Position numbers and translations under genes: made by a program. DNA of 64,000 nucleotides from Candidatus Azambacteria bacterium (GTDB lineage: Bacteria > Patescibacteriota > Minisyncoccia > UBA10092), in contig DMPO01000006.1 in assembly GCA_003455995.1 (NCBI GenBank), positions 38,397-102,396 of the forward strand. The letters run 5' to 3'. Of the stretch, positions 1 to 64,000 are shown piece after piece. Position 1 is the stretch's first letter; each line of letters opens with the position of its first letter. Below the pieces are notes generated by a model. It did no database searches and was not told the origin of the DNA. It was given only the letters and a program-made list of their open reading frames with translations.

Positions 1-1
1 T

Positions 2-64
2 ATAAAACAAAAAGATTGGCCGGTAATTGCCAAAAAAATCACCGATGTTTATTTCTGCAAATAA
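2..64 (+). CDS. 3' end of upstream gene, probably a GT4 glycosyltransferase (partial)
   Basis: Frame 2 reads IKQKDWPVIAKKITDVYFCK*, resembling the 'DW..IA..I..VY' C-terminus of GT4 enzymes; its stop overlaps the start of the next gene. Confidence 0.45.
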   Translation: MKQKDWPVIAKKITDVYFCK

Positions 65-1412
65 TAAAAAAACCTTTTGGCATTGGTGGTTTTTGGCGGC
101 CGCCATTTATCTGATTTTTGCCGTGGTTGTTACTTGGCGTTATGGCATAAGTTTTCTTATGCCCATGGGCGACGATACGGGTCATCATATCCAATTAGCT
201 AAAAATTTAATTGAATATCGAACTTTTTCTTTGGACGGGCTTGATGGTGCATATTCTGTAATGCCGCCGCAGCCGACAAACTTTTTAACGCCCGGTTACG
301 CATTTTGGTTGGCGCTGATATATCTTATTTTTAAGTCCTTTACGCCGGCGATTTTTATCGGCGCGATGGTTTTTGCCTTTTCAGCGCCTTTAACTTATTT
401 TTTGGCTAAGGAAATTACCGAAAATAACAAAATCGCTTTATGGTCGGCTCTTATCTTTATGATAGAGCCGCTGTCGATTTATCATTCCGGCTTGATGTTT
501 ACCGAGCAATTGTTCGTGCCTATTTTTTTAGCGGCTTGTTATGGTTTTATAAAATACTTAAACATCGGCGACAGAAAGTTTGTTTTTGGATCTTTATTTA
601 TTTTTTCATTGTCAACTCTCATCAGGCCGATTATTTTCTATCTTTTACCCATTTTATCTTTAATAGTTTTTATTAAAGAATCTAAATTTTCCTGGCGTCG
701 CGCCGCAATTTCGGGGATATTATCTTTAATTATCGCCTTTTCATTTGCCGGTGGTTGGCTTATCAGAAACAAAATTGTTTTAAATACCTGGCAAATTTCA
801 AGCAACCAAGGGGCACTTTTGTATGGTTATCATTATGAACTTCTAATGAGAAGTTTAGGACTCAATTCGGAAAGCCCCGATACGGGCAATCTTAATATTT
901 TTTCGGTCGCATATAATAACTTAAAAGGGGAATTTGCAACAGAAAAAATTTTGCAATATCGATGGAGTTATCTAAAACTTCATTTGACCTACATACCCAT
1001 TTTTTTCTTAAATAATGGTTATAGTGAGTTTTTTAGTCGATTAACCAACGCCATTGAACTTGATAAATATTTTAGACATGATTTGGCATTTGCCTTTTTA
1101 CAAGGTAATATTCTTAAAGGTGCACTGATGATTTCCGGCGCCCCAAATGAAATTTTTGTTTTAATTGGCGGAATTTTAATTTGGTTTTTAATATTCTCAC
1201 TGTCCATAGTGGGTTTTTGCGAATTATTTATAAAATTAAAAAGTAATCAAAAAATGATTATAAATATTATTGGCATTATAGTATTGTATTTTGCCGTTAT
1301 CGTTTCGCCGGGGGTAGTGGCGCGATATCGTTTGCCAATAAATCCTTTTGTTTTTATTTTCTTTGTCAGCGGCTTTTATGCTATTAAAGAAAAAATAAAA
1401 TTATGGATATAA
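45..1412 (+). CDS. Multi-pass membrane glycosyltransferase, GT-C type (PMT_2/ArnT-like)
   Basis: Many TM helices; acidic pair 'GDD' after TM1; 'TPGY', 'TE.LF', 'L.RP', 'W..RN' and 'RY.LP' motifs; ATG at 45 preferred over TTG at 27. Confidence 0.75.
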   Translation: MFISANNKKTFWHWWFLAAAIYLIFAVVVTWRYGISFLMPMGDDTGHHIQLAKNLIEYRTFSLDGLDGAYSVMPPQPTNFLTPGYAFWLALIYLIFKSFTPAIFIGAMVFAFSAPLTYFLAKEITENNKIALWSALIFMIEPLSIYHSGLMFTEQLFVPIFLAACYGFIKYLNIGDRKFVFGSLFIFSLSTLIRPIIFYLLPILSLIVFIKESKFSWRRAAISGILSLIIAFSFAGGWLIRNKIVLNTWQISSNQGALLYGYHYELLMRSLGLNSESPDTGNLNIFSVAYNNLKGEFATEKILQYRWSYLKLHLTYIPIFFLNNGYSEFFSRLTNAIELDKYFRHDLAFAFLQGNILKGALMISGAPNEIFVLIGGILIWFLIFSLSIVGFCELFIKLKSNQKMIINIIGIIVLYFAVIVSPGVVARYRLPINPFVFIFFVSGFYAIKEKIKLWI

Positions 1413-2584
1413 GCAAAAAAACATTTATTAGGTTTATTATCGGACTAATTTTTTTAAGAATAATTTTGCTTTTTTTAATGATGAACAATGTTCCTTTTAC
1501 CGATATTCAGTCGGATTGGCGGCCGAATTTTGGCGGCTCCTATTGGCCGGATGAGGAAGTTTTTTTCAATCTGGCAAAATCTATGGCTGATTTTAAGCCG
1601 ATTATGAGTATTATATATATTGGCTATGCCATATTTTTAGCGCCATTTATATATTTTGTCGGCGCTACCGGCCCGGAAATGATCGCTCAAACAATGGTGA
1701 TAGTCCAAGGCATTATTCTTTTTTCCGCCGCTCTTATATTGATTGTATTTATTGGAGAAAAATTTTTTAAAAATAAAAAACTAGCGCTGGTAAGCGCCAC
1801 CTTGTTTCTTATTTATCCTTATTTGATGTTTGCGGTCTGGAAACTTATCGGTCACAAAAATGCCATTCCGACTTTTCACTACCAGATGTGGATTGTCATT
1901 TTGTCCGACTATTTATCGGCTCTTTTGGTAGTTTTAACTTTTTGGTTGTTTATTAAATTGATAGAACAATTTGAAGCAATAAATGCTAAGATTTATCATC
2001 TTGCTATTGTAATCGGAATTTTTGCCGGAGCGGCAGCTTTGGTAAGACCGCCGAATTTAGCGATACCGGCATTTTTATTTTTTTATCTTTTATACATCAA
2101 AAAATTTAAACCAGCGATTATTCTCGGCTTTTCTTCTTTTGCCGCTTATTTGCCGCAACTTATATACAACGCCTATTTTTTTGGTTGGCCATGGGTTTAC
2201 GGGAATATCGTTCTTGATTCCGGGTTGCAGCAAGGCGGTCCATTTTTTGGTCACTGGGTAAATCCGGCGAATTTTTGGCTGAATTTTAAACATTTTTCAC
2301 CTAATCACTATTTTATTTTTTTTCTTATTGCAGCCGCTTTTATGGTATCGATTTTTGTTTTAGGTAGGAGACATTTGGTTAAAACCAACAATAAATTTAT
2401 TACCGTATTTGTTTTTTGGTTTTTGTTTTATGCGCTTTTTTATGGTCAATTTAGCGGTTCCACCAGTCAATTGCGCTATTTTTTGCCCGCCATGCCAGTT
2501 TTCATTTACTTTTTTATCGCTGCTATGTTATATTTGCGCGCAAAACTAAAATTTAAAGAAAATTTAACACAAACAAATGTATAA
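1403..2584 (+). CDS. Multi-pass membrane protein, putative GT-C glycosyltransferase
   Basis: TM-rich; 'PDE' after TM1, 'LVRP' and 'RYFLP' motifs; operon context. Confidence 0.65.
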   Translation: MDISKKTFIRFIIGLIFLRIILLFLMMNNVPFTDIQSDWRPNFGGSYWPDEEVFFNLAKSMADFKPIMSIIYIGYAIFLAPFIYFVGATGPEMIAQTMVIVQGIILFSAALILIVFIGEKFFKNKKLALVSATLFLIYPYLMFAVWKLIGHKNAIPTFHYQMWIVILSDYLSALLVVLTFWLFIKLIEQFEAINAKIYHLAIVIGIFAGAAALVRPPNLAIPAFLFFYLLYIKKFKPAIILGFSSFAAYLPQLIYNAYFFGWPWVYGNIVLDSGLQQGGPFFGHWVNPANFWLNFKHFSPNHYFIFFLIAAAFMVSIFVLGRRHLVKTNNKFITVFVFWFLFYALFYGQFSGSTSQLRYFLPAMPVFIYFFIAAMLYLRAKLKFKENLTQTNV

Positions 2585-3314
2585 AGAAAAAACAGTTTCA
2601 ATAGTTTTTGCTACTTATCGTGAAAAAGATTCAATAAGAATGGTTATTGAAAATTTTTTTAATACTGGTTTTGTGGATGAAGTTATAGTTGTTAATAATA
2701 ATGCCGAACCGGGAACGGTTGAAGAAATACAAAAAACCAAGGCTAGAATGGTTTATGAAAAAAGACAAGGATATGGCCATGCCTTCCAACGGGGCATGGA
2801 AGAGGCGAAAGGGGACTATATTTTCCTATGCGAACCGGATGGCACTTACACCGGCAAGGATTTGGAACGGTTTCTGGTCTATGCTCAAGATGGTTTTGAA
2901 GCTGTTTTAGGTTCGCGGACCGGTCAAAGCACGAAAATATCCGGAGCTGATATGGATTTTTTAAGAAAATTTGCCAATGTTTTTGAAGCTAAAACCATTG
3001 AATATTTATTCAATACCAATTCATTATCGGATATCGGATGCACTTATAAACTTTTTACTAAAGCGGGGATTAATAAAATCGCCCCCTTGTGGCGAACCAG
3101 AAACTCTCTTTTTGCCACCGAATTGGTGCTTTTAACCGCTGCCAAGAAAATACATTTCATTGAAATTCCCGTTACATTTAAAAAGCGCGTTGGCACTTCA
3201 ACTTTTGTAAGCACTTTTGCCAAAATGGCTAAGTGGGGTTTAAGAATCTACGCTTTTATTTTTATTTTTTGGTTTCGCTGGATTTTTAGAAAAATCTTTT
3301 CAAAAAACGCATGA
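2577..3314 (+). CDS. GT2 glycosyltransferase, polyprenol-phosphate sugar synthase-like
   Basis: 'VIVVNNN', 'QGYG.A...G', EPD variant of DxD, 'VLGSR', 'D..C.YKL', 'EIPV....R.G.S'. Confidence 0.85.
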   Translation: MYKEKTVSIVFATYREKDSIRMVIENFFNTGFVDEVIVVNNNAEPGTVEEIQKTKARMVYEKRQGYGHAFQRGMEEAKGDYIFLCEPDGTYTGKDLERFLVYAQDGFEAVLGSRTGQSTKISGADMDFLRKFANVFEAKTIEYLFNTNSLSDIGCTYKLFTKAGINKIAPLWRTRNSLFATELVLLTAAKKIHFIEIPVTFKKRVGTSTFVSTFAKMAKWGLRIYAFIFIFWFRWIFRKIFSKNA

Positions 3315-4219
3315 ATTGTCCCATTTGCGATAATAATGATAGTCGGATAGTAAGATCGTTTTTCCCGAGATTTTATTATTGTCTTAATTGTGAGGGCCAT
3401 TTTCTCAGGGAAGATTCCGCGCCGGAATATGCCGAAGATTATTACGAACTTGAAAGCCGGAACTTGCTATCTAAATCAATCACAAGAGCGATTCGCGCAT
3501 TTTTTTTGCGCGCCAGATTTAAAAAAGTTAAATCGATTTTAAAAAATATTCCAAATAGCGTTGTTCTTGATTATGGCTGCGGTCCGGGAAATTTTGTTAA
3601 GTACGCCCTTAAAAAAAACCTAAAAATATTCGGTTACGAATCTTCAAAATCGGCTGTCCGCCTTGCGAAAGAAAATTCTCTTCCAGTATACGATTCGGTT
3701 GTTATTGCGCAGGGTAAATATGATCTGATTACGTTTTGGGGCAGTTTGGAGCATGCTGATAATCCCAAAGATATCGTTATTAAATGTCGCAATTACTTAA
3801 AAGAAGGAGGTAAGCTTCTTATCGCCCTGCAGAATGCCGATAGTTTTGAGGCGCGGCTGGCTAAGGAAAAATGGTTTCATTATGATTATCCTTTTCATCG
3901 CATCCAATTTACGCCTACGGCGCTTAAGAAAATACTTGAACAAAACGGCTACGAAGTAAGCTCGTTTGACTTTTTCTTTCCTGAATATACCGTATCCGGA
4001 TTAATACAAACATTTTTAAATTTTTTATTTCCCAAGAATGCCTTTTACTACGTTGTAAGCAACAGAAGATTAAGCGCCAGCAGCGCTAAAACAATTTTTA
4101 TCAACCTTTTTTCATTATTATCGCTTCTCGTTTTTTCGCCGATTTTATTATTATTCTTTCTAGTGGCTTTAGTTTTTAAAAAAACAGGAGCCATGGTCGT
4201 CCTTGCAAAAAAGGCGTAA
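3311..4219 (+). CDS. Class I SAM-dependent methyltransferase with N-terminal CxxC..CxxC
   Basis: CPIC/CLNC, 'VLDYGCGPG', 'LEH', 'P.H...FT' motifs. Confidence 0.85.
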   Translation: MNCPICDNNDSRIVRSFFPRFYYCLNCEGHFLREDSAPEYAEDYYELESRNLLSKSITRAIRAFFLRARFKKVKSILKNIPNSVVLDYGCGPGNFVKYALKKNLKIFGYESSKSAVRLAKENSLPVYDSVVIAQGKYDLITFWGSLEHADNPKDIVIKCRNYLKEGGKLLIALQNADSFEARLAKEKWFHYDYPFHRIQFTPTALKKILEQNGYEVSSFDFFFPEYTVSGLIQTFLNFLFPKNAFYYVVSNRRLSASSAKTIFINLFSLLSLLVFSPILLLFFLVALVFKKTGAMVVLAKKA

Positions 4220-4237
4220 ATATTGTAAAAACTTACC

Positions 4238-4891
4238 ATGGCTAAGGAGCTTTATAATAAATATTTTGAGACGCATTTCCCGAAAGTAGAATACCGCGAC
4301 AAAATGTGGCACCCGGTAGTTGAATATTTACAGAAGAAATATGTTCCAAAAAACAGCATAGTGCTGGATTTAGGCGCCGGTTATTGTAATTTTATAAACC
4401 ATATTGTCGCTAAAGAAAAACATGCCAGTGATATTTCGGAAATTATCAAGCAAAATGCCGAGAAAGACGTAATTTGTCATATTCAAGACTGCGCCGAATT
4501 AAGTGATATTTCCGATGAAAAATTTGATATTGTTTTTGAGAGCAACCTTTTGGAACATTTAGATTCCGACCGTATTGAGAAAACACTAAAAGAAATTTTG
4601 AGAGTTTTAAAAAAGGGCGGCCGATTTATAGCCATGCAACCGAATTATAAATACTTTTACGCACATTATTTTGACGATTACACTCATAAGACAATTCTTT
4701 CCCATGTAAGCTTTGAGAATTTATTGAAAAATTACGGATTTGAAATAGAAAATATAGAACCGAAATTTTTACCGGCGACATTCAAACAAAAATTGCCGAA
4801 AATACCATTTTTGGTTAAATTATATCTAAGATCCCCTTGGCGACCGGCAGCCAAGCAAATGCTGGCAGTGGCCAAAAAACCAAATGTATAA
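4238..4891 (+). CDS. Class I SAM-dependent methyltransferase
   Basis: 'VLDLGAG', 'FDIV...N.LEHL', 'RVLK.GG', 'DDYTH'. Confidence 0.85.
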   Translation: MAKELYNKYFETHFPKVEYRDKMWHPVVEYLQKKYVPKNSIVLDLGAGYCNFINHIVAKEKHASDISEIIKQNAEKDVICHIQDCAELSDISDEKFDIVFESNLLEHLDSDRIEKTLKEILRVLKKGGRFIAMQPNYKYFYAHYFDDYTHKTILSHVSFENLLKNYGFEIENIEPKFLPATFKQKLPKIPFLVKLYLRSPWRPAAKQMLAVAKKPNV

Positions 4892-6113
4892 AACCAATAC
4901 TCATTGCCGAATGTGCAAAAGCGAAAATTTAAAGTTGTTTTTTGATTTGGGAGAAACGGCTTTGGCCAATTCTTTCCTGAAAAAAGAAGAACTTAACAAC
5001 CCCGAATCCAAGTATCCCTTGAGGGTATTTTTTTGCGAAGATTGCGGTTTAAGCCAGCTCGTGGATGTTGTCGACCCTTCGGTTTTATTCAGAAATTATG
5101 TTTATTTTTCTTCCGAAATGCCGGTTTTACCGGAACATTTTAAAAACTATGCCGAAGAGGCGGTTAATAATTTCGTAAAATCAAAGAACGGTTTGGTTGT
5201 GGAAATCGGCAGTAATGACGGGCTTCTTTTGGGCGCTATTAAAAATTTGGGCGCCAGAGTATTAGGCGTTGACCCTGCCGAAAATATTGCCAAAATTGCT
5301 AATGAAAGAGGGGTGGAAACAATTCCGGATTTTTTCAACGAAAAACTTGCCAAAGAAATCAAAGAAAAATATGGGCCAGCAAAAGTGATGATAGGAAATA
5401 ATGTTGTTGCTCATATTGATAATCATTATGATTTAATCAGCGGCGTCTCGACTCTTCTTGCCGACGGCGGGGTCTTCATGTTTGAAGCGCCGTATCTTGT
5501 GGATATGTTTGAAAATTATACTTTTGACACCATTTATCATGAACATCTTTCTTGTCTTTCGGTTAGGCCGCTTGTGAATCTTTTCAAACAATTTGGCATG
5601 GAACTTTTTGATGTGAAATTATTCCCCGTTCAAGGAAATTCCATAAGAGGATATGCCGGAAAAACGGGACAGCATGCAATTTCAATGAGAATCGGAGAAT
5701 TACTAGAAAAAGAAAAATCAATGGGATTAAATGATATTTCAACCTATTTTAAATTAGTAGACGATGTTGATGAAATGAGAAAAAAAGTTTTGACTATTCT
5801 TAAAGATTTGAAATTGCAAGGCAAGAAGATTTCCGGTTACGGCGCACCGGCTAAGGGCAATACTTTGCTTAGTTATTATGGTATTGGCGCGGATATTTTG
5901 GATTATGTAACCGATGAAACGACAAAAATTAATTTATATACGCCGGGCACTCATATTCCGGTAATAGATATTAAAGATGCCAGGAAAAATCCGCCTGATT
6001 ATTTTTTGCTTTTAGCTTGGAACTATAAGGATGCCATTTTGAAAAAAGAGGAAGACTTTAGGAAAAATGGCGGAAAATTTATCATGCCGGTCGGTAAAGT
6101 GGAGATTTTATAA
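4884..6113 (+). CDS. NDP-hexose C-methyltransferase (Zn-binding, TylC3/TcaB9-like)
   Basis: CRMC..CEDC Zn site, 'EIGSNDG', 'FDTIYHEH', 'GYGAPAKGNTLL', 'YTPGTHIPV', 'LAWNY'. Confidence 0.9.
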   Translation: MYKTNTHCRMCKSENLKLFFDLGETALANSFLKKEELNNPESKYPLRVFFCEDCGLSQLVDVVDPSVLFRNYVYFSSEMPVLPEHFKNYAEEAVNNFVKSKNGLVVEIGSNDGLLLGAIKNLGARVLGVDPAENIAKIANERGVETIPDFFNEKLAKEIKEKYGPAKVMIGNNVVAHIDNHYDLISGVSTLLADGGVFMFEAPYLVDMFENYTFDTIYHEHLSCLSVRPLVNLFKQFGMELFDVKLFPVQGNSIRGYAGKTGQHAISMRIGELLEKEKSMGLNDISTYFKLVDDVDEMRKKVLTILKDLKLQGKKISGYGAPAKGNTLLSYYGIGADILDYVTDETTKINLYTPGTHIPVIDIKDARKNPPDYFLLLAWNYKDAILKKEEDFRKNGGKFIMPVGKVEIL

Positions 6114-6114
6114 T

Positions 6115-7167
6115 ATGCAACTTTCTTTTAAAAATATTTTGGTTTGCGGCGGGAGCGGATTTATCGGTTCAAATTTCATTCGTTATATTTATAACAAATA
6201 TCCCGATTGTAAAATATTTAATTTGGACTTGTTAACCTATGCCGGCAATCCGGCAAATCTTGCCGATATTGAAGAAAAAGAAAACAAGAGGAATCCAGCC
6301 AATCAAAGATGTCATTTTTTCCGCGGCGATATTTGCGATGGCGCTTTGCTTGCGAATATTTTTGAGAAATATAATTTTGACGCTGTTATTAATTTTGCCG
6401 CCGAAAGTCATGTCGATCGTTCTTTCGTGAGTGTTTTTGATTTTATAAGAACGAATGTTGAGGGCGTCAGATCTCTTATAGAAGCTACCAGGAAATATAA
6501 AGTTTCCAGATTTGTCCAAATTTCCACGGATGAAATTTACGGATCCGTGCCAGAAGGTTTTTCAACTGAAGACGCGCCTCTTAAACCGTCTAACCCGTAT
6601 GCCGCTTCCAAGGCCGCTGCTGATTTATTGGTTCAGTCATACATAAAGACGCATCAGGTTCCGGCGCTCATTGTTCGGGGTTCCAATAATTACGGCCCGT
6701 TTCAATATCCTGAAAAATTAATTCCTCTGGCGATATCAAATATTATTGAAGGCATTAAGGTGCCGATTCACGGTTCTGGGGAACACCGGCGCACATGGAT
6801 CCATGTAAATGATTTTTGCTCTGCTATTGACACCGCGCTTCATAAGGCGCCGGATTACAGTATCTATAACGCTTCTGGAGAAGAAAAAACCAATTTGGAA
6901 ATTCTTGAAATTATAGCTCGGCATCTTAAAAATTCAGAGGATTATAAAGAGCACACCAAAGACAGGCCCGGAGCGGATTTGCGTTATGCCCCGAATTCGT
7001 CAAAATTGAAATCAGAATTGGGCTGGCTTCCGCAATATCAAATAGAAAGCAGCATCGGGGAAGTCGTAAATTGGTATTTTAATAATCAAGATTGGTGGAA
7101 AAAAATTAAAAATTCGGAAGCTTTTCAATCTCATTATCAAAAACAATCTAAAGCGGAATATTATTGA
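6115..7167 (+). CDS. rmlB: dTDP-glucose 4,6-dehydratase
   Basis: 'GGSGFIGSNF', 'LTYAGN', 'FAAESHVDRS', 'STDEIYG', YxxxK, 'NNYGP.QYPEKLIP'; start placed at ATG 6115. Confidence 0.93.
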   Translation: MQLSFKNILVCGGSGFIGSNFIRYIYNKYPDCKIFNLDLLTYAGNPANLADIEEKENKRNPANQRCHFFRGDICDGALLANIFEKYNFDAVINFAAESHVDRSFVSVFDFIRTNVEGVRSLIEATRKYKVSRFVQISTDEIYGSVPEGFSTEDAPLKPSNPYAASKAAADLLVQSYIKTHQVPALIVRGSNNYGPFQYPEKLIPLAISNIIEGIKVPIHGSGEHRRTWIHVNDFCSAIDTALHKAPDYSIYNASGEEKTNLEILEIIARHLKNSEDYKEHTKDRPGADLRYAPNSSKLKSELGWLPQYQIESSIGEVVNWYFNNQDWWKKIKNSEAFQSHYQKQSKAEYY

Positions 7168-7169
7168 TT

Positions 7170-8219
7170 ATGGATATTAAAGAAAAAATAAATAAAATTC
7201 TAGTTACTGGCGGAGCCGGATATATTGGGGCGGTTCTGGTGCCGAAATTATTGAAAAAAGGCTATAAAGTCAGGGTTTTGGATAAAATGATTTTTGGTAA
7301 CGAGCCGATTAAAGAATTCAAAAATAAAATTGAATTGGTTGTTGGCGATTCCAGGCACGCCGGGCCGGAAATAATGGATGGGATTGACGCTGTGATTCAT
7401 TTAGCCGGATTCTCAACCGATCCGACTTCGCAATACGATCCTCGCCTTACCGATACGGTAAATCATATCGCCACGGAGCACTTAGCCAAATTGGCTCGGT
7501 CTCAAGGAATTAAAAGATTCGTTTACGCCTCTAGCTGTTCGGTTTATTTTACTTTAAACACTCCTTTGGAACCTCCCCTCTATAAAGAAGAGGATCCGAT
7601 CAATCCTATTTCTGCCTATGCTTTGAGCAAACGCTGTTCGGAACAAATTTTGTATGGGATGATAAATGATGATTTCCAGCCAACAATGTTTCGTAAAGGG
7701 ACGCTTTATGGCTGGTCGCCGAGAATGCGCTATGACTTGGTTTTCAATGCGTTTGTTAAAGACGCCTTTCATAAAAAACTCTTGACCGTTGACGCCGGCG
7801 GAGAAATTTGGCGGCCAATGATAGACATCCAAGATGCGACAGATACTTACATAAATGCCATAGAACTGCCGATTGAAAAGATCGGCGGTAAAATATTTAA
7901 TGTTGCCCATCAAAATTGGAGCATCGGCAATCTTGCCCGTGAAATCCAGAAAATTTTGAAAGAGAAAAAGGGTATTGATATTGCTTTGGATGTCAAGCCG
8001 ATAAGTTTGACAAGAAATTACAAGGCGGATACCCAAGCGTTTAATGAGGCCTTTAATTTTAAGCCGAGCCGTTCGTTTGAAGAAGCGGTTTTTGAAATAT
8101 GGGACCATTTGGAAAACGACTCGAATCACGATTCTAACCATGCGCGGCACTACGGCGATAAATGGTACAAACAATATTTTGAAACCGAAGAAGGTAAGGA
8201 ATTTAGGCGGCATGCGTAA
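7170..8219 (+). CDS. NAD-dependent sugar epimerase/dehydratase/reductase (extended SDR)
   Basis: 'TGGAGYIG', 'ASSCSVY', 'YALSK', 'G.SPRMR.DL'. Confidence 0.85.
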   Translation: MDIKEKINKILVTGGAGYIGAVLVPKLLKKGYKVRVLDKMIFGNEPIKEFKNKIELVVGDSRHAGPEIMDGIDAVIHLAGFSTDPTSQYDPRLTDTVNHIATEHLAKLARSQGIKRFVYASSCSVYFTLNTPLEPPLYKEEDPINPISAYALSKRCSEQILYGMINDDFQPTMFRKGTLYGWSPRMRYDLVFNAFVKDAFHKKLLTVDAGGEIWRPMIDIQDATDTYINAIELPIEKIGGKIFNVAHQNWSIGNLAREIQKILKEKKGIDIALDVKPISLTRNYKADTQAFNEAFNFKPSRSFEEAVFEIWDHLENDSNHDSNHARHYGDKWYKQYFETEEGKEFRRHA

Positions 8220-9072
8220 AGTTTTGATTATCGGCGCCAATGGCCAGTTGGCTTTTGATTTAATTAAAATTTTTGGCGATAGTTATGAAATTATAAAATC
8301 TGTTCGCAGTGATTTTGATGTTGCCGATAAAATGGCGGCAGAAAATTTTATAAAAAATTGCGCTCCGGATGTCATAATAAATACCGCTGCCTACCACAAA
8401 ACCGAGGAATGCGAACTAAATCCCGAAAAAAGTTTTGCCGTTAACGCCATAGGCGCTTTTAATGTTGCAAAGGTGGCAAAAGAAATCGGCGCCAAGGTAA
8501 TTTTCATAAGCACGGATTATGTTTTTGACGGCACGAAAGAATATTTTGTGGAATCCGATATTCCGAATCCTCTTAATGTCTATGGAGTGTCAAAATTGGC
8601 GGGGGAAAATCTAATAAAAATAGCCAATGAGGATTATTATATTATCAGGACAAGCTGGTTGTTTGGAATTCATAAATCTGGTAAGGGCAATAATTTTGTT
8701 ACTTTAATGCTTGAAAAAGAGAAAAACGGAGAAAACATAAAAGTTGTGGATGACCAGTTCGGTTCGCCGACATATACTTATGATTTGGCGTTAAAAATAA
8801 AAGAATTGGTTGATAAAAATGTTTTACCAGGAATGTACCATATAACAAATTCCGGTTCGTGTTCCTGGCATGAATTTACCCAAAAAATATTTGAATTATC
8901 AAATCTGAAGCCGAATCTTGAACAAGTTAAATCAGCAGACGGCCCTTCAAAAATAAAAAGACCGAAGTATTCAGTTTTGATAAGTGAAAATATGAAAAAA
9001 CAGGGGATTGAAAGTTTGAGACCATGGCAGGAGGCACTGGGCGATTTTATGTTAGAATATAATAAGAAATAA
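8212..9072 (+). CDS. rmlD: dTDP-4-dehydrorhamnose reductase
   Basis: 'GANGQL', 'ISTDYVFDG', 'P.N.YG.SKL.GE', 'VDDQ.GSPT', 'RP.YSVL'; start at ATG 8212. Confidence 0.92.
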   Translation: MRKVLIIGANGQLAFDLIKIFGDSYEIIKSVRSDFDVADKMAAENFIKNCAPDVIINTAAYHKTEECELNPEKSFAVNAIGAFNVAKVAKEIGAKVIFISTDYVFDGTKEYFVESDIPNPLNVYGVSKLAGENLIKIANEDYYIIRTSWLFGIHKSGKGNNFVTLMLEKEKNGENIKVVDDQFGSPTYTYDLALKIKELVDKNVLPGMYHITNSGSCSWHEFTQKIFELSNLKPNLEQVKSADGPSKIKRPKYSVLISENMKKQGIESLRPWQEALGDFMLEYNKK

Positions 9073-9074
9073 AT

Positions 9075-9464
9075 ATGCCTCAATTTTACGAATACAGAAC
9101 TCATTCTGACAACCGCCGAAGTGGTTCTTACGATATTATCCCCGGTATAGAGGGCGACTTTAATTTCACCAAGCATCCGGCCAGTATAATTCCGGAAGAA
9201 TTGCATATGCACAAAAATCAGACTGATTATTTTATCGTGGTTTCCGGTAAAGTGCTGTTTAGGCTTGTTTCCGATGATGGTGAAGAAGAAAAATTTATAA
9301 TGACAGATAAAGATAATAAAACTTTAATTATTCAACCGGGAATCTGGCATGGTTACGTGGCGCTTGAACCGTCATGCATGGCTTTTTATTTAAGCCATAA
9401 GTTTGATTCTTCCGACGAGTTCAGAAAAAAAACCGACCCGTCAGAATGGAAATTGTCAAAATGA
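9075..9464 (+). CDS. Cupin protein, RmlC/FdtA-like sugar epimerase or isomerase
   Basis: 'LH.H..QTDYF.V..G' and 'I.PG.WHG' cupin motifs; follows rmlD. Confidence 0.75.
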   Translation: MPQFYEYRTHSDNRRSGSYDIIPGIEGDFNFTKHPASIIPEELHMHKNQTDYFIVVSGKVLFRLVSDDGEEEKFIMTDKDNKTLIIQPGIWHGYVALEPSCMAFYLSHKFDSSDEFRKKTDPSEWKLSK

Positions 9465-11035
9465 TGATAGAAAAATTAAAAGAACATAAAATAGAAATTT
9501 TGTGTCTAGCCGTTATTTTATTGTTGGCTAGTTTTTTTTATTTTTATAATATCACCCAAAAAGGATTTTTTGACCATGACGAAGCTTGGTTTTCTTTGAC
9601 CGGCAATACTTACGCCGCCGCCCCAAAGATTTTAATAAACCATATTTTACATCCGCAAATAAGCGTTGAAGACCTTATTGCGCAATATATACCCGGCCAT
9701 ATCTTGTTTGGCACCTCTTTCAGACCATTTTTTATTTTTGTGAATGCGCTGGGGATATCAATTTTTGGCTACCATGATTATTCTATCTTTATACTCAATA
9801 GTATTATCGGACTTGTTTCTCTTTTGGTTTTGTATTATCTGGCGAAATCAATAACAAAAAACAACATTCAAGCGCTATTAGCCGCGTTTTTATTGGCGAT
9901 TTCAGGATATCAGATTTTTTTCGCAAGAAGCGGCCTTGCTCAAGTATTGGTTGGTTTTTTGTTAATTTTGGGCGCGATATTTTACGTCAAAACTCTGAAT
10001 GTCCCCGCTGGTTCTGGTCAGGAAAACTATAAAAATCTTTTATGGGCGGGATTTTTTTGGGGCATAATGTCCGTTTCCCACTACAGTATTATTGTAATTT
10101 TATTGTTGATTCTGGTTTTTGAAATTGCATTCACTCGCTTTTATCTTAAGCAAAAAATATCAGTTGCCGTTAAGCGGCTTTTGTGTCTCTTTTTGCCGAT
10201 AGCGCTGATGCTATTAGGGATGCAGGCAATCTCTTTTTTGCGAAATTACGCCCTTGACGAAATAGGGTATCCCGGAAAACCCATGCTTTATTTTGAAGAA
10301 TTTTTTTATCATTTTAATTCAGTAAGTGGCACGGGGTTTAGCTTTAAAAGCGTCGATTTAATTTTTTATGTTAAATTATTGCGCGACCTCAATGGCTGGC
10401 TCTACACACTGTTATTTTTAATCAGCCCGATTATTTTCTTTTATAAGAGATGGTATAAAAATCCTTCGCTGTTTTTTGTTTTTTTTATCGCTTGGGGATT
10501 TTTTTCCAGTTTCAGCATTATTGCGTTTAAAGGTACTAGAAATTTGGCCTTGATAGACGTTCTTATAAGTTTTATTTCGGCTTTGGTTTTGTATGAGTTA
10601 TTTAAATTTTATCAAACCAGATATTATCGGATTTTAATCATAGTTTTCGTTGTGGGTCTCTTAGTCAGCCAGTTGCGGATTGATTGGCAAATCATCAATT
10701 TAAAAAGCGGCTATAAAGAAGTGGCGCGATATATTACGGAAAATAATATACCGACCGAGGATGTTTACGGCGAAAATTGGCCGATACTAGCTTTTTATTT
10801 AAATAAAAAAGTCCAAATTCTTGATAGAAATCCGCGCATAGCATATTACGCATTTGATTGGCTTGTGAAAAGTGAAAAAGAAAAGGAATTTTTTTACGAC
10901 CTTCAGCGCAGGGGAAAAGTTATAGCGACGTTCGATAATCCGCCTGCGAATACATCAGCCGTGCTCGGCGAAAACGTTATTGTGCCTAAAGAAGATTTTA
11001 ACAAGATAAAGATTTATAAAGTGGTGCAATACTAA
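9461..11035 (+). CDS. ArnT/PMT-like GT-C membrane glycosyltransferase
   Basis: 'DHDEA' after TM1, many TMs, C-terminal soluble domain; ATGA overlap with the cupin stop. Confidence 0.75.
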   Translation: MMIEKLKEHKIEILCLAVILLLASFFYFYNITQKGFFDHDEAWFSLTGNTYAAAPKILINHILHPQISVEDLIAQYIPGHILFGTSFRPFFIFVNALGISIFGYHDYSIFILNSIIGLVSLLVLYYLAKSITKNNIQALLAAFLLAISGYQIFFARSGLAQVLVGFLLILGAIFYVKTLNVPAGSGQENYKNLLWAGFFWGIMSVSHYSIIVILLLILVFEIAFTRFYLKQKISVAVKRLLCLFLPIALMLLGMQAISFLRNYALDEIGYPGKPMLYFEEFFYHFNSVSGTGFSFKSVDLIFYVKLLRDLNGWLYTLLFLISPIIFFYKRWYKNPSLFFVFFIAWGFFSSFSIIAFKGTRNLALIDVLISFISALVLYELFKFYQTRYYRILIIVFVVGLLVSQLRIDWQIINLKSGYKEVARYITENNIPTEDVYGENWPILAFYLNKKVQILDRNPRIAYYAFDWLVKSEKEKEFFYDLQRRGKVIATFDNPPANTSAVLGENVIVPKEDFNKIKIYKVVQY

Positions 11036-11050
11036 ACAAATTCGGCAAAA

Positions 11051-12115
11051 ATGAAAATTCTCGTTATTACTCAAAAATATGACATTAATGATTCCAATCT
11101 TGGCGTTTTTATTGATTGGTGGGACCGATTGGCGGATAAAATGGAAAAAGTCTATATTTTGGCGCTTGAAAAACAATCGGAACCGACATTGTCTAATATG
11201 GAAGTTATAAGCATGGGGAAGGAAAAAGGCGCGGGATTTTTTAGAAAAGTTTGGGGTTTTTATGCCGGATTATTTAAAACTATTGGCAAAACAGATGCGA
11301 TTTTAGTCCATATGATTCCGAAATATGTCATTTTAGCGGCGCCGGTGGCATTTTTTTATAAAAAACCAATATACATGTGGTATACAGGGGTGTCGGTTCA
11401 CTGGCAGTTGCGCCTTGCGGTTATTTTCTGTAAAAAAGTTTTTACCGCCCATGAAGCGGGGATGCGCGTTAATACGAAAAAAAGAATTATTATTGGTCAT
11501 GGAATAGACACGCAGAAATTTTCAATTTCTAATTTTCAATTTTCAAATAATAAAGATGAAATTACGATTTTATCTGTGGGGAGAATCACGCCAACCAAAG
11601 GGCACGATTTTGTTATACGCGCTGTAGCGGATTTAATAAAATCCGGTTACAATCTCAAACTAAAAATAATCGGCGGGATAATCCAAAATTACCACAAAGA
11701 ATATTCGGAATCTTTAAAAACATTGGCCAAGAATTTACAGGCAGAAAAAAGCATAGAATTTTTAGGTCCAGTTTCTTACAAAGATATGCCGAGTTATTTT
11801 CAAAAAGCCGATATTTTGATTAATGCCGTAACTTTCGGCGGGTTGGATAAAGTTGTGCTGGAAGCCATGGCCTCGGGCGTCATTCCGCTGACTTCTAACA
11901 GCGCGTTTCTTACGGTATTCTCGGAAGAGACGGCGCGGGATTTTGTTTTTAAAGCCGGAGACGGGGAGGATTTAAAAATAAAATTAAGGCATATTCTTGA
12001 TGGAAAGATTTACTTTGATCAAAATCTATGCTCTGCTTTAAGAGATATAGTTGTTAAGAATCACAATCTTGATAATTTAATTGAGCGGATAGTAAAGGAG
12101 GTGGCAAATGATTGA
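11051..12115 (+). CDS. GT4 glycosyltransferase
   Basis: 'GHGID', 'SVGRI.P.KG', 'DKVVLEAMASG'. Confidence 0.9.
   Translation: MKILVITQKYDINDSNLGVFIDWWDRLADKMEKVYILALEKQSEPTLSNMEVISMGKEKGAGFFRKVWGFYAGLFKTIGKTDAILVHMIPKYVILAAPVAFFYKKPIYMWYTGVSVHWQLRLAVIFCKKVFTAHEAGMRVNTKKRIIIGHGIDTQKFSISNFQFSNNKDEITILSVGRITPTKGHDFVIRAVADLIKSGYNLKLKIIGGIIQNYHKEYSESLKTLAKNLQAEKSIEFLGPVSYKDMPSYFQKADILINAVTFGGLDKVVLEAMASGVIPLTSNSAFLTVFSEETARDFVFKAGDGEDLKIKLRHILDGKIYFDQNLCSALRDIVVKNHNLDNLIERIVKEVAND
11517..11544 (+). repeat. Intragenic 7-nt tandem repeat (AATTTTC/AATTTCT) x4
   Basis: aattttc-aatttct-aattttc-aattttc, encoding KFSISNFQFS. Confidence 0.8.
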
Positions 12116-12704
12116 TTATTTTTCGCAAAATTACAGCGATAAAAGGCGCTGGATGAGTTATTGGCATCAGATTCGGGAGATTTTAAGTTTCAAGCCCGAA
12201 AATGTTTTGATTATCGGCAAGGGCGATGGTTTAATCGCGGAATACCTGAAACTAAAAAACATTAAAATCATTACCCTTGACATTGATGAAAATATAAAAC
12301 CGGATATTGTCGCTTCGGTTATAAAAATGCCTTTTAATGATAATGAATTTGACGCTGTCTTATGCGCGCAGGTGCTGGAGCATTTGCCTTACGAGGACTT
12401 CGGAAAGGCGACTCTCGAAATAAAAAGAGTGGCAAAAAAAGGCGCGGTTATTTCTCTGCCTCATTTCGGCCCGGCAATCAGGATTTTTTTAAAAATCCCA
12501 TTTTTGCCGGAGTTAAAATTAAGCATAAAATTGCCCTATCCGATAAAGCATCGATTCAAAGGAGAGCATTATTGGGAAATAGGCAAAAGAAATTATCCAT
12601 TGAAATTAATCAAATCGGAAATGATAAAATCGGGCTTTTCCATAAAAAAAGATTATATCGTTTTTGAAAATCCGGCGCACCATTTTTTTATTTTGAAAAA
12701 ATAA
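12108..12704 (+). CDS. Class I SAM-dependent methyltransferase
   Basis: 'VLIIGKGDG', 'PF....FDAVLC.QVLEHLP'. Confidence 0.85.
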   Translation: MIDYFSQNYSDKRRWMSYWHQIREILSFKPENVLIIGKGDGLIAEYLKLKNIKIITLDIDENIKPDIVASVIKMPFNDNEFDAVLCAQVLEHLPYEDFGKATLEIKRVAKKGAVISLPHFGPAIRIFLKIPFLPELKLSIKLPYPIKHRFKGEHYWEIGKRNYPLKLIKSEMIKSGFSIKKDYIVFENPAHHFFILKK

Positions 12705-12705
12705 A

Positions 12706-13851
12706 ATGAAAATAATTTACATAAGCAATTCCCGAATTCCCACAGAGAAAGCCAATGGGTTTCAAATTATGAAGATGTGCGAGGCATTTTCCAACGCCGG
12801 CGCCAAAGTGGAACTCTGGATTCCTAAAAGATTCAACCGGATTAAAGAAGATCCGTTTTCCTATTACAATGTTGGGAAGATATTCGATATAAAAAAAATT
12901 TCGGTTATAGATACCATTCCTTTGGAAAAATTTTTTGGATCGATTGCCGGTTTGGCGGAATCGATATCGTTTTCAATTTTTGTTTTGTTTCATATTCTGA
13001 AAAGAGAGCAAAAAAATCTAATTTATTCTCGTGATCAATTTATTTGTTGGTTTTTAAGTTTTTTTAACGAGAAATTTGTATATGAAATTCACAGTTTCCC
13101 AAAAAATTTTAGATTATACAAAAGATTATGGAGGAAAACGCATTGCGTAGTGGCGATAACTCAAGGACTGAAAAGCCTTCTTATTGAACATGGGATAGAT
13201 TCGGGGAAAATACTGGTCGCGTCCGATGGAGTTGATTTGGAATTTTTTAATTCCGTCAATCAACCCAAAGAAGATATCAGAATCGAATTGAATCTTCCGG
13301 CGGGTGATTTTTTAGTGGGGTATGTCGGTAAATTTAAAACATTAGGCATGGAAAAAGGCATAAAAACAATGATTTCGGCCATACCTCTTTTGGGTAAAGA
13401 AATCAAAATAGTTTTTGTCGGCGCCGAAGAATCCGAGATAAAAGAATATAAAAATATGGCCAATCGCCTCAACGCGCTTTCGCAATGTCTGATTATTAAT
13501 AATCAGCCGTATTTAAAAGCCGTAAAATATATGAAAGCCATGGACGCGCTTGTCATACCGTTTCCCAACGCGCCTCATTATGCTTTTTACGCTTCACCGC
13601 TTAAACTTTTTGAATATATGGCGGCGGGGAGGCCGATTATCGCTTCCGACCTGCCCGCTCTAAGGGAGATTTTGAACGACAAAAACGCTCTCTTTTTTAA
13701 GCCGGAAGATGTGGATGATTTGGCGCGCGCCGTTAAAATGCTGAAATTAAGCCAAACTCTTTGTTATCATTTAAGTGGGCAAGCGTTTTCCGATGTCAAA
13801 AATTATACTTGGGGAGCAAGAGCCAAAAAAATTTTAAATTTTCTGCCATGA
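12706..13851 (+). CDS. GT4 glycosyltransferase
   Basis: 'DGVD', 'YVG', 'SPLKLFEYMAAGRPIIASDLP'. Confidence 0.9.
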   Translation: MKIIYISNSRIPTEKANGFQIMKMCEAFSNAGAKVELWIPKRFNRIKEDPFSYYNVGKIFDIKKISVIDTIPLEKFFGSIAGLAESISFSIFVLFHILKREQKNLIYSRDQFICWFLSFFNEKFVYEIHSFPKNFRLYKRLWRKTHCVVAITQGLKSLLIEHGIDSGKILVASDGVDLEFFNSVNQPKEDIRIELNLPAGDFLVGYVGKFKTLGMEKGIKTMISAIPLLGKEIKIVFVGAEESEIKEYKNMANRLNALSQCLIINNQPYLKAVKYMKAMDALVIPFPNAPHYAFYASPLKLFEYMAAGRPIIASDLPALREILNDKNALFFKPEDVDDLARAVKMLKLSQTLCYHLSGQAFSDVKNYTWGARAKKILNFLP

Positions 13852-14549
13852 AAAATATTATAGTTCTTCCGACATACAATGAAAAAGAGAATGTCGCTCT
13901 CTTGGTGAAAGAAATATTCTTATCGCTTCCCGATATCGATATAATGGTGGTCGATGACAATTCGCCCGATGGCACCGCGGCAGAAGTTGAGAACTTGATG
14001 ATTCAATATGCCAATCTTTCTATTTTGAAACGGCCGATAAAAGACGGTTTGGGCAGAGCATATATTGACGGCTTTAAAAAATTGCTTGTTCGTGAAGATA
14101 TAGAAAATGTTATTACAATGGACTCGGATTTTTCTCATAATCCTAAATATTTACCCCAAATGCTTGAAGAAGCAAAAAGTCATGATTTGGTTGTTGGCTC
14201 CAGGTATATTAAAGGCGGGGGGATAACCAATTGGGAATTATGGCGCCGGTTTTTAAGCAAAGGAGGCAATTTTTATGTTGGAATGCTGCTCGGGAAAAAA
14301 ATCAACGACTGGTCATCGGGTTTTAATTGTATAAGAATTTCCGCTTTAAGAAAAATTAATCTGGATGGAATTGAATTTTACGGATACGCTTTTCTTAGCT
14401 GTCTCAAGTATTTTTTAGTAAAAGCGGGTGCACAAGCCAAGGAAATCCCGATAATTTTTGAAGAAAGAAGAAAAGGCAAGTCGAAAATGTCGGGAAGTAT
14501 AATCCGTGAAGGACTTATAGCGCCATGGAAAATATTATTTACAAAATAA
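13848..14549 (+). CDS. Polyprenol monophosphomannose synthase (DPM1-like GT2)
   Basis: 'LPTYNE.EN', 'VVDDNSPDGT', 'GLG.AY..GF', 'MDSDFSH.P', 'VGSRY..GG'; start at ATG 13848. Confidence 0.9.
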   Translation: MKNIIVLPTYNEKENVALLVKEIFLSLPDIDIMVVDDNSPDGTAAEVENLMIQYANLSILKRPIKDGLGRAYIDGFKKLLVREDIENVITMDSDFSHNPKYLPQMLEEAKSHDLVVGSRYIKGGGITNWELWRRFLSKGGNFYVGMLLGKKINDWSSGFNCIRISALRKINLDGIEFYGYAFLSCLKYFLVKAGAQAKEIPIIFEERRKGKSKMSGSIIREGLIAPWKILFTK

Positions 14550-16213
14550 AACATCATTGGGTGGCAATCAGCGTTGCGATTATTCTTGGCGTCACGATGA
14601 TTGCCCCAATTTTTTATTTTCAAGCAAAACTCAACGAAAATTTTAGAGGAATCCCACCGAAAGTTGTAAATGATGTAGATTTTTATTACGCGCGCATCAA
14701 AGATGTTGTCGATGGGCATTCATTTTTAAGCAATGCTTATTTATTTGAACATAAAAACGGCCTGCCCCAACAAGTATTTTTCGCGGAATGGCTTTTAGCT
14801 CAACCGATAAAAATATTTAATCTGAATATCAACATCGTCCATCTTATCTATAATTTTTTATTGCCGGCGGTTGCTTTCATTCTAACTTATTTAGCGCTGT
14901 TTCTGATTTCAAAATCGCGATTTTGGTCAACAAGTTTATCCGTTTTTTTGTTTTTCGGACTATATTTATTATCTTTTATCCGGCCGGTAAGCCCGCAATT
15001 TAATTTTATTTTTTGGTTGACGCAGTTTATATTTCTTTGGCTGCTCATAATGGAGCAGAAAAAAAGGTGGGTTTGGTTCTCGGCGATTAATTTTGGTCTG
15101 CTTTTTTACATTTATCCTTACTATTGGACTTTTTATCTGATTTTTTTCGGTATTTTAACGGCTGTTTATTTTTGGAAAAACAAGGAACTTGCTCTCAGGA
15201 TTGCCATCATTGCCGCTGGCGGGCTTATCTTGGCTATCCCGTATTTTTATTTTAATTACTTATCGGCGCGATTGCCTTATTATACCGAAACATTGACGCG
15301 CCTGGGAATGATTTATTCCCATTTCCCGTCAGGATTCAGGATAATATTTTGGAGCGCGTTAGGTTTTGTGGTTTTTGGCTGGTTTTTATGGCGCAAAATT
15401 ATTACTTGGGACGCTAAAACACAATTTTTTATTTCAGGCATTATGGCGAGTATTATCGCAGTAAATCAGCATATTATAACCGGAAAAAATTTTGAATTTT
15501 CCAGCCATTATGATATGTCGGCCATGTTTTTTTTGATATTTGTCGCAGCTTATTTGATAAGCCAGTATAGTGCCAATTTAAAAATAATCTTAGGTATTGT
15601 CGTTTTTGTTTTTTCTATTTTAGGCATTAAAAATTATTCTGAGAGAGTTTTTGTCATTGATAAAAATGTCGTTTACCGGCAAAATTATGTGCCAATTTTT
15701 GATTGGCTTAGTAAAAACACCGAAAAAGACTCCGTAGTATACGCTAATATTGATATATCGGGACTAATTTCGGTTTATACTGCCAATAATATTTTTTATG
15801 TGCGTGAGGCTAATCTCTTTTTTATCTCCGACGCGGAAGTTTTGGACAGGTTTATTCTGAATAGTTTTTTCGAAAAATTTAATGAGGATTTCATCATTAA
15901 TAATGACAGGTCAATTTACGGCGTCAGATATATCGATGCGTTTGGGCATACGGTTCAAGCCAATAAATTACTCCGCCTTTTGGGCTTAAAATTAAAACCG
16001 GAAGTATATTTGCCGGAAGAAGCGATTGAAAAAGTTATAACGCGAGCCAAAGAGCTTCAAAAAAACGATTTCATAGATGAATTGAAAAAATTCCGTGTTG
16101 ATTACTTGATTTGGGATAAAAACAAAAATCCAAATTGGAAAATCAATGCTAAAAATTTTAAGCCCGTTTTTAAAAGCGACAATCTGATTATTTTTAAATT
16201 TTTAAGTTCATGA
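14525..16213 (+). CDS. Multi-pass membrane protein, putative GT-C glycosyltransferase
   Basis: 'D..FYY.RI' after TM1, many TMs, C-terminal soluble domain ('W...NT..DSVV', 'VDYL.W'). Confidence 0.6.
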   Translation: MENIIYKIKHHWVAISVAIILGVTMIAPIFYFQAKLNENFRGIPPKVVNDVDFYYARIKDVVDGHSFLSNAYLFEHKNGLPQQVFFAEWLLAQPIKIFNLNINIVHLIYNFLLPAVAFILTYLALFLISKSRFWSTSLSVFLFFGLYLLSFIRPVSPQFNFIFWLTQFIFLWLLIMEQKKRWVWFSAINFGLLFYIYPYYWTFYLIFFGILTAVYFWKNKELALRIAIIAAGGLILAIPYFYFNYLSARLPYYTETLTRLGMIYSHFPSGFRIIFWSALGFVVFGWFLWRKIITWDAKTQFFISGIMASIIAVNQHIITGKNFEFSSHYDMSAMFFLIFVAAYLISQYSANLKIILGIVVFVFSILGIKNYSERVFVIDKNVVYRQNYVPIFDWLSKNTEKDSVVYANIDISGLISVYTANNIFYVREANLFFISDAEVLDRFILNSFFEKFNEDFIINNDRSIYGVRYIDAFGHTVQANKLLRLLGLKLKPEVYLPEEAIEKVITRAKELQKNDFIDELKKFRVDYLIWDKNKNPNWKINAKNFKPVFKSDNLIIFKFLSS

Positions 16214-17580
16214 ATAAAAATAAACGGATTATTTTAATTTTTTTTATCGCCGTTTTGTCGGGGATTTTTTGGAATCAAAAAATGTTCGGTCAGTCGATTA
16301 GTTCCGATCAGCTAGGCTACGACGGTATTGCCATGGATATATTGAACAATGGGCAATTTACTGATTATGGGCAGCAAACATTCAGAGAACCTGGTTATTC
16401 TTTGTTTTTAGCTTTAATTTACAAAATTTTTGGTCACAATTATGATGCCGTCAGATTTATCCAGATTATTCTTTTTGGATTATTAGCCGTTATTATTTAT
16501 CTTCTGGCCAAAGATGTCTTTGGCCAGAAGATTGCGATTTTTTCAAGTTTAGGCACAGCGCTTTTTTACGGCCTTGCCAATCAGGCCGGTTTAATTATGA
16601 CCGAACTTTTATTCGCATTTCTAATTTGTCTTTTCATATTTTTCGCTTATAAGACATCCGCGGAGAACGGCAATAAATGGCTGATGTTTTCCGCGCTGGT
16701 TTTAGGGGTCGCGACTCTGGTTCGGGGCGTGGCCGAGTTTTTCTTCTTTTTTGCGATAGTTAATTTTTTCATCATTTTTAGAAGAAAAATTTCATATAAA
16801 AAGATTTTTGCCAAAATTATAATTTTCACGGTTTGTTTTTTTGTCGTTTTAACGCCATGGCTCGTCAAAAATAAATTTCGGAACGGCATTTCCGTTTCGC
16901 CGCTGATCGGCCATTTTCTGCTGCTGCAGACCGAACGAATGAAGGCGCTATACCCCCGCTACGCCGGCCATTTTGCGGGGTATTTACTAGGTTATTATAC
17001 CGCGGAACAATTGGGAATTTACGGTGGCTCGATCGACGATAAATATATTTCCCATTTTGAAGAGCCGATTCAGTTAAGAACTGAAGAATTTATTGCCGCC
17101 GGTTATGATTATGAAGATATCAGTAATATTTTTACCAAAGAAGCTTTGCCTAAAATCGCCAGGCATCCGATACAATTTTTATCCGTGTCGGTATTGAATT
17201 TCGTCAATTTTAATAGTCCGATTTTAATGCGCGGTCCGCTGTGGCAGAACGCGGCCGATCTTTATCCCCAATTCGCCGACGGCCGCCATCCGGAGATCCC
17301 CAGTTATCTTAAATTGATCATTGTTTTAACTCCGCGCCTGTTGTGGTTTTTATTATTCTTTTTCGTGATAAAGGCGGTAATAAAAAACATTTGCAATTGG
17401 AATAAAATTAGCTGGATCATTTTGATAATAGCTTATTTCAATATTATGTACGGCGTTTCTTCCGGCCTTAATCGTTACGCCTTGCCGATTTATCCTTTTT
17501 ATGTTATTCTGGCGGTTATTGGAATTTCAATCTTGTGGCAAAAAATCAAAGAAAAAAAATCGCTTTTATCACGGGAATAA
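16210..17580 (+). CDS. GT-C (PMT_2/ArnT-like) membrane glycosyltransferase
   Basis: 'SD...Y..IA..I', 'R.PGY.LFLA..Y', 'TE.LF', 'PW..KN', 'RY.LP'; resembles 45..1412. Confidence 0.78.
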
Positions 17581-18518
17581 CCGGCCAAGACGGCTCGTAT
17601 TTAGCTGAACTTTTGTTGAAAAAAAAATATGAAGTTCACGGTTTAATCCGCCGTTCCAGCGTTTTTAACGCACAGAGAATAAATCATCTTGAATTATTCC
17701 TGCACTACGGCGATCTGGCGGATTCAGGTTCCTTGGAGGCCGTTTTATCCAAAGTTAAGCCGGATGAAATTTATAATTTAGCCGCTCAATCTCATGTTCA
17801 AATCAGTTTTGAAATTCCCGAGTATACCGCCGATGTTACGGGACTTGGGGTTTTGAGATTGCTTGAAGCGATGCGGAGGCACTGTCCAAGAGCCAAATTT
17901 TATCAAGCGTCATCGTCGGAAATGTTTGGCGCCGTTAAAGAAACGCCGCAAAATGAAAACACGCCTTTTAACGCCCAAAGCCCGTATGGCATTGCCAAGG
18001 TTTTCGCCCATGAGTCGGTTGGCTGCTACCGCGACGCCTACGGTTTGTTTGCCTGCTGCGGGGTTTCATTTAACCACGAAAGTCCGCGGCGTGGAGAGAA
18101 TTTTGTGACGCGAAAAATCACTAAAAGCATCGCCGGAATAAAAGCTGGGATTCAAGATGAAATTTTTTTGGGGAACTTGGATGCCAAACGCGACTGGGGT
18201 TTCGCGCCCGAATTCGCGGAAGCGATGTGGCTGATGCTCCAGCAGGAAAAACCGGATGATTTTGTTATCGCTACCGGCGAAGTCCATACAGTCAGAGAGT
18301 TTGTTAAAGCCGCTTTTAACTGCGCCGGAATCAAGAATTGGAAAAAATATATTGAAATAGATCCGCGGTTTTATCGTCCGAACGAAGTTAATGTCTTACA
18401 GGGGGACGCCTCAAAAGCCAGAAAAATTTTGGGCTGGAAGCCGCGAGTTACTTTTAAAGAATTGGTCGAAATAATGATGAAGGAAGAATTAAAAAATGAA
18501 AATCTGTTATCTGGTTGA
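17535..18518 (+). CDS. gmd: GDP-mannose 4,6-dehydratase
   Basis: '[14 protein letters not shown]', 'AAQSHV', 'QASSSEMFG', '[15 protein letters not shown]', '[10 protein letters not shown]'. Confidence 0.95.
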
Positions 18519-19515
18519 TAACATGGAGCCCAAGCATGGCGGGGGAAGATATGCCGGCGATTTGATCGCCGCAGTTAAAGAAAGGGGTTATGATGCCGGC
18601 ATTTTAGAGGTAAATTCAATTTTAGACGCCGTTAAAGTCAGAAAATATTGCAAGAATTGCGATATTATCCACGCTATAGACGGCTATCCCTATGGAGTTG
18701 TCGCCGCGCTGGCCAATTTCGGATTGAACAAAAAAATTGTCATTACGGTCCAAGGCACTTACGCGGTGGCGCCGCTATACAGGTTCGGCAAAGCGGCGTT
18801 TGTCAAATGGGCGTATAGAAAAGCCGATAAGATTATTGCCATAAGCCGATATACCAAAAGAGAAATTTTAAAAAAAATTAATATCCAAAATATTGAAGTT
18901 ATTAACCACGGAGTTTATTTTAATGAATTTTATAAAGAGCCCATGGAATCGGAAGAAAAATTTATTTTAAGCGTCGGAGGTTTGAAGTATCGCAAGGGGT
19001 ATCATATTTCCATTCCGGCTTTTGCGCTGGCCAAAAAAGAAATTCCGGATTTAAAATATAAAATAATCAGCGGCTACAAAGACGAAGCGTATTTTGATGA
19101 ATTAAAAAAAATAGCGATGCGATGCGGAGTTGAGAAGGATATTGAATTTTTAAGCGGTTTAAGCGACGAATCGAGGAATAATTTATATAGGAAGGCAAAA
19201 CTTTTTATTTTAACCTCGGTAAACGAAAATCATCATTTTGAAGGGTTCGGCCTGGTATTTCTGGAAGCGGCCGCGGCGGGATTGCCGGTTATTGGGACGC
19301 TTGAAAACGGCATTGAAGACGCCGTAAAAAATAATTTTAACGGCACTTTAGTTTCTCAAAACGATATTAAAGCGACGGCCGAGGCGCTGTTAAAGATATT
19401 AAAAGATGAACAATGGCGCAAAGAATTGTCGCTTAATTCATTTTCCTGGGCGAAAGACAACGATTGGAGCCGAGTATGGCCCAAATATATCGAAATATAT
19501 CGAAATTTCGCCTAA
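18496..19515 (+). CDS. GT4 glycosyltransferase
   Basis: 'SVG....RKG', '[17 protein letters not shown]'. Confidence 0.9.
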
Positions 19516-19519
19516 TTTT

Positions 19520-20185
19520 ATGTCAAAAAATTTTGCAAAATATTTTCAAAAAATAAAATGGGATGTATTGGCAAGAATTAAACCCAATTATTTTATTTAC
19601 TCCGATATAAAAAACAACGACGAAAGCAAATATATAAACAGCGGGCGAGAAGATGTCCAGAGGTTGATAATCAATGACGATATCTTGAAATCAAAAATTA
19701 ATTTCAGCAACTCTTCCATATTGGAAATAGGATGCGGCAACGGCAGAATGTCTCAATTTCTCAGCGAAAATTTTAAAAAAGTATATGCGGTTGACATTTC
19801 TCCCCGCATGATTGGTTTGGCGCGGCAGAGATTAGAAAGTTTTGAAAATATAGAATTTTTAACCACCAATGGCAGCAAGCTGCCCATCCAAAACAACGCC
19901 GTTGATTTTGTTTTTTCGTATATTGTTTTTCAGCACTTTCCGAATCTTTGGATGGTTGAAAGAAACCTTAGAGAAATAAAAAGAGTTTTAAAAGACGATG
20001 GGATAGCCAAAATACAATTTCGCGGAAAAATTTCCTCGGGAGGAATATTTAGAATGTTCAAATGGTATTATGGCGTATTTTTTTCCGAAAAAGAACTAAA
20101 CAATATCTTAGTGAGAAATGAGTTGAGGCCGTTAAAAATTTACAAGGGAAACGAAAAAGAATTGTGGGCGATATTCGGGAAATAG
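19520..20185 (+). CDS. Class I SAM-dependent methyltransferase
   Basis: 'LEIGCG.GR', 'VDIS..M', 'FSY.VFQH', 'RVLK..G'; start at ATG 19520. Confidence 0.85.
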   Translation: MSKNFAKYFQKIKWDVLARIKPNYFIYSDIKNNDESKYINSGREDVQRLIINDDILKSKINFSNSSILEIGCGNGRMSQFLSENFKKVYAVDISPRMIGLARQRLESFENIEFLTTNGSKLPIQNNAVDFVFSYIVFQHFPNLWMVERNLREIKRVLKDDGIAKIQFRGKISSGGIFRMFKWYYGVFFSEKELNNILVRNELRPLKIYKGNEKELWAIFGK

Positions 20186-20207
20186 AAACTGCCCGTTTTG
20201 AAAAGTA

Positions 20208-20236
20208 TTGACTATCATCATGGATTGTTATAGCAT
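20208..20236 (+). promoter_or_regulatory. Putative sigma70 promoter
   Basis: TTGACT-17 nt-TAGCAT, then boxA-like GTTGTTTAACA (20253-20263) and SD AAGGAGG (20271-20277). Confidence 0.6.
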
Positions 20237-20284
20237 GATCGAAATCTAAAAAGTTGTTTAACATTTTTTAAAGGAGGGGAGTTG

Positions 20285-20737
20285 ATGAAGTTGATGAAAA
20301 AGAAAGCAAATGAAAGCGTAATAGGGTATGCCTATGTTTGCGCCGATTTATTGCATGCCGGTCACCTTGATCATTTGGAGTTCTGTAAAAAATTTTGCGA
20401 TAAATTGATAGTGGGGGTTCTTACCGATAATGCGGTAATGGAAAAAAAGCCAAGACCAATTTTTGGTTTTGAAGAACGATTGCGGCTGGTTCAGGCCTTG
20501 AAGTGCGTGGATATTGCCGTACCTCAAGAAACCTACTCGCCGCTTAATAACGCGCCCGTTATGGCGGATATTTTATTTGAAAGCGCCGATCATGGAGAAG
20601 GGGCGCTTGAAGAAGCGAAACGGGTTATGAGGGATATAGGCAAAAAGGTAATTGTTGACATATTTCGCCCTCGTCACAATAGACGACCGTCAAGCACCGC
20701 GATTAAGACCAAAATCAAAAAAGAGTGGCAAAAATAA
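20285..20737 (+). CDS. HIGH-family cytidylyltransferase (TagD-like; also resembles the CTP-transferase domain fused to PEP mutases)
   Basis: 'ADLLHAGH' (HxGH), 'LIVGVLTD', 'EER..LV..LK.VD', C-terminal 'SST.I'. Confidence 0.8.
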   Translation: MKLMKKKANESVIGYAYVCADLLHAGHLDHLEFCKKFCDKLIVGVLTDNAVMEKKPRPIFGFEERLRLVQALKCVDIAVPQETYSPLNNAPVMADILFESADHGEGALEEAKRVMRDIGKKVIVDIFRPRHNRRPSSTAIKTKIKKEWQK

Positions 20738-20756
20738 ATAATGGAGGTTTTGTTAG

Positions 20757-21992
20757 ATGGGGACAAGCATGCAAAAGTGGCAGAAAAGGATTTTATTTAT
20801 TTCGTGGATTACCTATGCCAGTTTTTATTTGTTAAGAGTTAACATTGCCGTGGCGATTCCCGGAATTTTGAGTGAATTTGGCATTTCAAAGACCGCCATG
20901 GGCGGAGTATTGACGGCCTTATTCGCGGCTTATGCCTTCGGGCAATTTGTAAACGGTACCATGGGGGATAAATTTGGAGCCAGGAGGATGGTAACAATTG
21001 GTTTACTGTCATCTGCTATTCTGAATATTGTCTTTGGGTTTACCCAGGGTTTTCTAATTGCGATGGTGGCTGTTTGGGGATTAAATGGTTTTTTCCAAGC
21101 CATGGGCTGGGGTCCGATTGTGAAAACAGTGGCTTGTTGGTTTCCGCCTCAAAAGAGGGGAATGGCCTCGGGTATTTTGGGGACTTCCTACATTCTGGGC
21201 AGTTCCATTTCTTTGCTTTTGGCCGGTTTTATCGCGGGTCATTTTGGCTGGCGCTGGGTTTTTTGGTTTCCCGCCATCATTACTATTATCGGCGCGCTTC
21301 ATTGGGCGCTAAGAATCAGAAATGGTTGTGAGAACGAAGGATTTGAGACCGTCGAGAGAATTGACGCGGCGTTAAAATATGCGGGCATTAAACATTCTCT
21401 CGGCATAATTCTTAAAGATAAAAAAGTATGGTTTGCTAGTTTATGTTTATTTGGTCTTAATATCGTGCGTTATGGTTTTTTAGATTGGGCTCCGACTTAT
21501 TTTTTCGAGGTTCAAAAAGCGAGTATTTCCATAGCCGCTTACAAAACCTTGATTTTTCCCATAGCGGGCGCGGTCGGCGCTTTAAGTTCCGGTTGGCTTG
21601 CCGAAAAAGTGTTTAAACAAAAAAAGGCGATAGTAGCCGCTATTATGTTGCTGATGTTGGCGGCAGCGATTTGGTTTTTTGTTAAAATTCCCGTCGGGAA
21701 TTGGGTTTTGAGCCTTGTTGTTTTAGCTATTATCGGTTTTTTGACTTTCGGTCCCCACATGATGATAGTGACTATTTTGCCGATGGATTTAGGCACAAAA
21801 GAGCGGGCATCATCCGTTGCCGGGTTCATAGACGGCTGGGGGTATATTGGCGCCGCCTTGACGGGCGTGGGGACGGGATTTTTGTTGGATCATTTTGGCT
21901 GGCATACCGCTTTTTATTTTTGGATATCGGGCGCGATTATTGCCGCCGCGTCGGTGGGGTATGTAATGGCGAGTTTAAAGAAAAAAATTTGA
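20757..21992 (+). CDS. MFS transporter, GlpT/UhpT (organophosphate:Pi antiporter) family
   Basis: ~12 TMs; 'Y..FY..R.N', 'W.LNG.FQ.MGW', 'WFP...RG', 'VRYG..DW.PTY', 'G..D..GY.G'. Confidence 0.85.
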   Translation: MGTSMQKWQKRILFISWITYASFYLLRVNIAVAIPGILSEFGISKTAMGGVLTALFAAYAFGQFVNGTMGDKFGARRMVTIGLLSSAILNIVFGFTQGFLIAMVAVWGLNGFFQAMGWGPIVKTVACWFPPQKRGMASGILGTSYILGSSISLLLAGFIAGHFGWRWVFWFPAIITIIGALHWALRIRNGCENEGFETVERIDAALKYAGIKHSLGIILKDKKVWFASLCLFGLNIVRYGFLDWAPTYFFEVQKASISIAAYKTLIFPIAGAVGALSSGWLAEKVFKQKKAIVAAIMLLMLAAAIWFFVKIPVGNWVLSLVVLAIIGFLTFGPHMMIVTILPMDLGTKERASSVAGFIDGWGYIGAALTGVGTGFLLDHFGWHTAFYFWISGAIIAAASVGYVMASLKKKI

Positions 21993-22005
21993 TTGATTTA
22001 TTCAG

Positions 22006-22040
22006 AAACCTCGATATCAATATCGAGGTTTTATTTTTTT
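22006..22040 (+). terminator. Intrinsic terminator
   Basis: aaacctcgatat-ca-atatcgaggttt perfect inverted repeat followed by a T-rich tract, just after the MFS stop. Confidence 0.8.
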
Positions 22041-22084
22041 AGGTTGATTTTTAGAAAAAATAGATATATAACAATGTAAACTCC

Positions 22085-23395
22085 ATGCATGAGAATAAAC
22101 AAATTATCATAGACGGCTGGCGCGTTTATGATTTGCCGGTTGAATATAGCGACGCCGATTATGAAGAAGCGCGGGTTGAAATAACCAATCAAGTCCGCAA
22201 TACCCCGGGGCTTATCGCCTTGTTTGAATATGGCTGTATTCCTTTTCCCGGAATATCGGATATGGATTTTTGGGCGGTATTTTCGGATGATGCGGGAAAA
22301 ATGGGGCTTCCTTTACAACCTGCGCTTTCCGAAAAAACCAAATATTTAATGAGCCACCAAATCACGCTTTTTGCGGAAAAACATTATCGAAAAATGCTTT
22401 ACTTTGATCCTTGGACGACTTATGCCTGGCCCAATGGCCAAAGATTATTATATAAATCGGATGGTATTGAAAGGGATTTAAATTTTGAAAATATAAAATT
22501 TACCAAAGAGGAAAGAGATATTTTGAGCTTAGTTCTTGTTGAAGAATACTTGGGGTCGATAAATTCAACAATTTCCTTTTACGCCAAAAAAAAGTTGCCT
22601 GTGAGGCATATTCTGGAAACAATTAAAACCTGCGTTTATATCATTGAAGAAATCAATCTTATTACCGACAGAAAAATCAATTCTACTTTTCCGGAAGAAC
22701 TCAAAGATTTGAGATCCAAATGGTTTAAGATTGACCGGCAAGAAGCCGTAAAAAAACTAATAAAATTATTTTACGACGGATTACTTATCAGTTTTGAAGC
22801 CGCTTTTTCTTTGAGCAATTGGGCCAGTCGGCGTTCCGAATGGCTTCGTATTTCGGACTTGGGGGTGGAAAGAATAAATTTTTTAAACCATTTTTGTTTA
22901 GATAAAAAAGCCAAAAATATTTATCTTAACATTTTTAACGACTGGCGGGTTTTTACCGATTTCGCGCGCACTCCAGCGCAAGCATTGGAATTATCGATTA
23001 ATTCCTGCCGGGAAGTTGAAATAAAATTAGGACGATACTCCAAAGTGATTGATTTTTGCGTCGTTTTTCAACCGCTGGAATTGGCCGCTATTTATTTGGG
23101 TTTTATTTCCGAAAAAGGCTTATTGAGCGATAATTTGAGAAAAAACACTTTCAGCAATTTAGAAGAAGCACCGGTCTTCCGGCCCAAAATATTTCAGGAA
23201 AAAATAAAAATGATAAATGAGATCATTGAAATTTATAATAATAAACGGGTTGCGGATACAAGCGGGAAAGGATGGCATTTCGGAAACGGCAGTTTCCAAA
23301 ATTCTTTTGAACATAAAACGATTAAAAAGAAAATTTTGGTTTTTTGGCTTAAACAAAAATTTTGGCGCGCCATAAACGCGGCGATAAAAATTTAA
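22085..23395 (+). CDS. Hypothetical protein with N-terminal nucleotidyltransferase (Pol-beta fold)-like motif
   Basis: 'LFEYGCIPFPGISDMDFWAV' fits hG[GS/C]x~8DhD; remainder unrecognised. Confidence 0.5.
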   Translation: MHENKQIIIDGWRVYDLPVEYSDADYEEARVEITNQVRNTPGLIALFEYGCIPFPGISDMDFWAVFSDDAGKMGLPLQPALSEKTKYLMSHQITLFAEKHYRKMLYFDPWTTYAWPNGQRLLYKSDGIERDLNFENIKFTKEERDILSLVLVEEYLGSINSTISFYAKKKLPVRHILETIKTCVYIIEEINLITDRKINSTFPEELKDLRSKWFKIDRQEAVKKLIKLFYDGLLISFEAAFSLSNWASRRSEWLRISDLGVERINFLNHFCLDKKAKNIYLNIFNDWRVFTDFARTPAQALELSINSCREVEIKLGRYSKVIDFCVVFQPLELAAIYLGFISEKGLLSDNLRKNTFSNLEEAPVFRPKIFQEKIKMINEIIEIYNNKRVADTSGKGWHFGNGSFQNSFEHKTIKKKILVFWLKQKFWRAINAAIKI

Positions 23396-23398
23396 ATT

Positions 23399-24142
23399 AT
23401 GAAAAAAATTTTTGTAACCACAAGCTGGGATGACGGGCATAAGCTGGATTTAAAGGTGTCTGAACTTCTTACAAAATACGGCCTTACCGGAACTTTTTAT
23501 GTCGCGACAAATCAGGTTAATCGTCTTAACGATGATGATATTAGAGAAATTTCAAAAAGACATGAGATCGGAGCTCATACCGTGAATCATCCGCGCTTGA
23601 GCGCTATCAGCATTGATAAGGCCGCGGAGGAAATTAAAAATTCCAAAACAATTTTAGAAAATATTGTTGGCAAGCCGGTTGAGATGTTCGCTTATCCCTT
23701 CGGGGACTATAATGAGGAAGTTAAGTGCATTGTCGGTTCTTGTGGTTTTCGCGGCGCGCGAACAACCAAAGATTGGTCTTGGGATTTGCCGGAAGATGCT
23801 TTTGAAATGCCAACTTCTTTACATGTTTATCCTCATCCTTTAAGGCCGGGCGTTTCAAGCTTAAGAGCGCGGCTAAAACCGTTGTTCTATAATTTTCCTA
23901 AAATTATCCACCACCGGTTGCGGCCGGCGGCGATATTTTCTTGGCGAAATCTCGCCTTAGCAATGTTTGACCGCGCTTATGCCGAAGGCAGCGTCTTTCA
24001 TATTTGGGGCCATTCATGGGAAATTGAGAAATATGGGATGTGGAATGATTTTGAGGATTTACTTAAATATATTTCCTCGCATGTTGGTATAGTATATTCA
24101 ACAAATAGAGATATAATAAGGGCAAGTCTTGATAAAAAATAA
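23399..24142 (+). CDS. Polysaccharide deacetylase (NodB/CE4 family)
   Basis: 'TTSWDDG', 'HEIGAHT..HP.L', 'FAYPFG.Y', 'FHIWGHSWEI'. Confidence 0.9.
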   Translation: MKKIFVTTSWDDGHKLDLKVSELLTKYGLTGTFYVATNQVNRLNDDDIREISKRHEIGAHTVNHPRLSAISIDKAAEEIKNSKTILENIVGKPVEMFAYPFGDYNEEVKCIVGSCGFRGARTTKDWSWDLPEDAFEMPTSLHVYPHPLRPGVSSLRARLKPLFYNFPKIIHHRLRPAAIFSWRNLALAMFDRAYAEGSVFHIWGHSWEIEKYGMWNDFEDLLKYISSHVGIVYSTNRDIIRASLDKK

Positions 24143-24145
24143 ATA

Positions 24146-24796
24146 ATGCAATTCAAATCAATAAAATTAAAAAATACGCGCGAAGTTCTTAATCATACGC
24201 TTCATCACATTGGGGGCAAGGTTTTAGATTTAGGAGCTGGCGGCGCAAAATATAAAGGATTAATTTTGAAAAGAGCTGAGGAATATCGAGCTTGTGATGC
24301 CATAAAAAATGAAAGCATTGATGATATTTGCGATGTTCTGAATCTTAAATATCCTGAAGAGCATTTTGACACGATTGTTTCCACTCAAGTTATTGAGCAC
24401 ATACCCAATCCCTATCGTATGGTTTCTCAGATTAGAAAAGTTTTGAAAGTTGGCGGCAAAGCAATATTAACGGCGCCATTTTTGGTTCCAATGCATTCCG
24501 ATCCGGACGATTATTTCCGGTTTACGAAAGATGGTCTGTCAGAAATTTTTAAACAAGCGGGGTTTGAAATTTTAGAATCTGGCCATTATGGCGGATTTTT
24601 TATTGTTATGTCCGAAATGATTCATTTTTCCTGGTTTAATCCCTATAAATACCACAAGACAAGGATTAGTCGGTGGGGGGCCGGAGGGGGGCGGATTATG
24701 AAGTTAATTGAAAAAATAGCTACTTTTTTCGATAGATTTATTCCAACAAAATCGATTTTTGCAGGATCATATATTGTGGTAAGGAAATTAAAATAA
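24146..24796 (+). CDS. Class I SAM-dependent methyltransferase
   Basis: 'VLDLGAG', 'FDT...TQV.EH', 'PF..P.H..P.DYFRFT'. Confidence 0.88.
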   Translation: MQFKSIKLKNTREVLNHTLHHIGGKVLDLGAGGAKYKGLILKRAEEYRACDAIKNESIDDICDVLNLKYPEEHFDTIVSTQVIEHIPNPYRMVSQIRKVLKVGGKAILTAPFLVPMHSDPDDYFRFTKDGLSEIFKQAGFEILESGHYGGFFIVMSEMIHFSWFNPYKYHKTRISRWGAGGGRIMKLIEKIATFFDRFIPTKSIFAGSYIVVRKLK

Positions 24797-24798
24797 TT

Positions 24799-26043
24799 AT
24801 GATGAAAATCATCATCTTGTCGGATTATTTTGATAATCGCGGAGGAGCCGTCAGTATCGCTAAAACAATGGCTTACGGCTTCAAACAAATGGGCCATAAT
24901 GTCGGCGTGATTACTACAGTCCAAGACAAGGCGCTCGCGGGCCAAAAAATAATTGATGGAGTTAAAATATGGTCTGTTTATTCCAATTATAATCTTTTTT
25001 GGCGCGCTTATCGCAGTTTATACAATCCCCAGACCGTAAAACATATCGCGAAAATTATTGAAGAAATAAAACCGGATGTGGTTCACGCCAATAATATCCA
25101 TGTCCACCTTTCATACCACGCCCTGAAAATTGCCCAAAAAAGCGGGGCCAGAGTATTTTTGACCGCTCACGATGTCATGCCTTTTCATTATGGTAAATTG
25201 ACAGAATTTATAAACCCGAATAATTTATCCTGTCCCGAAAAATTCAATTACAAAATCAGCGTTTGGCGGCAAATAAAAAGAGCGGGCAAAACCTATAACC
25301 CTTTTCGTAATTTAATCATTAGATATTATCTTGAATATGTCGATAAAATTTTTGCCGTTAGCGGCGCGTTGAAAAACGCGCTTAATGACAATGGAATAAA
25401 AAATGTTGAAGTAATTCATAACGGCATTGATGTTTCGGCATGGGCAGTAAACGAAGCGGCCATAGAAGTTTTCAAAGAGAAGCATAATATTCGAAACAAA
25501 AAGGTTGTTTTGTTTGGCGGACGCCTTGGTTGGCTGAAAGGAGGGCGTGAAATTTGCTTGGCGATGAAAAAGGTGATTGAAACAATACCCAACGCGGTTC
25601 TTTTGCTTGCCGGAAAAATAGACGAAGAAGTTAAAGAAATTCTTGATTTTGCCGACAAACTGGGAATTAACAAAAATATTATTGCCGCCGGCTGGCTTTC
25701 GGGTGGCGAGCTTAAAGCCGCCTATAATGTCGCGGATATCGTGACGGCGCCGTCGATTTGTTTCGATTCTTTTCCGACCGTAAATTTGGAAGCGATGGCT
25801 TGCAAAAAGCCGGTTATCGCCACCTGTTTTGGCGGAAGCCGCGAAGCGGTAATAGACGGCGAAACCGGCTATATCGTAAATCCGTTTAACATAGATAAGT
25901 TAGCAGATAAAATAATATATCTATTAAAAAATTCTGAAGTTGCCAGAAAATTCGGCGAAGCGGGGTATGAGAGGGTGAAAAAAGAATTCAGTTCGGAAAA
26001 AATGATCGGTGATTATTTAAATTGGTACGGAAAAATTTTTTAA
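24799..26043 (+). CDS. GT4 glycosyltransferase
   Basis: 'T.HD', 'IHNGID', 'GRL...KG', 'DSFPTVNLEAMAC.KPVI'. Confidence 0.9.
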   Translation: MMKIIILSDYFDNRGGAVSIAKTMAYGFKQMGHNVGVITTVQDKALAGQKIIDGVKIWSVYSNYNLFWRAYRSLYNPQTVKHIAKIIEEIKPDVVHANNIHVHLSYHALKIAQKSGARVFLTAHDVMPFHYGKLTEFINPNNLSCPEKFNYKISVWRQIKRAGKTYNPFRNLIIRYYLEYVDKIFAVSGALKNALNDNGIKNVEVIHNGIDVSAWAVNEAAIEVFKEKHNIRNKKVVLFGGRLGWLKGGREICLAMKKVIETIPNAVLLLAGKIDEEVKEILDFADKLGINKNIIAAGWLSGGELKAAYNVADIVTAPSICFDSFPTVNLEAMACKKPVIATCFGGSREAVIDGETGYIVNPFNIDKLADKIIYLLKNSEVARKFGEAGYERVKKEFSSEKMIGDYLNWYGKIF

Positions 26044-27416
26044 TGAAAACTATTTTTATTACCGCTTATCATCCTTTTATCTCCAAAAACATTCTTAATA
26101 CGAATGTGTTTGGCATTTTGAAACAAAGAAAAAATTTAAGAATCATTCTTTTAGTTCCGGTTATTTTGAAAGATTTTTTTGAAAACAATTACCGTTTCGA
26201 CAATGTAGTGATTGAGAGTATCGATCTGGCGCCATTCTCAAAATCCCGCCTCAGCAATTTTTTTTCAAGAGCCGCTTTCTTTTTTACTTACAATCACTGG
26301 ATTAGATATAAAAGGATGGAATATTTAAATGCCCATTGGAGTTTTTATAACCTCGTGAAATTTCGTGTTTTTATGGTATTAACGCGAATTTTATCTGGGC
26401 ATAAAATTTTAAATAAAATTTTCAGATTTTTTGACTGGCGTTATTCGCCCAATAATTTTTATAAAGATTATTTTGAAAAATACAAACCCGATATTGTTTT
26501 TTCAACCGATGTTTATGACGATTTTGACCAGGCGCTGATTAAAGAAGCGAAAATAAGAAAGATCTTTGTTATCGGCATGATCCGCTCCTGGGATAATAAT
26601 ATCAGTAAAGGACTAATGAGATGCTTTCCGGATAAATTAATTGTTAATAATGAGGTAATTAAGAAAGAGGCGATAAAACTTCATAATTATCCAGAAGGAA
26701 ATATTTTCATCGGCGGCCTGCCGCAGTTTGACGATTATCTTAAGGCGCCTTTCAAAAGCCGAGAAGAGTTTTTCGAGTCGGCGGGCGGAGATCCCGAAAA
26801 AAGAACGGTTTTATTTTCACCCGGCAGCCGGGGAATTTCCGCGGATGCCAATATTATTATTTGCGAAGCGTTTAAAGCCGCAAAGGAAAGTGGTGATTTG
26901 CCCAAAGATATTCAATTTTTTATCAGAAACCATCCCACCAGGCCAGATAGGGCGCTGGAAAAATTCAAAAATGATTCCGATTTTATTATCGAAATGCCAG
27001 GAAAAATTAAAAATAGCGGGAAATTTCTCGAATTTTCACTTCAAGACAATCGCCATCTTATAGATACCATATATTATTCCGATGTTGTCGTCTGGATTGT
27101 AACCTCGATAGGACTGGACTCTTTAGTTTTTGATAAGCCGCAAATCGTAGTTGATTTTGACGGCCTTGAAAATAAGTCATACTGGTTAAGCGTCAAGCGG
27201 TTCAATGACGAAGAACACATGCTTTTATTCTTTGAAACAGGAGCCGTAAAAATAGCCGATAATTTGGAAAATTTAATTGTTTATATTAAAGAATATCTTG
27301 AAAATCCCTCCATTGATCGCGAAGGAAGAAAAAAAGCCGCTTTGCAACAGCTTTGGAAGGCGGATGGAAAATCAAGCGAAAGAATCGCAAATTTCATTTT
27401 ATCATTCCTTTTTTAA
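26043..27416 (+). CDS. GT-B-fold transferase ('SWDN..KG' family); candidate ulosonate transferase or CDP-glycerol glycerophosphotransferase
   Basis: 'KPDIVF', 'RSWDNNISKG', 'G.PQFD.Y', 'RNHP', 'TSI.LD....DKP'; start at ATG 26043. Confidence 0.6.
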   Translation: MKTIFITAYHPFISKNILNTNVFGILKQRKNLRIILLVPVILKDFFENNYRFDNVVIESIDLAPFSKSRLSNFFSRAAFFFTYNHWIRYKRMEYLNAHWSFYNLVKFRVFMVLTRILSGHKILNKIFRFFDWRYSPNNFYKDYFEKYKPDIVFSTDVYDDFDQALIKEAKIRKIFVIGMIRSWDNNISKGLMRCFPDKLIVNNEVIKKEAIKLHNYPEGNIFIGGLPQFDDYLKAPFKSREEFFESAGGDPEKRTVLFSPGSRGISADANIIICEAFKAAKESGDLPKDIQFFIRNHPTRPDRALEKFKNDSDFIIEMPGKIKNSGKFLEFSLQDNRHLIDTIYYSDVVVWIVTSIGLDSLVFDKPQIVVDFDGLENKSYWLSVKRFNDEEHMLLFFETGAVKIADNLENLIVYIKEYLENPSIDREGRKKAALQQLWKADGKSSERIANFILSFLF

Positions 27417-28131
27417 GCTGGCGGAATTTATTTTCCATTTTCTCCCAGTCGGAAGGAATGTTGATGTCTTCATCGTAAAAATCGCTGACAATATAGGGCT
27501 CTTGCTTCTCGCCGCCGAAATAGCAGGGATTTTTTCCGTACAAAATTTTTGGCTTCAAAACAAAAACCAGATCATTTTTGACATAATATTTTGGCAGGAG
27601 CTGGCGGCGCGCCGGAGCGTATTTTACATTCTGGCCTATGGCGTTTAACAGTTCATAACTGTTGCCCCTTTTTACAGGCTGGACAATCCAATAAGGATGA
27701 TGATGGGCGGCCGATAATTCGGAAAGAGGGATCACCACATCTGGGTCTTTTTTCAAAAACAGTTCTATCGCCTCGTCAACCTGTTTAACGTTTCTTAAAG
27801 AATTGGGAGGCATCAGCAAGACGATGGCGTCGGTTTTATAATTTTCATATTTTTTCAGCCATTCTATGGCGTGCCTTAACACCGGCTCCATTTGCGTCGC
27901 GCTCCCGGCTAATTTTTTGGGGCGCAAAAAGGGCGTTTCGGCGCCGTATTTTTTTGCCACTTTGGCTATTTCGGGGCTATCGGTGGAAACAATGGTCCGG
28001 TTTATAAGAGGGCTTTTCAGAGCCGTCTCAATAGCCCAGGCAATCAACGGTTTACCGCAGAAATTTCTTATATTTTTTCCGGGAACCCCTTTTGAATCGC
28101 CCCGGGCAGGCACAATCGCCACGATTTTCAT
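27394..28131 (-). CDS. neuA: Acylneuraminate (CMP-ulosonate) cytidylyltransferase
   Basis: 'IVPARG.SKG.P.KNI', 'GKPLI.W', 'VSTDS', 'PFLRP..LA', 'DI....DW'. Confidence 0.9.
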   Translation of the reverse strand: MKIVAIVPARGDSKGVPGKNIRNFCGKPLIAWAIETALKSPLINRTIVSTDSPEIAKVAKKYGAETPFLRPKKLAGSATQMEPVLRHAIEWLKKYENYKTDAIVLLMPPNSLRNVKQVDEAIELFLKKDPDVVIPLSELSAAHHHPYWIVQPVKRGNSYELLNAIGQNVKYAPARRQLLPKYYVKNDLVFVLKPKILYGKNPCYFGGEKQEPYIVSDFYDEDINIPSDWEKMENKFRQLKKGMIK

Positions 28132-28154
28132 AATTTATGAAATAACATAAAATT

Positions 28155-28186
28155 AAAAATCCCGCAACGAACGCGGGATTGTTTTT
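28155..28186 (-). terminator. Intrinsic terminator-like hairpin after the radical SAM gene
   Basis: aatcccgc-aacgaac-gcgggatt flanked by A and T tracts, so it could act in both directions. Confidence 0.65.
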
Positions 28187-29847
28187 TACATTTCCAAAAT
28201 TTTATATATGTCGCCAGAATCAATGTATCCTCTGGCCTTGACGAAAATATCATCCGGCATGTCGCTGTAATTCAGCGGCTCGCCGGTCTTGGAATTGCGC
28301 AAAACCTTTGTGGCGTCATCCAGCTCCAAAATATACCGGCGCAGGTTTTCATCGCAAACCGGCTCGCCGACAAAATCAAAAGTAATTCCGAAAACTTCAC
28401 GCAGAATTTTTTGAACCTTGGATTGGTGGCCCATTTCCGTTCCCGGATACCAGGTGGCGGTGAACATTTTCTTGTTTACCGAGTCGGCGGACTTGCCGCG
28501 CGTACCATAAAATATCTCTTGCCACTCGATAAAAGCGACGCTCATTTTTAGGTCCTCAAGGGTCTCGGTTGGGTATCCCATTATCCAGGTGCAATTAGCG
28601 TGAATGCCGGCATTTTCGCAATCTATAACGCCCTCTATCATAGAGCTGGGGAATTCGCAAAATTTTCCATTGGCAATAATACCCTTAATCCCTTTTTTGA
28701 GAATAAATCCGCCTTTATTCATCGCTTTCAGGACTTTCGGCGAGGCGCTTTCGGCGCCGAAGCCGATATAAATGCATCCGGCTTCCGCCATTAAATTAAA
28801 TCCCTTTGATTCATCGAGGCGCGCGTGCGTCCCCCAGCGGATATTTAGCGGCTTAAGAAGGGGGACTAAATCAATGATTCTTTTATGGTCGATGGCGAAA
28901 TTATCGTCCACCATCCCAATGAAATCAACTCCATATTTTTCAATATGCATTCTGAATTCCTTGGCAAGATTTTGCGCTGATCGCGCGCCGTAATTTTTTT
29001 CGCCTTGCGCGCCGCGATAGCAGAAAGCGCAATTATACGGACAGCCCCGCGAAGAAACAAAGTTCGTGCTCCGATTCATCGTGAATGAAGCCGCTGAACT
29101 GTTGTTGGCGGAAGCGCCCCAAATTGGATTGCAGATATAGTATTCCAGAATCTTATTGCCAAAAACATCTTCTTTTAGAAAATCCAAATCGGCGAAAGGA
29201 ATGCAGTCCAAATCCCGCGGTCGGTCGCCTTCGTAAACGAAGCGATGCCGGCCGAATATTTCTCCTTTGCCGACTATCGAACCCAAATAATAGGGTTCCA
29301 ATTTTCCGGAATTAATCGCCCGCAAAAAACCCGTTTTTTTGAGAATTCTCGCGTCGTGGGCGGCTTTGACGATTACATCGTCGCCTTCGGAACGGACTAT
29401 GCCGTCCAGGTCGGGGATGTAATTGAAAAGCCCCGCTCTCAATTCGGTGGCGAGGCCGCCGCCGGAAACAAGAAAAACGATCGGCGCCAATTTGCGAACC
29501 ATTTTAGCGACTTTTTCCTGCCAGCGCAATGTGGTGATCATTCCCGAAAGGCCGACCAGATCCGGCTCGCCATGAACTTCAAAATGTTTTTTTATCAGTT
29601 CAAAAACTTCCTGTTCGGTAAGGTGCCGGCCGTTTATTCGATAGCCGTTCAAATCAACTATCGAAACATTAACCTCATAGTTATCGCGCAAATTAGTTGC
29701 CAGAAGCAGGGGGCCTTGGGGCGTGTTGTTTGGCGCCGCCGCTTCTCTTAAAGGCATATTGATAAAAACAACATTTAAGCCGCGCAGATCGGCCGGTTTG
29801 ATATCTTTGATGATATCCGCCGGGTGAATATAATCGCAACTTTTCAT
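28186..29847 (-). CDS. Cobalamin (B12)-binding radical SAM protein (class B methyltransferase-like)
   Basis: N-terminal B12-binding-type domain ('P.G....A', 'PDLVGLS', 'SGG', 'SEGD'); 'SSRGCPYNCAFC'; 'DDNF', 'G.ES', 'IMGYP.ET'; SD GGAGGAG. Confidence 0.88.
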   Translation of the reverse strand: MKSCDYIHPADIIKDIKPADLRGLNVVFINMPLREAAAPNNTPQGPLLLATNLRDNYEVNVSIVDLNGYRINGRHLTEQEVFELIKKHFEVHGEPDLVGLSGMITTLRWQEKVAKMVRKLAPIVFLVSGGGLATELRAGLFNYIPDLDGIVRSEGDDVIVKAAHDARILKKTGFLRAINSGKLEPYYLGSIVGKGEIFGRHRFVYEGDRPRDLDCIPFADLDFLKEDVFGNKILEYYICNPIWGASANNSSAASFTMNRSTNFVSSRGCPYNCAFCYRGAQGEKNYGARSAQNLAKEFRMHIEKYGVDFIGMVDDNFAIDHKRIIDLVPLLKPLNIRWGTHARLDESKGFNLMAEAGCIYIGFGAESASPKVLKAMNKGGFILKKGIKGIIANGKFCEFPSSMIEGVIDCENAGIHANCTWIMGYPTETLEDLKMSVAFIEWQEIFYGTRGKSADSVNKKMFTATWYPGTEMGHQSKVQKILREVFGITFDFVGEPVCDENLRRYILELDDATKVLRNSKTGEPLNYSDMPDDIFVKARGYIDSGDIYKILEM

Positions 29848-29872
29848 AACTCTCCTCCGTTTTATTGTTAGA

Positions 29873-30026
29873 TGTCAAAGACCGCTTTAATTGACGGAAA
29901 CGGTATCATAAAATTAAATCTTTGACAAGGCGATTATTTTATGGTAATTTTCAGTGTCAAAATTTCCCGAACTTTAACAACAACCACCCTTCGGGTGGCC
30001 ACCCGTAGGGGTGGAAAATTAGGAGG
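29873..30026. promoter_or_regulatory. Overlapping divergent promoters with boxA-like leaders and a tandem hairpin
   Basis: Plus strand: TTGACA(29922)-17-TAATTT with extended TG. Minus strand: TTGTCA-17-TACCGT(29905-29900). Leader motifs GAACTTTAACA (+29969-29979) and GGTCTTTGACA (-29883-29873). Hairpins at 29984-30014; SD AGGAGG at 30021. Confidence 0.65.
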
Positions 30027-30032
30027 TTAAAA

Positions 30033-30911
30033 ATGAAAAAAATTGGATTCATTGGGTTGGGGACTATGGGTTTGCGGATGGTGCAGAGATTGCTTTCCGC
30101 CGGGTATAAGCTGACGGTATATAACCGGACGGCGGAAAAAGCGAACGCGCTGGTGGATAACGGCGCGCGATTTGCCGTCAATCCGAGGCAACTCGCGGAG
30201 CGTTCCGATGTAATTATTACAATGGTCAGTGATGGTCGGGCTGTTCGCGATGTTGCCGAGGGCGTATGGGGGGCATTTTCAGTAGCACAGCGGGGAACGG
30301 TTTTTATTGACTGCAGTACCATTTCGGTCGGGACAACCAAATATCTCGCTTTGAGAGCGGAAAATTTGGGATGCTATTGGCTGGACGCGCCGGCGCTTGG
30401 AGGCCCAGCGGCGGCTGAAGCCGGAGAATTGTCGTTCGTCGTTGGCGGGCCAAAAAATATTCTAGATGAAAATATAGAGATTTTTAACGCCCTCGGCAGA
30501 GTTACTTGGATGGGGGAGTGCGGCATGGGCCAGGCGGCCAAAATTGTCCATAATATGGCCTGCGGCATATCGTTAGCGGCATTCAGCGAAGCGATTATTC
30601 TGGGCGAAAAACTTGGTCTGGAAAGAAAACAAACGATAGAGACGCTATTAAACGGCGCGGTTGGAAGTCCTTTATTAAAGGTGAAGGCGCCTAAATTTGA
30701 AGAAAATGATTTTGAACCCGCTTTTGCGTTAACTATGATGTTAAAGGATTTAACCTTGGCGGAAGACGCCGCCAAAGAATCGGAACTGTTTCTCCCGGCG
30801 CTTTCGGCGGTCAAAAAGCTCTACAATTTAGCGAGAATACGCGGATTTGGCGACGAGGACTCGTCGGCCGTTATTAAAGCGTTTCAATTTTTGACGGAGG
30901 TGAAGCGATGA
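30033..30911 (+). CDS. Beta-hydroxyacid dehydrogenase (3-hydroxyisobutyrate dehydrogenase/tartronate semialdehyde reductase family)
   Basis: 'IGFIGLG.MG', 'VYNRT', 'D.STI', 'DAP..GG...A', 'G.GQ.AK..HN', 'KDL.LA'. Confidence 0.9.
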   Translation: MKKIGFIGLGTMGLRMVQRLLSAGYKLTVYNRTAEKANALVDNGARFAVNPRQLAERSDVIITMVSDGRAVRDVAEGVWGAFSVAQRGTVFIDCSTISVGTTKYLALRAENLGCYWLDAPALGGPAAAEAGELSFVVGGPKNILDENIEIFNALGRVTWMGECGMGQAAKIVHNMACGISLAAFSEAIILGEKLGLERKQTIETLLNGAVGSPLLKVKAPKFEENDFEPAFALTMMLKDLTLAEDAAKESELFLPALSAVKKLYNLARIRGFGDEDSSAVIKAFQFLTEVKR

Positions 30912-32836
30912 ATGGCGCGGTGATAAAGATTATCCCCCAGTCGGAATTTGTCCGCGTTTGGCAAACAGGCGCAAATTTTTACGCTACGCTCTCTTTGATT
31001 GCCGACATGTGCCGCCTGAACGCGCTTTCGGCGGTTAAACGCGCCGGTTCCGGCCATCTTGGTTCCAGTTTCAGCGCGATGGATATTGTAACATATCTTT
31101 ATTGGTGGGAGATGAATACGATTCGGAAGGGCTTTGATAATCCGAATCGCGATATCTATTTTTCGTCAAAGGGACACGATGTTCCGGGGTTATACGCCGC
31201 GCTTTTTTCGCTTGGTATAATTTCGGAGGAACTTTTTCTGAAACTGCGCCGTCTCGGCGGCCTTCACGGCCATCCGGATATAAACAATTTAGGTATTGAG
31301 GCCAATTCTGGGTCGTTGGGAATGGGAATTTCCAAGGGCCGCGGAATGGCTTGGGCTAAAGAATATTTGGGATTGTCCGGACGAGTTTTCGTGATGACCG
31401 GCGATGGTGAGTTCCAGGAAGGGCAGAATTACGAGGCGCTTCAGGGAGCGGCGCAGTTAATGCAGGATCGCTTAATTGTGGTTATGGACCACAACAAGGT
31501 CCAAAGCGATAAATTGGTCAAAGAAATAGTTGACTTGGGCGATCTTGAAGCGAAGTTCTCGTCATTCGGTTGGTATGTTGAGCGTTGCAACGGCCATGAT
31601 TTTAAGGCGCTTGAAAAAACTTTCGCCAGAATCGATAAAATTACACAAAAACCAAAAATAATAATTGCCAACACAATCAAGGGCAAGGGCGTTTCTTTTA
31701 TGGAACACCCATATGCTCTTAAAGAAAATGGCATATATAAATGGCACGCCGGAGCGCCGGATGACGATTCTTACAAGGTAGCGTTTAAAGAATTGTTTGA
31801 AAAAATTAACACGCGGCTTGCAAAACTATTTTTGGATTCAATCACTACCAAAGAGGTGTGTGATGAAAAAGAGCCGGTCAATCAGAAAAAAGTATCCGGC
31901 GAATATATTGCCGATTCTTACGGCAAGGCGCTTGTGGCATTGGCCGCCGAGCGGGACGATTTCGTGGTATTGGACGCCGATTTGGCGGCGGATTGCCGAT
32001 TGCGCGATTTTGAAAAACAATTTCCGGAACGGTTTATCGAATGCGGCATCGCCGAGCAGGATATGGTGTCCATGGCCGGCGGCTTGGCGCGGCAGGGGAT
32101 TCTCCCGATTGTAAATTCCTTTGGAGCGTTTCTGTCATCGCGCGCCAATGAGCAAATTTACACCAACGCTTGCGAACGGTCCAAGATTATCTATGTTTGC
32201 CATTATGCCGGCCTCATTCCGGCCGGACCGGGAAAATCGCATCAGTGTCTTCGGGATGTCTCATTGTTCGGCGCGTTGCCGGATATGACTATCATTCAGC
32301 CATGCAATGCATGGGAGACGCGGCAGGCGCTTAATTATTGCGTCAATTTTACGGCCAACAGTTCTATGTTGCGTCTCAATATTGGTCCTTCTCCGCGCGT
32401 AATTGAGTTGCTGGCAGAATATGCTTTCACAAAAGGCATAGGCGCTGAACTGACAAAAGGGGAAGACGCGATTCTTTTCGCGTATGGGCCGGTGATGCTC
32501 AATGAAGCGCTTGCCGCTTCGGAGATATTGGCGAAAAAAGGATTTGGATTAAAAGTTGTCAATATGCCGTGGCTGAATTCAGTGGATGTTGAATGGTTAA
32601 GAGCGGTTTTAGGTCCGACTAAAAAAATATTCGTACTGGAAGACCACAATATAATCGGCGGTTTAGGAGATTTTCTGTTAAATCAATTTGTCACCAATAA
32701 ACTTTTGGAAGGGAAGACGTTCCGAAAATTCGGGATAACCGGATTGCCGGCCTGCGGCCGACCTGATGAAGTATTGAAATTTCACGGCCTTGATGGCGCA
32801 ACGTTTGCGAAAAAATCCAACAATAAGGAGGAATGA
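30908..32836 (+). CDS. Single-chain transketolase-like TPP enzyme
   Basis: 'GSGH.GSS.S', 'SKGH', 'GSLG.G', TPP motif 'GDGE.QEG...N', 'GIAEQ.MV', 'SHQ', 'EDH...GGLG'. Confidence 0.88.
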   Translation: MNGAVIKIIPQSEFVRVWQTGANFYATLSLIADMCRLNALSAVKRAGSGHLGSSFSAMDIVTYLYWWEMNTIRKGFDNPNRDIYFSSKGHDVPGLYAALFSLGIISEELFLKLRRLGGLHGHPDINNLGIEANSGSLGMGISKGRGMAWAKEYLGLSGRVFVMTGDGEFQEGQNYEALQGAAQLMQDRLIVVMDHNKVQSDKLVKEIVDLGDLEAKFSSFGWYVERCNGHDFKALEKTFARIDKITQKPKIIIANTIKGKGVSFMEHPYALKENGIYKWHAGAPDDDSYKVAFKELFEKINTRLAKLFLDSITTKEVCDEKEPVNQKKVSGEYIADSYGKALVALAAERDDFVVLDADLAADCRLRDFEKQFPERFIECGIAEQDMVSMAGGLARQGILPIVNSFGAFLSSRANEQIYTNACERSKIIYVCHYAGLIPAGPGKSHQCLRDVSLFGALPDMTIIQPCNAWETRQALNYCVNFTANSSMLRLNIGPSPRVIELLAEYAFTKGIGAELTKGEDAILFAYGPVMLNEALAASEILAKKGFGLKVVNMPWLNSVDVEWLRAVLGPTKKIFVLEDHNIIGGLGDFLLNQFVTNKLLEGKTFRKFGITGLPACGRPDEVLKFHGLDGATFAKKSNNKEE

Positions 32837-32840
32837 AGAT

Positions 32841-33347
32841 ATGGATTTTGAGTTGCTTGAAAAATTGCGAAAAATAAAACTTTTGGTGCTTGATTGCGAC
32901 GGCGTTCTGACTGACAGCTATGTCTATGTGAACAATGATGGCAATGAATTTTGTCGGTTTAGCCATCGCGATGGCAAGGGGATTCAACTGATTCGGGAAG
33001 CGGGGATTGAAGTGGCGATAATAACAAGCCAGAAAAGCCCCTATGTTAAAAAAAGATGCGATAAGATGGGCGTTGAATTTCACCAAGCCATTACGAACAA
33101 ACTAAGAAATCTTGGTGATATGCTTGAAGACAAAAAGATGCGTTTTCAAGAAGTTTGTTTTGTCGGCGACGATGTTAGCGACATCGCGGTAATGAATAAT
33201 GTCGGTTTGCCCATAGCGGTAGCCGATGCCGAAGAAGAAGTAAAAAAAATCACCGCATATATTACTAAAAGAAAAGGCGGCGAGCACGCCGTTCGCGAAG
33301 TTTGCAATCTGATTTTGGAAGCAAGAAGGTGTCGTAATGAATTCTGA
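32841..33347 (+). CDS. KdsC/YrbI-family HAD phosphatase (Kdo-8-P/Kdn-9-P phosphatase-like)
   Basis: 'LDCDGVLTD', 'F..RDG.GI', 'GDD..D', 'GG..AVRE'; start at ATG 32841 after SD AAGGAGG. Confidence 0.88.
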   Translation: MDFELLEKLRKIKLLVLDCDGVLTDSYVYVNNDGNEFCRFSHRDGKGIQLIREAGIEVAIITSQKSPYVKKRCDKMGVEFHQAITNKLRNLGDMLEDKKMRFQEVCFVGDDVSDIAVMNNVGLPIAVADAEEEVKKITAYITKRKGGEHAVREVCNLILEARRCRNEF

Positions 33348-34155
33348 AGCGTATAAAATGTTCTCGGTAGAGAACAAAGTGATTGTCATTACCGGCGGCG
33401 CCGGATTTCTTGGGATGCAATTTGCCAAAGCGTTAGGTTTGGCCGGCGCCCAGATTGTGATTTGGGACAATTGTGATTTCAGTTTTCTGCAATCGCAAGC
33501 CGTCTTGTTGAGGCAAAAAAATATCAAGTGCATTGCCCAAGATGTTGATTTAACGGATATGGTAGTAGTTAACAAAATGGCAAATTCGGTTATTGAAAAA
33601 TTTGACCGCATTGATGTTCTTATCAACAACGCCGCGCTCAATCCGGCTGTTGACAGCGCCGAAGCCGAGCAAATGTTCTCGCCTTACGAAAAATATCCCG
33701 TTGATCTGTTCAAGAAGGAGGTAGAAGTGGATTTGATTGGAACGCATCTTTGCATTCAGGCGGCGGCGCCGCAAATGATAAAGCGAAGATCGGGGGTGAT
33801 TTTAAATATCTCCTCCGAATACGCCAATATTGCCGCCGACAATCGAATCTACGGCGAAGGTCAGTTCAAGTCCATCGCCTATATTGCCGCCAAAAGTGGA
33901 GTTCTCGGACTCACTCGAGGCTGGGCGTCTTATCTGGGAGAGTATGGCGTTCGCGTTAACGCTTTTACTCCCGGTGGCATGCCCAAGCCGGAAGTGTCGG
34001 AAGAATTCCGACGAAAATATTCTTCACTAAATATGCTGGGGCGGACGGCAAATCCCGGAGAATATGACGGCGCGATTTTGTTCTTGTGTTCCGACGCTTC
34101 CTCATTTATGACCGGCAATCAGCTTGTCATGGATGGCGGCAAAAGCGCATGGTGA
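33337..34155 (+). CDS. Short-chain dehydrogenase/reductase (classical SDR)
   Basis: 'ITGGAG.LG', 'NNAA', YIAAK, 'RVN...PGG', 'SFMTG..L..DGG'. Confidence 0.9.
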   Translation: MNSEAYKMFSVENKVIVITGGAGFLGMQFAKALGLAGAQIVIWDNCDFSFLQSQAVLLRQKNIKCIAQDVDLTDMVVVNKMANSVIEKFDRIDVLINNAALNPAVDSAEAEQMFSPYEKYPVDLFKKEVEVDLIGTHLCIQAAAPQMIKRRSGVILNISSEYANIAADNRIYGEGQFKSIAYIAAKSGVLGLTRGWASYLGEYGVRVNAFTPGGMPKPEVSEEFRRKYSSLNMLGRTANPGEYDGAILFLCSDASSFMTGNQLVMDGGKSAW

Positions 34156-34169
34156 GAGAAGGAGGGCAT

Positions 34170-35042
34170 ATGGTAAAAATAGAAAACATATTTGTCGGAG
34201 ACGACCACCCATGTTTTATAGTCGCCGAAATCGGAATCAATCATAATGGCAGTTTGGAAATTGCCAAAAAGATGATTGATTTGGCGGCCGAATCCGGCTG
34301 CGATGCCGTGAAATTTCAAAAACGGACGCCGGATTTATGCGTTCCCGACGAACAGAAAAATATGATGTACGAAACCCCTTGGGGGTTGATACCGTATATC
34401 GAATACCGGCATAAGATTGAATTCGGGCAGAAGGGATATGAACAAATTGATGATTATTGCCGGAGGAAAGGAATCATGTGGTTCGCTTCCTGTTGGGACG
34501 AAGATAGCGTCGATTTTATCGAAAAGTTCGATCCTCCTTGCTACAAAATCGGCTCGGCGTCTTTAACCGACAGAAATCTTTTGCTCCATACTCGGTTTAA
34601 AAACAAGCCCGTTATTCTTTCAACGGGGATGAGCACGATGGAGCAGGTTTATGGCGCAGTTGATACTTTGGGGAGAGAGGACTTAATCCTCTTGCACTGT
34701 GTCGGGACTTATCCCGTGCCCGATCATGAAAATAATTTGAGGGTTATCAATACCCTGCGGGAAACATTTCCGGAAGTGCCGATTGGATACAGCGGGCATT
34801 GCCGCGGCACCACTTTGGGCGTTTGCGCCGTCGCCTTGGGCGCTTGCGTAGTAGAGAGGCACATCACGCTTGACCGCGAAATGTGGGGGTCCAATCAGGC
34901 GGCAAGCTTGGGGCCGGAGGGACTTAAGCTGATGGTCGGCAACATCCGCCGGCTGGAACTCGCTTTAGGCGACGGAGTCAAGAGAGTTTTAGAATCGGAG
35001 GTTCCTCTGATTATGAAGCTCCGCCGAAAAGTTGATTTTTGA
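34170..35042 (+). CDS. neuB: N-acetylneuraminate synthase family (NeuB/SpsE), short form without C-terminal SAF domain
   Basis: 'AEIGINHNG', 'DAVKFQKR', 'ILSTGM', 'LLHC..TYP', 'GYSGH', 'ERHITLDR'; start at ATG 34170 after SD. Confidence 0.92.
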   Translation: MVKIENIFVGDDHPCFIVAEIGINHNGSLEIAKKMIDLAAESGCDAVKFQKRTPDLCVPDEQKNMMYETPWGLIPYIEYRHKIEFGQKGYEQIDDYCRRKGIMWFASCWDEDSVDFIEKFDPPCYKIGSASLTDRNLLLHTRFKNKPVILSTGMSTMEQVYGAVDTLGREDLILLHCVGTYPVPDHENNLRVINTLRETFPEVPIGYSGHCRGTTLGVCAVALGACVVERHITLDREMWGSNQAASLGPEGLKLMVGNIRRLELALGDGVKRVLESEVPLIMKLRRKVDF

Positions 35043-35085
35043 CTATGTTACCAAAAATTGCTGTAGCAATTTTTGGTAACATAGT
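35042..35085. repeat. Perfect 21-bp inverted repeat with 2-nt centre between convergent genes
   Basis: actatgttaccaaaaattgct-gt-agcaatttttggtaacatagt; a second IR, gccccgtta-ac-taacggggc, lies at 35092-35111. Confidence 0.9.
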
Positions 35086-35097
35086 AATTACGCCCCG

Positions 35098-36360
35098 TTA
35101 ACTAACGGGGCTTTTGAATTTCCAAAGCGCGATGCTTATAAAAAATATGATGATATAATAAATCACCTGCGCCAGAACTAATCCCAAAATGCCGCCCCAA
35201 ATGCCGAGCGCCACATACAAAATTATTTTGACAATACTGGAAGAGATACTGCTTGACGCGATGGCTCCGAACATTTTTTGGGAGTTGATGGCCGTTCCGA
35301 TATAGCCCACCGGAGCGATGAAAATAAAAGATAATGCCAAAATTTGAGAATAGAAAATTGAGTCAATATATTTGGGCAATAAATATTTAAATACTAAAGG
35401 CGATACTAAAATATATCCGACGGCGAGAAGCGCTCCCAAACCGATTGCCTGAAATATTCTTTTGTAAAAAACTTCGTCTATCTCCTCGGTATTTTTAACG
35501 GCAAGCTTGGGCAGTCCGAGATTTATGATGCTTTTTATAAACGGCCCGACTTTATCCGGAATTGCTCGCGCCAGAGAATACACCGCCAATGGCGCCGGAC
35601 CCCAAAAATGAACAAGAACGATGCTATCGGTTTGCGCCACAATCGGGCCGATGAATCCCAAAAGCGTCAGCCGGCGGCCGTATTTGACGACATCTCCGGC
35701 CGGCGCCAACGGCGGATTAAAAATCTGCAGTGTTTTCCAATAAAAAAATATATTGGCAATCAGAGTAGTTAAAGCGTAGGCGATAATAAGCGGCAATATT
35801 TCCTTGCTTAACAGCGTTGCCAGCAACATTCCGGCGGCGTATATGGCGGTTGAAAAAATACTGAATAAATTATTGATTTTAAATTGTTTTTTGCCGTCAA
35901 GATACGCGCCGTAGGTATTGAACGCGAAAGTCAGGGGTGTAAATATGCCAAAAATAAGGAAAGAAATCGCAAGAATTTGATTATCGTTTAGAAAATAATA
36001 ACCTCCCAATCCCCACATAGCGATTGCCATCATAACATTCCATTTCAACTGGTATCTGACGGAAGTTCTTAACGCCCCTTCATTGCCGGTGGCCGTGGCT
36101 TGGCTGACCGCCGCGTTCATTCCGGTCATGGTAAAAACATTGAATATGCCCGCCAAAGACAAAATATAGCGGTAAAATCCGTAGGTTTCTTTCGGAAGCA
36201 AATTCGCGAAAGCGATTATCAAAAGGAAGGAAATCGAGCTATTCATTCCTTGTCCGAAAGCCGTCCAAAAACCGCCGCCGGCGAAATATTTTAAATCCAA
36301 GCCAAAAAATTCGGTGCCATAGTTTATGAATTTATGGTAAATTTCTTTTTTACTTTCCAT
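35098..36360 (-). CDS. Oligosaccharide flippase (Wzx/MOP family)
   Basis: ~12 TMs; 'ANLL....YG.Y.Y..S', 'D.I.L.HF.G...LAVYS.A' pattern; downstream of a sugar transferase. Confidence 0.85.
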   Translation of the reverse strand: MESKKEIYHKFINYGTEFFGLDLKYFAGGGFWTAFGQGMNSSISFLLIIAFANLLPKETYGFYRYILSLAGIFNVFTMTGMNAAVSQATATGNEGALRTSVRYQLKWNVMMAIAMWGLGGYYFLNDNQILAISFLIFGIFTPLTFAFNTYGAYLDGKKQFKINNLFSIFSTAIYAAGMLLATLLSKEILPLIIAYALTTLIANIFFYWKTLQIFNPPLAPAGDVVKYGRRLTLLGFIGPIVAQTDSIVLVHFWGPAPLAVYSLARAIPDKVGPFIKSIINLGLPKLAVKNTEEIDEVFYKRIFQAIGLGALLAVGYILVSPLVFKYLLPKYIDSIFYSQILALSFIFIAPVGYIGTAINSQKMFGAIASSSISSSIVKIILYVALGIWGGILGLVLAQVIYYIIIFFISIALWKFKSPVS

Positions 36361-37690
36361 TGCCGGATAGTAAAATCTTGATGGTTTTTAGAATAATCGA
36401 AAAATCCAGAAATATTGAGCGATTTTTGAGATAATACAGATCATATTGAAGTTTCTCCATTGTTTCTTTGAAGGTTGGGCCGGCCTTAGGATTATGTAAT
36501 TGCGCCCAGCCGGCAATTCCCGGTTTTATCAAATGGCGCATTTCGTAGAAGGGGATTTCTTCCGATAGTTTTTCAACAAGTTCCGGCTTTTCGGGCCGAG
36601 GTCCGATAAATGACATCTGTCCCAATAAAATATTCCAGACCTGCGGCAGTTCATCTATGTGTGTTTTTCGCAAAAATCTGCCGACAAAAGTCATTTCTTC
36701 TTTCAAGGGCTTGCGCATTTCGTATTTGCCGCTCTTATCGCTGGATAGCGATCTGAATTTAGTTAGTGTAAATATCTTTCCGTTTTTTCCTACGCGGTGG
36801 CGTCTGAAAAAAATCGGTCCCGGATTGGAGATTTCTATGGCCAAAACAGCAAAAGGGAATATCAACAGCGCGATGGTTCCTAAAATAATTGAGCCGATAA
36901 TATCTATGATTCTCTTTACGATTTCGTAAAGATTTTTTTTGGATTGCCCGATATTTTCCAAAAACCACGCCTCCTGAATGATTGAAATTGGCACTCGGTC
37001 TGTTGTAAGTTCGTAAAACTTATCAAGGTCGTTAATAGCGGCGCCTTGCTTAAAATATCTGAAAAGCAAATAGGACAGTTTTTTTGAATGATCGAATTGT
37101 TCGGCCGAAATAATCAGTGAGAATCTTTTATCTCGCCAAAGGTTTTCCAGTTCGGAGGAATTATCAGGCGCCAAAATTCCGGCCACTCGATAGCCCAATT
37201 GCGGATTGTTGTTCAAAAATTCTTTCAACTCCAATATTTCCGGACTGGCGCCGATAAATACGACGCCGATCTTTAGCGCTTTTGTGGCCCACTTGTTAAA
37301 ATATTGCCTCCAATAATAAAGAATGGCCACGGTCAAAACTAGATCGATAAACAGATTTATTTTGGGCGTGATTATGAAATATGGTATAAAGTAGAAGAAG
37401 GAAATGGCGATTGCCGCGTTAACGCCGAATGTGATGATGAGATTTTTATAGAAGAATTCTTCATTCTTGAGTTTCAACAGATCATAGAGGCCGGCAGTCC
37501 AAAAAATAATTAGCCAAAAAGCGAATATTATGCTAAAAGGAACAAGATGAAGAGGGACAGAATTCAATAGCGTTGAAAAATCGCGTTCGATAACCGCATA
37601 TCGTATCAGAAGAGTCAACCCCAAGGCGACATAGAATATCACAAAGTCGCTAACAACAAGCAAAAATATCTTTAACCGTTTTCGCCACAT
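36350..37690 (-). CDS. Initiating polyprenyl-phosphate glycosylphosphotransferase (WcaJ/WbaP-like)
   Basis: N-terminal TMs; 'KR..DI', 'GPIFF...RVG..G', 'KFRS', 'DELPQ.WN...G.MS.IGPRP', 'KPGI.GWAQ', 'DLYY..N.S'. Confidence 0.92.
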   Translation of the reverse strand: MWRKRLKIFLLVVSDFVIFYVALGLTLLIRYAVIERDFSTLLNSVPLHLVPFSIIFAFWLIIFWTAGLYDLLKLKNEEFFYKNLIITFGVNAAIAISFFYFIPYFIITPKINLFIDLVLTVAILYYWRQYFNKWATKALKIGVVFIGASPEILELKEFLNNNPQLGYRVAGILAPDNSSELENLWRDKRFSLIISAEQFDHSKKLSYLLFRYFKQGAAINDLDKFYELTTDRVPISIIQEAWFLENIGQSKKNLYEIVKRIIDIIGSIILGTIALLIFPFAVLAIEISNPGPIFFRRHRVGKNGKIFTLTKFRSLSSDKSGKYEMRKPLKEEMTFVGRFLRKTHIDELPQVWNILLGQMSFIGPRPEKPELVEKLSEEIPFYEMRHLIKPGIAGWAQLHNPKAGPTFKETMEKLQYDLYYLKNRSIFLDFSIILKTIKILLSGNGK

Positions 37691-37718
37691 GGTTTAAGTG
37701 TAAAACTTAAAGCGAAAA

Positions 37719-37725
<7 letters not shown>
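37691..37725 (-). promoter_or_regulatory. Putative leaderless promoter for the phosphoglycosyltransferase
   Basis: TAGACA-17-TACACT-6 nt-ATG on the minus strand; only 28 bp separate the divergent start codons. Confidence 0.55.
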
Positions 37726-39920
<2,195 letters not shown>

Positions 39921-39921
39921 T

Positions 39922-40779
39922 ATGGCAAATATGAAGTTTAGAATTGTTTTCGGTCTTATTCTGCTCATTCTGGTTTTTATCGGCTTTTTTGTCGGTCTGC
40001 CTTATTTTCTCCGGAAAATTCAGTTGAGCCCGATTTTTGAATTTCCCAAATTCACATTTATGTCCGCGCCCGCGCTATCTACATCCACGCCAGGATTTTG
40101 GAATTTTTTTAGTCCGGCGCAAGTTCAATCGCGGCGCCAATCCATTGTCCAATCCGGCAATTCGATATTTCAAAATAAAATCAATATCGCCGGCGTTTCC
40201 AAATACGGCAGAGAGAGCGTTAATTTGAGCAACGCTTCCCCCTCCCTGGTTAATATTACCGGATGGAGAATCAAGAGCAGAAACAGAGGGGAATTTGTTA
40301 TTGGCAAGGGGCTGGCGCTTCCCAATTTCAGCTCAGATCTTTCCGATGTTTGGCTTTCTGCGGGCGAATCGGCCGAAATCATAGCCGATATCAGCCCTTT
40401 GGCGAACAATTTCAGAATCAATAGTTGTTTCGGAGGTATAAGCGAATTATACAATTTGGGATATGGATTTAGTTGCCCGGCCATCGCGCCGATGGATTTC
40501 GCCGGCATGGACAGCGCCTGCCAGGATTTGATAATGCGCAGTTCGTCCTGCCGCGCGCCAAGCGACAATATATTGAACCAACAATCTTCAAAATGCCGGA
40601 CATGGTTTGAAAAAAATGTGAATTATCCAGCCTGCGTTTCCAAACATATCAACGACAGGAATTTCTATGGAGGATGGAAAATTTTTACCGGCAACAAAAT
40701 GCAAATTTTCGACCCGCTTCACGACAAAATCGAACTTCGCGATCGCGCGGGACTGGCGGTCGACTCTTATGAGTATTGA
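39922..40779 (+). CDS. Membrane-anchored Cys-rich hypothetical protein (lamin-tail-domain-like)
   Basis: N-terminal TM; 'E.V.L.N.....VNITGW.I' and 'D.I.L.D..G..VD' LTD-like strands; several Cys. Confidence 0.55.
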   Translation: MANMKFRIVFGLILLILVFIGFFVGLPYFLRKIQLSPIFEFPKFTFMSAPALSTSTPGFWNFFSPAQVQSRRQSIVQSGNSIFQNKINIAGVSKYGRESVNLSNASPSLVNITGWRIKSRNRGEFVIGKGLALPNFSSDLSDVWLSAGESAEIIADISPLANNFRINSCFGGISELYNLGYGFSCPAIAPMDFAGMDSACQDLIMRSSSCRAPSDNILNQQSSKCRTWFEKNVNYPACVSKHINDRNFYGGWKIFTGNKMQIFDPLHDKIELRDRAGLAVDSYEY

Positions 40780-40787
40780 ACGATTTT

Positions 40788-41399
40788 TTATTTTTTGGCG
40801 GTTATCCAAATATTCATGCCGCACTCAAAATAACCGGATCGCAAGTTTTCTTTGGCAAACGGGATTTTTCCAAATATTTTTTTAATTTCTAAAGGCGTAT
40901 AAGCATATTTATGCTCCGCGAGTTCCGTAGAACTCACCAAGCGCATTTTAGCCATTATTTTCAGCGGCAACACCGCCCATGTCGATGGAGTGGTTAAAAC
41001 GCATATTCCTTCGGGTTTTAATATTCTATAAATTTCGCCCACAATGGCGAGCGTTTTTTTTGGTTCAATATGTTCAAAAACCGCAAGAATGGTAATCGCG
41101 TCAAAAAAATTATTTTGATAGGGCAGATTGCTTTGACATTCAATATCGTATTCCAAAAAAGAAATCCCATTTTTTTTGAGAATATCTTTTTGGTTGTTGC
41201 CGATTTTATCCAAACCGTATTTTTCGGCAAAATCAACGCCGACAAGAAAAAGCGGAAAACTGCCGCAGCCGATATCGAGAATGCGCCCTTTTCTGCAATT
41301 TAAAGGAATCAGGTTATCGGCCATTTTGCTTCTTTTTTTAGCCAGAAATTTTTCAAGAAGACCGTATCCTCTGGTCACGGTCTGGTTAAAAGGGCTCAT
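40788..41399 (-). CDS. Class I SAM-dependent methyltransferase
   Basis: 'ILDIGCG', 'LPY....FD.IT..AV.EH', 'RILKP.G'. Confidence 0.88.
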   Translation of the reverse strand: MSPFNQTVTRGYGLLEKFLAKKRSKMADNLIPLNCRKGRILDIGCGSFPLFLVGVDFAEKYGLDKIGNNQKDILKKNGISFLEYDIECQSNLPYQNNFFDAITILAVFEHIEPKKTLAIVGEIYRILKPEGICVLTTPSTWAVLPLKIMAKMRLVSSTELAEHKYAYTPLEIKKIFGKIPFAKENLRSGYFECGMNIWITAKK

Positions 41400-42496
41400 T
41401 TAAGAAAGAGTTGAATAAAATAATCGATGTTAATCATGGGCAAAATATATTTATCCATCGAGAAATTCGCCAAAATGTAAATTATAAAAAACGGGGCGAA
41501 ATAATAAATTCGCGACTCATATTTTTTTAAGAAAATACACGATATTAAAATTACAAAAGGAATCGTAATAAAAAATATCCTTTGAATTATCCCCGGCCAT
41601 AGAAATATGGGCATGATGGAAAAAAACATGGCGGCAATAAAAATCCACCGCTCTTGATTGAATATTTTGACGCCCCGTTTTATTAAAACGCCAATTCCGC
41701 CGATAAATAAGAACCAGCCGAAAGTAAAAAGGGAACCGAAGACCTTGGCGTATGAAAGGAAGTCGAATGATGAATCTTTCATTAAATGTTTGTTAAAAAT
41801 AAGCCAGTCAAAATAACTGTAATGATAATTAACATATATCGAAGCGTGAACCAAAATGGCGGGCAAAACGGCCAAAGCGCCCAGCGGCAATAAATATTTT
41901 ATTAAGTTTTTGAAATTATATCCGCAATAAAATAACAAAGACAAAAAAATGGGAATAAATCCAAAATATCCATATTCTTTAAAAAGCCCGCCCAGTCCCG
42001 TCGCAAGCGCTCCCCATATTAAATATTTTACTTCCCACGTCTTTAAAAAGCGGAAAACAAGAAAAAAGGCGATAATATAAAACATCCAGCCGCCCATATC
42101 CATCAAATAAGCCGGCCCGAAAGTTATCATGGCGTAGTTGGCGGCCAAAAGAAGCATTCCGCAGAAGGCGACTTTTCGGCTTTCAAAAAATTCTTCCAAA
42201 AGCTTGTAAAAAAACAAATTCGCGATTATGTAAAAAACGATATTCATAAACAGCCAGGCATTCAATATATCGCCGAAAATATAGGAAAGAAAAATAACGG
42301 TTTGGAGGCCGGCAAAAGTCGTGAGAATCCTGTTAGGAACAAAATCCAAGGGAATTTTTCCGGTTTTTAAAACATCCACGCTTTTCAAATATGAAATGCT
42401 GTCGCCGAAAAGATGCGGCGGAATAATTATGAAAGAAACGCCGACCAGCGCCAAAAGGAAAATTGAGATGTACAAATAATGGAAACGGCCAATCAT
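41396..42496 (-). CDS. Multi-pass membrane protein, putative GT-C glycosyltransferase
   Basis: 'GDS.SY' after TM1, 'L.KE', many TMs; ATG 42496 supported by an upstream TTGAAA-17-TATATT-7 promoter. Confidence 0.6.
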   Translation of the reverse strand: MIGRFHYLYISIFLLALVGVSFIIIPPHLFGDSISYLKSVDVLKTGKIPLDFVPNRILTTFAGLQTVIFLSYIFGDILNAWLFMNIVFYIIANLFFYKLLEEFFESRKVAFCGMLLLAANYAMITFGPAYLMDMGGWMFYIIAFFLVFRFLKTWEVKYLIWGALATGLGGLFKEYGYFGFIPIFLSLLFYCGYNFKNLIKYLLPLGALAVLPAILVHASIYVNYHYSYFDWLIFNKHLMKDSSFDFLSYAKVFGSLFTFGWFLFIGGIGVLIKRGVKIFNQERWIFIAAMFFSIMPIFLWPGIIQRIFFITIPFVILISCIFLKKYESRIYYFAPFFIIYILANFSMDKYILPMINIDYFIQLFLK

Positions 42497-42532
42497 GATA
42501 ATAAATATAGCGGTTGTTTGCTTTTTTTTCAA
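42497..42532 (-). promoter_or_regulatory. Putative leaderless promoter
   Basis: TTGAAA(42532-42527)-17-TATATT(42509-42504)-7 nt-ATG(42496). Confidence 0.55.
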
Positions 42533-42563
42533 TTTTGTTTACTATAAACATATTGCGATTACC

Positions 42564-43280
42564 ATGGATCATTCTAAACAATTCAAAAAACTTTCTATAA
42601 TTATTCCGGCTTACAATGAAGCCCGGACGCTACGGGAAATTATTCGCCGCGTTCAAGCGGTTCAGCTAACTGGCCTTGAAAAAGAGGTCATTGTCGTTGA
42701 CAATGGTTCAATTGACGACACTCCCCTGATTTTAAAGTCGCTTTCAGGAATTCGCGTTCTTACCTTAAACCCCAACCGAGGAAAAGGCGGGGCGGTTAAG
42801 GCCGGTTTTACCGCGGCAACCGGCGACATCCTGATTATTCAAGACGCCGATCTTGAGTACGAACCAAATGATTATCCGGCGGTTATTCGGCCGATTTTGG
42901 AAGGAAAGACCGAAGTAACCGTCGGCATAAGAATAAATCCGAGCATGGAAAGCCGCAGCAATAAATCGTTATACTGGTTAAGCTGGTTTGGCAATAAAAT
43001 GATTACCTGGACAACGAATCTGCTTTATGGAAACAAGGCGGGAGAATATGAGGGATGCTACAAAGCGTTTACCAAAGAACTCATAAGCCAAATTACGGTG
43101 CGCACCGACGATTTTGATTTTGATAATGAATTGATCTGCAAGATTTTGAAAAAGGGCTATAAAACCGTTGATGTCCCGATTCACTATTACCCTCGCAGCT
43201 ATCAAGAAGGAAAAAAAATAAACTGGAAGCACGGTTTTAAAATTCTTTGGACGATTATCAAATACCGTTTTATCAACTAA
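42564..43280 (+). CDS. GT2 glycosyltransferase (polyprenol-P sugar synthase-like)
   Basis: 'IIPAYNE', 'VVDNGS.D', 'N.GKG.A...G', 'QDADLEY.P', 'Y.PR...EGKKI.W'; start at ATG 42564. Confidence 0.9.
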   Translation: MDHSKQFKKLSIIIPAYNEARTLREIIRRVQAVQLTGLEKEVIVVDNGSIDDTPLILKSLSGIRVLTLNPNRGKGGAVKAGFTAATGDILIIQDADLEYEPNDYPAVIRPILEGKTEVTVGIRINPSMESRSNKSLYWLSWFGNKMITWTTNLLYGNKAGEYEGCYKAFTKELISQITVRTDDFDFDNELICKILKKGYKTVDVPIHYYPRSYQEGKKINWKHGFKILWTIIKYRFIN

Positions 43281-43281
43281 A

Positions 43282-44172
43282 ATGAGATTATCGATAAAAA
43301 AATTAGTTATTCCGCTTGCCGGTTTTGGCATGCGGTTTTTGCCGGTCTCTAAAAACTATCCGAAGGAGATGATCAACTTGGTTGACAGGCCGATCGTACA
43401 ATACTTGGTTCAGGAGGCATGCGAAAGCGGCATTCGCGAAGTTATTTTTGTGGTGAATGGCGGTAAAGATATTATCAAACAATATTTTTCGTCCTACCAA
43501 TACTCGCGCCAGAAAAAGGCCTGCCGGGTCTCGCCAATCGCTTGCGAGAATTTAAAAGAACTTGAGAGCTTGCTTCGCGTTATACGTTTTAGGATCATCA
43601 AAAAAAATATGACGCTCGGCGACGGCCATTCAATTCTATGCGCGGAATCGTATCTTGTCCGCGAAAAGGCGTTCGCGGTTACTATGGGAGATCTGCTCGG
43701 CCTTGGTCCAAAGCCGTTCTTAAGCCAGCTTGCCGAACAATACGCTTTAACCGGCGCGCCGATGGTCTCCGTTGAAAGAGTGCCGAAAGAGGCCGTTTCG
43801 CGCTTTGGGATTATCGCGCCCGCCGAATCGCGCGCCGGATTGCATCGCGTGCTCGATGTGGTGGAGAAACCAAGGCCGGAAATCGCTCCCAGCAATTTGG
43901 CGCTCACCGGAAAATATATTCTGACTCCGGCAATCTTTCCCTATCTCAAGCGCGCCTATCGGGAAAAAACCGATAATGAAGTCCGTCTGGCCACGGCCTT
44001 GAAATTTTACGCCGCCGATTACCCGCTCTTCGCCTACGAATGCGAGGGAAAAATCCAAGACACCGGAAACAAATTGGATTTGCTGAAAGCGACGGTAAAT
44101 TTCGGTCTGACCCACAAAAATTTCGGCGCCGAATTTAAAAAATTTTTAAAATCTCTCCCGCTGGAGAATTAG
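43282..44172 (+). CDS. galU: UTP-glucose-1-phosphate uridylyltransferase-like sugar-1-P nucleotidyltransferase
   Basis: 'VIP.AG.G.RFLP.SK..PKEM', 'G.GH.IL.A', 'VEKP....APSNLA..G.YIL.P'. Confidence 0.75.
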   Translation: MRLSIKKLVIPLAGFGMRFLPVSKNYPKEMINLVDRPIVQYLVQEACESGIREVIFVVNGGKDIIKQYFSSYQYSRQKKACRVSPIACENLKELESLLRVIRFRIIKKNMTLGDGHSILCAESYLVREKAFAVTMGDLLGLGPKPFLSQLAEQYALTGAPMVSVERVPKEAVSRFGIIAPAESRAGLHRVLDVVEKPRPEIAPSNLALTGKYILTPAIFPYLKRAYREKTDNEVRLATALKFYAADYPLFAYECEGKIQDTGNKLDLLKATVNFGLTHKNFGAEFKKFLKSLPLEN

Positions 44173-44174
44173 CC

Positions 44175-44786
44175 ATGAAAGGACAACTTATTAAGATCAC
44201 GCCGATCTCAAAAAAATTCCATAATGTTTTTCGTTTCTCCCGGAGAACTGCCGAGGTTGCCTTGCGTGGCGGGAAAAAATATAGATTTGACCGGCATGTT
44301 TTTGAAACCGGTCCGGCAGTGAGCGTTTTGCCCTATTTTTTTGATGAACAAAAAAAAGAGTGGATGGTTGTTCTTGTCCGCCAATACCGTCCCGCAGTTG
44401 ACGCTCTTTGCCTTGAGGCCCCGGGCGGGCTTTTAGAAAAAGGAGTGAATCCGCGACTTGAGATGACTCGCGAGCTCTTTGAAGAGGCGGGGATTCGCGT
44501 TTCTTCTCAAAAAATTAAATACATGGGGTATCAGCATCTTGCCAGCTCTTTTTGCGATCAGGTCGTCCATTTAGGGAGCGCTCACCTTTCTGATGTGAAA
44601 AGCGCCGCTAATCTTTTAGCGAGTTTACGAATACACAATGGTTTAATGAGCGAGCATGAATTTACCGAGGTGGTAGTGGTTCCGCTTTTGGACGCTCTTC
44701 GGAAACCAAGGCTTGTAACATACACCTTGGCCAAATATCAAATTCTTCAGCTTGCCGATGAACTGAAAATTTCTTGGCATAAATAA
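44175..44786 (+). CDS. NUDIX hydrolase (ADP-ribose/NDP-sugar pyrophosphatase-like)
   Basis: 'LVRQYRP', 'LE.PGG..E.......RELFEEAG' Nudix box. Confidence 0.85.
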   Translation: MKGQLIKITPISKKFHNVFRFSRRTAEVALRGGKKYRFDRHVFETGPAVSVLPYFFDEQKKEWMVVLVRQYRPAVDALCLEAPGGLLEKGVNPRLEMTRELFEEAGIRVSSQKIKYMGYQHLASSFCDQVVHLGSAHLSDVKSAANLLASLRIHNGLMSEHEFTEVVVVPLLDALRKPRLVTYTLAKYQILQLADELKISWHK

Positions 44787-44809
44787 AAACCTAGGCGGAA
44801 GGCCTAGGT
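44785..44809 (-). terminator. Hairpin/terminator between convergent NUDIX and radical SAM genes
   Basis: acctaggc-ggaag-gcctaggt with an adjacent A tract (T tract on the minus strand). Confidence 0.6.
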
Positions 44810-46324
44810 CGGAACAGTTGAACGAAGAATATAAGGAGGGATTTTGCCTTTTGAAGCGTCGAAGGCGTTTTCGGGAACATCGGTTTGATATGGCTGGCCG
44901 AGCTTTTCCCTCAGTTCTCGTTCTGTGTCGTTTCGGAGGCGCCGCAAGTCGTCGGCCGAAAGCGTTTCGGTAAATGCGGAAACCTTTCCCAAACCCTTCC
45001 GGTCTCCCCGGTCGCCTTTGTAAAACATGAAGTCCGAAAAGTAGTCCGTCTCTCCGGAATAAAGCTTGTCGCCGGTTTTAGGCGCGCGATAAACCCAAAC
45101 ATCCTTACGGCCGAGGACGGGTTCGGCTTCATCGTAGTATGGCGTTCCGGGATAGACCGTGATTCGGGTAAGGTCAAACGATTCCGGTCGAACTTGCAGA
45201 ATAAAATCTTTTGTTTCTTTGATTGTTTTTTCGGTTTCTCCGGGATGGCCGATTGACATCAGGGCCTTAACGCGCAGGCCGTTTCGCCGGGCGGTTTCCG
45301 CGCATCTGTAATTGTCTTCAAGCGTTGCGCGCTTGTTGATGTTGCGAAGAATTCGCGGCGATCCCGATTCAAAACCGGTCAGAATTTCCCGGAAACCAGC
45401 TTCATACATCGCTGTGGCTTGGCGGTCATTAAATAACTCCGCCTTAATGAAGCCGCGCAGCCGCCACTTAATGTCCAATTCTTTGCCAAGGGATATGATG
45501 GCATTCATTAATCGGACCAAATTATCGCCGCCGATATTCAGTTCGTCATCGTAGAACATCGCGCCGCACTCTTGGGCCACTTTTTCTTTATAGGCCGTCT
45601 GCATAAACCGATATACTTCCCGCAGTTCGGCAATAACATTATCCGCGCTTCGGAAACGAAGCGTTCGGAGAAACGCCGTATTCCGCCCGCCGCAAAAACC
45701 GCATCCGAAAGGGCACCCCAGCTGGGCAATGACGCTCGTTGTCGGGGCCCCGTCAATTAAGTAGCGGTAACTGCCGAGATCAATTAAATCCCGCGCCGGA
45801 AAAGGCAAATTCTCTAATTCTTCTCGTTTCAGAAAAAGGCTGGAATTTCGATTGTCGGCGTCAATAATTTGGCCATGCTTCGCTTGAAAAATATCAAAAA
45901 CAGCTCGTTCTCCATCTCCTGCGACTAAAACATCAAAATAATCGAAGATGCGCCGCAATGCTCGGGTTGCCCTTCCGGCAATTTTCTTTTCGCGCTCCCG
46001 GCGATAAGCGGCGTTCACGAGCGTGCCGTGCGGTCCGCCCAAAACCAGCTTGGCCGATGGCCGCATGCGTCTGATGGTCTCGGCAATGAAGCCGCTTGCC
46101 GGAAGCTGGGGGCTTGTCGCCGTAATCCCAAAAATATCCGTATTGTTTTCTTGGCAGTATTGTCCAACAACTTCCAAGTAGCGAGCCACTCCGGATAAGT
46201 CAAGCAGGTCAACATCGATTTGATTTCTTCGCAGCATAGCCGCGACCTTTAAAATACCTAAATGCGGGATCATCCGATCGTCGGAAAGGATGAGCGATGA
46301 AGGAATAACCAGGCACATTTTCAT
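44804..46324 (-). CDS. Cobalamin (B12)-binding radical SAM protein
   Basis: 'P.LGIL..AA.L', 'GGPH.T', 'GDGE', 'P.PARDL', 'GCPFGCGFC', 'YDDE', 'GFESG', 'YPGT'; ATG 46324 follows SD GGAGGTG. Confidence 0.88.
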   Translation of the reverse strand: MKMCLVIPSSLILSDDRMIPHLGILKVAAMLRRNQIDVDLLDLSGVARYLEVVGQYCQENNTDIFGITATSPQLPASGFIAETIRRMRPSAKLVLGGPHGTLVNAAYRREREKKIAGRATRALRRIFDYFDVLVAGDGERAVFDIFQAKHGQIIDADNRNSSLFLKREELENLPFPARDLIDLGSYRYLIDGAPTTSVIAQLGCPFGCGFCGGRNTAFLRTLRFRSADNVIAELREVYRFMQTAYKEKVAQECGAMFYDDELNIGGDNLVRLMNAIISLGKELDIKWRLRGFIKAELFNDRQATAMYEAGFREILTGFESGSPRILRNINKRATLEDNYRCAETARRNGLRVKALMSIGHPGETEKTIKETKDFILQVRPESFDLTRITVYPGTPYYDEAEPVLGRKDVWVYRAPKTGDKLYSGETDYFSDFMFYKGDRGDRKGLGKVSAFTETLSADDLRRLRNDTERELREKLGQPYQTDVPENAFDASKGKIPPYILRSTVPT

Positions 46325-46374
46325 TGAGTCCACCTCCGTTAAATATTTTTTAGTGTTAAAGTTCTACCGTTAAG

Positions 46375-46383
46375 TTATCCACA
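46375..46383 (+). promoter_or_regulatory. DnaA-box consensus in a divergent intergenic region
   Basis: Exact TTATCCACA; a plus-strand promoter TGGACA-16-TATAAT lies at 46391-46418. Confidence 0.5.
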
Positions 46384-46481
46384 GATTTAATGGACAATCA
46401 AGTTTTATGTTCTATAATAAACAACGAGCGCGTGAAAACGCAAGTAAGAATTTTATAATTAATTTAATTAAAATAAATACA

Positions 46482-48395
46482 ATGTTACGAAAACATTTGG
46501 TAATTGTCGGGCTATTTTTGGCTGTAGGTGTTTTGTTTTTTAATGTTTCATCCGCCAATGCCATTATCAGAAGTTGGAACGGCGCGGGCGATGGAATGAC
46601 TTGGACAGATCCTCTAAACTGGGGCGGCGTGTCAAATGCCAATTATCCCGGTGAACTTGCTCCCGATGATGCGGTAATCGCATCCAGCACATCTGCGCTT
46701 GGTCCGCTTGGAGTCAATGCCACTTCCACAATTCCTTTTGGCGTTAACACACTGCAGATTAAAAACGGCTGGACTCTTTACATCGGCGGCACTCTGGGAG
46801 CGTCAAGCACGGTTTCTGTTTTGGGCACCAGCACCTTGAAACTCGCTACCAGCACTTACGGCTCCGGCACTCTGAATCTTGGCCAAACCGATCCTGGAGC
46901 TCCTTTATCTATAGCGACTGCCAATGCTACCTTTACTGCGGCAACTGGCACAGTTGCTTATATCGGTGGTGGCACTGCTAGTATTATTGTTGCTACAACC
47001 ACATTTTATAATTTAAGCTTAACCCCAACCTCTACTACCGCCACGGCGGCGATTCGCACTTATATATTTGGATCACCTACCGCAGCTCAAGTGCGGCAGG
47101 TAGCTACTACGACGGTATCCAATGTTTTTACTGTTAGTAGTGGCGCGAAAGCGGATTTTAATGGCCTGACCGATCTTTTGCTTTCCGGTTCCGGAACAGC
47201 GTTTTCCAAAGCCAATGGCGACTTTATACAAAGTTCCAAAATTGTTTATTCTTCGGCTTCAGCCACCAATATCGCCACGGGCACTTATGCCAATCTTGAA
47301 TTGACCGGCGCGGCGACAAAAACGCTTTTAGGCAATACTACCGCGACCAGCACGGTGACGATTCCGGCTAGCGGCACTTTGGCCATCAGCACCTATACAT
47401 TTACCGCCACCGGCGCTACTTGGACTAATAGCGGCACCGTAACGGAAAACACGGGCGGTAAAATTACGCTCGCCGCCGCCGGCGTACTCTCCAATTCCGC
47501 GGGCGGTTCGGCCGTAACGGCTTTCGGCAATGCCGATACTCTTCCGGTGATTCATATACAGATTACGGATACCAGTTTGAATCTTTTGGCGGCATCGGCC
47601 GAAACCCAAACGGCCACGGTAACTGGGACGAGCGGTATCACCGATTCCGAAACGGTTACTTTGACTGAAACGGGAATTGCCACGGGCATCTTCAGAGGCA
47701 GTCTTTCTTTCCAGCTTTCTGGCACCGATGTTAGTGGAGCCGTGGATTTCCAAGGAGGCGGCACCCTTAGCTATGCTTACACCGATTCGCAGGACTCAAG
47801 CGACACTCAATCCGGTTCAGCGTCATTTACCGGTACCGCGCCCGGAAGCGGCAGTGGTAGCGTGATCGTCTCGGTCACTCCGACTACTCCAGCGACACCA
47901 GCGGTGCCAGCTACCCCGGCTGTTTCGGGAGAATCTCCTGCCACTCCAGCAACGCCTGCGACTCCGGCTGCGCCTTCTCTTGAAAGCGTTCAAACCAAGA
48001 TCGCGAGCGTGATTGCTAAAATGGCAACTTTATCGGCGAGTCCCTCCGCCTCCGAGTTAACCGATGTTCAGGCGCAGATTGCGGCGATTTTGGCGGACAT
48101 TCAGGCCATTCAGACAACGGCGGCTCCTCAAGGCGCGGCTCTCGGTTATAATTTTGTTCGACCGCTCGCTTTGGGCATTAGGCATGGCGATGTAACAAAT
48201 CTTCAAAAGGCTCTAAAAACCGATTCGTCCATTTATCCTGAAGGAAAAGTAACGGGATACTTTGGTCCGGCGACGCTATCGGCAGTTAAGAAGTTTCAGG
48301 AGAAATACGGAATCGCTTCCAAAGGCCAGTCGGGATATGGCGTGGTTGGTCCGAAGACCAGAACGAAACTAAACGAACTTTACGGCGCGAAATAA
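46482..48395 (+). CDS. Secreted Thr/Ser/Gly/Ala-rich surface protein with Pro-Ala-Thr linker and C-terminal peptidoglycan-binding domain
   Basis: Signal peptide ending 'SSANA'; 'W.G.G...W....NW' start; PAT repeats; PG_binding_1-like 'DV..LQ..L...G..TG.FG..T..AV..FQ...G.VGP.TR..L'. Confidence 0.75.
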   Translation: MLRKHLVIVGLFLAVGVLFFNVSSANAIIRSWNGAGDGMTWTDPLNWGGVSNANYPGELAPDDAVIASSTSALGPLGVNATSTIPFGVNTLQIKNGWTLYIGGTLGASSTVSVLGTSTLKLATSTYGSGTLNLGQTDPGAPLSIATANATFTAATGTVAYIGGGTASIIVATTTFYNLSLTPTSTTATAAIRTYIFGSPTAAQVRQVATTTVSNVFTVSSGAKADFNGLTDLLLSGSGTAFSKANGDFIQSSKIVYSSASATNIATGTYANLELTGAATKTLLGNTTATSTVTIPASGTLAISTYTFTATGATWTNSGTVTENTGGKITLAAAGVLSNSAGGSAVTAFGNADTLPVIHIQITDTSLNLLAASAETQTATVTGTSGITDSETVTLTETGIATGIFRGSLSFQLSGTDVSGAVDFQGGGTLSYAYTDSQDSSDTQSGSASFTGTAPGSGSGSVIVSVTPTTPATPAVPATPAVSGESPATPATPATPAAPSLESVQTKIASVIAKMATLSASPSASELTDVQAQIAAILADIQAIQTTAAPQGAALGYNFVRPLALGIRHGDVTNLQKALKTDSSIYPEGKVTGYFGPATLSAVKKFQEKYGIASKGQSGYGVVGPKTRTKLNELYGAK

Positions 48396-48409
48396 TACGG
48401 AAAGCAAGT

Positions 48410-48447
48410 AATAAAAACTTCCCCCGCTTGCGGGGGAAGTTTTTATT
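48410..48447. terminator. Bidirectional intrinsic terminator
   Basis: Perfect 18-bp arms: aataaaaacttcccccgc-tt-gcgggggaagtttttatt. Confidence 0.9.
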
Positions 48448-48478
48448 GTGATAACATAGAGAAATAATTAATAAAAAT

Positions 48479-49162
48479 ATGGAAGAACAAAATAAATTTT
48501 TGATACCGGCAGCAATTGTTTTTGCCGGCATTGTCATCGCGGTGGCGGTGGTCTATTCAACCAATGATAAATCGCGAAATGCCAATACGGATAATACGAA
48601 AATAGCGGCGCTGACGGCATTGCCGGCAATTTCTTCAAGCGATTTCGTTTTAGGCGAACAAAATGCGCCGGTAACGGTGATAGAATACGGCGATTTTCAA
48701 TGTCCGTTTTGCGGCAAGTTTTTTAGAGATACCGAATCGGTATTGCGGGAAAAATATATCAAAACCGGCAAAGTGAGATTTATTTATCGCGATTTTGCCT
48801 TTTTGGGGCAAGAATCAACTTGGGCGTCCAACGCCGCGCGATGCGCCGGAGAACAGAATAAATTCTGGCAATATCACGATTATCTCTATAATAACCAACA
48901 GGGGGAAAATCAAGGCGCTTTCGGCAAGGAAAATTTAAAAAAGTTCGCGTCGGCTTTGGGACTCGATAGAAGTAAATTCGACACTTGTCTCGATTCGGAA
49001 AAATATAATGATTTGATCCAGAAAGAAACCAAAGAAGGCGGCGAAGCCGGAGTGCAGGGGACGCCGGCAAATTTTGTGAATGGCGCGCTTTATGCGGGCG
49101 CTTTGCCGGTCGCTTCATTTACTAAAATTATTGACGACGAATTGAGCAAATTGGGAAAATAA
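48479..49162 (+). CDS. DsbA/BdbD-family thiol-disulfide oxidoreductase, membrane anchored
   Basis: N-terminal TM; 'EYGDFQCPFC'; 'GV.GTP..FVNG'. Confidence 0.9.
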   Translation: MEEQNKFLIPAAIVFAGIVIAVAVVYSTNDKSRNANTDNTKIAALTALPAISSSDFVLGEQNAPVTVIEYGDFQCPFCGKFFRDTESVLREKYIKTGKVRFIYRDFAFLGQESTWASNAARCAGEQNKFWQYHDYLYNNQQGENQGAFGKENLKKFASALGLDRSKFDTCLDSEKYNDLIQKETKEGGEAGVQGTPANFVNGALYAGALPVASFTKIIDDELSKLGK

Positions 49163-49166
49163 AATT

Positions 49167-49403
49167 ATGCCGAAAATTAGGATATACACAACGCCCGAGT
49201 GCGTTTACTGCAGAATGGCAAAGGAATTTTTTGAAAAAAACAACATTTCTTATGAAGAAAAAGATGTTTCAGTTGATGATGAGGCGCGCGAAGAAATGAT
49301 TGAAAAATCCGGCCAGATGGGCGCGCCGGTTATGGATATTGACGGTAAGATTATCATCGGGTTTGATGAAGAGGAGTTATCAAAAATTTTAGCCGTAAAA
49401 TAA
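49167..49403 (+). CDS. Glutaredoxin-like (NrdH/YruB) protein
   Basis: 'YTTP.CVYC..AK.F', 'SGQMG.PV..I.G..I.GFD'. Confidence 0.9.
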   Translation: MPKIRIYTTPECVYCRMAKEFFEKNNISYEEKDVSVDDEAREEMIEKSGQMGAPVMDIDGKIIIGFDEEELSKILAVK

Positions 49404-49404
49404 C

Positions 49405-50328
49405 ATGTACGATTTGATTATTATCGGCGGCGGCCCCGCCGGGGCCGCCGCCGGAATATACGCGGCGCGGAAAAAATTAAAAACCTTAATGATCGCCGCC
49501 GATTTCGGCGGACAAGCGCTGGCTTCCGGCAATATCGAGAATTGGATTGGCGTTGAAAAAATGACGGGTCTTGAATTTGCCAAAATGCTCGAAAAACATG
49601 TTCGAGCGCAAGAAAGCATTGAAATAAAAATTTCGGAGAAAGTTGTTACCGTTGAAAAAATATCGGACGGGTTCGATATTGTAACCGACAAAAATAATAA
49701 TTATCAGGCCAAGGTCTTAATTATCGCTTCCGGAGGCCATCGCCGCCGCTTGGATGTTCCAGGCGGCGCCCAATTTGAAGGCAAGGGCGTTTCTTATTGC
49801 GCTACCTGCGACGCGCCGGTTTTTAAAAACAAGCGGGTGGCGGTTATCGGCGGCGGCAATGCCGGCTTGGAGACGGCAATCGACCTAATGCCGTATGCCG
49901 AAAAAATTTACCTGATAAACAGAAAGAATTTTTTTACCGGGGATGATGCGTTGCGGGAAAAAATAAAGCGGTTTAGTAAAATAAGCGCCATAATGAATGC
50001 GGATGTTCAGAAAATTTCTGGCGAAAAATTTGTTTCGGGTATAGAATATCTGGATGGAGGCGATAATTTGGTTAAAAAGTTGGAAGTGGAAGGAGTGTTT
50101 GTTGAGATTGGTTCGGTTCCGAATTCCGAGTTTGTAAAACATCTTGTGGAAACAAATCCAAAGGGGGAGGTTATTGTTAACCATAAAACGGGAGCCGCAA
50201 GTTGTCCCGGAGTATTTGCGGCCGGCGATGTTACCGACGCGATTTACAAGCAAAATAATGTTTCCGCCGGGGACGCCATTAAAGCCGTTCTCTCGGCGCA
50301 TAATTATTTACTCAACATTAAAATATGA
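49405..50328 (+). CDS. trxB: Thioredoxin-disulfide reductase (TrxB/AhpF C-terminal-like)
   Basis: 'IIGGGPAG', 'GVSYCATCD', 'GGGNAG', 'GVFAAGD'. Confidence 0.85.
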   Translation: MYDLIIIGGGPAGAAAGIYAARKKLKTLMIAADFGGQALASGNIENWIGVEKMTGLEFAKMLEKHVRAQESIEIKISEKVVTVEKISDGFDIVTDKNNNYQAKVLIIASGGHRRRLDVPGGAQFEGKGVSYCATCDAPVFKNKRVAVIGGGNAGLETAIDLMPYAEKIYLINRKNFFTGDDALREKIKRFSKISAIMNADVQKISGEKFVSGIEYLDGGDNLVKKLEVEGVFVEIGSVPNSEFVKHLVETNPKGEVIVNHKTGAASCPGVFAAGDVTDAIYKQNNVSAGDAIKAVLSAHNYLLNIKI

Positions 50329-51383
50329 CTCGAATAGCAATTAACGGTTTTGGGCGGATCGGAAGGGTCTTTTTTCGTTGCGCTTTTGGCCAATCGGATA
50401 TAGAAATTGTCGCCATAAATGATTTGGGCGCCGCCGAAAATATGGCGTATCTTTTGAAATATGACTCGGTTTACGGCCCTTATGAAAAATCGGTAGAGTC
50501 CGGTCCGGAAGTTCTGATTGTTGACGGCAAAGAAATTAAAATGATGCGGCAAAAAGATCCCGCTCTATTGCCATGGGGCGATTTGAATATCGATATCGTC
50601 ATCGAATCGACCGGGGTTTTTGAAACGTATGAAAAATCGGCGGCGCATTTAACCGCCGGCGCCAAGCGCGTGATTATTGCCGCGCCCGCCAAAGATGACG
50701 CTACCCCTACGGCTACTCCGAATGTCGGGGAAGAATTTTTGAAATTGAATAAAATAACTTCGGCCGCTTCTTGCACCACTAACGCGGCGACTCCGATAAT
50801 GTCTGCGCTGTCAAAAAATCCCGGCATTAAAAAAGCCGTTTTGAATACCGTCCATGCCTATACGGCGTCCCAAAAGGTAATTGATGGTTCCGATAATAAT
50901 AATGATTACAGAAAAAACAGAGCGGCGGCGCAAAATATTATTCCTTCGACAACCGGCGCCGCGCTTACGGCTACAAAGGTCTTTCCGCCGCTAGAAGGAA
51001 AATTTGATGGCGTCTCTTTAAGGGTGCCGGTAATTTGCGGTTCCATTATTGATTTTACTTTTGTAGCCGAAAGACCGACTTCCGTTGAAGAAATAAACAA
51101 TATTTTGAAAAAAGCCGCGCAAGAAAAACAATGGCAGGAAATTCTGGCGGTTACCGAAGAACAGCTGGTTTCCAGCGACATTCTTAAAAATCCCAATGGT
51201 TCCATCGTCGATCTCAATATGACCAAGGTCGTTGACGGCGATTTGGTTAAAATTTTATCATGGTATGACAATGAATGGGGGTATGCAAACCGTTTAGTAG
51301 AACAGGTAATTAGAGTAGGAAGAACACTAGAAGGTGGAATAGCTCCAACTGACCCATTAACTCTAAGTCATACAAATGGATAA
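50325..51383 (+). CDS. gap: Glyceraldehyde-3-phosphate dehydrogenase (possibly chimeric at the 3' end)
   Basis: 'INGFGRIGR', 'ASCTTN', 'NIIPSTTGAA', 'RVP', 'WYDNEWGY'. Confidence 0.93.
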   Translation: MTRIAINGFGRIGRVFFRCAFGQSDIEIVAINDLGAAENMAYLLKYDSVYGPYEKSVESGPEVLIVDGKEIKMMRQKDPALLPWGDLNIDIVIESTGVFETYEKSAAHLTAGAKRVIIAAPAKDDATPTATPNVGEEFLKLNKITSAASCTTNAATPIMSALSKNPGIKKAVLNTVHAYTASQKVIDGSDNNNDYRKNRAAAQNIIPSTTGAALTATKVFPPLEGKFDGVSLRVPVICGSIIDFTFVAERPTSVEEINNILKKAAQEKQWQEILAVTEEQLVSSDILKNPNGSIVDLNMTKVVDGDLVKILSWYDNEWGYANRLVEQVIRVGRTLEGGIAPTDPLTLSHTNG

Positions 51384-51996
51384 ATCTAAAAATAAAAAAA
51401 AGATAAAACAAATTAGTTATTTTGGTTTTGCAGATGCAGCTCCTAATGATCCACTTTATAAAGAAGCTTTTGAAGTTGCCAAATATATGGCCGAAAAAGG
51501 TTTTGTTGCAATAAATGGAGGAGGACCTGGAACAATGAGAGCAGTTTCAGAAGGAGCCAAAGCTGGTAAAGGAACCGCAGTTGGGGTTACTTTTTATCCT
51601 AAAGATATTACAAATTTTGAAGGAAGAGATCCTGAAAATCCAATGGATATGGAAATAAAATGTCCTAATTATCTTGAAAGAACTTTAAAACTTTTAGAAT
51701 TAGGTGATGCATATGTCTTTTTTAGAGGAGGGACAGGAACAATTTCTGAATTTGGTATGGCATGGGGCTTAGCTAGACTTTATTTTGGCCATCACAAGCC
51801 TCTAATTTTATTTGGAGATTATTGGAACAATATTATTAAAAGTTTTATAGATAATATGAGAATAAGATCGGAAGACTTGAAAGTATATAAAGTTGTTAAT
51901 AGTCCAGAAGAAATTATTGACGCTATTGAATACTTTGATAGGGTGTTAACTGAAAACAAAGTTATTCATAATGATGAGAAGGCTTTTCAGATATAA
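51376..51996 (+). CDS. LOG family (phosphoribohydrolase/'lysine decarboxylase-like') protein
   Basis: 'NGGGPG.M.AV..GA', 'R...L....DA', 'GGTGTISE'. Confidence 0.85.
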   Translation: MDKSKNKKKIKQISYFGFADAAPNDPLYKEAFEVAKYMAEKGFVAINGGGPGTMRAVSEGAKAGKGTAVGVTFYPKDITNFEGRDPENPMDMEIKCPNYLERTLKLLELGDAYVFFRGGTGTISEFGMAWGLARLYFGHHKPLILFGDYWNNIIKSFIDNMRIRSEDLKVYKVVNSPEEIIDAIEYFDRVLTENKVIHNDEKAFQI

Positions 51997-52025
51997 ATTT
52001 TAGTTTATTTTTATATTTAATATTC

Positions 52026-52874
52026 ATGAAATACACAATTGAAGATCTGGAGAAAATTGCTATAGAGGTAAGAGAGGATATTGTCAAAATGATTTTAAAA
52101 GCAGGTGCAGGACATCCTGCAGGATCTTTAGGTATGGTTGAAGTCTTTGTGGCACTTTACTATGCCATTTTAAATCATGATCCTAAAAATCCCAATTGGG
52201 AAGATAGGGATAGATTAATTCTTTCAAATGGCCATATTTGTCCCGCTCGTTATGCAGTAATGAGTCATGTAGGTTATTTTGAACATAAAGAACTTTTAAA
52301 ATTTGGTGGATTTGGCAGAATTTTGCAAGGTCATCCGGACAAAAGATTTTTACCTTCTCTTGAAACAACTTCGGGGCCATTAGGCTGTGGACTTGCTCAA
52401 GGATGTGGTATTGCCATAGGGGCTAAGATGGATAAAAAAAGGTTTAGAACTTTTGTAATAACTTCAGATGGGGAACATGATGAAGGAAATCATTGGGAGG
52501 CTGTTGCCTTTGCTGGGAAAAACAATTTAAGTAATTTAACTTTAATTGTTGATAGAAATAATATTCAGATTGATGGATTTACTGAAAATGTGATGCCACT
52601 TGAACCTTTAGCTTCTAAATACCAAGCTTTTGGTTGGTCTACTATAGAAATTGATGGTCATAATTTTTCTGAAATTGTTAATGCAGCAAATAAAGCTCGT
52701 GCAATTTATGAAAACCCAACAGTAATTATTGCAAAAACAATTCCAGGTAAAGGAGTTCCTTTTATGGAGGGAAATCCTAATTGGCATGCAAAGGCACCAA
52801 GTTCAGATGAAGCAAAACAGGCAATTATTGATATCAGAACAATGCAGGGGAAAATCAAAACTTATGGGGAATAA
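52026..52874 (+). CDS. Transketolase, N-terminal (TPP-binding) subunit
   Basis: 'GH.AGSL', 'RDR.ILS.GH', 'LQGHP', 'SDGE.DEG..WE', 'D.N..Q.DG'. Confidence 0.92.
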   Translation: MKYTIEDLEKIAIEVREDIVKMILKAGAGHPAGSLGMVEVFVALYYAILNHDPKNPNWEDRDRLILSNGHICPARYAVMSHVGYFEHKELLKFGGFGRILQGHPDKRFLPSLETTSGPLGCGLAQGCGIAIGAKMDKKRFRTFVITSDGEHDEGNHWEAVAFAGKNNLSNLTLIVDRNNIQIDGFTENVMPLEPLASKYQAFGWSTIEIDGHNFSEIVNAANKARAIYENPTVIIAKTIPGKGVPFMEGNPNWHAKAPSSDEAKQAIIDIRTMQGKIKTYGE

Positions 52875-52886
52875 ATAAAAATTATT

Positions 52887-53882
52887 ATGGTTAACAATAA
52901 ATTAAACTTATCAGATCAATTATTTAAAAAAGATATAGAAAAAAAATTCATGAGAGACGGATTTGGTGAGGGACTTTTAACGGCAGGTGAAAAGGATGAA
53001 AGAATTGTTGTTTTAACAGCTGATTTAAAAGAATCAACAAGGGTTAATCTTTTTGCAGATTCCTTTCCAGAAAGATTTATTGAAGTTGGAGTTTCCGAAC
53101 AAGCGATGGTAACAATTGCATCAGGTCTTGCTAATTACGGAAAAATTCCATTTTGCAGTTCATATGCTGTCTTTAGCCCGGGAAGAAATTGGGAACAGAT
53201 TAGAACAACAATTGGAATAGATAATTATCCTGTAAAAATAATTGGAGCGCAATCAGGACTTAATATTGGTCATTATGGAGTAACACATCAAGGCCTGGAA
53301 GACATTGCTCTTGCCCGTGTTATTCCAAACATGAATGCTATCGTTCCAAGTGATTATATTGAGGCAAAAAAAGCGACTTTAGAGATTGCAAAGAGTGATA
53401 AACCTTACTATATGAGACTACCTAGAATTGATAGTCCTGTCTATACCACAGATAAAACTCCATTTAAAATTGGAAAGGCCAATATTTTAACTGAAAGTAA
53501 AATTCCAGAAGTAGCAATTATTGCAACTGGTTTATTGGTTTATAAAGCGCTTTTAGCATATAAAGAACTAGAAAAAAATGGAATAGAAACAATTGTAGTA
53601 AATATGCATACAATAAAACCTTTAGATGAAGAAACAGTTATAAGAAGTGCAAAATTAACAGGAGCTGTTGTTACAGTTGAAGAACATCAGATAATTGGTG
53701 GATTGGGATCCGCGATATCAGAAAGTTTATCTAAAAATTTTCCTGTACCAATGGAAATATTGGGAGTAAAAGATAGGTTTGGACAATCAGGAACTCCAAA
53801 AGAGTTATTTGAAGAATATAATTTGACTAAGGAAGACATTATTAAAGCCGTTAAAAAAGTTATAAGCAGGAAAAATTCTTAA
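52887..53882 (+). CDS. Transketolase, C-terminal subunit
   Basis: 'R..FG', 'EVG..EQ', 'G.THQ..EDIA', 'TIKPLD', 'EEH...GGLG', 'D.FGQSG'. Confidence 0.92.
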   Translation: MVNNKLNLSDQLFKKDIEKKFMRDGFGEGLLTAGEKDERIVVLTADLKESTRVNLFADSFPERFIEVGVSEQAMVTIASGLANYGKIPFCSSYAVFSPGRNWEQIRTTIGIDNYPVKIIGAQSGLNIGHYGVTHQGLEDIALARVIPNMNAIVPSDYIEAKKATLEIAKSDKPYYMRLPRIDSPVYTTDKTPFKIGKANILTESKIPEVAIIATGLLVYKALLAYKELEKNGIETIVVNMHTIKPLDEETVIRSAKLTGAVVTVEEHQIIGGLGSAISESLSKNFPVPMEILGVKDRFGQSGTPKELFEEYNLTKEDIIKAVKKVISRKNS

Positions 53883-53884
53883 AA

Positions 53885-54163
53885 TTAATAAGCTCCACCT
53901 TTAAAATCGGGGTAATTCAATTTATACCAATTCATTGCTTCTTTACTACAATCATTCTTTACTGTCTCAATTGTAGGCATACAATCTATCCAGCCACCTT
54001 CAGGACAAGAATATGATGATACTTTAGGTTTATTGGTTGGAAGTATTTTGACTATTTTATTTTTTGGGTATACGAAAAAGAGAGCAACTAAGGTAGAAAG
54101 TAAAACTAAGATGGAGAGTAAAATGATCAAAAATTTTTTATCACCACTAGAGTTTTTACTCAT
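53885..54163 (-). CDS. Small membrane-anchored hypothetical protein
   Basis: N-terminal TM similar to 56125 and 61711; 'CP..GWIDCMP' Cys motif. Confidence 0.6.
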   Translation of the reverse strand: MSKNSSGDKKFLIILLSILVLLSTLVALFFVYPKNKIVKILPTNKPKVSSYSCPEGGWIDCMPTIETVKNDCSKEAMNWYKLNYPDFKGGAY

Positions 54164-54186
54164 AATGTCATTATAATGTATATCAT
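54164..54186. promoter_or_regulatory. Palindromic bidirectional -10 element
   Basis: cattataatg (54169-54178) gives TATAAT on both strands, 6 nt from the minus-strand ATG and 9 nt from the plus-strand ATG. Confidence 0.6.
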
Positions 54187-55149
54187 ATGCAAGAAACTGT
54201 CCAGAAAATTTTAACGTCTAATAGAGGTATTTTAGCTGCAGATGAATCAACAAATACAATTACAAAAAGATTTTTATCATTAGGTTTAACTTCAACCCCA
54301 GAACTTAATAAAAAATACAGAGAAGTGCTTTTTTCAACTCCAGATCTCGAAAAATACATAAGTGGAGTGATTTTATTTGATGAAACAATTAGGCAAGGAT
54401 TAGGTCAAATGTTAAATCAAAAGGGAATATTAATTGGTATTAAAGTTGATGGGGGTTTAGAAAACTTTAATAATACGGAAGAACAAGTCACAAAAGGATT
54501 AGATGGTTTGTCAATTAGACTTGATGAATATAAAAAAATGGGTGCAACTTTTACTAAATGGAGGGGAGTAATTAAAATTTCAGATATTTTTCCAACAGAT
54601 CAATTTTTAGATGAAACTTTAGGAGGAATGGTCAAGTATGCAAAATTAGTTCAGGAAAAGGAAATGATTCCAATAGTTGAACCTGAAATACTTTTAGATG
54701 GAAATCACACAACAACAAGATGTGGAGAGATAACTGGGAAAACATTAAAAAGATTATTTGAATTACTTTTAAAAGAAGGAGTTGACTTGACTAAAGTAAT
54801 TTTAAAGACAAATATGGTTTTACCTGGAAAAGATAGTGGAGTTACAGCAGCCCCATTAGAAGTTGCTGGTGCAACCTTAAGGATATTAAATTTATCTGTT
54901 CCTAAAGAAATTCCAGGAATTGTTTTTCTTTCTGGTGGGCAAACTCCTGATCAAGCAACAAATAATTTAAATGAGATAGTTAAAACCAAAGGAGATTCTC
55001 CTTGGGATATTTCATTTTCATATGGTAGGGCTTTACAAGAAGAAGCAATGAAGACATGGGGTGGAAAAGATGAAAATAAACTTAATGCTCAAGAAGTTTT
55101 TACAAAAAGACTTCAAATTGTTTCTAAGGCTAGGATGGGAGAACTTTAG
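54187..55149 (+). CDS. Class I fructose-bisphosphate aldolase (eukaryote-like glycolytic family)
   Basis: 'GILAADES', 'GVILFDET', 'GIKVD', 'KWR', 'PIVEPE', 'FLSGGQ', 'FSYGRALQ'. Confidence 0.93.
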   Translation: MQETVQKILTSNRGILAADESTNTITKRFLSLGLTSTPELNKKYREVLFSTPDLEKYISGVILFDETIRQGLGQMLNQKGILIGIKVDGGLENFNNTEEQVTKGLDGLSIRLDEYKKMGATFTKWRGVIKISDIFPTDQFLDETLGGMVKYAKLVQEKEMIPIVEPEILLDGNHTTTRCGEITGKTLKRLFELLLKEGVDLTKVILKTNMVLPGKDSGVTAAPLEVAGATLRILNLSVPKEIPGIVFLSGGQTPDQATNNLNEIVKTKGDSPWDISFSYGRALQEEAMKTWGGKDENKLNAQEVFTKRLQIVSKARMGEL

Positions 55150-55151
55150 AT

Positions 55152-56144
55152 ATGAGTAATCTTGATTTACTTTCTGTAGGAGATGCTAATTTAGATGCAT
55201 TTATTACACCTTCTGAATCAGAATCTCTTTGTGACATTAATACTAAGGAGTGTCTAATTGCTTTTTCGTATGCAGATAAAATTCCTGTTAAAAATTTAGA
55301 ATTTTCTGTTGGTGGAAATGCTGCAAATAATTTAGTTGGAACTAAAAGATTAGGAGTTAATTCTGGTGCAGTACTAACCTTGGGGGATGATAGTACAGGA
55401 GTCCAAATTATTGAAAAATTAAGGCAGGAGAGTGTTGACTTAACCTATGTTATTCAACAACCATCGACGCTTTCAAACTTTAATATGGTAATTTCATATA
55501 CAGGGGAGCGAACAATTTTTACATATCATGCCCCAAGATCATATGAATTTCCAGTAAATCTACCTAAAGTTCCTTGGATGTATTTAACTTCGATGGGAGA
55601 ATCTTTTAAACCTTTCTATAATCATATAACTGAGTGGTTAGTTAAAAATCCAGAAACTAAGCTTTCCTTTAATCCAGGAACTTGGCAATTAAGAGGTGGA
55701 ATTGATGCAATTGAAAATGTATTTAAACTTTCTACTTTGGTTTTTGTAAATAAACAAGAAGCAGAGAAACTAACAGGATTTGAAGCTAAAGATAAAGTTA
55801 CTAAAGAACTTCTAATGGCCCTTTCAGGATTGGGACCAAAAATAGCAGTTATTACTGATGGTGGAAACGGATCATTTGTTTTTGATGGTAATAGATTTTT
55901 ACACTGTGGAATACTTCCGGTTGATGCATATGAAAGAACTGGAGCAGGAGATGCTTTTGGATCAGGATTTTTGTCAGCTGTAATCAAAGGCAAAACTTTA
56001 GAAGAAGCTTTAATTTGGGGAACAGTTAATTCAGCTTCAGTTATTGGTTATACAGGAGCACAAAGAGGATTATTAACAGAAGATGATATGAGTACATGGG
56101 TTGACAGGGCAAAATCTTCGGGAGTTATGGTTGAGGAGATGTAG
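55152..56144 (+). CDS. PfkB-family carbohydrate kinase
   Basis: 'GGNAAN', 'G.D..G', 'N..EA', 'TGAGDAFGSGF'. Confidence 0.9.
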   Translation: MSNLDLLSVGDANLDAFITPSESESLCDINTKECLIAFSYADKIPVKNLEFSVGGNAANNLVGTKRLGVNSGAVLTLGDDSTGVQIIEKLRQESVDLTYVIQQPSTLSNFNMVISYTGERTIFTYHAPRSYEFPVNLPKVPWMYLTSMGESFKPFYNHITEWLVKNPETKLSFNPGTWQLRGGIDAIENVFKLSTLVFVNKQEAEKLTGFEAKDKVTKELLMALSGLGPKIAVITDGGNGSFVFDGNRFLHCGILPVDAYERTGAGDAFGSGFLSAVIKGKTLEEALIWGTVNSASVIGYTGAQRGLLTEDDMSTWVDRAKSSGVMVEEM

Positions 56145-56850
56145 TTGGTTCGGATTCAATAAACTTAATAGTAGATAGAATTTGATCAAAAACTTGAAAA
56201 AGATTTGGATCCTCTGTGCCTAGTTGGAAATAGTATCGTATTCCATTATGGTCAAGCAAAACAAAAATTAGGTTTGGTCCTTTAAGGATTATTGATTTTT
56301 CCCCACCAAGTTCTGACTCAAATTTTTCTGTTCCAGGTTCTGCTCCAGGTTGGTTTAGTCTGTATGTTGCGTCTTGATCGAGTGATTTTTCTGGATTTTC
56401 ATAAGAAAAAAGATAGAGGGTGGCAATCAAACCCTCTACCTCAACACTTTGGGAGCTGGGGTTGTCTACTGGGTAAGATATCCACGATCCATATCCACCA
56501 TCGGGGGACCCTAATACTTCTTTGTGTGTATACCATTTTTCGGGTAATGCAATCGAGAGCCCTATTTTTGAGAAAATATGGACTTTCCAATCTGTAGTTG
56601 GATCTGTTGTTGGTATTGGTTCAGTCGATGTAATCGGAGTAGGGATAACCTGTAATTTTGTAATTTCTTTAACTAAATTTTGTGTTTGATATGCAAAAAA
56701 ACCTGCAATTAAAACAGAAATGATAAGTAAAATTGAAAGTAAAATTACTAAAAAGCTACTATTTTTTTTAGGTTCAGCTGTTTCCATTTTTTGTGCTGGT
56801 TCTATTTGTGGTGTTGGTGTTTGTGTATTTGTGGTTATATTTTGTTCCAT
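56125..56850 (-). CDS. Membrane-anchored hypothetical protein (Pro/Thr linker, 'QILST.KF' C-terminus)
   Basis: Single TM, PT-rich linker, 'WK.....G.S..LP..W', 'FDQILSTIKF'; paralog of 61711..62424. Confidence 0.7.
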   Translation of the reverse strand: MEQNITTNTQTPTPQIEPAQKMETAEPKKNSSFLVILLSILLIISVLIAGFFAYQTQNLVKEITKLQVIPTPITSTEPIPTTDPTTDWKVHIFSKIGLSIALPEKWYTHKEVLGSPDGGYGSWISYPVDNPSSQSVEVEGLIATLYLFSYENPEKSLDQDATYRLNQPGAEPGTEKFESELGGEKSIILKGPNLIFVLLDHNGIRYYFQLGTEDPNLFQVFDQILSTIKFIESEPTTSPQP

Positions 56851-56887
56851 GCTTTAATAATAACATAGGAAATGTTAAATTTAATGT
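56851..56887. promoter_or_regulatory. Back-to-back extended -10 leaderless promoters
   Basis: Plus strand TGt-TAAATT-6 nt-ATG(56888); minus strand TGt-TATTAT-6 nt-ATG(56850). Confidence 0.55.
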
Positions 56888-57874
56888 ATGAAAGTCTTTG
56901 TAACCAGAAAAATTCCTGGAGAATCTCTTGAAGAACTTAAAAAAAATAATTTTGAAGTTACTGTCTCAGAATTTGATAGACCATTAACTTCTGAGGAACT
57001 TTTAGAAAAATCAAAAGGAGTTGATGCACTTCTCTGTCTTTTAACAGACAAAATTGATGGTGATTTAATGGATGCAATTGGACCACAACTTAAAATTATT
57101 AGTAACTATGCAGTTGGTTTTGACAATATAAACATTGCTGACGCAACTGATCGTGGAATTGTTGTTACTAATACCTCATGTGTAGAAGTAGATGAAGCAG
57201 TAGCTGAACACACTTGGGCTTTAATTGCATCACTTACTAGAAGAATAGTTGAGGCAGATGAAACAACCAGAAGGGGAGCATTTAAGGGTTGGGAACCAAA
57301 TATATTTTTAGGAGTTTCTTTAATTGGAAAAACCTTAGGAATTATTGGTTTAGGAGGAATTGGGACCATGGTAGCAAGACGAGCAATAGGCTACAAGATG
57401 AATGTTATTTATAACAAAAGGAAAAGAGACGAAGAAGCAGAAAAAAATCTAGGAGTTAGATATTCCGACTTAGATACACTCTTTAAAGAAAGTGATGTTG
57501 TCACACTTCATGTTCCATTAACAGATGAAACTAGGCACATGATTAATAAAGAAACTCTTAATAAAATGAAAAAAGGAAGTTTTTTGGTTAATACTGCAAG
57601 AGGACCTATTGTTGATGAACATTCCTTAGTTGAAAGTTTAAAAGATGGACATTTAACTGGTGCTGCACTAGATGTATTTGATAACGAACCAAATATAGAC
57701 CCAGAACTTATTGGTATGCCAAATGTTATTACAACCCCACACATTGCATCTGCAACACATGAAGCAAGGGAAGCAATGGGAAAATTGGCAGTTTCAGCAA
57801 TTTTAGAAACTTTTTCTTCTAAGGAACCTATTAATATTGTTAATAAAGAGGTTTGGGAAAAAAGGAGAAAATGA
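56888..57874 (+). CDS. D-2-hydroxyacid dehydrogenase (glyoxylate/hydroxypyruvate reductase, GyaR-like)
   Basis: 'NYAVG.DNI', 'GIIGLG.IG', 'LH.PLT.ET', 'NTARG..VDE', 'LDVF..EP', 'TPHIASAT'. Confidence 0.92.
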   Translation: MKVFVTRKIPGESLEELKKNNFEVTVSEFDRPLTSEELLEKSKGVDALLCLLTDKIDGDLMDAIGPQLKIISNYAVGFDNINIADATDRGIVVTNTSCVEVDEAVAEHTWALIASLTRRIVEADETTRRGAFKGWEPNIFLGVSLIGKTLGIIGLGGIGTMVARRAIGYKMNVIYNKRKRDEEAEKNLGVRYSDLDTLFKESDVVTLHVPLTDETRHMINKETLNKMKKGSFLVNTARGPIVDEHSLVESLKDGHLTGAALDVFDNEPNIDPELIGMPNVITTPHIASATHEAREAMGKLAVSAILETFSSKEPINIVNKEVWEKRRK

Positions 57875-58866
57875 TATTTTCAAGAGGAAAGGATGCTGAT
57901 TTTGAAGATGAAGTTGAGGAAGAAGAGATTCCTAAGAGAAAATTTAGAGATTTAAGACCAGAAAACCGTAGAGCTCGTAAAGAACCTCCAAAGCCGTGGG
58001 GTAAAAAAGAAAGATTAATTGTTTTAATAATACTTTTAGTTACAGTATTAACTTCAGGAATATTAGCTTTAACTGCAAGAAATTTTAAATTACCAAATTT
58101 TCCCAAAATTGGCATTCCGAATCTTTCTAATTTTAATATTTTTAAAGAACAGGTAATAATTGTGGGGAATAAGGGGACAAAGGTAAACTTAGCTAAAATT
58201 GAAAACACCAAAAAACAATTTAAAAGTTTAACTGATGATTATTCAGGAATTTATGCATTTTATATCTATGATCTAAATGGAAATTATTTTTATGGAGAAA
58301 ATTATCAAGAAAAAATGCAAGCAGCATCATTAATTAAACTGCCTGTAATTTACTTAACATACCTAGAAAGTCAAAAAGGAAACCTTGATATAAATGAATA
58401 TAGGTCTTACTTAGAAGCAATGGGTAAAAGATCAGATAATCAAGCTTTTATAAAAATGGTTTCTATTTTAGGCAAAGAAAATATTAATAAAGCAATAATT
58501 AATCTTGGAATGAGTAAAACCTCTTTAGAGGAAAATATTACAACACCTGAAGATATCGGTTTGTTTTTTAAGAAACTAAAAAATTATGAAATTTTAAATA
58601 AAGAAAATACAGATGAATTTTTAGAATTTTTAACTGATACTTCTTTTGAAAAATGGCTAAGACCAGGAATACCATCTGAAATTAGACTTGCCCATAAATA
58701 TGGTAGAGAAGTACATGCAGTAAATGATGCTGGGATAGTTTTTAGTGATAAACCTTTTGTTCTTGTAATAATGACTGATGGAGTAGTAGAAAGTGAAGCT
58801 GATAAAATATTTCCAGAACTTAGTAAATTATTGTATAATGATCAAATAAATGAAAAAACCAATTGA
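57871..58866 (+). CDS. Class A beta-lactamase-like serine hydrolase, membrane anchored
   Basis: TM; 'AASLIK' (SxxK), 'SDN', 'N.TTP.D', 'AHKYG', 'NDAGIV'; ATG 57871 follows AAGGAG. Confidence 0.8.
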   Translation: MIFSRGKDADFEDEVEEEEIPKRKFRDLRPENRRARKEPPKPWGKKERLIVLIILLVTVLTSGILALTARNFKLPNFPKIGIPNLSNFNIFKEQVIIVGNKGTKVNLAKIENTKKQFKSLTDDYSGIYAFYIYDLNGNYFYGENYQEKMQAASLIKLPVIYLTYLESQKGNLDINEYRSYLEAMGKRSDNQAFIKMVSILGKENINKAIINLGMSKTSLEENITTPEDIGLFFKKLKNYEILNKENTDEFLEFLTDTSFEKWLRPGIPSEIRLAHKYGREVHAVNDAGIVFSDKPFVLVIMTDGVVESEADKIFPELSKLLYNDQINEKTN

Positions 58867-59515
58867 GTACATAAAGGAATCTTGGACTATCTACACTAAA
58901 AGAGAAAATTTTCTATTTTTCTCAAAAGTCATGGCTATCCTTGTAATTGTTTCCACAGGTTTAAGTTATCTAATTAATTACCTTTATCCAATTAATGTCT
59001 GGAAAGATTTTAAGTTTGATAATACTCCAATGTTAGTTGGTTTTACTTTTTTAATGTTACTTTCAATCGTAATTGGATTCTGGGTTAAAACGGTAACCTA
59101 TTTGGCTATCTTAACTAAACCTACTGATGATATAAAAACTTTCTTTAAAAAAGGATTAAAAAGTATTTGGAAGTTTTACTTAATTTCTCTAGTAATTGGA
59201 ATATTGATATTTTTAGGAAGTTTACTATTAATTATTCCAGGGATTATTTTCGCGGTTTGGTTTTCCTTCTCAATCTTTTTAATTTTAGATAAAAATTTAA
59301 AAATTAAAGACTCTTTATTAAAAAGTAAGTCGTTAGTTAAAGGAAAGTTTTTAAAAATCTTTGGAAGATTTATTGTATTTGGTTTTGTGATCTTAATAAT
59401 CCAAACCATATTAGGCTTAATTCCATATATGGGGACAATATTAGTAAGTTTTCTGGCTCCTCTTTTTATACTTCCTTTCTATTTACTTTATAGAGATCTA
59501 CTCGTTAGTAGTTGA
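58850..59515 (+). CDS. Integral membrane hypothetical protein
   Basis: Several TMs; 'G..LLIIPGIIF.V.F.F' and 'SL..S..LV.G' pattern. Confidence 0.7.
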   Translation: MKKPIEYIKESWTIYTKRENFLFFSKVMAILVIVSTGLSYLINYLYPINVWKDFKFDNTPMLVGFTFLMLLSIVIGFWVKTVTYLAILTKPTDDIKTFFKKGLKSIWKFYLISLVIGILIFLGSLLLIIPGIIFAVWFSFSIFLILDKNLKIKDSLLKSKSLVKGKFLKIFGRFIVFGFVILIIQTILGLIPYMGTILVSFLAPLFILPFYLLYRDLLVSS

Positions 59516-61672
59516 GGGGGCTGGTTCTAAAATTTTAGGGCAAGACAGTTGTTTTTCTTCTAAAAACCATTCCATTCTACTAAAACATTCTTTTTTTATT
59601 AATCCTTCTGGTGGAATCCAATTAACAGAATCTTTGTTATTAAGTAGGCTTCTTGTAATTTTATTCCAAATTGGTGCAGCTCCTGTTATTCCTGAGGCAA
59701 TTCTACTCATTGGTGTTCCATCATTATTTCCTACCCAAACAGCAACTAAATAATCTTTATTAAATCCAATTGTTAAATTGTCTTTTAAGTCATTACTGGT
59801 TCCAGTCTTAACTGCAACTTCAGGATGGTTTGGAATAACCAACATAGAATTTAATCCAAACGATGGAGATCTTGCTATATTATCTTTAAGTACATCTATT
59901 AACAAAAATGCAACTCTTGGATCAAGAACTTTTAAATCTTCAACATTAAATCTACTCTCCTTTTGAGATAAGAGATTCTCTTTATAATTTTTAACTTCAG
60001 TAATTACTTTAATTTCATTTTTAACTCCCATATTTGCAATAACAGAATAAACTTGTGCTAAATCTACTAATTTTACTTCTCCTCCACCCAGTGTTAATGA
60101 AAGGCCAAATCTAGATCTATCGGTCCAGGTAGTAATTCCCATTTTTTCACCCAGATCAATCATCTTACTAACCCCGTAGGAAGCCAATATTTTAACTGCT
60201 GGAATATTTCTAGATTCAGCTAGAGCTGATCTTACTGAAATCTTACCTCTATAAGTTCCATCATAGTTTTTGGGAGTGTAAGGAGGAAGTCCAGAAACTG
60301 AAAAAGTTATTGGAGAATCATCAATAGTTGAGGCAAGTGTTAAACTATTTGACAAGCTTAAAGCATAGTTTATTACTTTTATTGAAGAGCCAGGTTGTCT
60401 TAATCTTGTTGTAACATTTACATTTCCTCCGTTTTTTGTATCAAAATAATCTTTACTTCCAACCATGGCTAATACCTCACCATTTTTAGGATCAACTACT
60501 AAAACAGCTGCATTTCCTACGTTTAAATTTTTAAGTTTTTCTAACTCTTCTTTAACTACTTTTTCAGCCATTTCCTGGATTTTAAGATCAAGAGTAGTTG
60601 TAACAATTAAACCTCCTTTTAAAACCATTTCTTCACCATATTCATCAATAAGTTTTTCTCTAACATACATTACAAAATGGGGGGCTTTGATGTCAGTTTT
60701 ATTAGGAGCAAAAGTAATTCTTTCTGATAAAAAAACCTCTTCTTCTTCGGAAGTTATAAACTTGTTAACTCTCATTAGGTGTAAAACTTCTCTTTGTCTT
60801 GAAAAAGTTAGATCAGGATTTGGTCCAAAAGGGGAATATCTGGTAGGACTTTGGGGAAGCCCTGCTAATAGTGCTGACTCTGAAAGAGTTAGACTCCCAA
60901 CATCTTTTCCAAAATAAAGTCTGGCTGCTTCTTGTATTCCATATGCAGTACCTCCATAAGAAACTTCATTTAGGTACATTTCCAGTATTTGGTCTTTAGA
61001 AAAATTTAATTCAACACCGATTGATAAAATTAATTCTCTTAATTTTCTAACATATGTTTTCTCAGATGATAAAAGTGCGTTTTTAACAAGCTGTTGGGTT
61101 ATGGTTGAGCCACCATTAAGTTTTCCTTCCTTAAGATTTTTAATTGAAGCTCGAATTATTCCTCTAATTGAAAAGCCGGGATGTTGATAAAATTCAGCAT
61201 CTTCTGCGGCTAAAGTTGCAAGTCGTGTATTTTCTGGTATTTGGGATAGAGTTACTGGAGTCCTGTTTTTATCTTTGTAGATGGTATATAAAAGTTCACC
61301 GTTTCTATCATATATTTTTGTAGAAACTGATTGTTCTCTGGTAATTAAGTCTCTAGGGGAGGGAAGGCCTTTTAAAACTAAAAAGTAGAAGGTAAAAGAA
61401 AAAACTAATAGAAAAATAAAAGGCAATAATAATCTTTTTTTAATTTTAAATTTTGGTAATTTAACACTAACTTTAGGAATAGAAATTTTAATAGGTTTTA
61501 ATTTTATTTTAAAAGTTAAATTAATAATTCGTCCTATTGCATAGAAAATAAAGATAGTAGCTATTAAAATATGGGTTAGGCAAAAATAAAAAGGTTTACC
61601 TACAACAATTAAGATTTTAGTAAGTAAACTAAAGGCAGTGGTGGTTTTTTTAATTTTTCCAGCCACAGGCAT
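59498..61672 (-). CDS. Class A penicillin-binding protein (transglycosylase/transpeptidase)
   Basis: TG motifs 'EDAEFY.H.G', 'GGSTITQQL.KN', 'RK..E', 'K..ILE.YLN'; TP motifs 'QPGSSIK', 'SRN', 'KTGT'. Confidence 0.93.
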   Translation of the reverse strand: MPVAGKIKKTTTAFSLLTKILIVVGKPFYFCLTHILIATIFIFYAIGRIINLTFKIKLKPIKISIPKVSVKLPKFKIKKRLLLPFIFLLVFSFTFYFLVLKGLPSPRDLITREQSVSTKIYDRNGELLYTIYKDKNRTPVTLSQIPENTRLATLAAEDAEFYQHPGFSIRGIIRASIKNLKEGKLNGGSTITQQLVKNALLSSEKTYVRKLRELILSIGVELNFSKDQILEMYLNEVSYGGTAYGIQEAARLYFGKDVGSLTLSESALLAGLPQSPTRYSPFGPNPDLTFSRQREVLHLMRVNKFITSEEEEVFLSERITFAPNKTDIKAPHFVMYVREKLIDEYGEEMVLKGGLIVTTTLDLKIQEMAEKVVKEELEKLKNLNVGNAAVLVVDPKNGEVLAMVGSKDYFDTKNGGNVNVTTRLRQPGSSIKVINYALSLSNSLTLASTIDDSPITFSVSGLPPYTPKNYDGTYRGKISVRSALAESRNIPAVKILASYGVSKMIDLGEKMGITTWTDRSRFGLSLTLGGGEVKLVDLAQVYSVIANMGVKNEIKVITEVKNYKENLLSQKESRFNVEDLKVLDPRVAFLLIDVLKDNIARSPSFGLNSMLVIPNHPEVAVKTGTSNDLKDNLTIGFNKDYLVAVWVGNNDGTPMSRIASGITGAAPIWNKITRSLLNNKDSVNWIPPEGLIKKECFSRMEWFLEEKQLSCPKILEPAPSTTNE

Positions 61673-61710
61673 ATTATATCAAATTATGGGATAAAGTGGA
61701 TATGAGAAAG

Positions 61711-62424
61711 TTAATCTGTTAATTTAAAAGTTGAGAGGATTTGGTTTATTAAAGATTCCTGTGGCTCATTTGATGTAAAATCTGAAGTATTAAAATTAAT
61801 AACGTAGTTTTTATTTGTGGTAATTAAATAGTTACTTAAGCCAGTACTTTGTAATTTAAAATAAACAGGATCTTGAGATGCCCAAACAAAATTGTTATTT
61901 TTAATATTAAGATTAACAAAACTTACGTATTTACTAATACTTTGTGGATCTTGAGGGTCAATCTGTCTCAAAAAGTAATCTTTAGTAGGATATTTGTCAC
62001 CATTATATCCAATAATAACTGTGATAGCTTTGTTTTGATCGATTAAAGTAAACGTTGTGTTAGTAGTATCTCCTAGAATTTTAGTGTTATTTGGGTAACG
62101 AAATGAGAAACCATATTTATCACTTGTATACATCTTTGTATTTATATTTGGTTCAGGAGTTGTGTTTGGTGTAATTGTAGGTTCAATTTGGACAACTGGA
62201 GTCGGAGTTGAAGTACCTACTGTTTTTAATTCTGTTAGTTCCTTTGTTAATTTCTGTGTTTGAAATATTAGAAAACCTATTATAGTTATAGAAACAAACA
62301 AAAGAATTGATAATAAAATAGTTAGAAAATTACTTTTTTTGGGTTTTTCTGGTGTTACCATCTGTTGGTTATCAACTACAGGTATTGTTGATGTTGCTGG
62401 TATTGTAGATATTTGATTTTCCAT
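61711..62424 (-). CDS. Membrane-anchored hypothetical protein (paralog of 56125..56850)
   Basis: 'KK..FL.ILLSILL..S....GF...QTQ.L.KE.T.L', PT linker, 'YGFSF.YP', 'NQILSTFKL'. Confidence 0.7.
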   Translation of the reverse strand: MENQISTIPATSTIPVVDNQQMVTPEKPKKSNFLTILLSILLFVSITIIGFLIFQTQKLTKELTELKTVGTSTPTPVVQIEPTITPNTTPEPNINTKMYTSDKYGFSFRYPNNTKILGDTTNTTFTLIDQNKAITVIIGYNGDKYPTKDYFLRQIDPQDPQSISKYVSFVNLNIKNNNFVWASQDPVYFKLQSTGLSNYLITTNKNYVINFNTSDFTSNEPQESLINQILSTFKLTD

Positions 62425-62448
62425 ACTTTTTTAAATTATATATTTAAT

Positions 62449-64000
62449 TTATTTTAACGGATATCTGATCATTGCGCTAGAGGAAGCAATTGGACAGTTC
62501 ATACAATATATCGTTTTTAATGGATCTGTGTATGTTGGTCTATTTTGGGTTTCAATGTTTTCTGGAGGAGTATCTTTTCCTGAAATCTGTCCTGTTGTTT
62601 TATCCAACTGTAAATCTAATGGAACAATATTTGAAGTTGTTGGCACGGTTCCTTCTATAAAATATTCAAATCTTAAAGGACATCCTGCCTGGGCAGGGTC
62701 AGTTGAAAGTGGTGCTCCTCCAGTGTCTGCACAAATATTAGCTCCAACTACACCACTTGGCTGTAATGGCCAAGAGTGTCCATCATCCTCTGAATCGTAA
62801 GTTCCTTTTTCTGATCTATCAAGTGTAAATTTCATAATTTTATTCCAGATAGGAGACGCTCCTGATACTCCAGAAACTGCTCCACCCATCGGGGTGTTGT
62901 TATTATTTCCAACCCAAACAACAACAACTGCTTGTTTGGTGTAACCAACTGTCCAATTGTCTTTTCTATCATTAGTGGTACCTGTTTTAACAGATACCTC
63001 GGGATGATTCTTAACAACTAAATATGAGTTTTCTCCAAAAGCTTGGCTTCTGGCGTTATTATCGTAAAGGATGTGAGAAATTAGAAAAGTTACGGTTGAA
63101 TCAATTATCCTTTCTCCTGTTAATTTGTTATTTGAGACTTTATATTCTTCTAAAACTTTTCCTCTCCAATCGGCTACTTTAGTTATTGCAACAAGTTCTT
63201 GTTTGATTCCATCATTTGCAAAAACACCAAAAGCACTTGCCATATCGTATGGTCTTACTTCTCCACCACCTAAAGTTAACGATAGACCGTAATTTTCAGG
63301 ATCAATAAAAGTTGTTAAACCCATTTTATTTGCAAATTCAACAAAGTTTTCAAGTCCATTTAAGGCTAGTGTTCTTACGGCTGGAATATTATATGAATTA
63401 CCTAGTGCAAAACGGGTTTGAGTAAGTCCGTGATATGTTCCATCATAGTTTCTGGGGCAATAAAGAGATTGACCAGCAACTGAAAAACAAGTTGGTACAT
63501 CAGTAAAAGTTGTAGCAGCAGTAATTTTTTTATCTTTCAAAGCTAGTGCGTAGTTAATAGGTTTTATAGAAGAACCTGGTTGTCTTTTGGAAAGAATGAC
63601 ATTTACTTTTCCATCTTCATCTTCTGCAAAATAGTCTTTACTTCCAACCATTGCCAAGATTTCTCCTGTTGATGGATGAACGACAATTGCAGCACCATTT
63701 CCAACTTTTTGTTTTTTTAATTTAGCAACCTCTGTAGCTACCTGATCCTGGGCAAATTCTTGTAGGTCTAAATCAAGAGTGGTTGTGACACGAAGTCCAC
63801 CCTGTTCAACCATTCTCTCTCCATATTTTTCAACTAATTGATCTTTTACCCAAAGTGCAAAATGGGGGGCTTTGGGCGTCTCTATTTTTGCATATTTTAA
63901 TTCTTCCTTAGCTGCATTATCTGCTTCTTCTTGTGTTAAGTATTTATTATCCACCATTTGTTTTAGAACTTGGGCTTGTCTTTCCTTCGCCAGTTCTGGA
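62449..64000 (-). CDS. Class A penicillin-binding protein, second copy (5' end outside the window)
   Basis: Frame is open to the window edge (PELAKERQAQVLKQM...); 'QPGSSIK', 'SYN', 'KTGT'. Confidence 0.9.
   Translation of the reverse strand, partial: PELAKERQAQVLKQMVDNKYLTQEEADNAAKEELKYAKIETPKAPHFALWVKDQLVEKYGERMVEQGGLRVTTTLDLDLQEFAQDQVATEVAKLKKQKVGNGAAIVVHPSTGEILAMVGSKDYFAEDEDGKVNVILSKRQPGSSIKPINYALALKDKKITAATTFTDVPTCFSVAGQSLYCPRNYDGTYHGLTQTRFALGNSYNIPAVRTLALNGLENFVEFANKMGLTTFIDPENYGLSLTLGGGEVRPYDMASAFGVFANDGIKQELVAITKVADWRGKVLEEYKVSNNKLTGERIIDSTVTFLISHILYDNNARSQAFGENSYLVVKNHPEVSVKTGTTNDRKDNWTVGYTKQAVVVVWVGNNNNTPMGGAVSGVSGASPIWNKIMKFTLDRSEKGTYDSEDDGHSWPLQPSGVVGANICADTGGAPLSTDPAQAGCPLRFEYFIEGTVPTTSNIVPLDLQLDKTTGQISGKDTPPENIETQNRPTYTDPLKTIYCMNCPIASSSAMIRYPLK

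Follow-up and report, generated by a model that had tools for sequence, protein, structure and literature searches.

The gene island at positions 27394..35042 of the window (the whole 64,000-nucleotide stretch of Candidatus Azambacteria DNA that was analyzed) may direct the synthesis of a nitrogen-free, seven-carbon sialic-acid-like sugar, built as a Kdn-type nine-carbon acid from which two tail carbons are then cut. Judging from sequence, we give this reading about an even chance. NeuB would condense PEP with a hexose 6-phosphate into a Kdn-type nine-carbon acid phosphate, and a KdsC-type phosphatase would free the C9 hydroxyl. An NAD-type short-chain dehydrogenase (SDR) would oxidize C8, so that the tail becomes a ketol, HOCH2-CO-CHOH, from which a transketolase (TK) without a phosphate site would remove C8-C9; the new C7 aldehyde would be reduced by an NADPH-type beta-hydroxyacid dehydrogenase. 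NeuA would activate the sugar with CMP, and a TagF-like enzyme would pass it on to a surface glycan. Separately, a further change (methylation or dehydration) would come from a radical SAM enzyme. We infer all of these reactions, their order and the placing of trimming before or after CMP activation.

Gene content, co-occurrence and residue changes were observed directly. All seven ORFs of the island are present, intact and divergently arranged, as the sequence-only reading had described, with two starts corrected (KdsC-type gene, from 32790 to 32841; neuB, from 34086 to 34170). A TagF-like gene, convergent with neuA, lies beyond the stretch which that reading had delimited. The features are as follows.

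26043..27416, plus strand: TagF-like (Glyphos_transf) glycosyltransferase (PF04464, E 6e-12)
27394..28131, minus strand: NeuA-type CMP-ulosonate synthetase (CTP_transf_3; PF02348, E 8e-24)
28158..28180, minus strand: terminator-like hairpin and T-run between the radical SAM gene and neuA
28186..29847, minus strand: B12-binding and radical SAM enzyme (PF04055, PF02310)
29848..30032, no strand: divergent promoter region
30033..30911, plus strand: beta-hydroxyacid dehydrogenase (PF03446/PF14833)
30908..32836, plus strand: fused TK family enzyme, its start overlapping the dehydrogenase stop
32841..33347, plus strand: KdsC/YrbI-type HAD phosphatase (TIGR01670, 154 bits against a cut-off of 107)
33337..34155, plus strand: PtmA-like SDR, NAD-type (PF13561)
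34170..35042, plus strand: NeuB synthase, 290 aa, without SAF domain (PF03102, E 1e-76)
35092..35111, plus strand: terminator-like hairpin at the close of the right arm, where the convergent flippase gene ends
35098-36360, minus strand: flippase gene, convergent with the right arm

The seven genes had been placed around one bidirectional promoter. The divergent region 29848-30032 does hold promoter-like sites (17, against 12.2 expected by chance). The best of them (29960-29933, minus strand, 11/12 matches) faces the radical SAM gene, a TTGACA at 29922-29927 on the plus strand faces the dehydrogenase and is kept in 3/3 relatives, and a repeated palindrome lies near 29983-30018. However, because of the terminator-like hairpin at 28180-28158 (minus strand), the seven genes may depend on more than one promoter region; the same hairpin was found in locus L173 and a different one in L172. 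Strong ribosome sites, ascribed at first to most of the genes, were confirmed for five, that of the SDR gene being weak and NeuA having none. The island is indeed richer in GC (0.42-0.50) than the flanking TagF-like and GT4 glycosyltransferase genes (0.35 and 0.40; genome 0.416), but this was rejected as a sign of transfer, since values of 0.45-0.51 also occur in ordinary genes of the window.

The NeuB is of the short type and is paired with a KdsC-like phosphatase, as first noted. It scored under the NeuB and PseI cut-offs, NeuA under those of PseF and KdsB, and the phosphatase under the KdsC equivalog cut-off and, with 116.9 against 180 bits, under that of the KDN-9-P phosphatase. No NeuC, DegT aminotransferase or aldehyde dehydrogenase was found in the 94%-complete genome and no acetyltransferase among the 59 window ORFs scanned, which bears out the absences reported earlier; with NeuB below its cut-offs, the island does not fit Neu5Ac, Leg or Pse synthesis. 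The hexose 6-phosphate is a presumed substrate, as no mannose-6-phosphate isomerase above cut-off was found in the genome. A Kdn-9-phosphate route to CMP-Kdn, with synthase, phosphatase and CMP synthetase, reportedly operates in Bacteroides thetaiotaomicron. The island resembles it in joining NeuB, a HAD phosphatase and a CMP synthetase in a genome without NeuC or aminotransferase, but adds an SDR, a remodeled TK, a beta-hydroxyacid dehydrogenase and a radical SAM enzyme, and differs in its sub-cut-off phosphatase and SAF-less NeuB. The proposal of an undescribed, nitrogen-free ulosonic pathway of Kdn logic is supported, probably with a product of variant chain length. No published description of the cassette was found in the literature searched, outside which lay most subscription journals and all supplements.

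The TK shares the three-domain fold, ThDP-binding motif and catalytic His/Glu set of E. coli TktA, human TKT and the Carboxydothermus split TK (6yaj/6yak). Among 195 homologues, His50, His90, His122, Asp166 and His280 are kept in all, Glu383 in 194 and His445 in 193. In contrast to canonical TKs, the whole family has other residues at the four sugar-phosphate positions and at that of Asp469: E. coli Arg358, Ser385, His461, Asp469 and Arg520 correspond to Ala335, Asp362, Tyr433, Pro441 and Ile492 in the window TK, with Pro441 and Asp362 each in 193/195 homologues. All five are kept in PDB 6yaj and in the contig C9 TK of the same genome, which served as canonical control; a split TK within the window (52026-53882) was unfit for that use (His to Gln, Asp to Tyr). 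We take His461 and Asp469 to have roles in the canonical substrate site. According to PMC5073344, Ser385 binds the substrate phosphate, and 10.1101/719906 states that TK donors require a C1 hydroxyl held by His100/His473, the equivalents of which are both retained in the window TK. PMC12531865 holds nothing on phosphorylated substrates. With 175 bits against a dxs cut-off of 466, the protein does not classify as a DXP synthase, nor does its donor site, with the His100 equivalent in place, look like one for pyruvate; its model packs the domains in a DXS-like manner (TM 0.7), a prediction made for a monomer that cannot settle packing. We thus observed a rebuilt substrate site around a kept catalytic core, and we predict a tail-cleaving enzyme. 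The tail of 8-oxo-Kdn has the D-threo configuration of fructose.

The loss of the phosphate site also bears on the route first proposed, in which TK and two oxidoreductases make a non-standard aldose phosphate for NeuB to condense with PEP. An SDR and a dehydrogenase could convert a ketose to an aldose by two redox steps, and the NeuB-KdsC-NeuA set suits a phosphorylated substrate. Nevertheless, we regard this route as highly improbable, because the TK has lost its phosphate residues and its usual partner elsewhere, an aldehyde dehydrogenase, would oxidize and so destroy the aldose; moreover, the genome already has a canonical TK, and the NeuB proteins that accompany this TK fall into two distant clades (in a NeuB tree without a characterized Kdn-9-P synthase).

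A NeuB-SDR-TK-NeuA(-KdsC) cassette is widespread, occurring in many phyla and in phages, and the TK family was present in 22/401 class genomes. We counted 101 TK loci (including one pair from the same contig; viral loci were all kept outside), in which the TK partner was an aldehyde dehydrogenase in 55, a class III aminotransferase in 4 and the beta-hydroxyacid dehydrogenase of the island in 3, never two in one locus. Among the 50 that bear NeuB, 44 had one of the three partners and 43 an SDR. All three partner families act on terminal aldehydes, which favors trimming; KdsC, present in only 25 of these 50, speaks against it. The aldehyde dehydrogenase scored highest on the alpha-ketoglutaric semialdehyde dehydrogenase model. 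In the Shewanella Kdo8N pathway, KdnA/KdnB handle a terminal aldehyde on an ulosonic acid by means of a class III aminotransferase. The sister cassettes with such an aminotransferase are similar in this respect, but Kdo8N loses no carbon and uses no TK. A TagF-like gene was found in 42 of the 101 loci, and NeuC in L222, L223, L225 and L233, so the TK module is not limited to nitrogen-free sugars.

In the remaining 39 loci none of the three partners was seen, a point against trimming; many were truncated, L100 carried a ketopantoate-reductase-like gene, a Gfo/Idh/MocA gene was present in both L222 and L233, and 13 formed a lone-TK clade of Ignavibacteria. A housekeeping role was rejected for the 5 of these 13 that were tested, as all 5 genomes had, besides the lone TK, both a canonical TK and a NeuA-aminotransferase-SDR-KdsC-NeuB cassette, which favors trimming. 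Gene-by-gene reading covered L182-L190, L194, L208, L211, L212 and L215 among the 40 viral TK loci. In eight phage cassettes (L183-185, L187, L188, L208, L212 and L215), NeuB, SDR, NeuA and a short TK stood without an aldehyde-finishing enzyme, which counts against trimming.

The same residues and partners were weighed for a branching or extension reaction. Here the ulosonate, given a ketone or aldehyde by the SDR, would receive a glycolyl unit that TK takes from a donor without phosphate, for example hydroxypyruvate, and the dehydrogenase would then reduce the branch. ThDP enzymes do attach C2 branches to keto-sugars (YerE). His122 and His445 suit hydroxypyruvate as donor (10.1101/719906), and the change at the Asp469 position makes space for unusual acceptors (PMC5073344 and PMC7661550). 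We consider branching unlikely, since no donor-supplying gene is conserved across loci and the commonest partner, the aldehyde dehydrogenase, would have no substrate in a glycolyl branch, barring an isomerase.

Trimming requires a C8 ketone, and the SDR is a predicted C8 dehydrogenase. An Asp after strand 2 was present in 53/61 and YxxxK in 60/61 sequences, and SDR relatives in TK loci scored best on PRK09186. The window SDR itself groups (98) with SDRs of TK-less loci, 3/4 of which hold a xylose-isomerase-fold, ketose 3-epimerase-like gene in place of TK; both SDR partner types (TK and 3-epimerase-like) would use a ketose tail. Oxidoreductases added to a nonulosonate pathway to alter C8 are likewise found in elaABC and in Campylobacter PtmA/PtmF, and the island SDR is PtmA-like by score. 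ElaB is an SDR. ElaA, of the Acinetobacter baumannii 8-epilegionaminic acid genes, is described as a putative oxidoreductase in PMC9676051. Those systems keep nine carbons, whereas in the island a TK follows the SDR.

The beta-hydroxyacid dehydrogenase forms a small dedicated subfamily (42 proteins at 51% identity or above among the matches listed, then a drop to 44%), found in 1/401 phylum genomes, the window's own. Asn31 is kept in 35/36 members and Arg32, Lys170 and Cys177 in 36/36; Leu122, also in 36/36, stands where 76/78 generic matches have Ser or Thr. The window protein reached 211 of the 341 bits needed for the tartronate semialdehyde reductase/HIBADH equivalog, and the Ser of the DAPVSGG-type motif of those enzymes was not found in it. 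A viral scan with the dehydrogenase alignment gave 5 distant matches, which were left unused. Cofactor motifs separate NAD-type from NADPH-type dehydrogenases; here they fit oxidation by the SDR followed by reduction by the dehydrogenase, a predicted NADPH aldehyde reductase.

The nearest solved structures are glyoxylate/semialdehyde reductases, so the dehydrogenase could instead clear the released C2 fragment. The tail would then be cleaved in the same way, with the dehydrogenase (elsewhere the aldehyde dehydrogenase) removing glycolaldehyde and C7 being finished by the SDR or a host enzyme. Phage cassettes without a finishing enzyme agree with this, as does the lack of an evident C2 acceptor. 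It is nonetheless distinctly unlikely in our judgment: the dehydrogenase subfamily is dedicated, with invariant residues of its own, an aminotransferase would be odd for that job, and acid-sugar enolase-family genes, seen in 17 TK loci (with the aldehyde dehydrogenase in view in 9), suit a new carboxylate on the sugar.

The radical SAM protein has the N-terminal B12-type domain and CxxxCxxC radical SAM domain of class B. Its B12 domain scored 29.9 bits against a cut-off of 32.1, and 33 bits, over the cut-off, in a second scan; CxxxCxxC was present in 120/120 homologues among the matches listed. The gene accompanied NeuA/NeuB at 14 of the 16 related loci and TK at only 3, and the protein is 66-72% identical in relatives with and without TK. 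A metagenome scan with the radical SAM alignment, whose patterns are generic, gave 80 loci, of which 6 were of the true family and 74 were dropped from the counts; a viral scan with the protein gave no match. Apart from the window, the complete gene set was seen in just 3 genomes, all of one family. The seven genes are two modules and not the conserved unit first envisaged. TK and radical SAM genes each recur with neuAB elsewhere, so the first of the conditions named as refuting the earlier proposal did not arise. The radical SAM enzyme is a separate ulosonate-tailoring module, which likely acts on the portion of the sugar left after trimming.

TsrM, TokK, CysS, OxsB and AprD4 together cover methylases, a ring contractor and a dehydratase. 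The radical SAM protein shares their domain order and fold (TM-score 0.50-0.62) but only 13-17% identity, and none of them acts on an ulosonic acid. Its model (pLDDT 88) matches TsrM, AprD4, OxsB and TokK about equally, within three orders of E-value, and all NCBIfam scores were far below cut-off. C-methylation, as first suggested, is possible, although by fold the protein resembles a sugar diol dehydratase no less than methylases; we consider methylation more likely than dehydration.

An AprD4-like diol dehydratase, with the SDR or dehydrogenase as its reductase, would instead give a deoxy sugar, TK acting on its ketone or being incidental. AprD4 ranked second in the fold search, the window SDR clade is confined to radical SAM loci (7/7 rows), and the dehydrogenase was seen only alongside the radical SAM gene, from which it is not statistically separable, as it represents one clade of one family. 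We hold this to be very unlikely: a close radical SAM gene is absent from 98/101 TK loci, on which ground TK is independent of it; the dehydrogenase goes with TK and is missing from 13/13 TK-less radical SAM loci; and the SDR has an NAD-type motif.

NeuA and glycosyltransferase sequences track the TK arm, and the radical SAM sequence does not. NeuA is 85-88% identical in the 3 relatives with TK and dehydrogenase and 48-55% in 4 TK-less radical SAM loci; the corresponding values for the TagF-like enzyme, likely a CMP-ulosonate transferase, are 71-76% and 59-61%. This change of NeuA with the TK arm, together with the tight, phylum-crossing linkage of TK and SDR to neuAB, makes it hardly credible that NeuB, KdsC and NeuA give plain Kdn while the other four genes serve something else, despite the hairpin between neuA and the radical SAM gene and a radical SAM gene in L179 with no neu gene within about 9 kb.

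To our knowledge, the modifications described for sialic-acid-like sugars leave the carbon chain at full length. A chain-shortening enzyme would add a C7 class to them and give a role to a TK family of at least several thousand proteins annotated as housekeeping enzymes or DXP synthases; it would also offer a biocatalyst for non-phosphorylated ketols and a model for the origin of heptulosaric acids. Altering an ulosonate by a radical mechanism would be novel chemistry. Tentatively, and as a whole rather improbably, the rebuilt TK may supply bacteria and phages with C7 sialic analogues ending in an acid, amine or alcohol, and this lineage with a C-methylated 3-deoxy-heptulosonic acid formed by cobalamin radical methylation, which would be a sugar without a described example or pathway. 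Close relatives differ by exchange of the right arm of the cassette, which points to rapid change of surface glycans in host-attached, ultra-small bacteria.

ORF reading and profile searches recovered the seven ORFs of the island (27394..35042) at the positions and in the families given by the sequence-only reading, with corrected starts for KdsC and NeuB:

minus strand, neuA
28186..29847, minus strand, B12-type radical SAM gene
30033..30911, plus strand, beta-hydroxyacid dehydrogenase
30908..32836, plus strand, fused transketolase-family protein (TK)
start at 32841, plus strand, KdsC
plus strand, SDR
start at 34170, plus strand, NeuB

NeuB was indeed short (290 aa) and lacked a SAF domain, and the ribosome sites, claimed to be strong for most genes, were strong in five of seven (SDR weak, neuA none). 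A single bidirectional promoter region for all seven genes is only partly secure, since a terminator-like hairpin between the radical SAM gene and neuA interrupts the minus-strand arm. A palindromic, REP-like element of 27-36 bp lies at 29983-30018, with six further genomic copies (three on contig C3, one each on C7, C1 and C12). A TagF-like transferase and a flippase flank the island, which is part of a long glycan locus in a genome of 576 kb that is 94% complete; among the matches listed, the nearest named homologues come from Ca. Azambacteria and Parcubacteria. The sequence-only reading had found no NeuC or aminotransferase in the window; in the whole 94%-complete genome, the NeuC and DegT aminotransferase families were not found either, nor was the aldehyde dehydrogenase (ALDH) family. 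At 20282-23395, the window also holds a small cytidylyltransferase-like gene, an MFS transporter and an ORF of 436 aa that matched no Pfam family and is 72-82% conserved in two relatives.

The island combines two modules that are usually separate. One set of 401 class genomes yielded the radical SAM family in 11, the TK family in 22 and both in 6. Of these six, four have the two genes side by side (the window's genome, G005, G007 and G008, all belonging to a single family); G312 has them about 34 kb apart, and in G389 they are on separate contigs. A close radical SAM gene was also present at 16 further loci, of which 3 show a TK and 14 a NeuB or CMP-synthetase-family gene; the two without the latter are an incomplete locus (L006) and one with no neu gene in view (L179). 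Across 101 TK loci (pooled from sets of 80, 18 and 3, with L157 and L227 on one contig), we counted NeuA in 66, SDR in 52, NeuB in 50 and KdsC in 27; 3 of these loci have a close radical SAM gene. Such counts overstate events because related loci are not independent. Each module recurs with neu genes elsewhere, and the complete seven-gene arrangement was seen only in one family; the homologue lists of three proteins overlap in a way that may reflect five additional copies of the joined arrangement.

The divergent arrangement is retained in close relatives, but their right arm is exchanged; it encodes an epimerase-like protein, SDR, aldo-keto reductase and NeuB in G006, and KdsC, SDR, methyltransferase and NeuB in G001. 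Relatives that share the TK arm have a NeuA 85-88% identical to that of the window; without the shared arm, identity is 53-55%, and this holds even for a genome of the same genus whose flanking genes are 75-83% identical. The radical SAM protein was 66-72% identical in both kinds of relative. This pattern points to an activated sugar that varies with the right arm, and to a radical enzyme likely acting on a sugar part common to all arms.

The best solved relatives of the TK are human TK and Carboxydothermus TK. In the TK family, the equivalents of Arg358, Ser385, His461, Arg520 and Asp469 (E. coli numbering) are Ala, Asp, Tyr, Ile and Pro, a mapping taken from the closer human and 6yaj alignments because the pairwise alignment with E. 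coli TK has gaps around these sites. We count His461 among the sugar-phosphate residues and take Asp469 to bind the donor's C4 hydroxyl. All five residues are retained in a TK on contig C9 of the same genome. ThDP-binding and catalytic residues were conserved across 195 homologues, including the equivalents of His100 and His473, which are described as holding the C1 hydroxyl of the donor (10.1101/719906). Ser385 is described as touching the substrate phosphate (PMC5073344), and mutations at Arg358, Ser385, Asp469 and Arg520 as redirecting specificity towards non-natural aldehydes (PMC7661550). With the catalytic set kept and the phosphate residues replaced, the substrate should be a hydroxymethyl ketone without phosphate, which argues against the proposal that the TK and two oxidoreductases make a non-standard aldose phosphate for NeuB. 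One of the genome's three TK-like systems is a split transketolase (52026-53882) encoded within a cluster of carbon-metabolism genes; its C-terminal half has His->Gln and Asp->Tyr at two substrate positions.

The gene beside the TK was an aldehyde dehydrogenase at 55 of the 101 loci, a class III aminotransferase at 4 and the window's type of beta-hydroxyacid dehydrogenase at 3, never two together. These three partner types would respectively oxidise, aminate and reduce the same aldehyde, and ALDH reactions are normally one-way, so the TK probably produces that aldehyde. The TK was cassette-less at 17 of the first 80 loci, 13 of them in a single Ignavibacteria clade; in all five lone-TK genomes tested from this clade, the remaining aminotransferase cassette and a canonical TK were located elsewhere. 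A galactonate-dehydratase-like enolase-superfamily gene was found at 17 TK loci, mostly from Actinomycetota (L084, L095, L100, L105, L109-L112, L114-L117, L119, L128, L150, L151 and L156), and L100 has a ketopantoate-reductase-like gene at the usual ALDH place. In Streptomyces sp. NBC_01237 (L245:6553-17407), NeuB-SDR-TK is accompanied by an RmlD-like reductase, a HAD protein and a class III aminotransferase and adjoins hydroxyphenylglycine-type genes; this cassette may supply an unusual amino acid for a peptide natural product.

We give about even odds to a route in which a Kdn-type C9 sugar is made, the SDR oxidises C8, the TK removes carbons C8-C9 and the partner enzyme finishes the C7 aldehyde. 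By textbook reasoning, a C8 ketone on dephosphorylated Kdn would create a HOCH2-CO-CHOH tail with the D-threo geometry of fructose; the fourth position of this tail would be the ring oxygen, so that Asp469 would be dispensable. Several observations count against such trimming. Eight phage cassettes (L183, L184, L185, L187, L188, L208, L212 and L215) carry NeuB, SDR, NeuA and a short TK with no finishing enzyme, and all three partner types were missing in view at 6 of the 50 NeuB-bearing TK loci. The nearest solved structures of the dehydrogenase are small-aldehyde reductases, and it occurs in a single clade, having been found in 1 of 401 genomes of the phylum. Searches of the window's genome also did not establish a hexose source for NeuB. 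The phage TKs are 340-440 aa long and accompanied by an FkbM methyltransferase (profile match), with the set present in part at L211. Judged by sequence, the neighbours of these cassettes are phage head genes: terminase-like ORFs precede the cassette, and portal-, protease- and capsid-like ORFs follow it, a setting that suggests decoration of the virion or of a host glycan.

The window's SDR clusters with SDRs from loci that lack a TK; at three of these loci, the SDR is paired with a ketose 3-epimerase-like fold, another enzyme type needing a ketose tail. The TK nests among ALDH-type TKs from other phyla, apart from other class members, and NeuB groups with the short synthases found in aminotransferase cassettes; the NeuB of ALDH cassettes belongs to a SAF-bearing clade. 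These groupings suggest that the island arose when a radical SAM cassette acquired a TK arm.

The radical SAM enzyme, predicted to be cobalamin-type, belongs to a tight family (1221 matches, the best 120 of them at least 52% identical). Its model (pLDDT 88) matched TsrM, AprD4, OxsB and TokK about equally. Methylation is the commonest reaction of the B12-type family and has perhaps one chance in two here; dehydration, as by the sugar diol dehydratase AprD4, is rather unlikely. Two homologues of about 915 aa (P0077 and P0103) contain LAGLIDADG domains (PF14528), likely inteins. The window has another B12-type radical SAM gene, unrelated to the first (~25% identity), at 44804-46333, beside NUDIX and nucleotidyltransferase genes. 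In the literature searched, we found no account that links NeuB to either a TK or a radical SAM enzyme, and we class the island as a Kdn-type route with undescribed tailoring chemistry.
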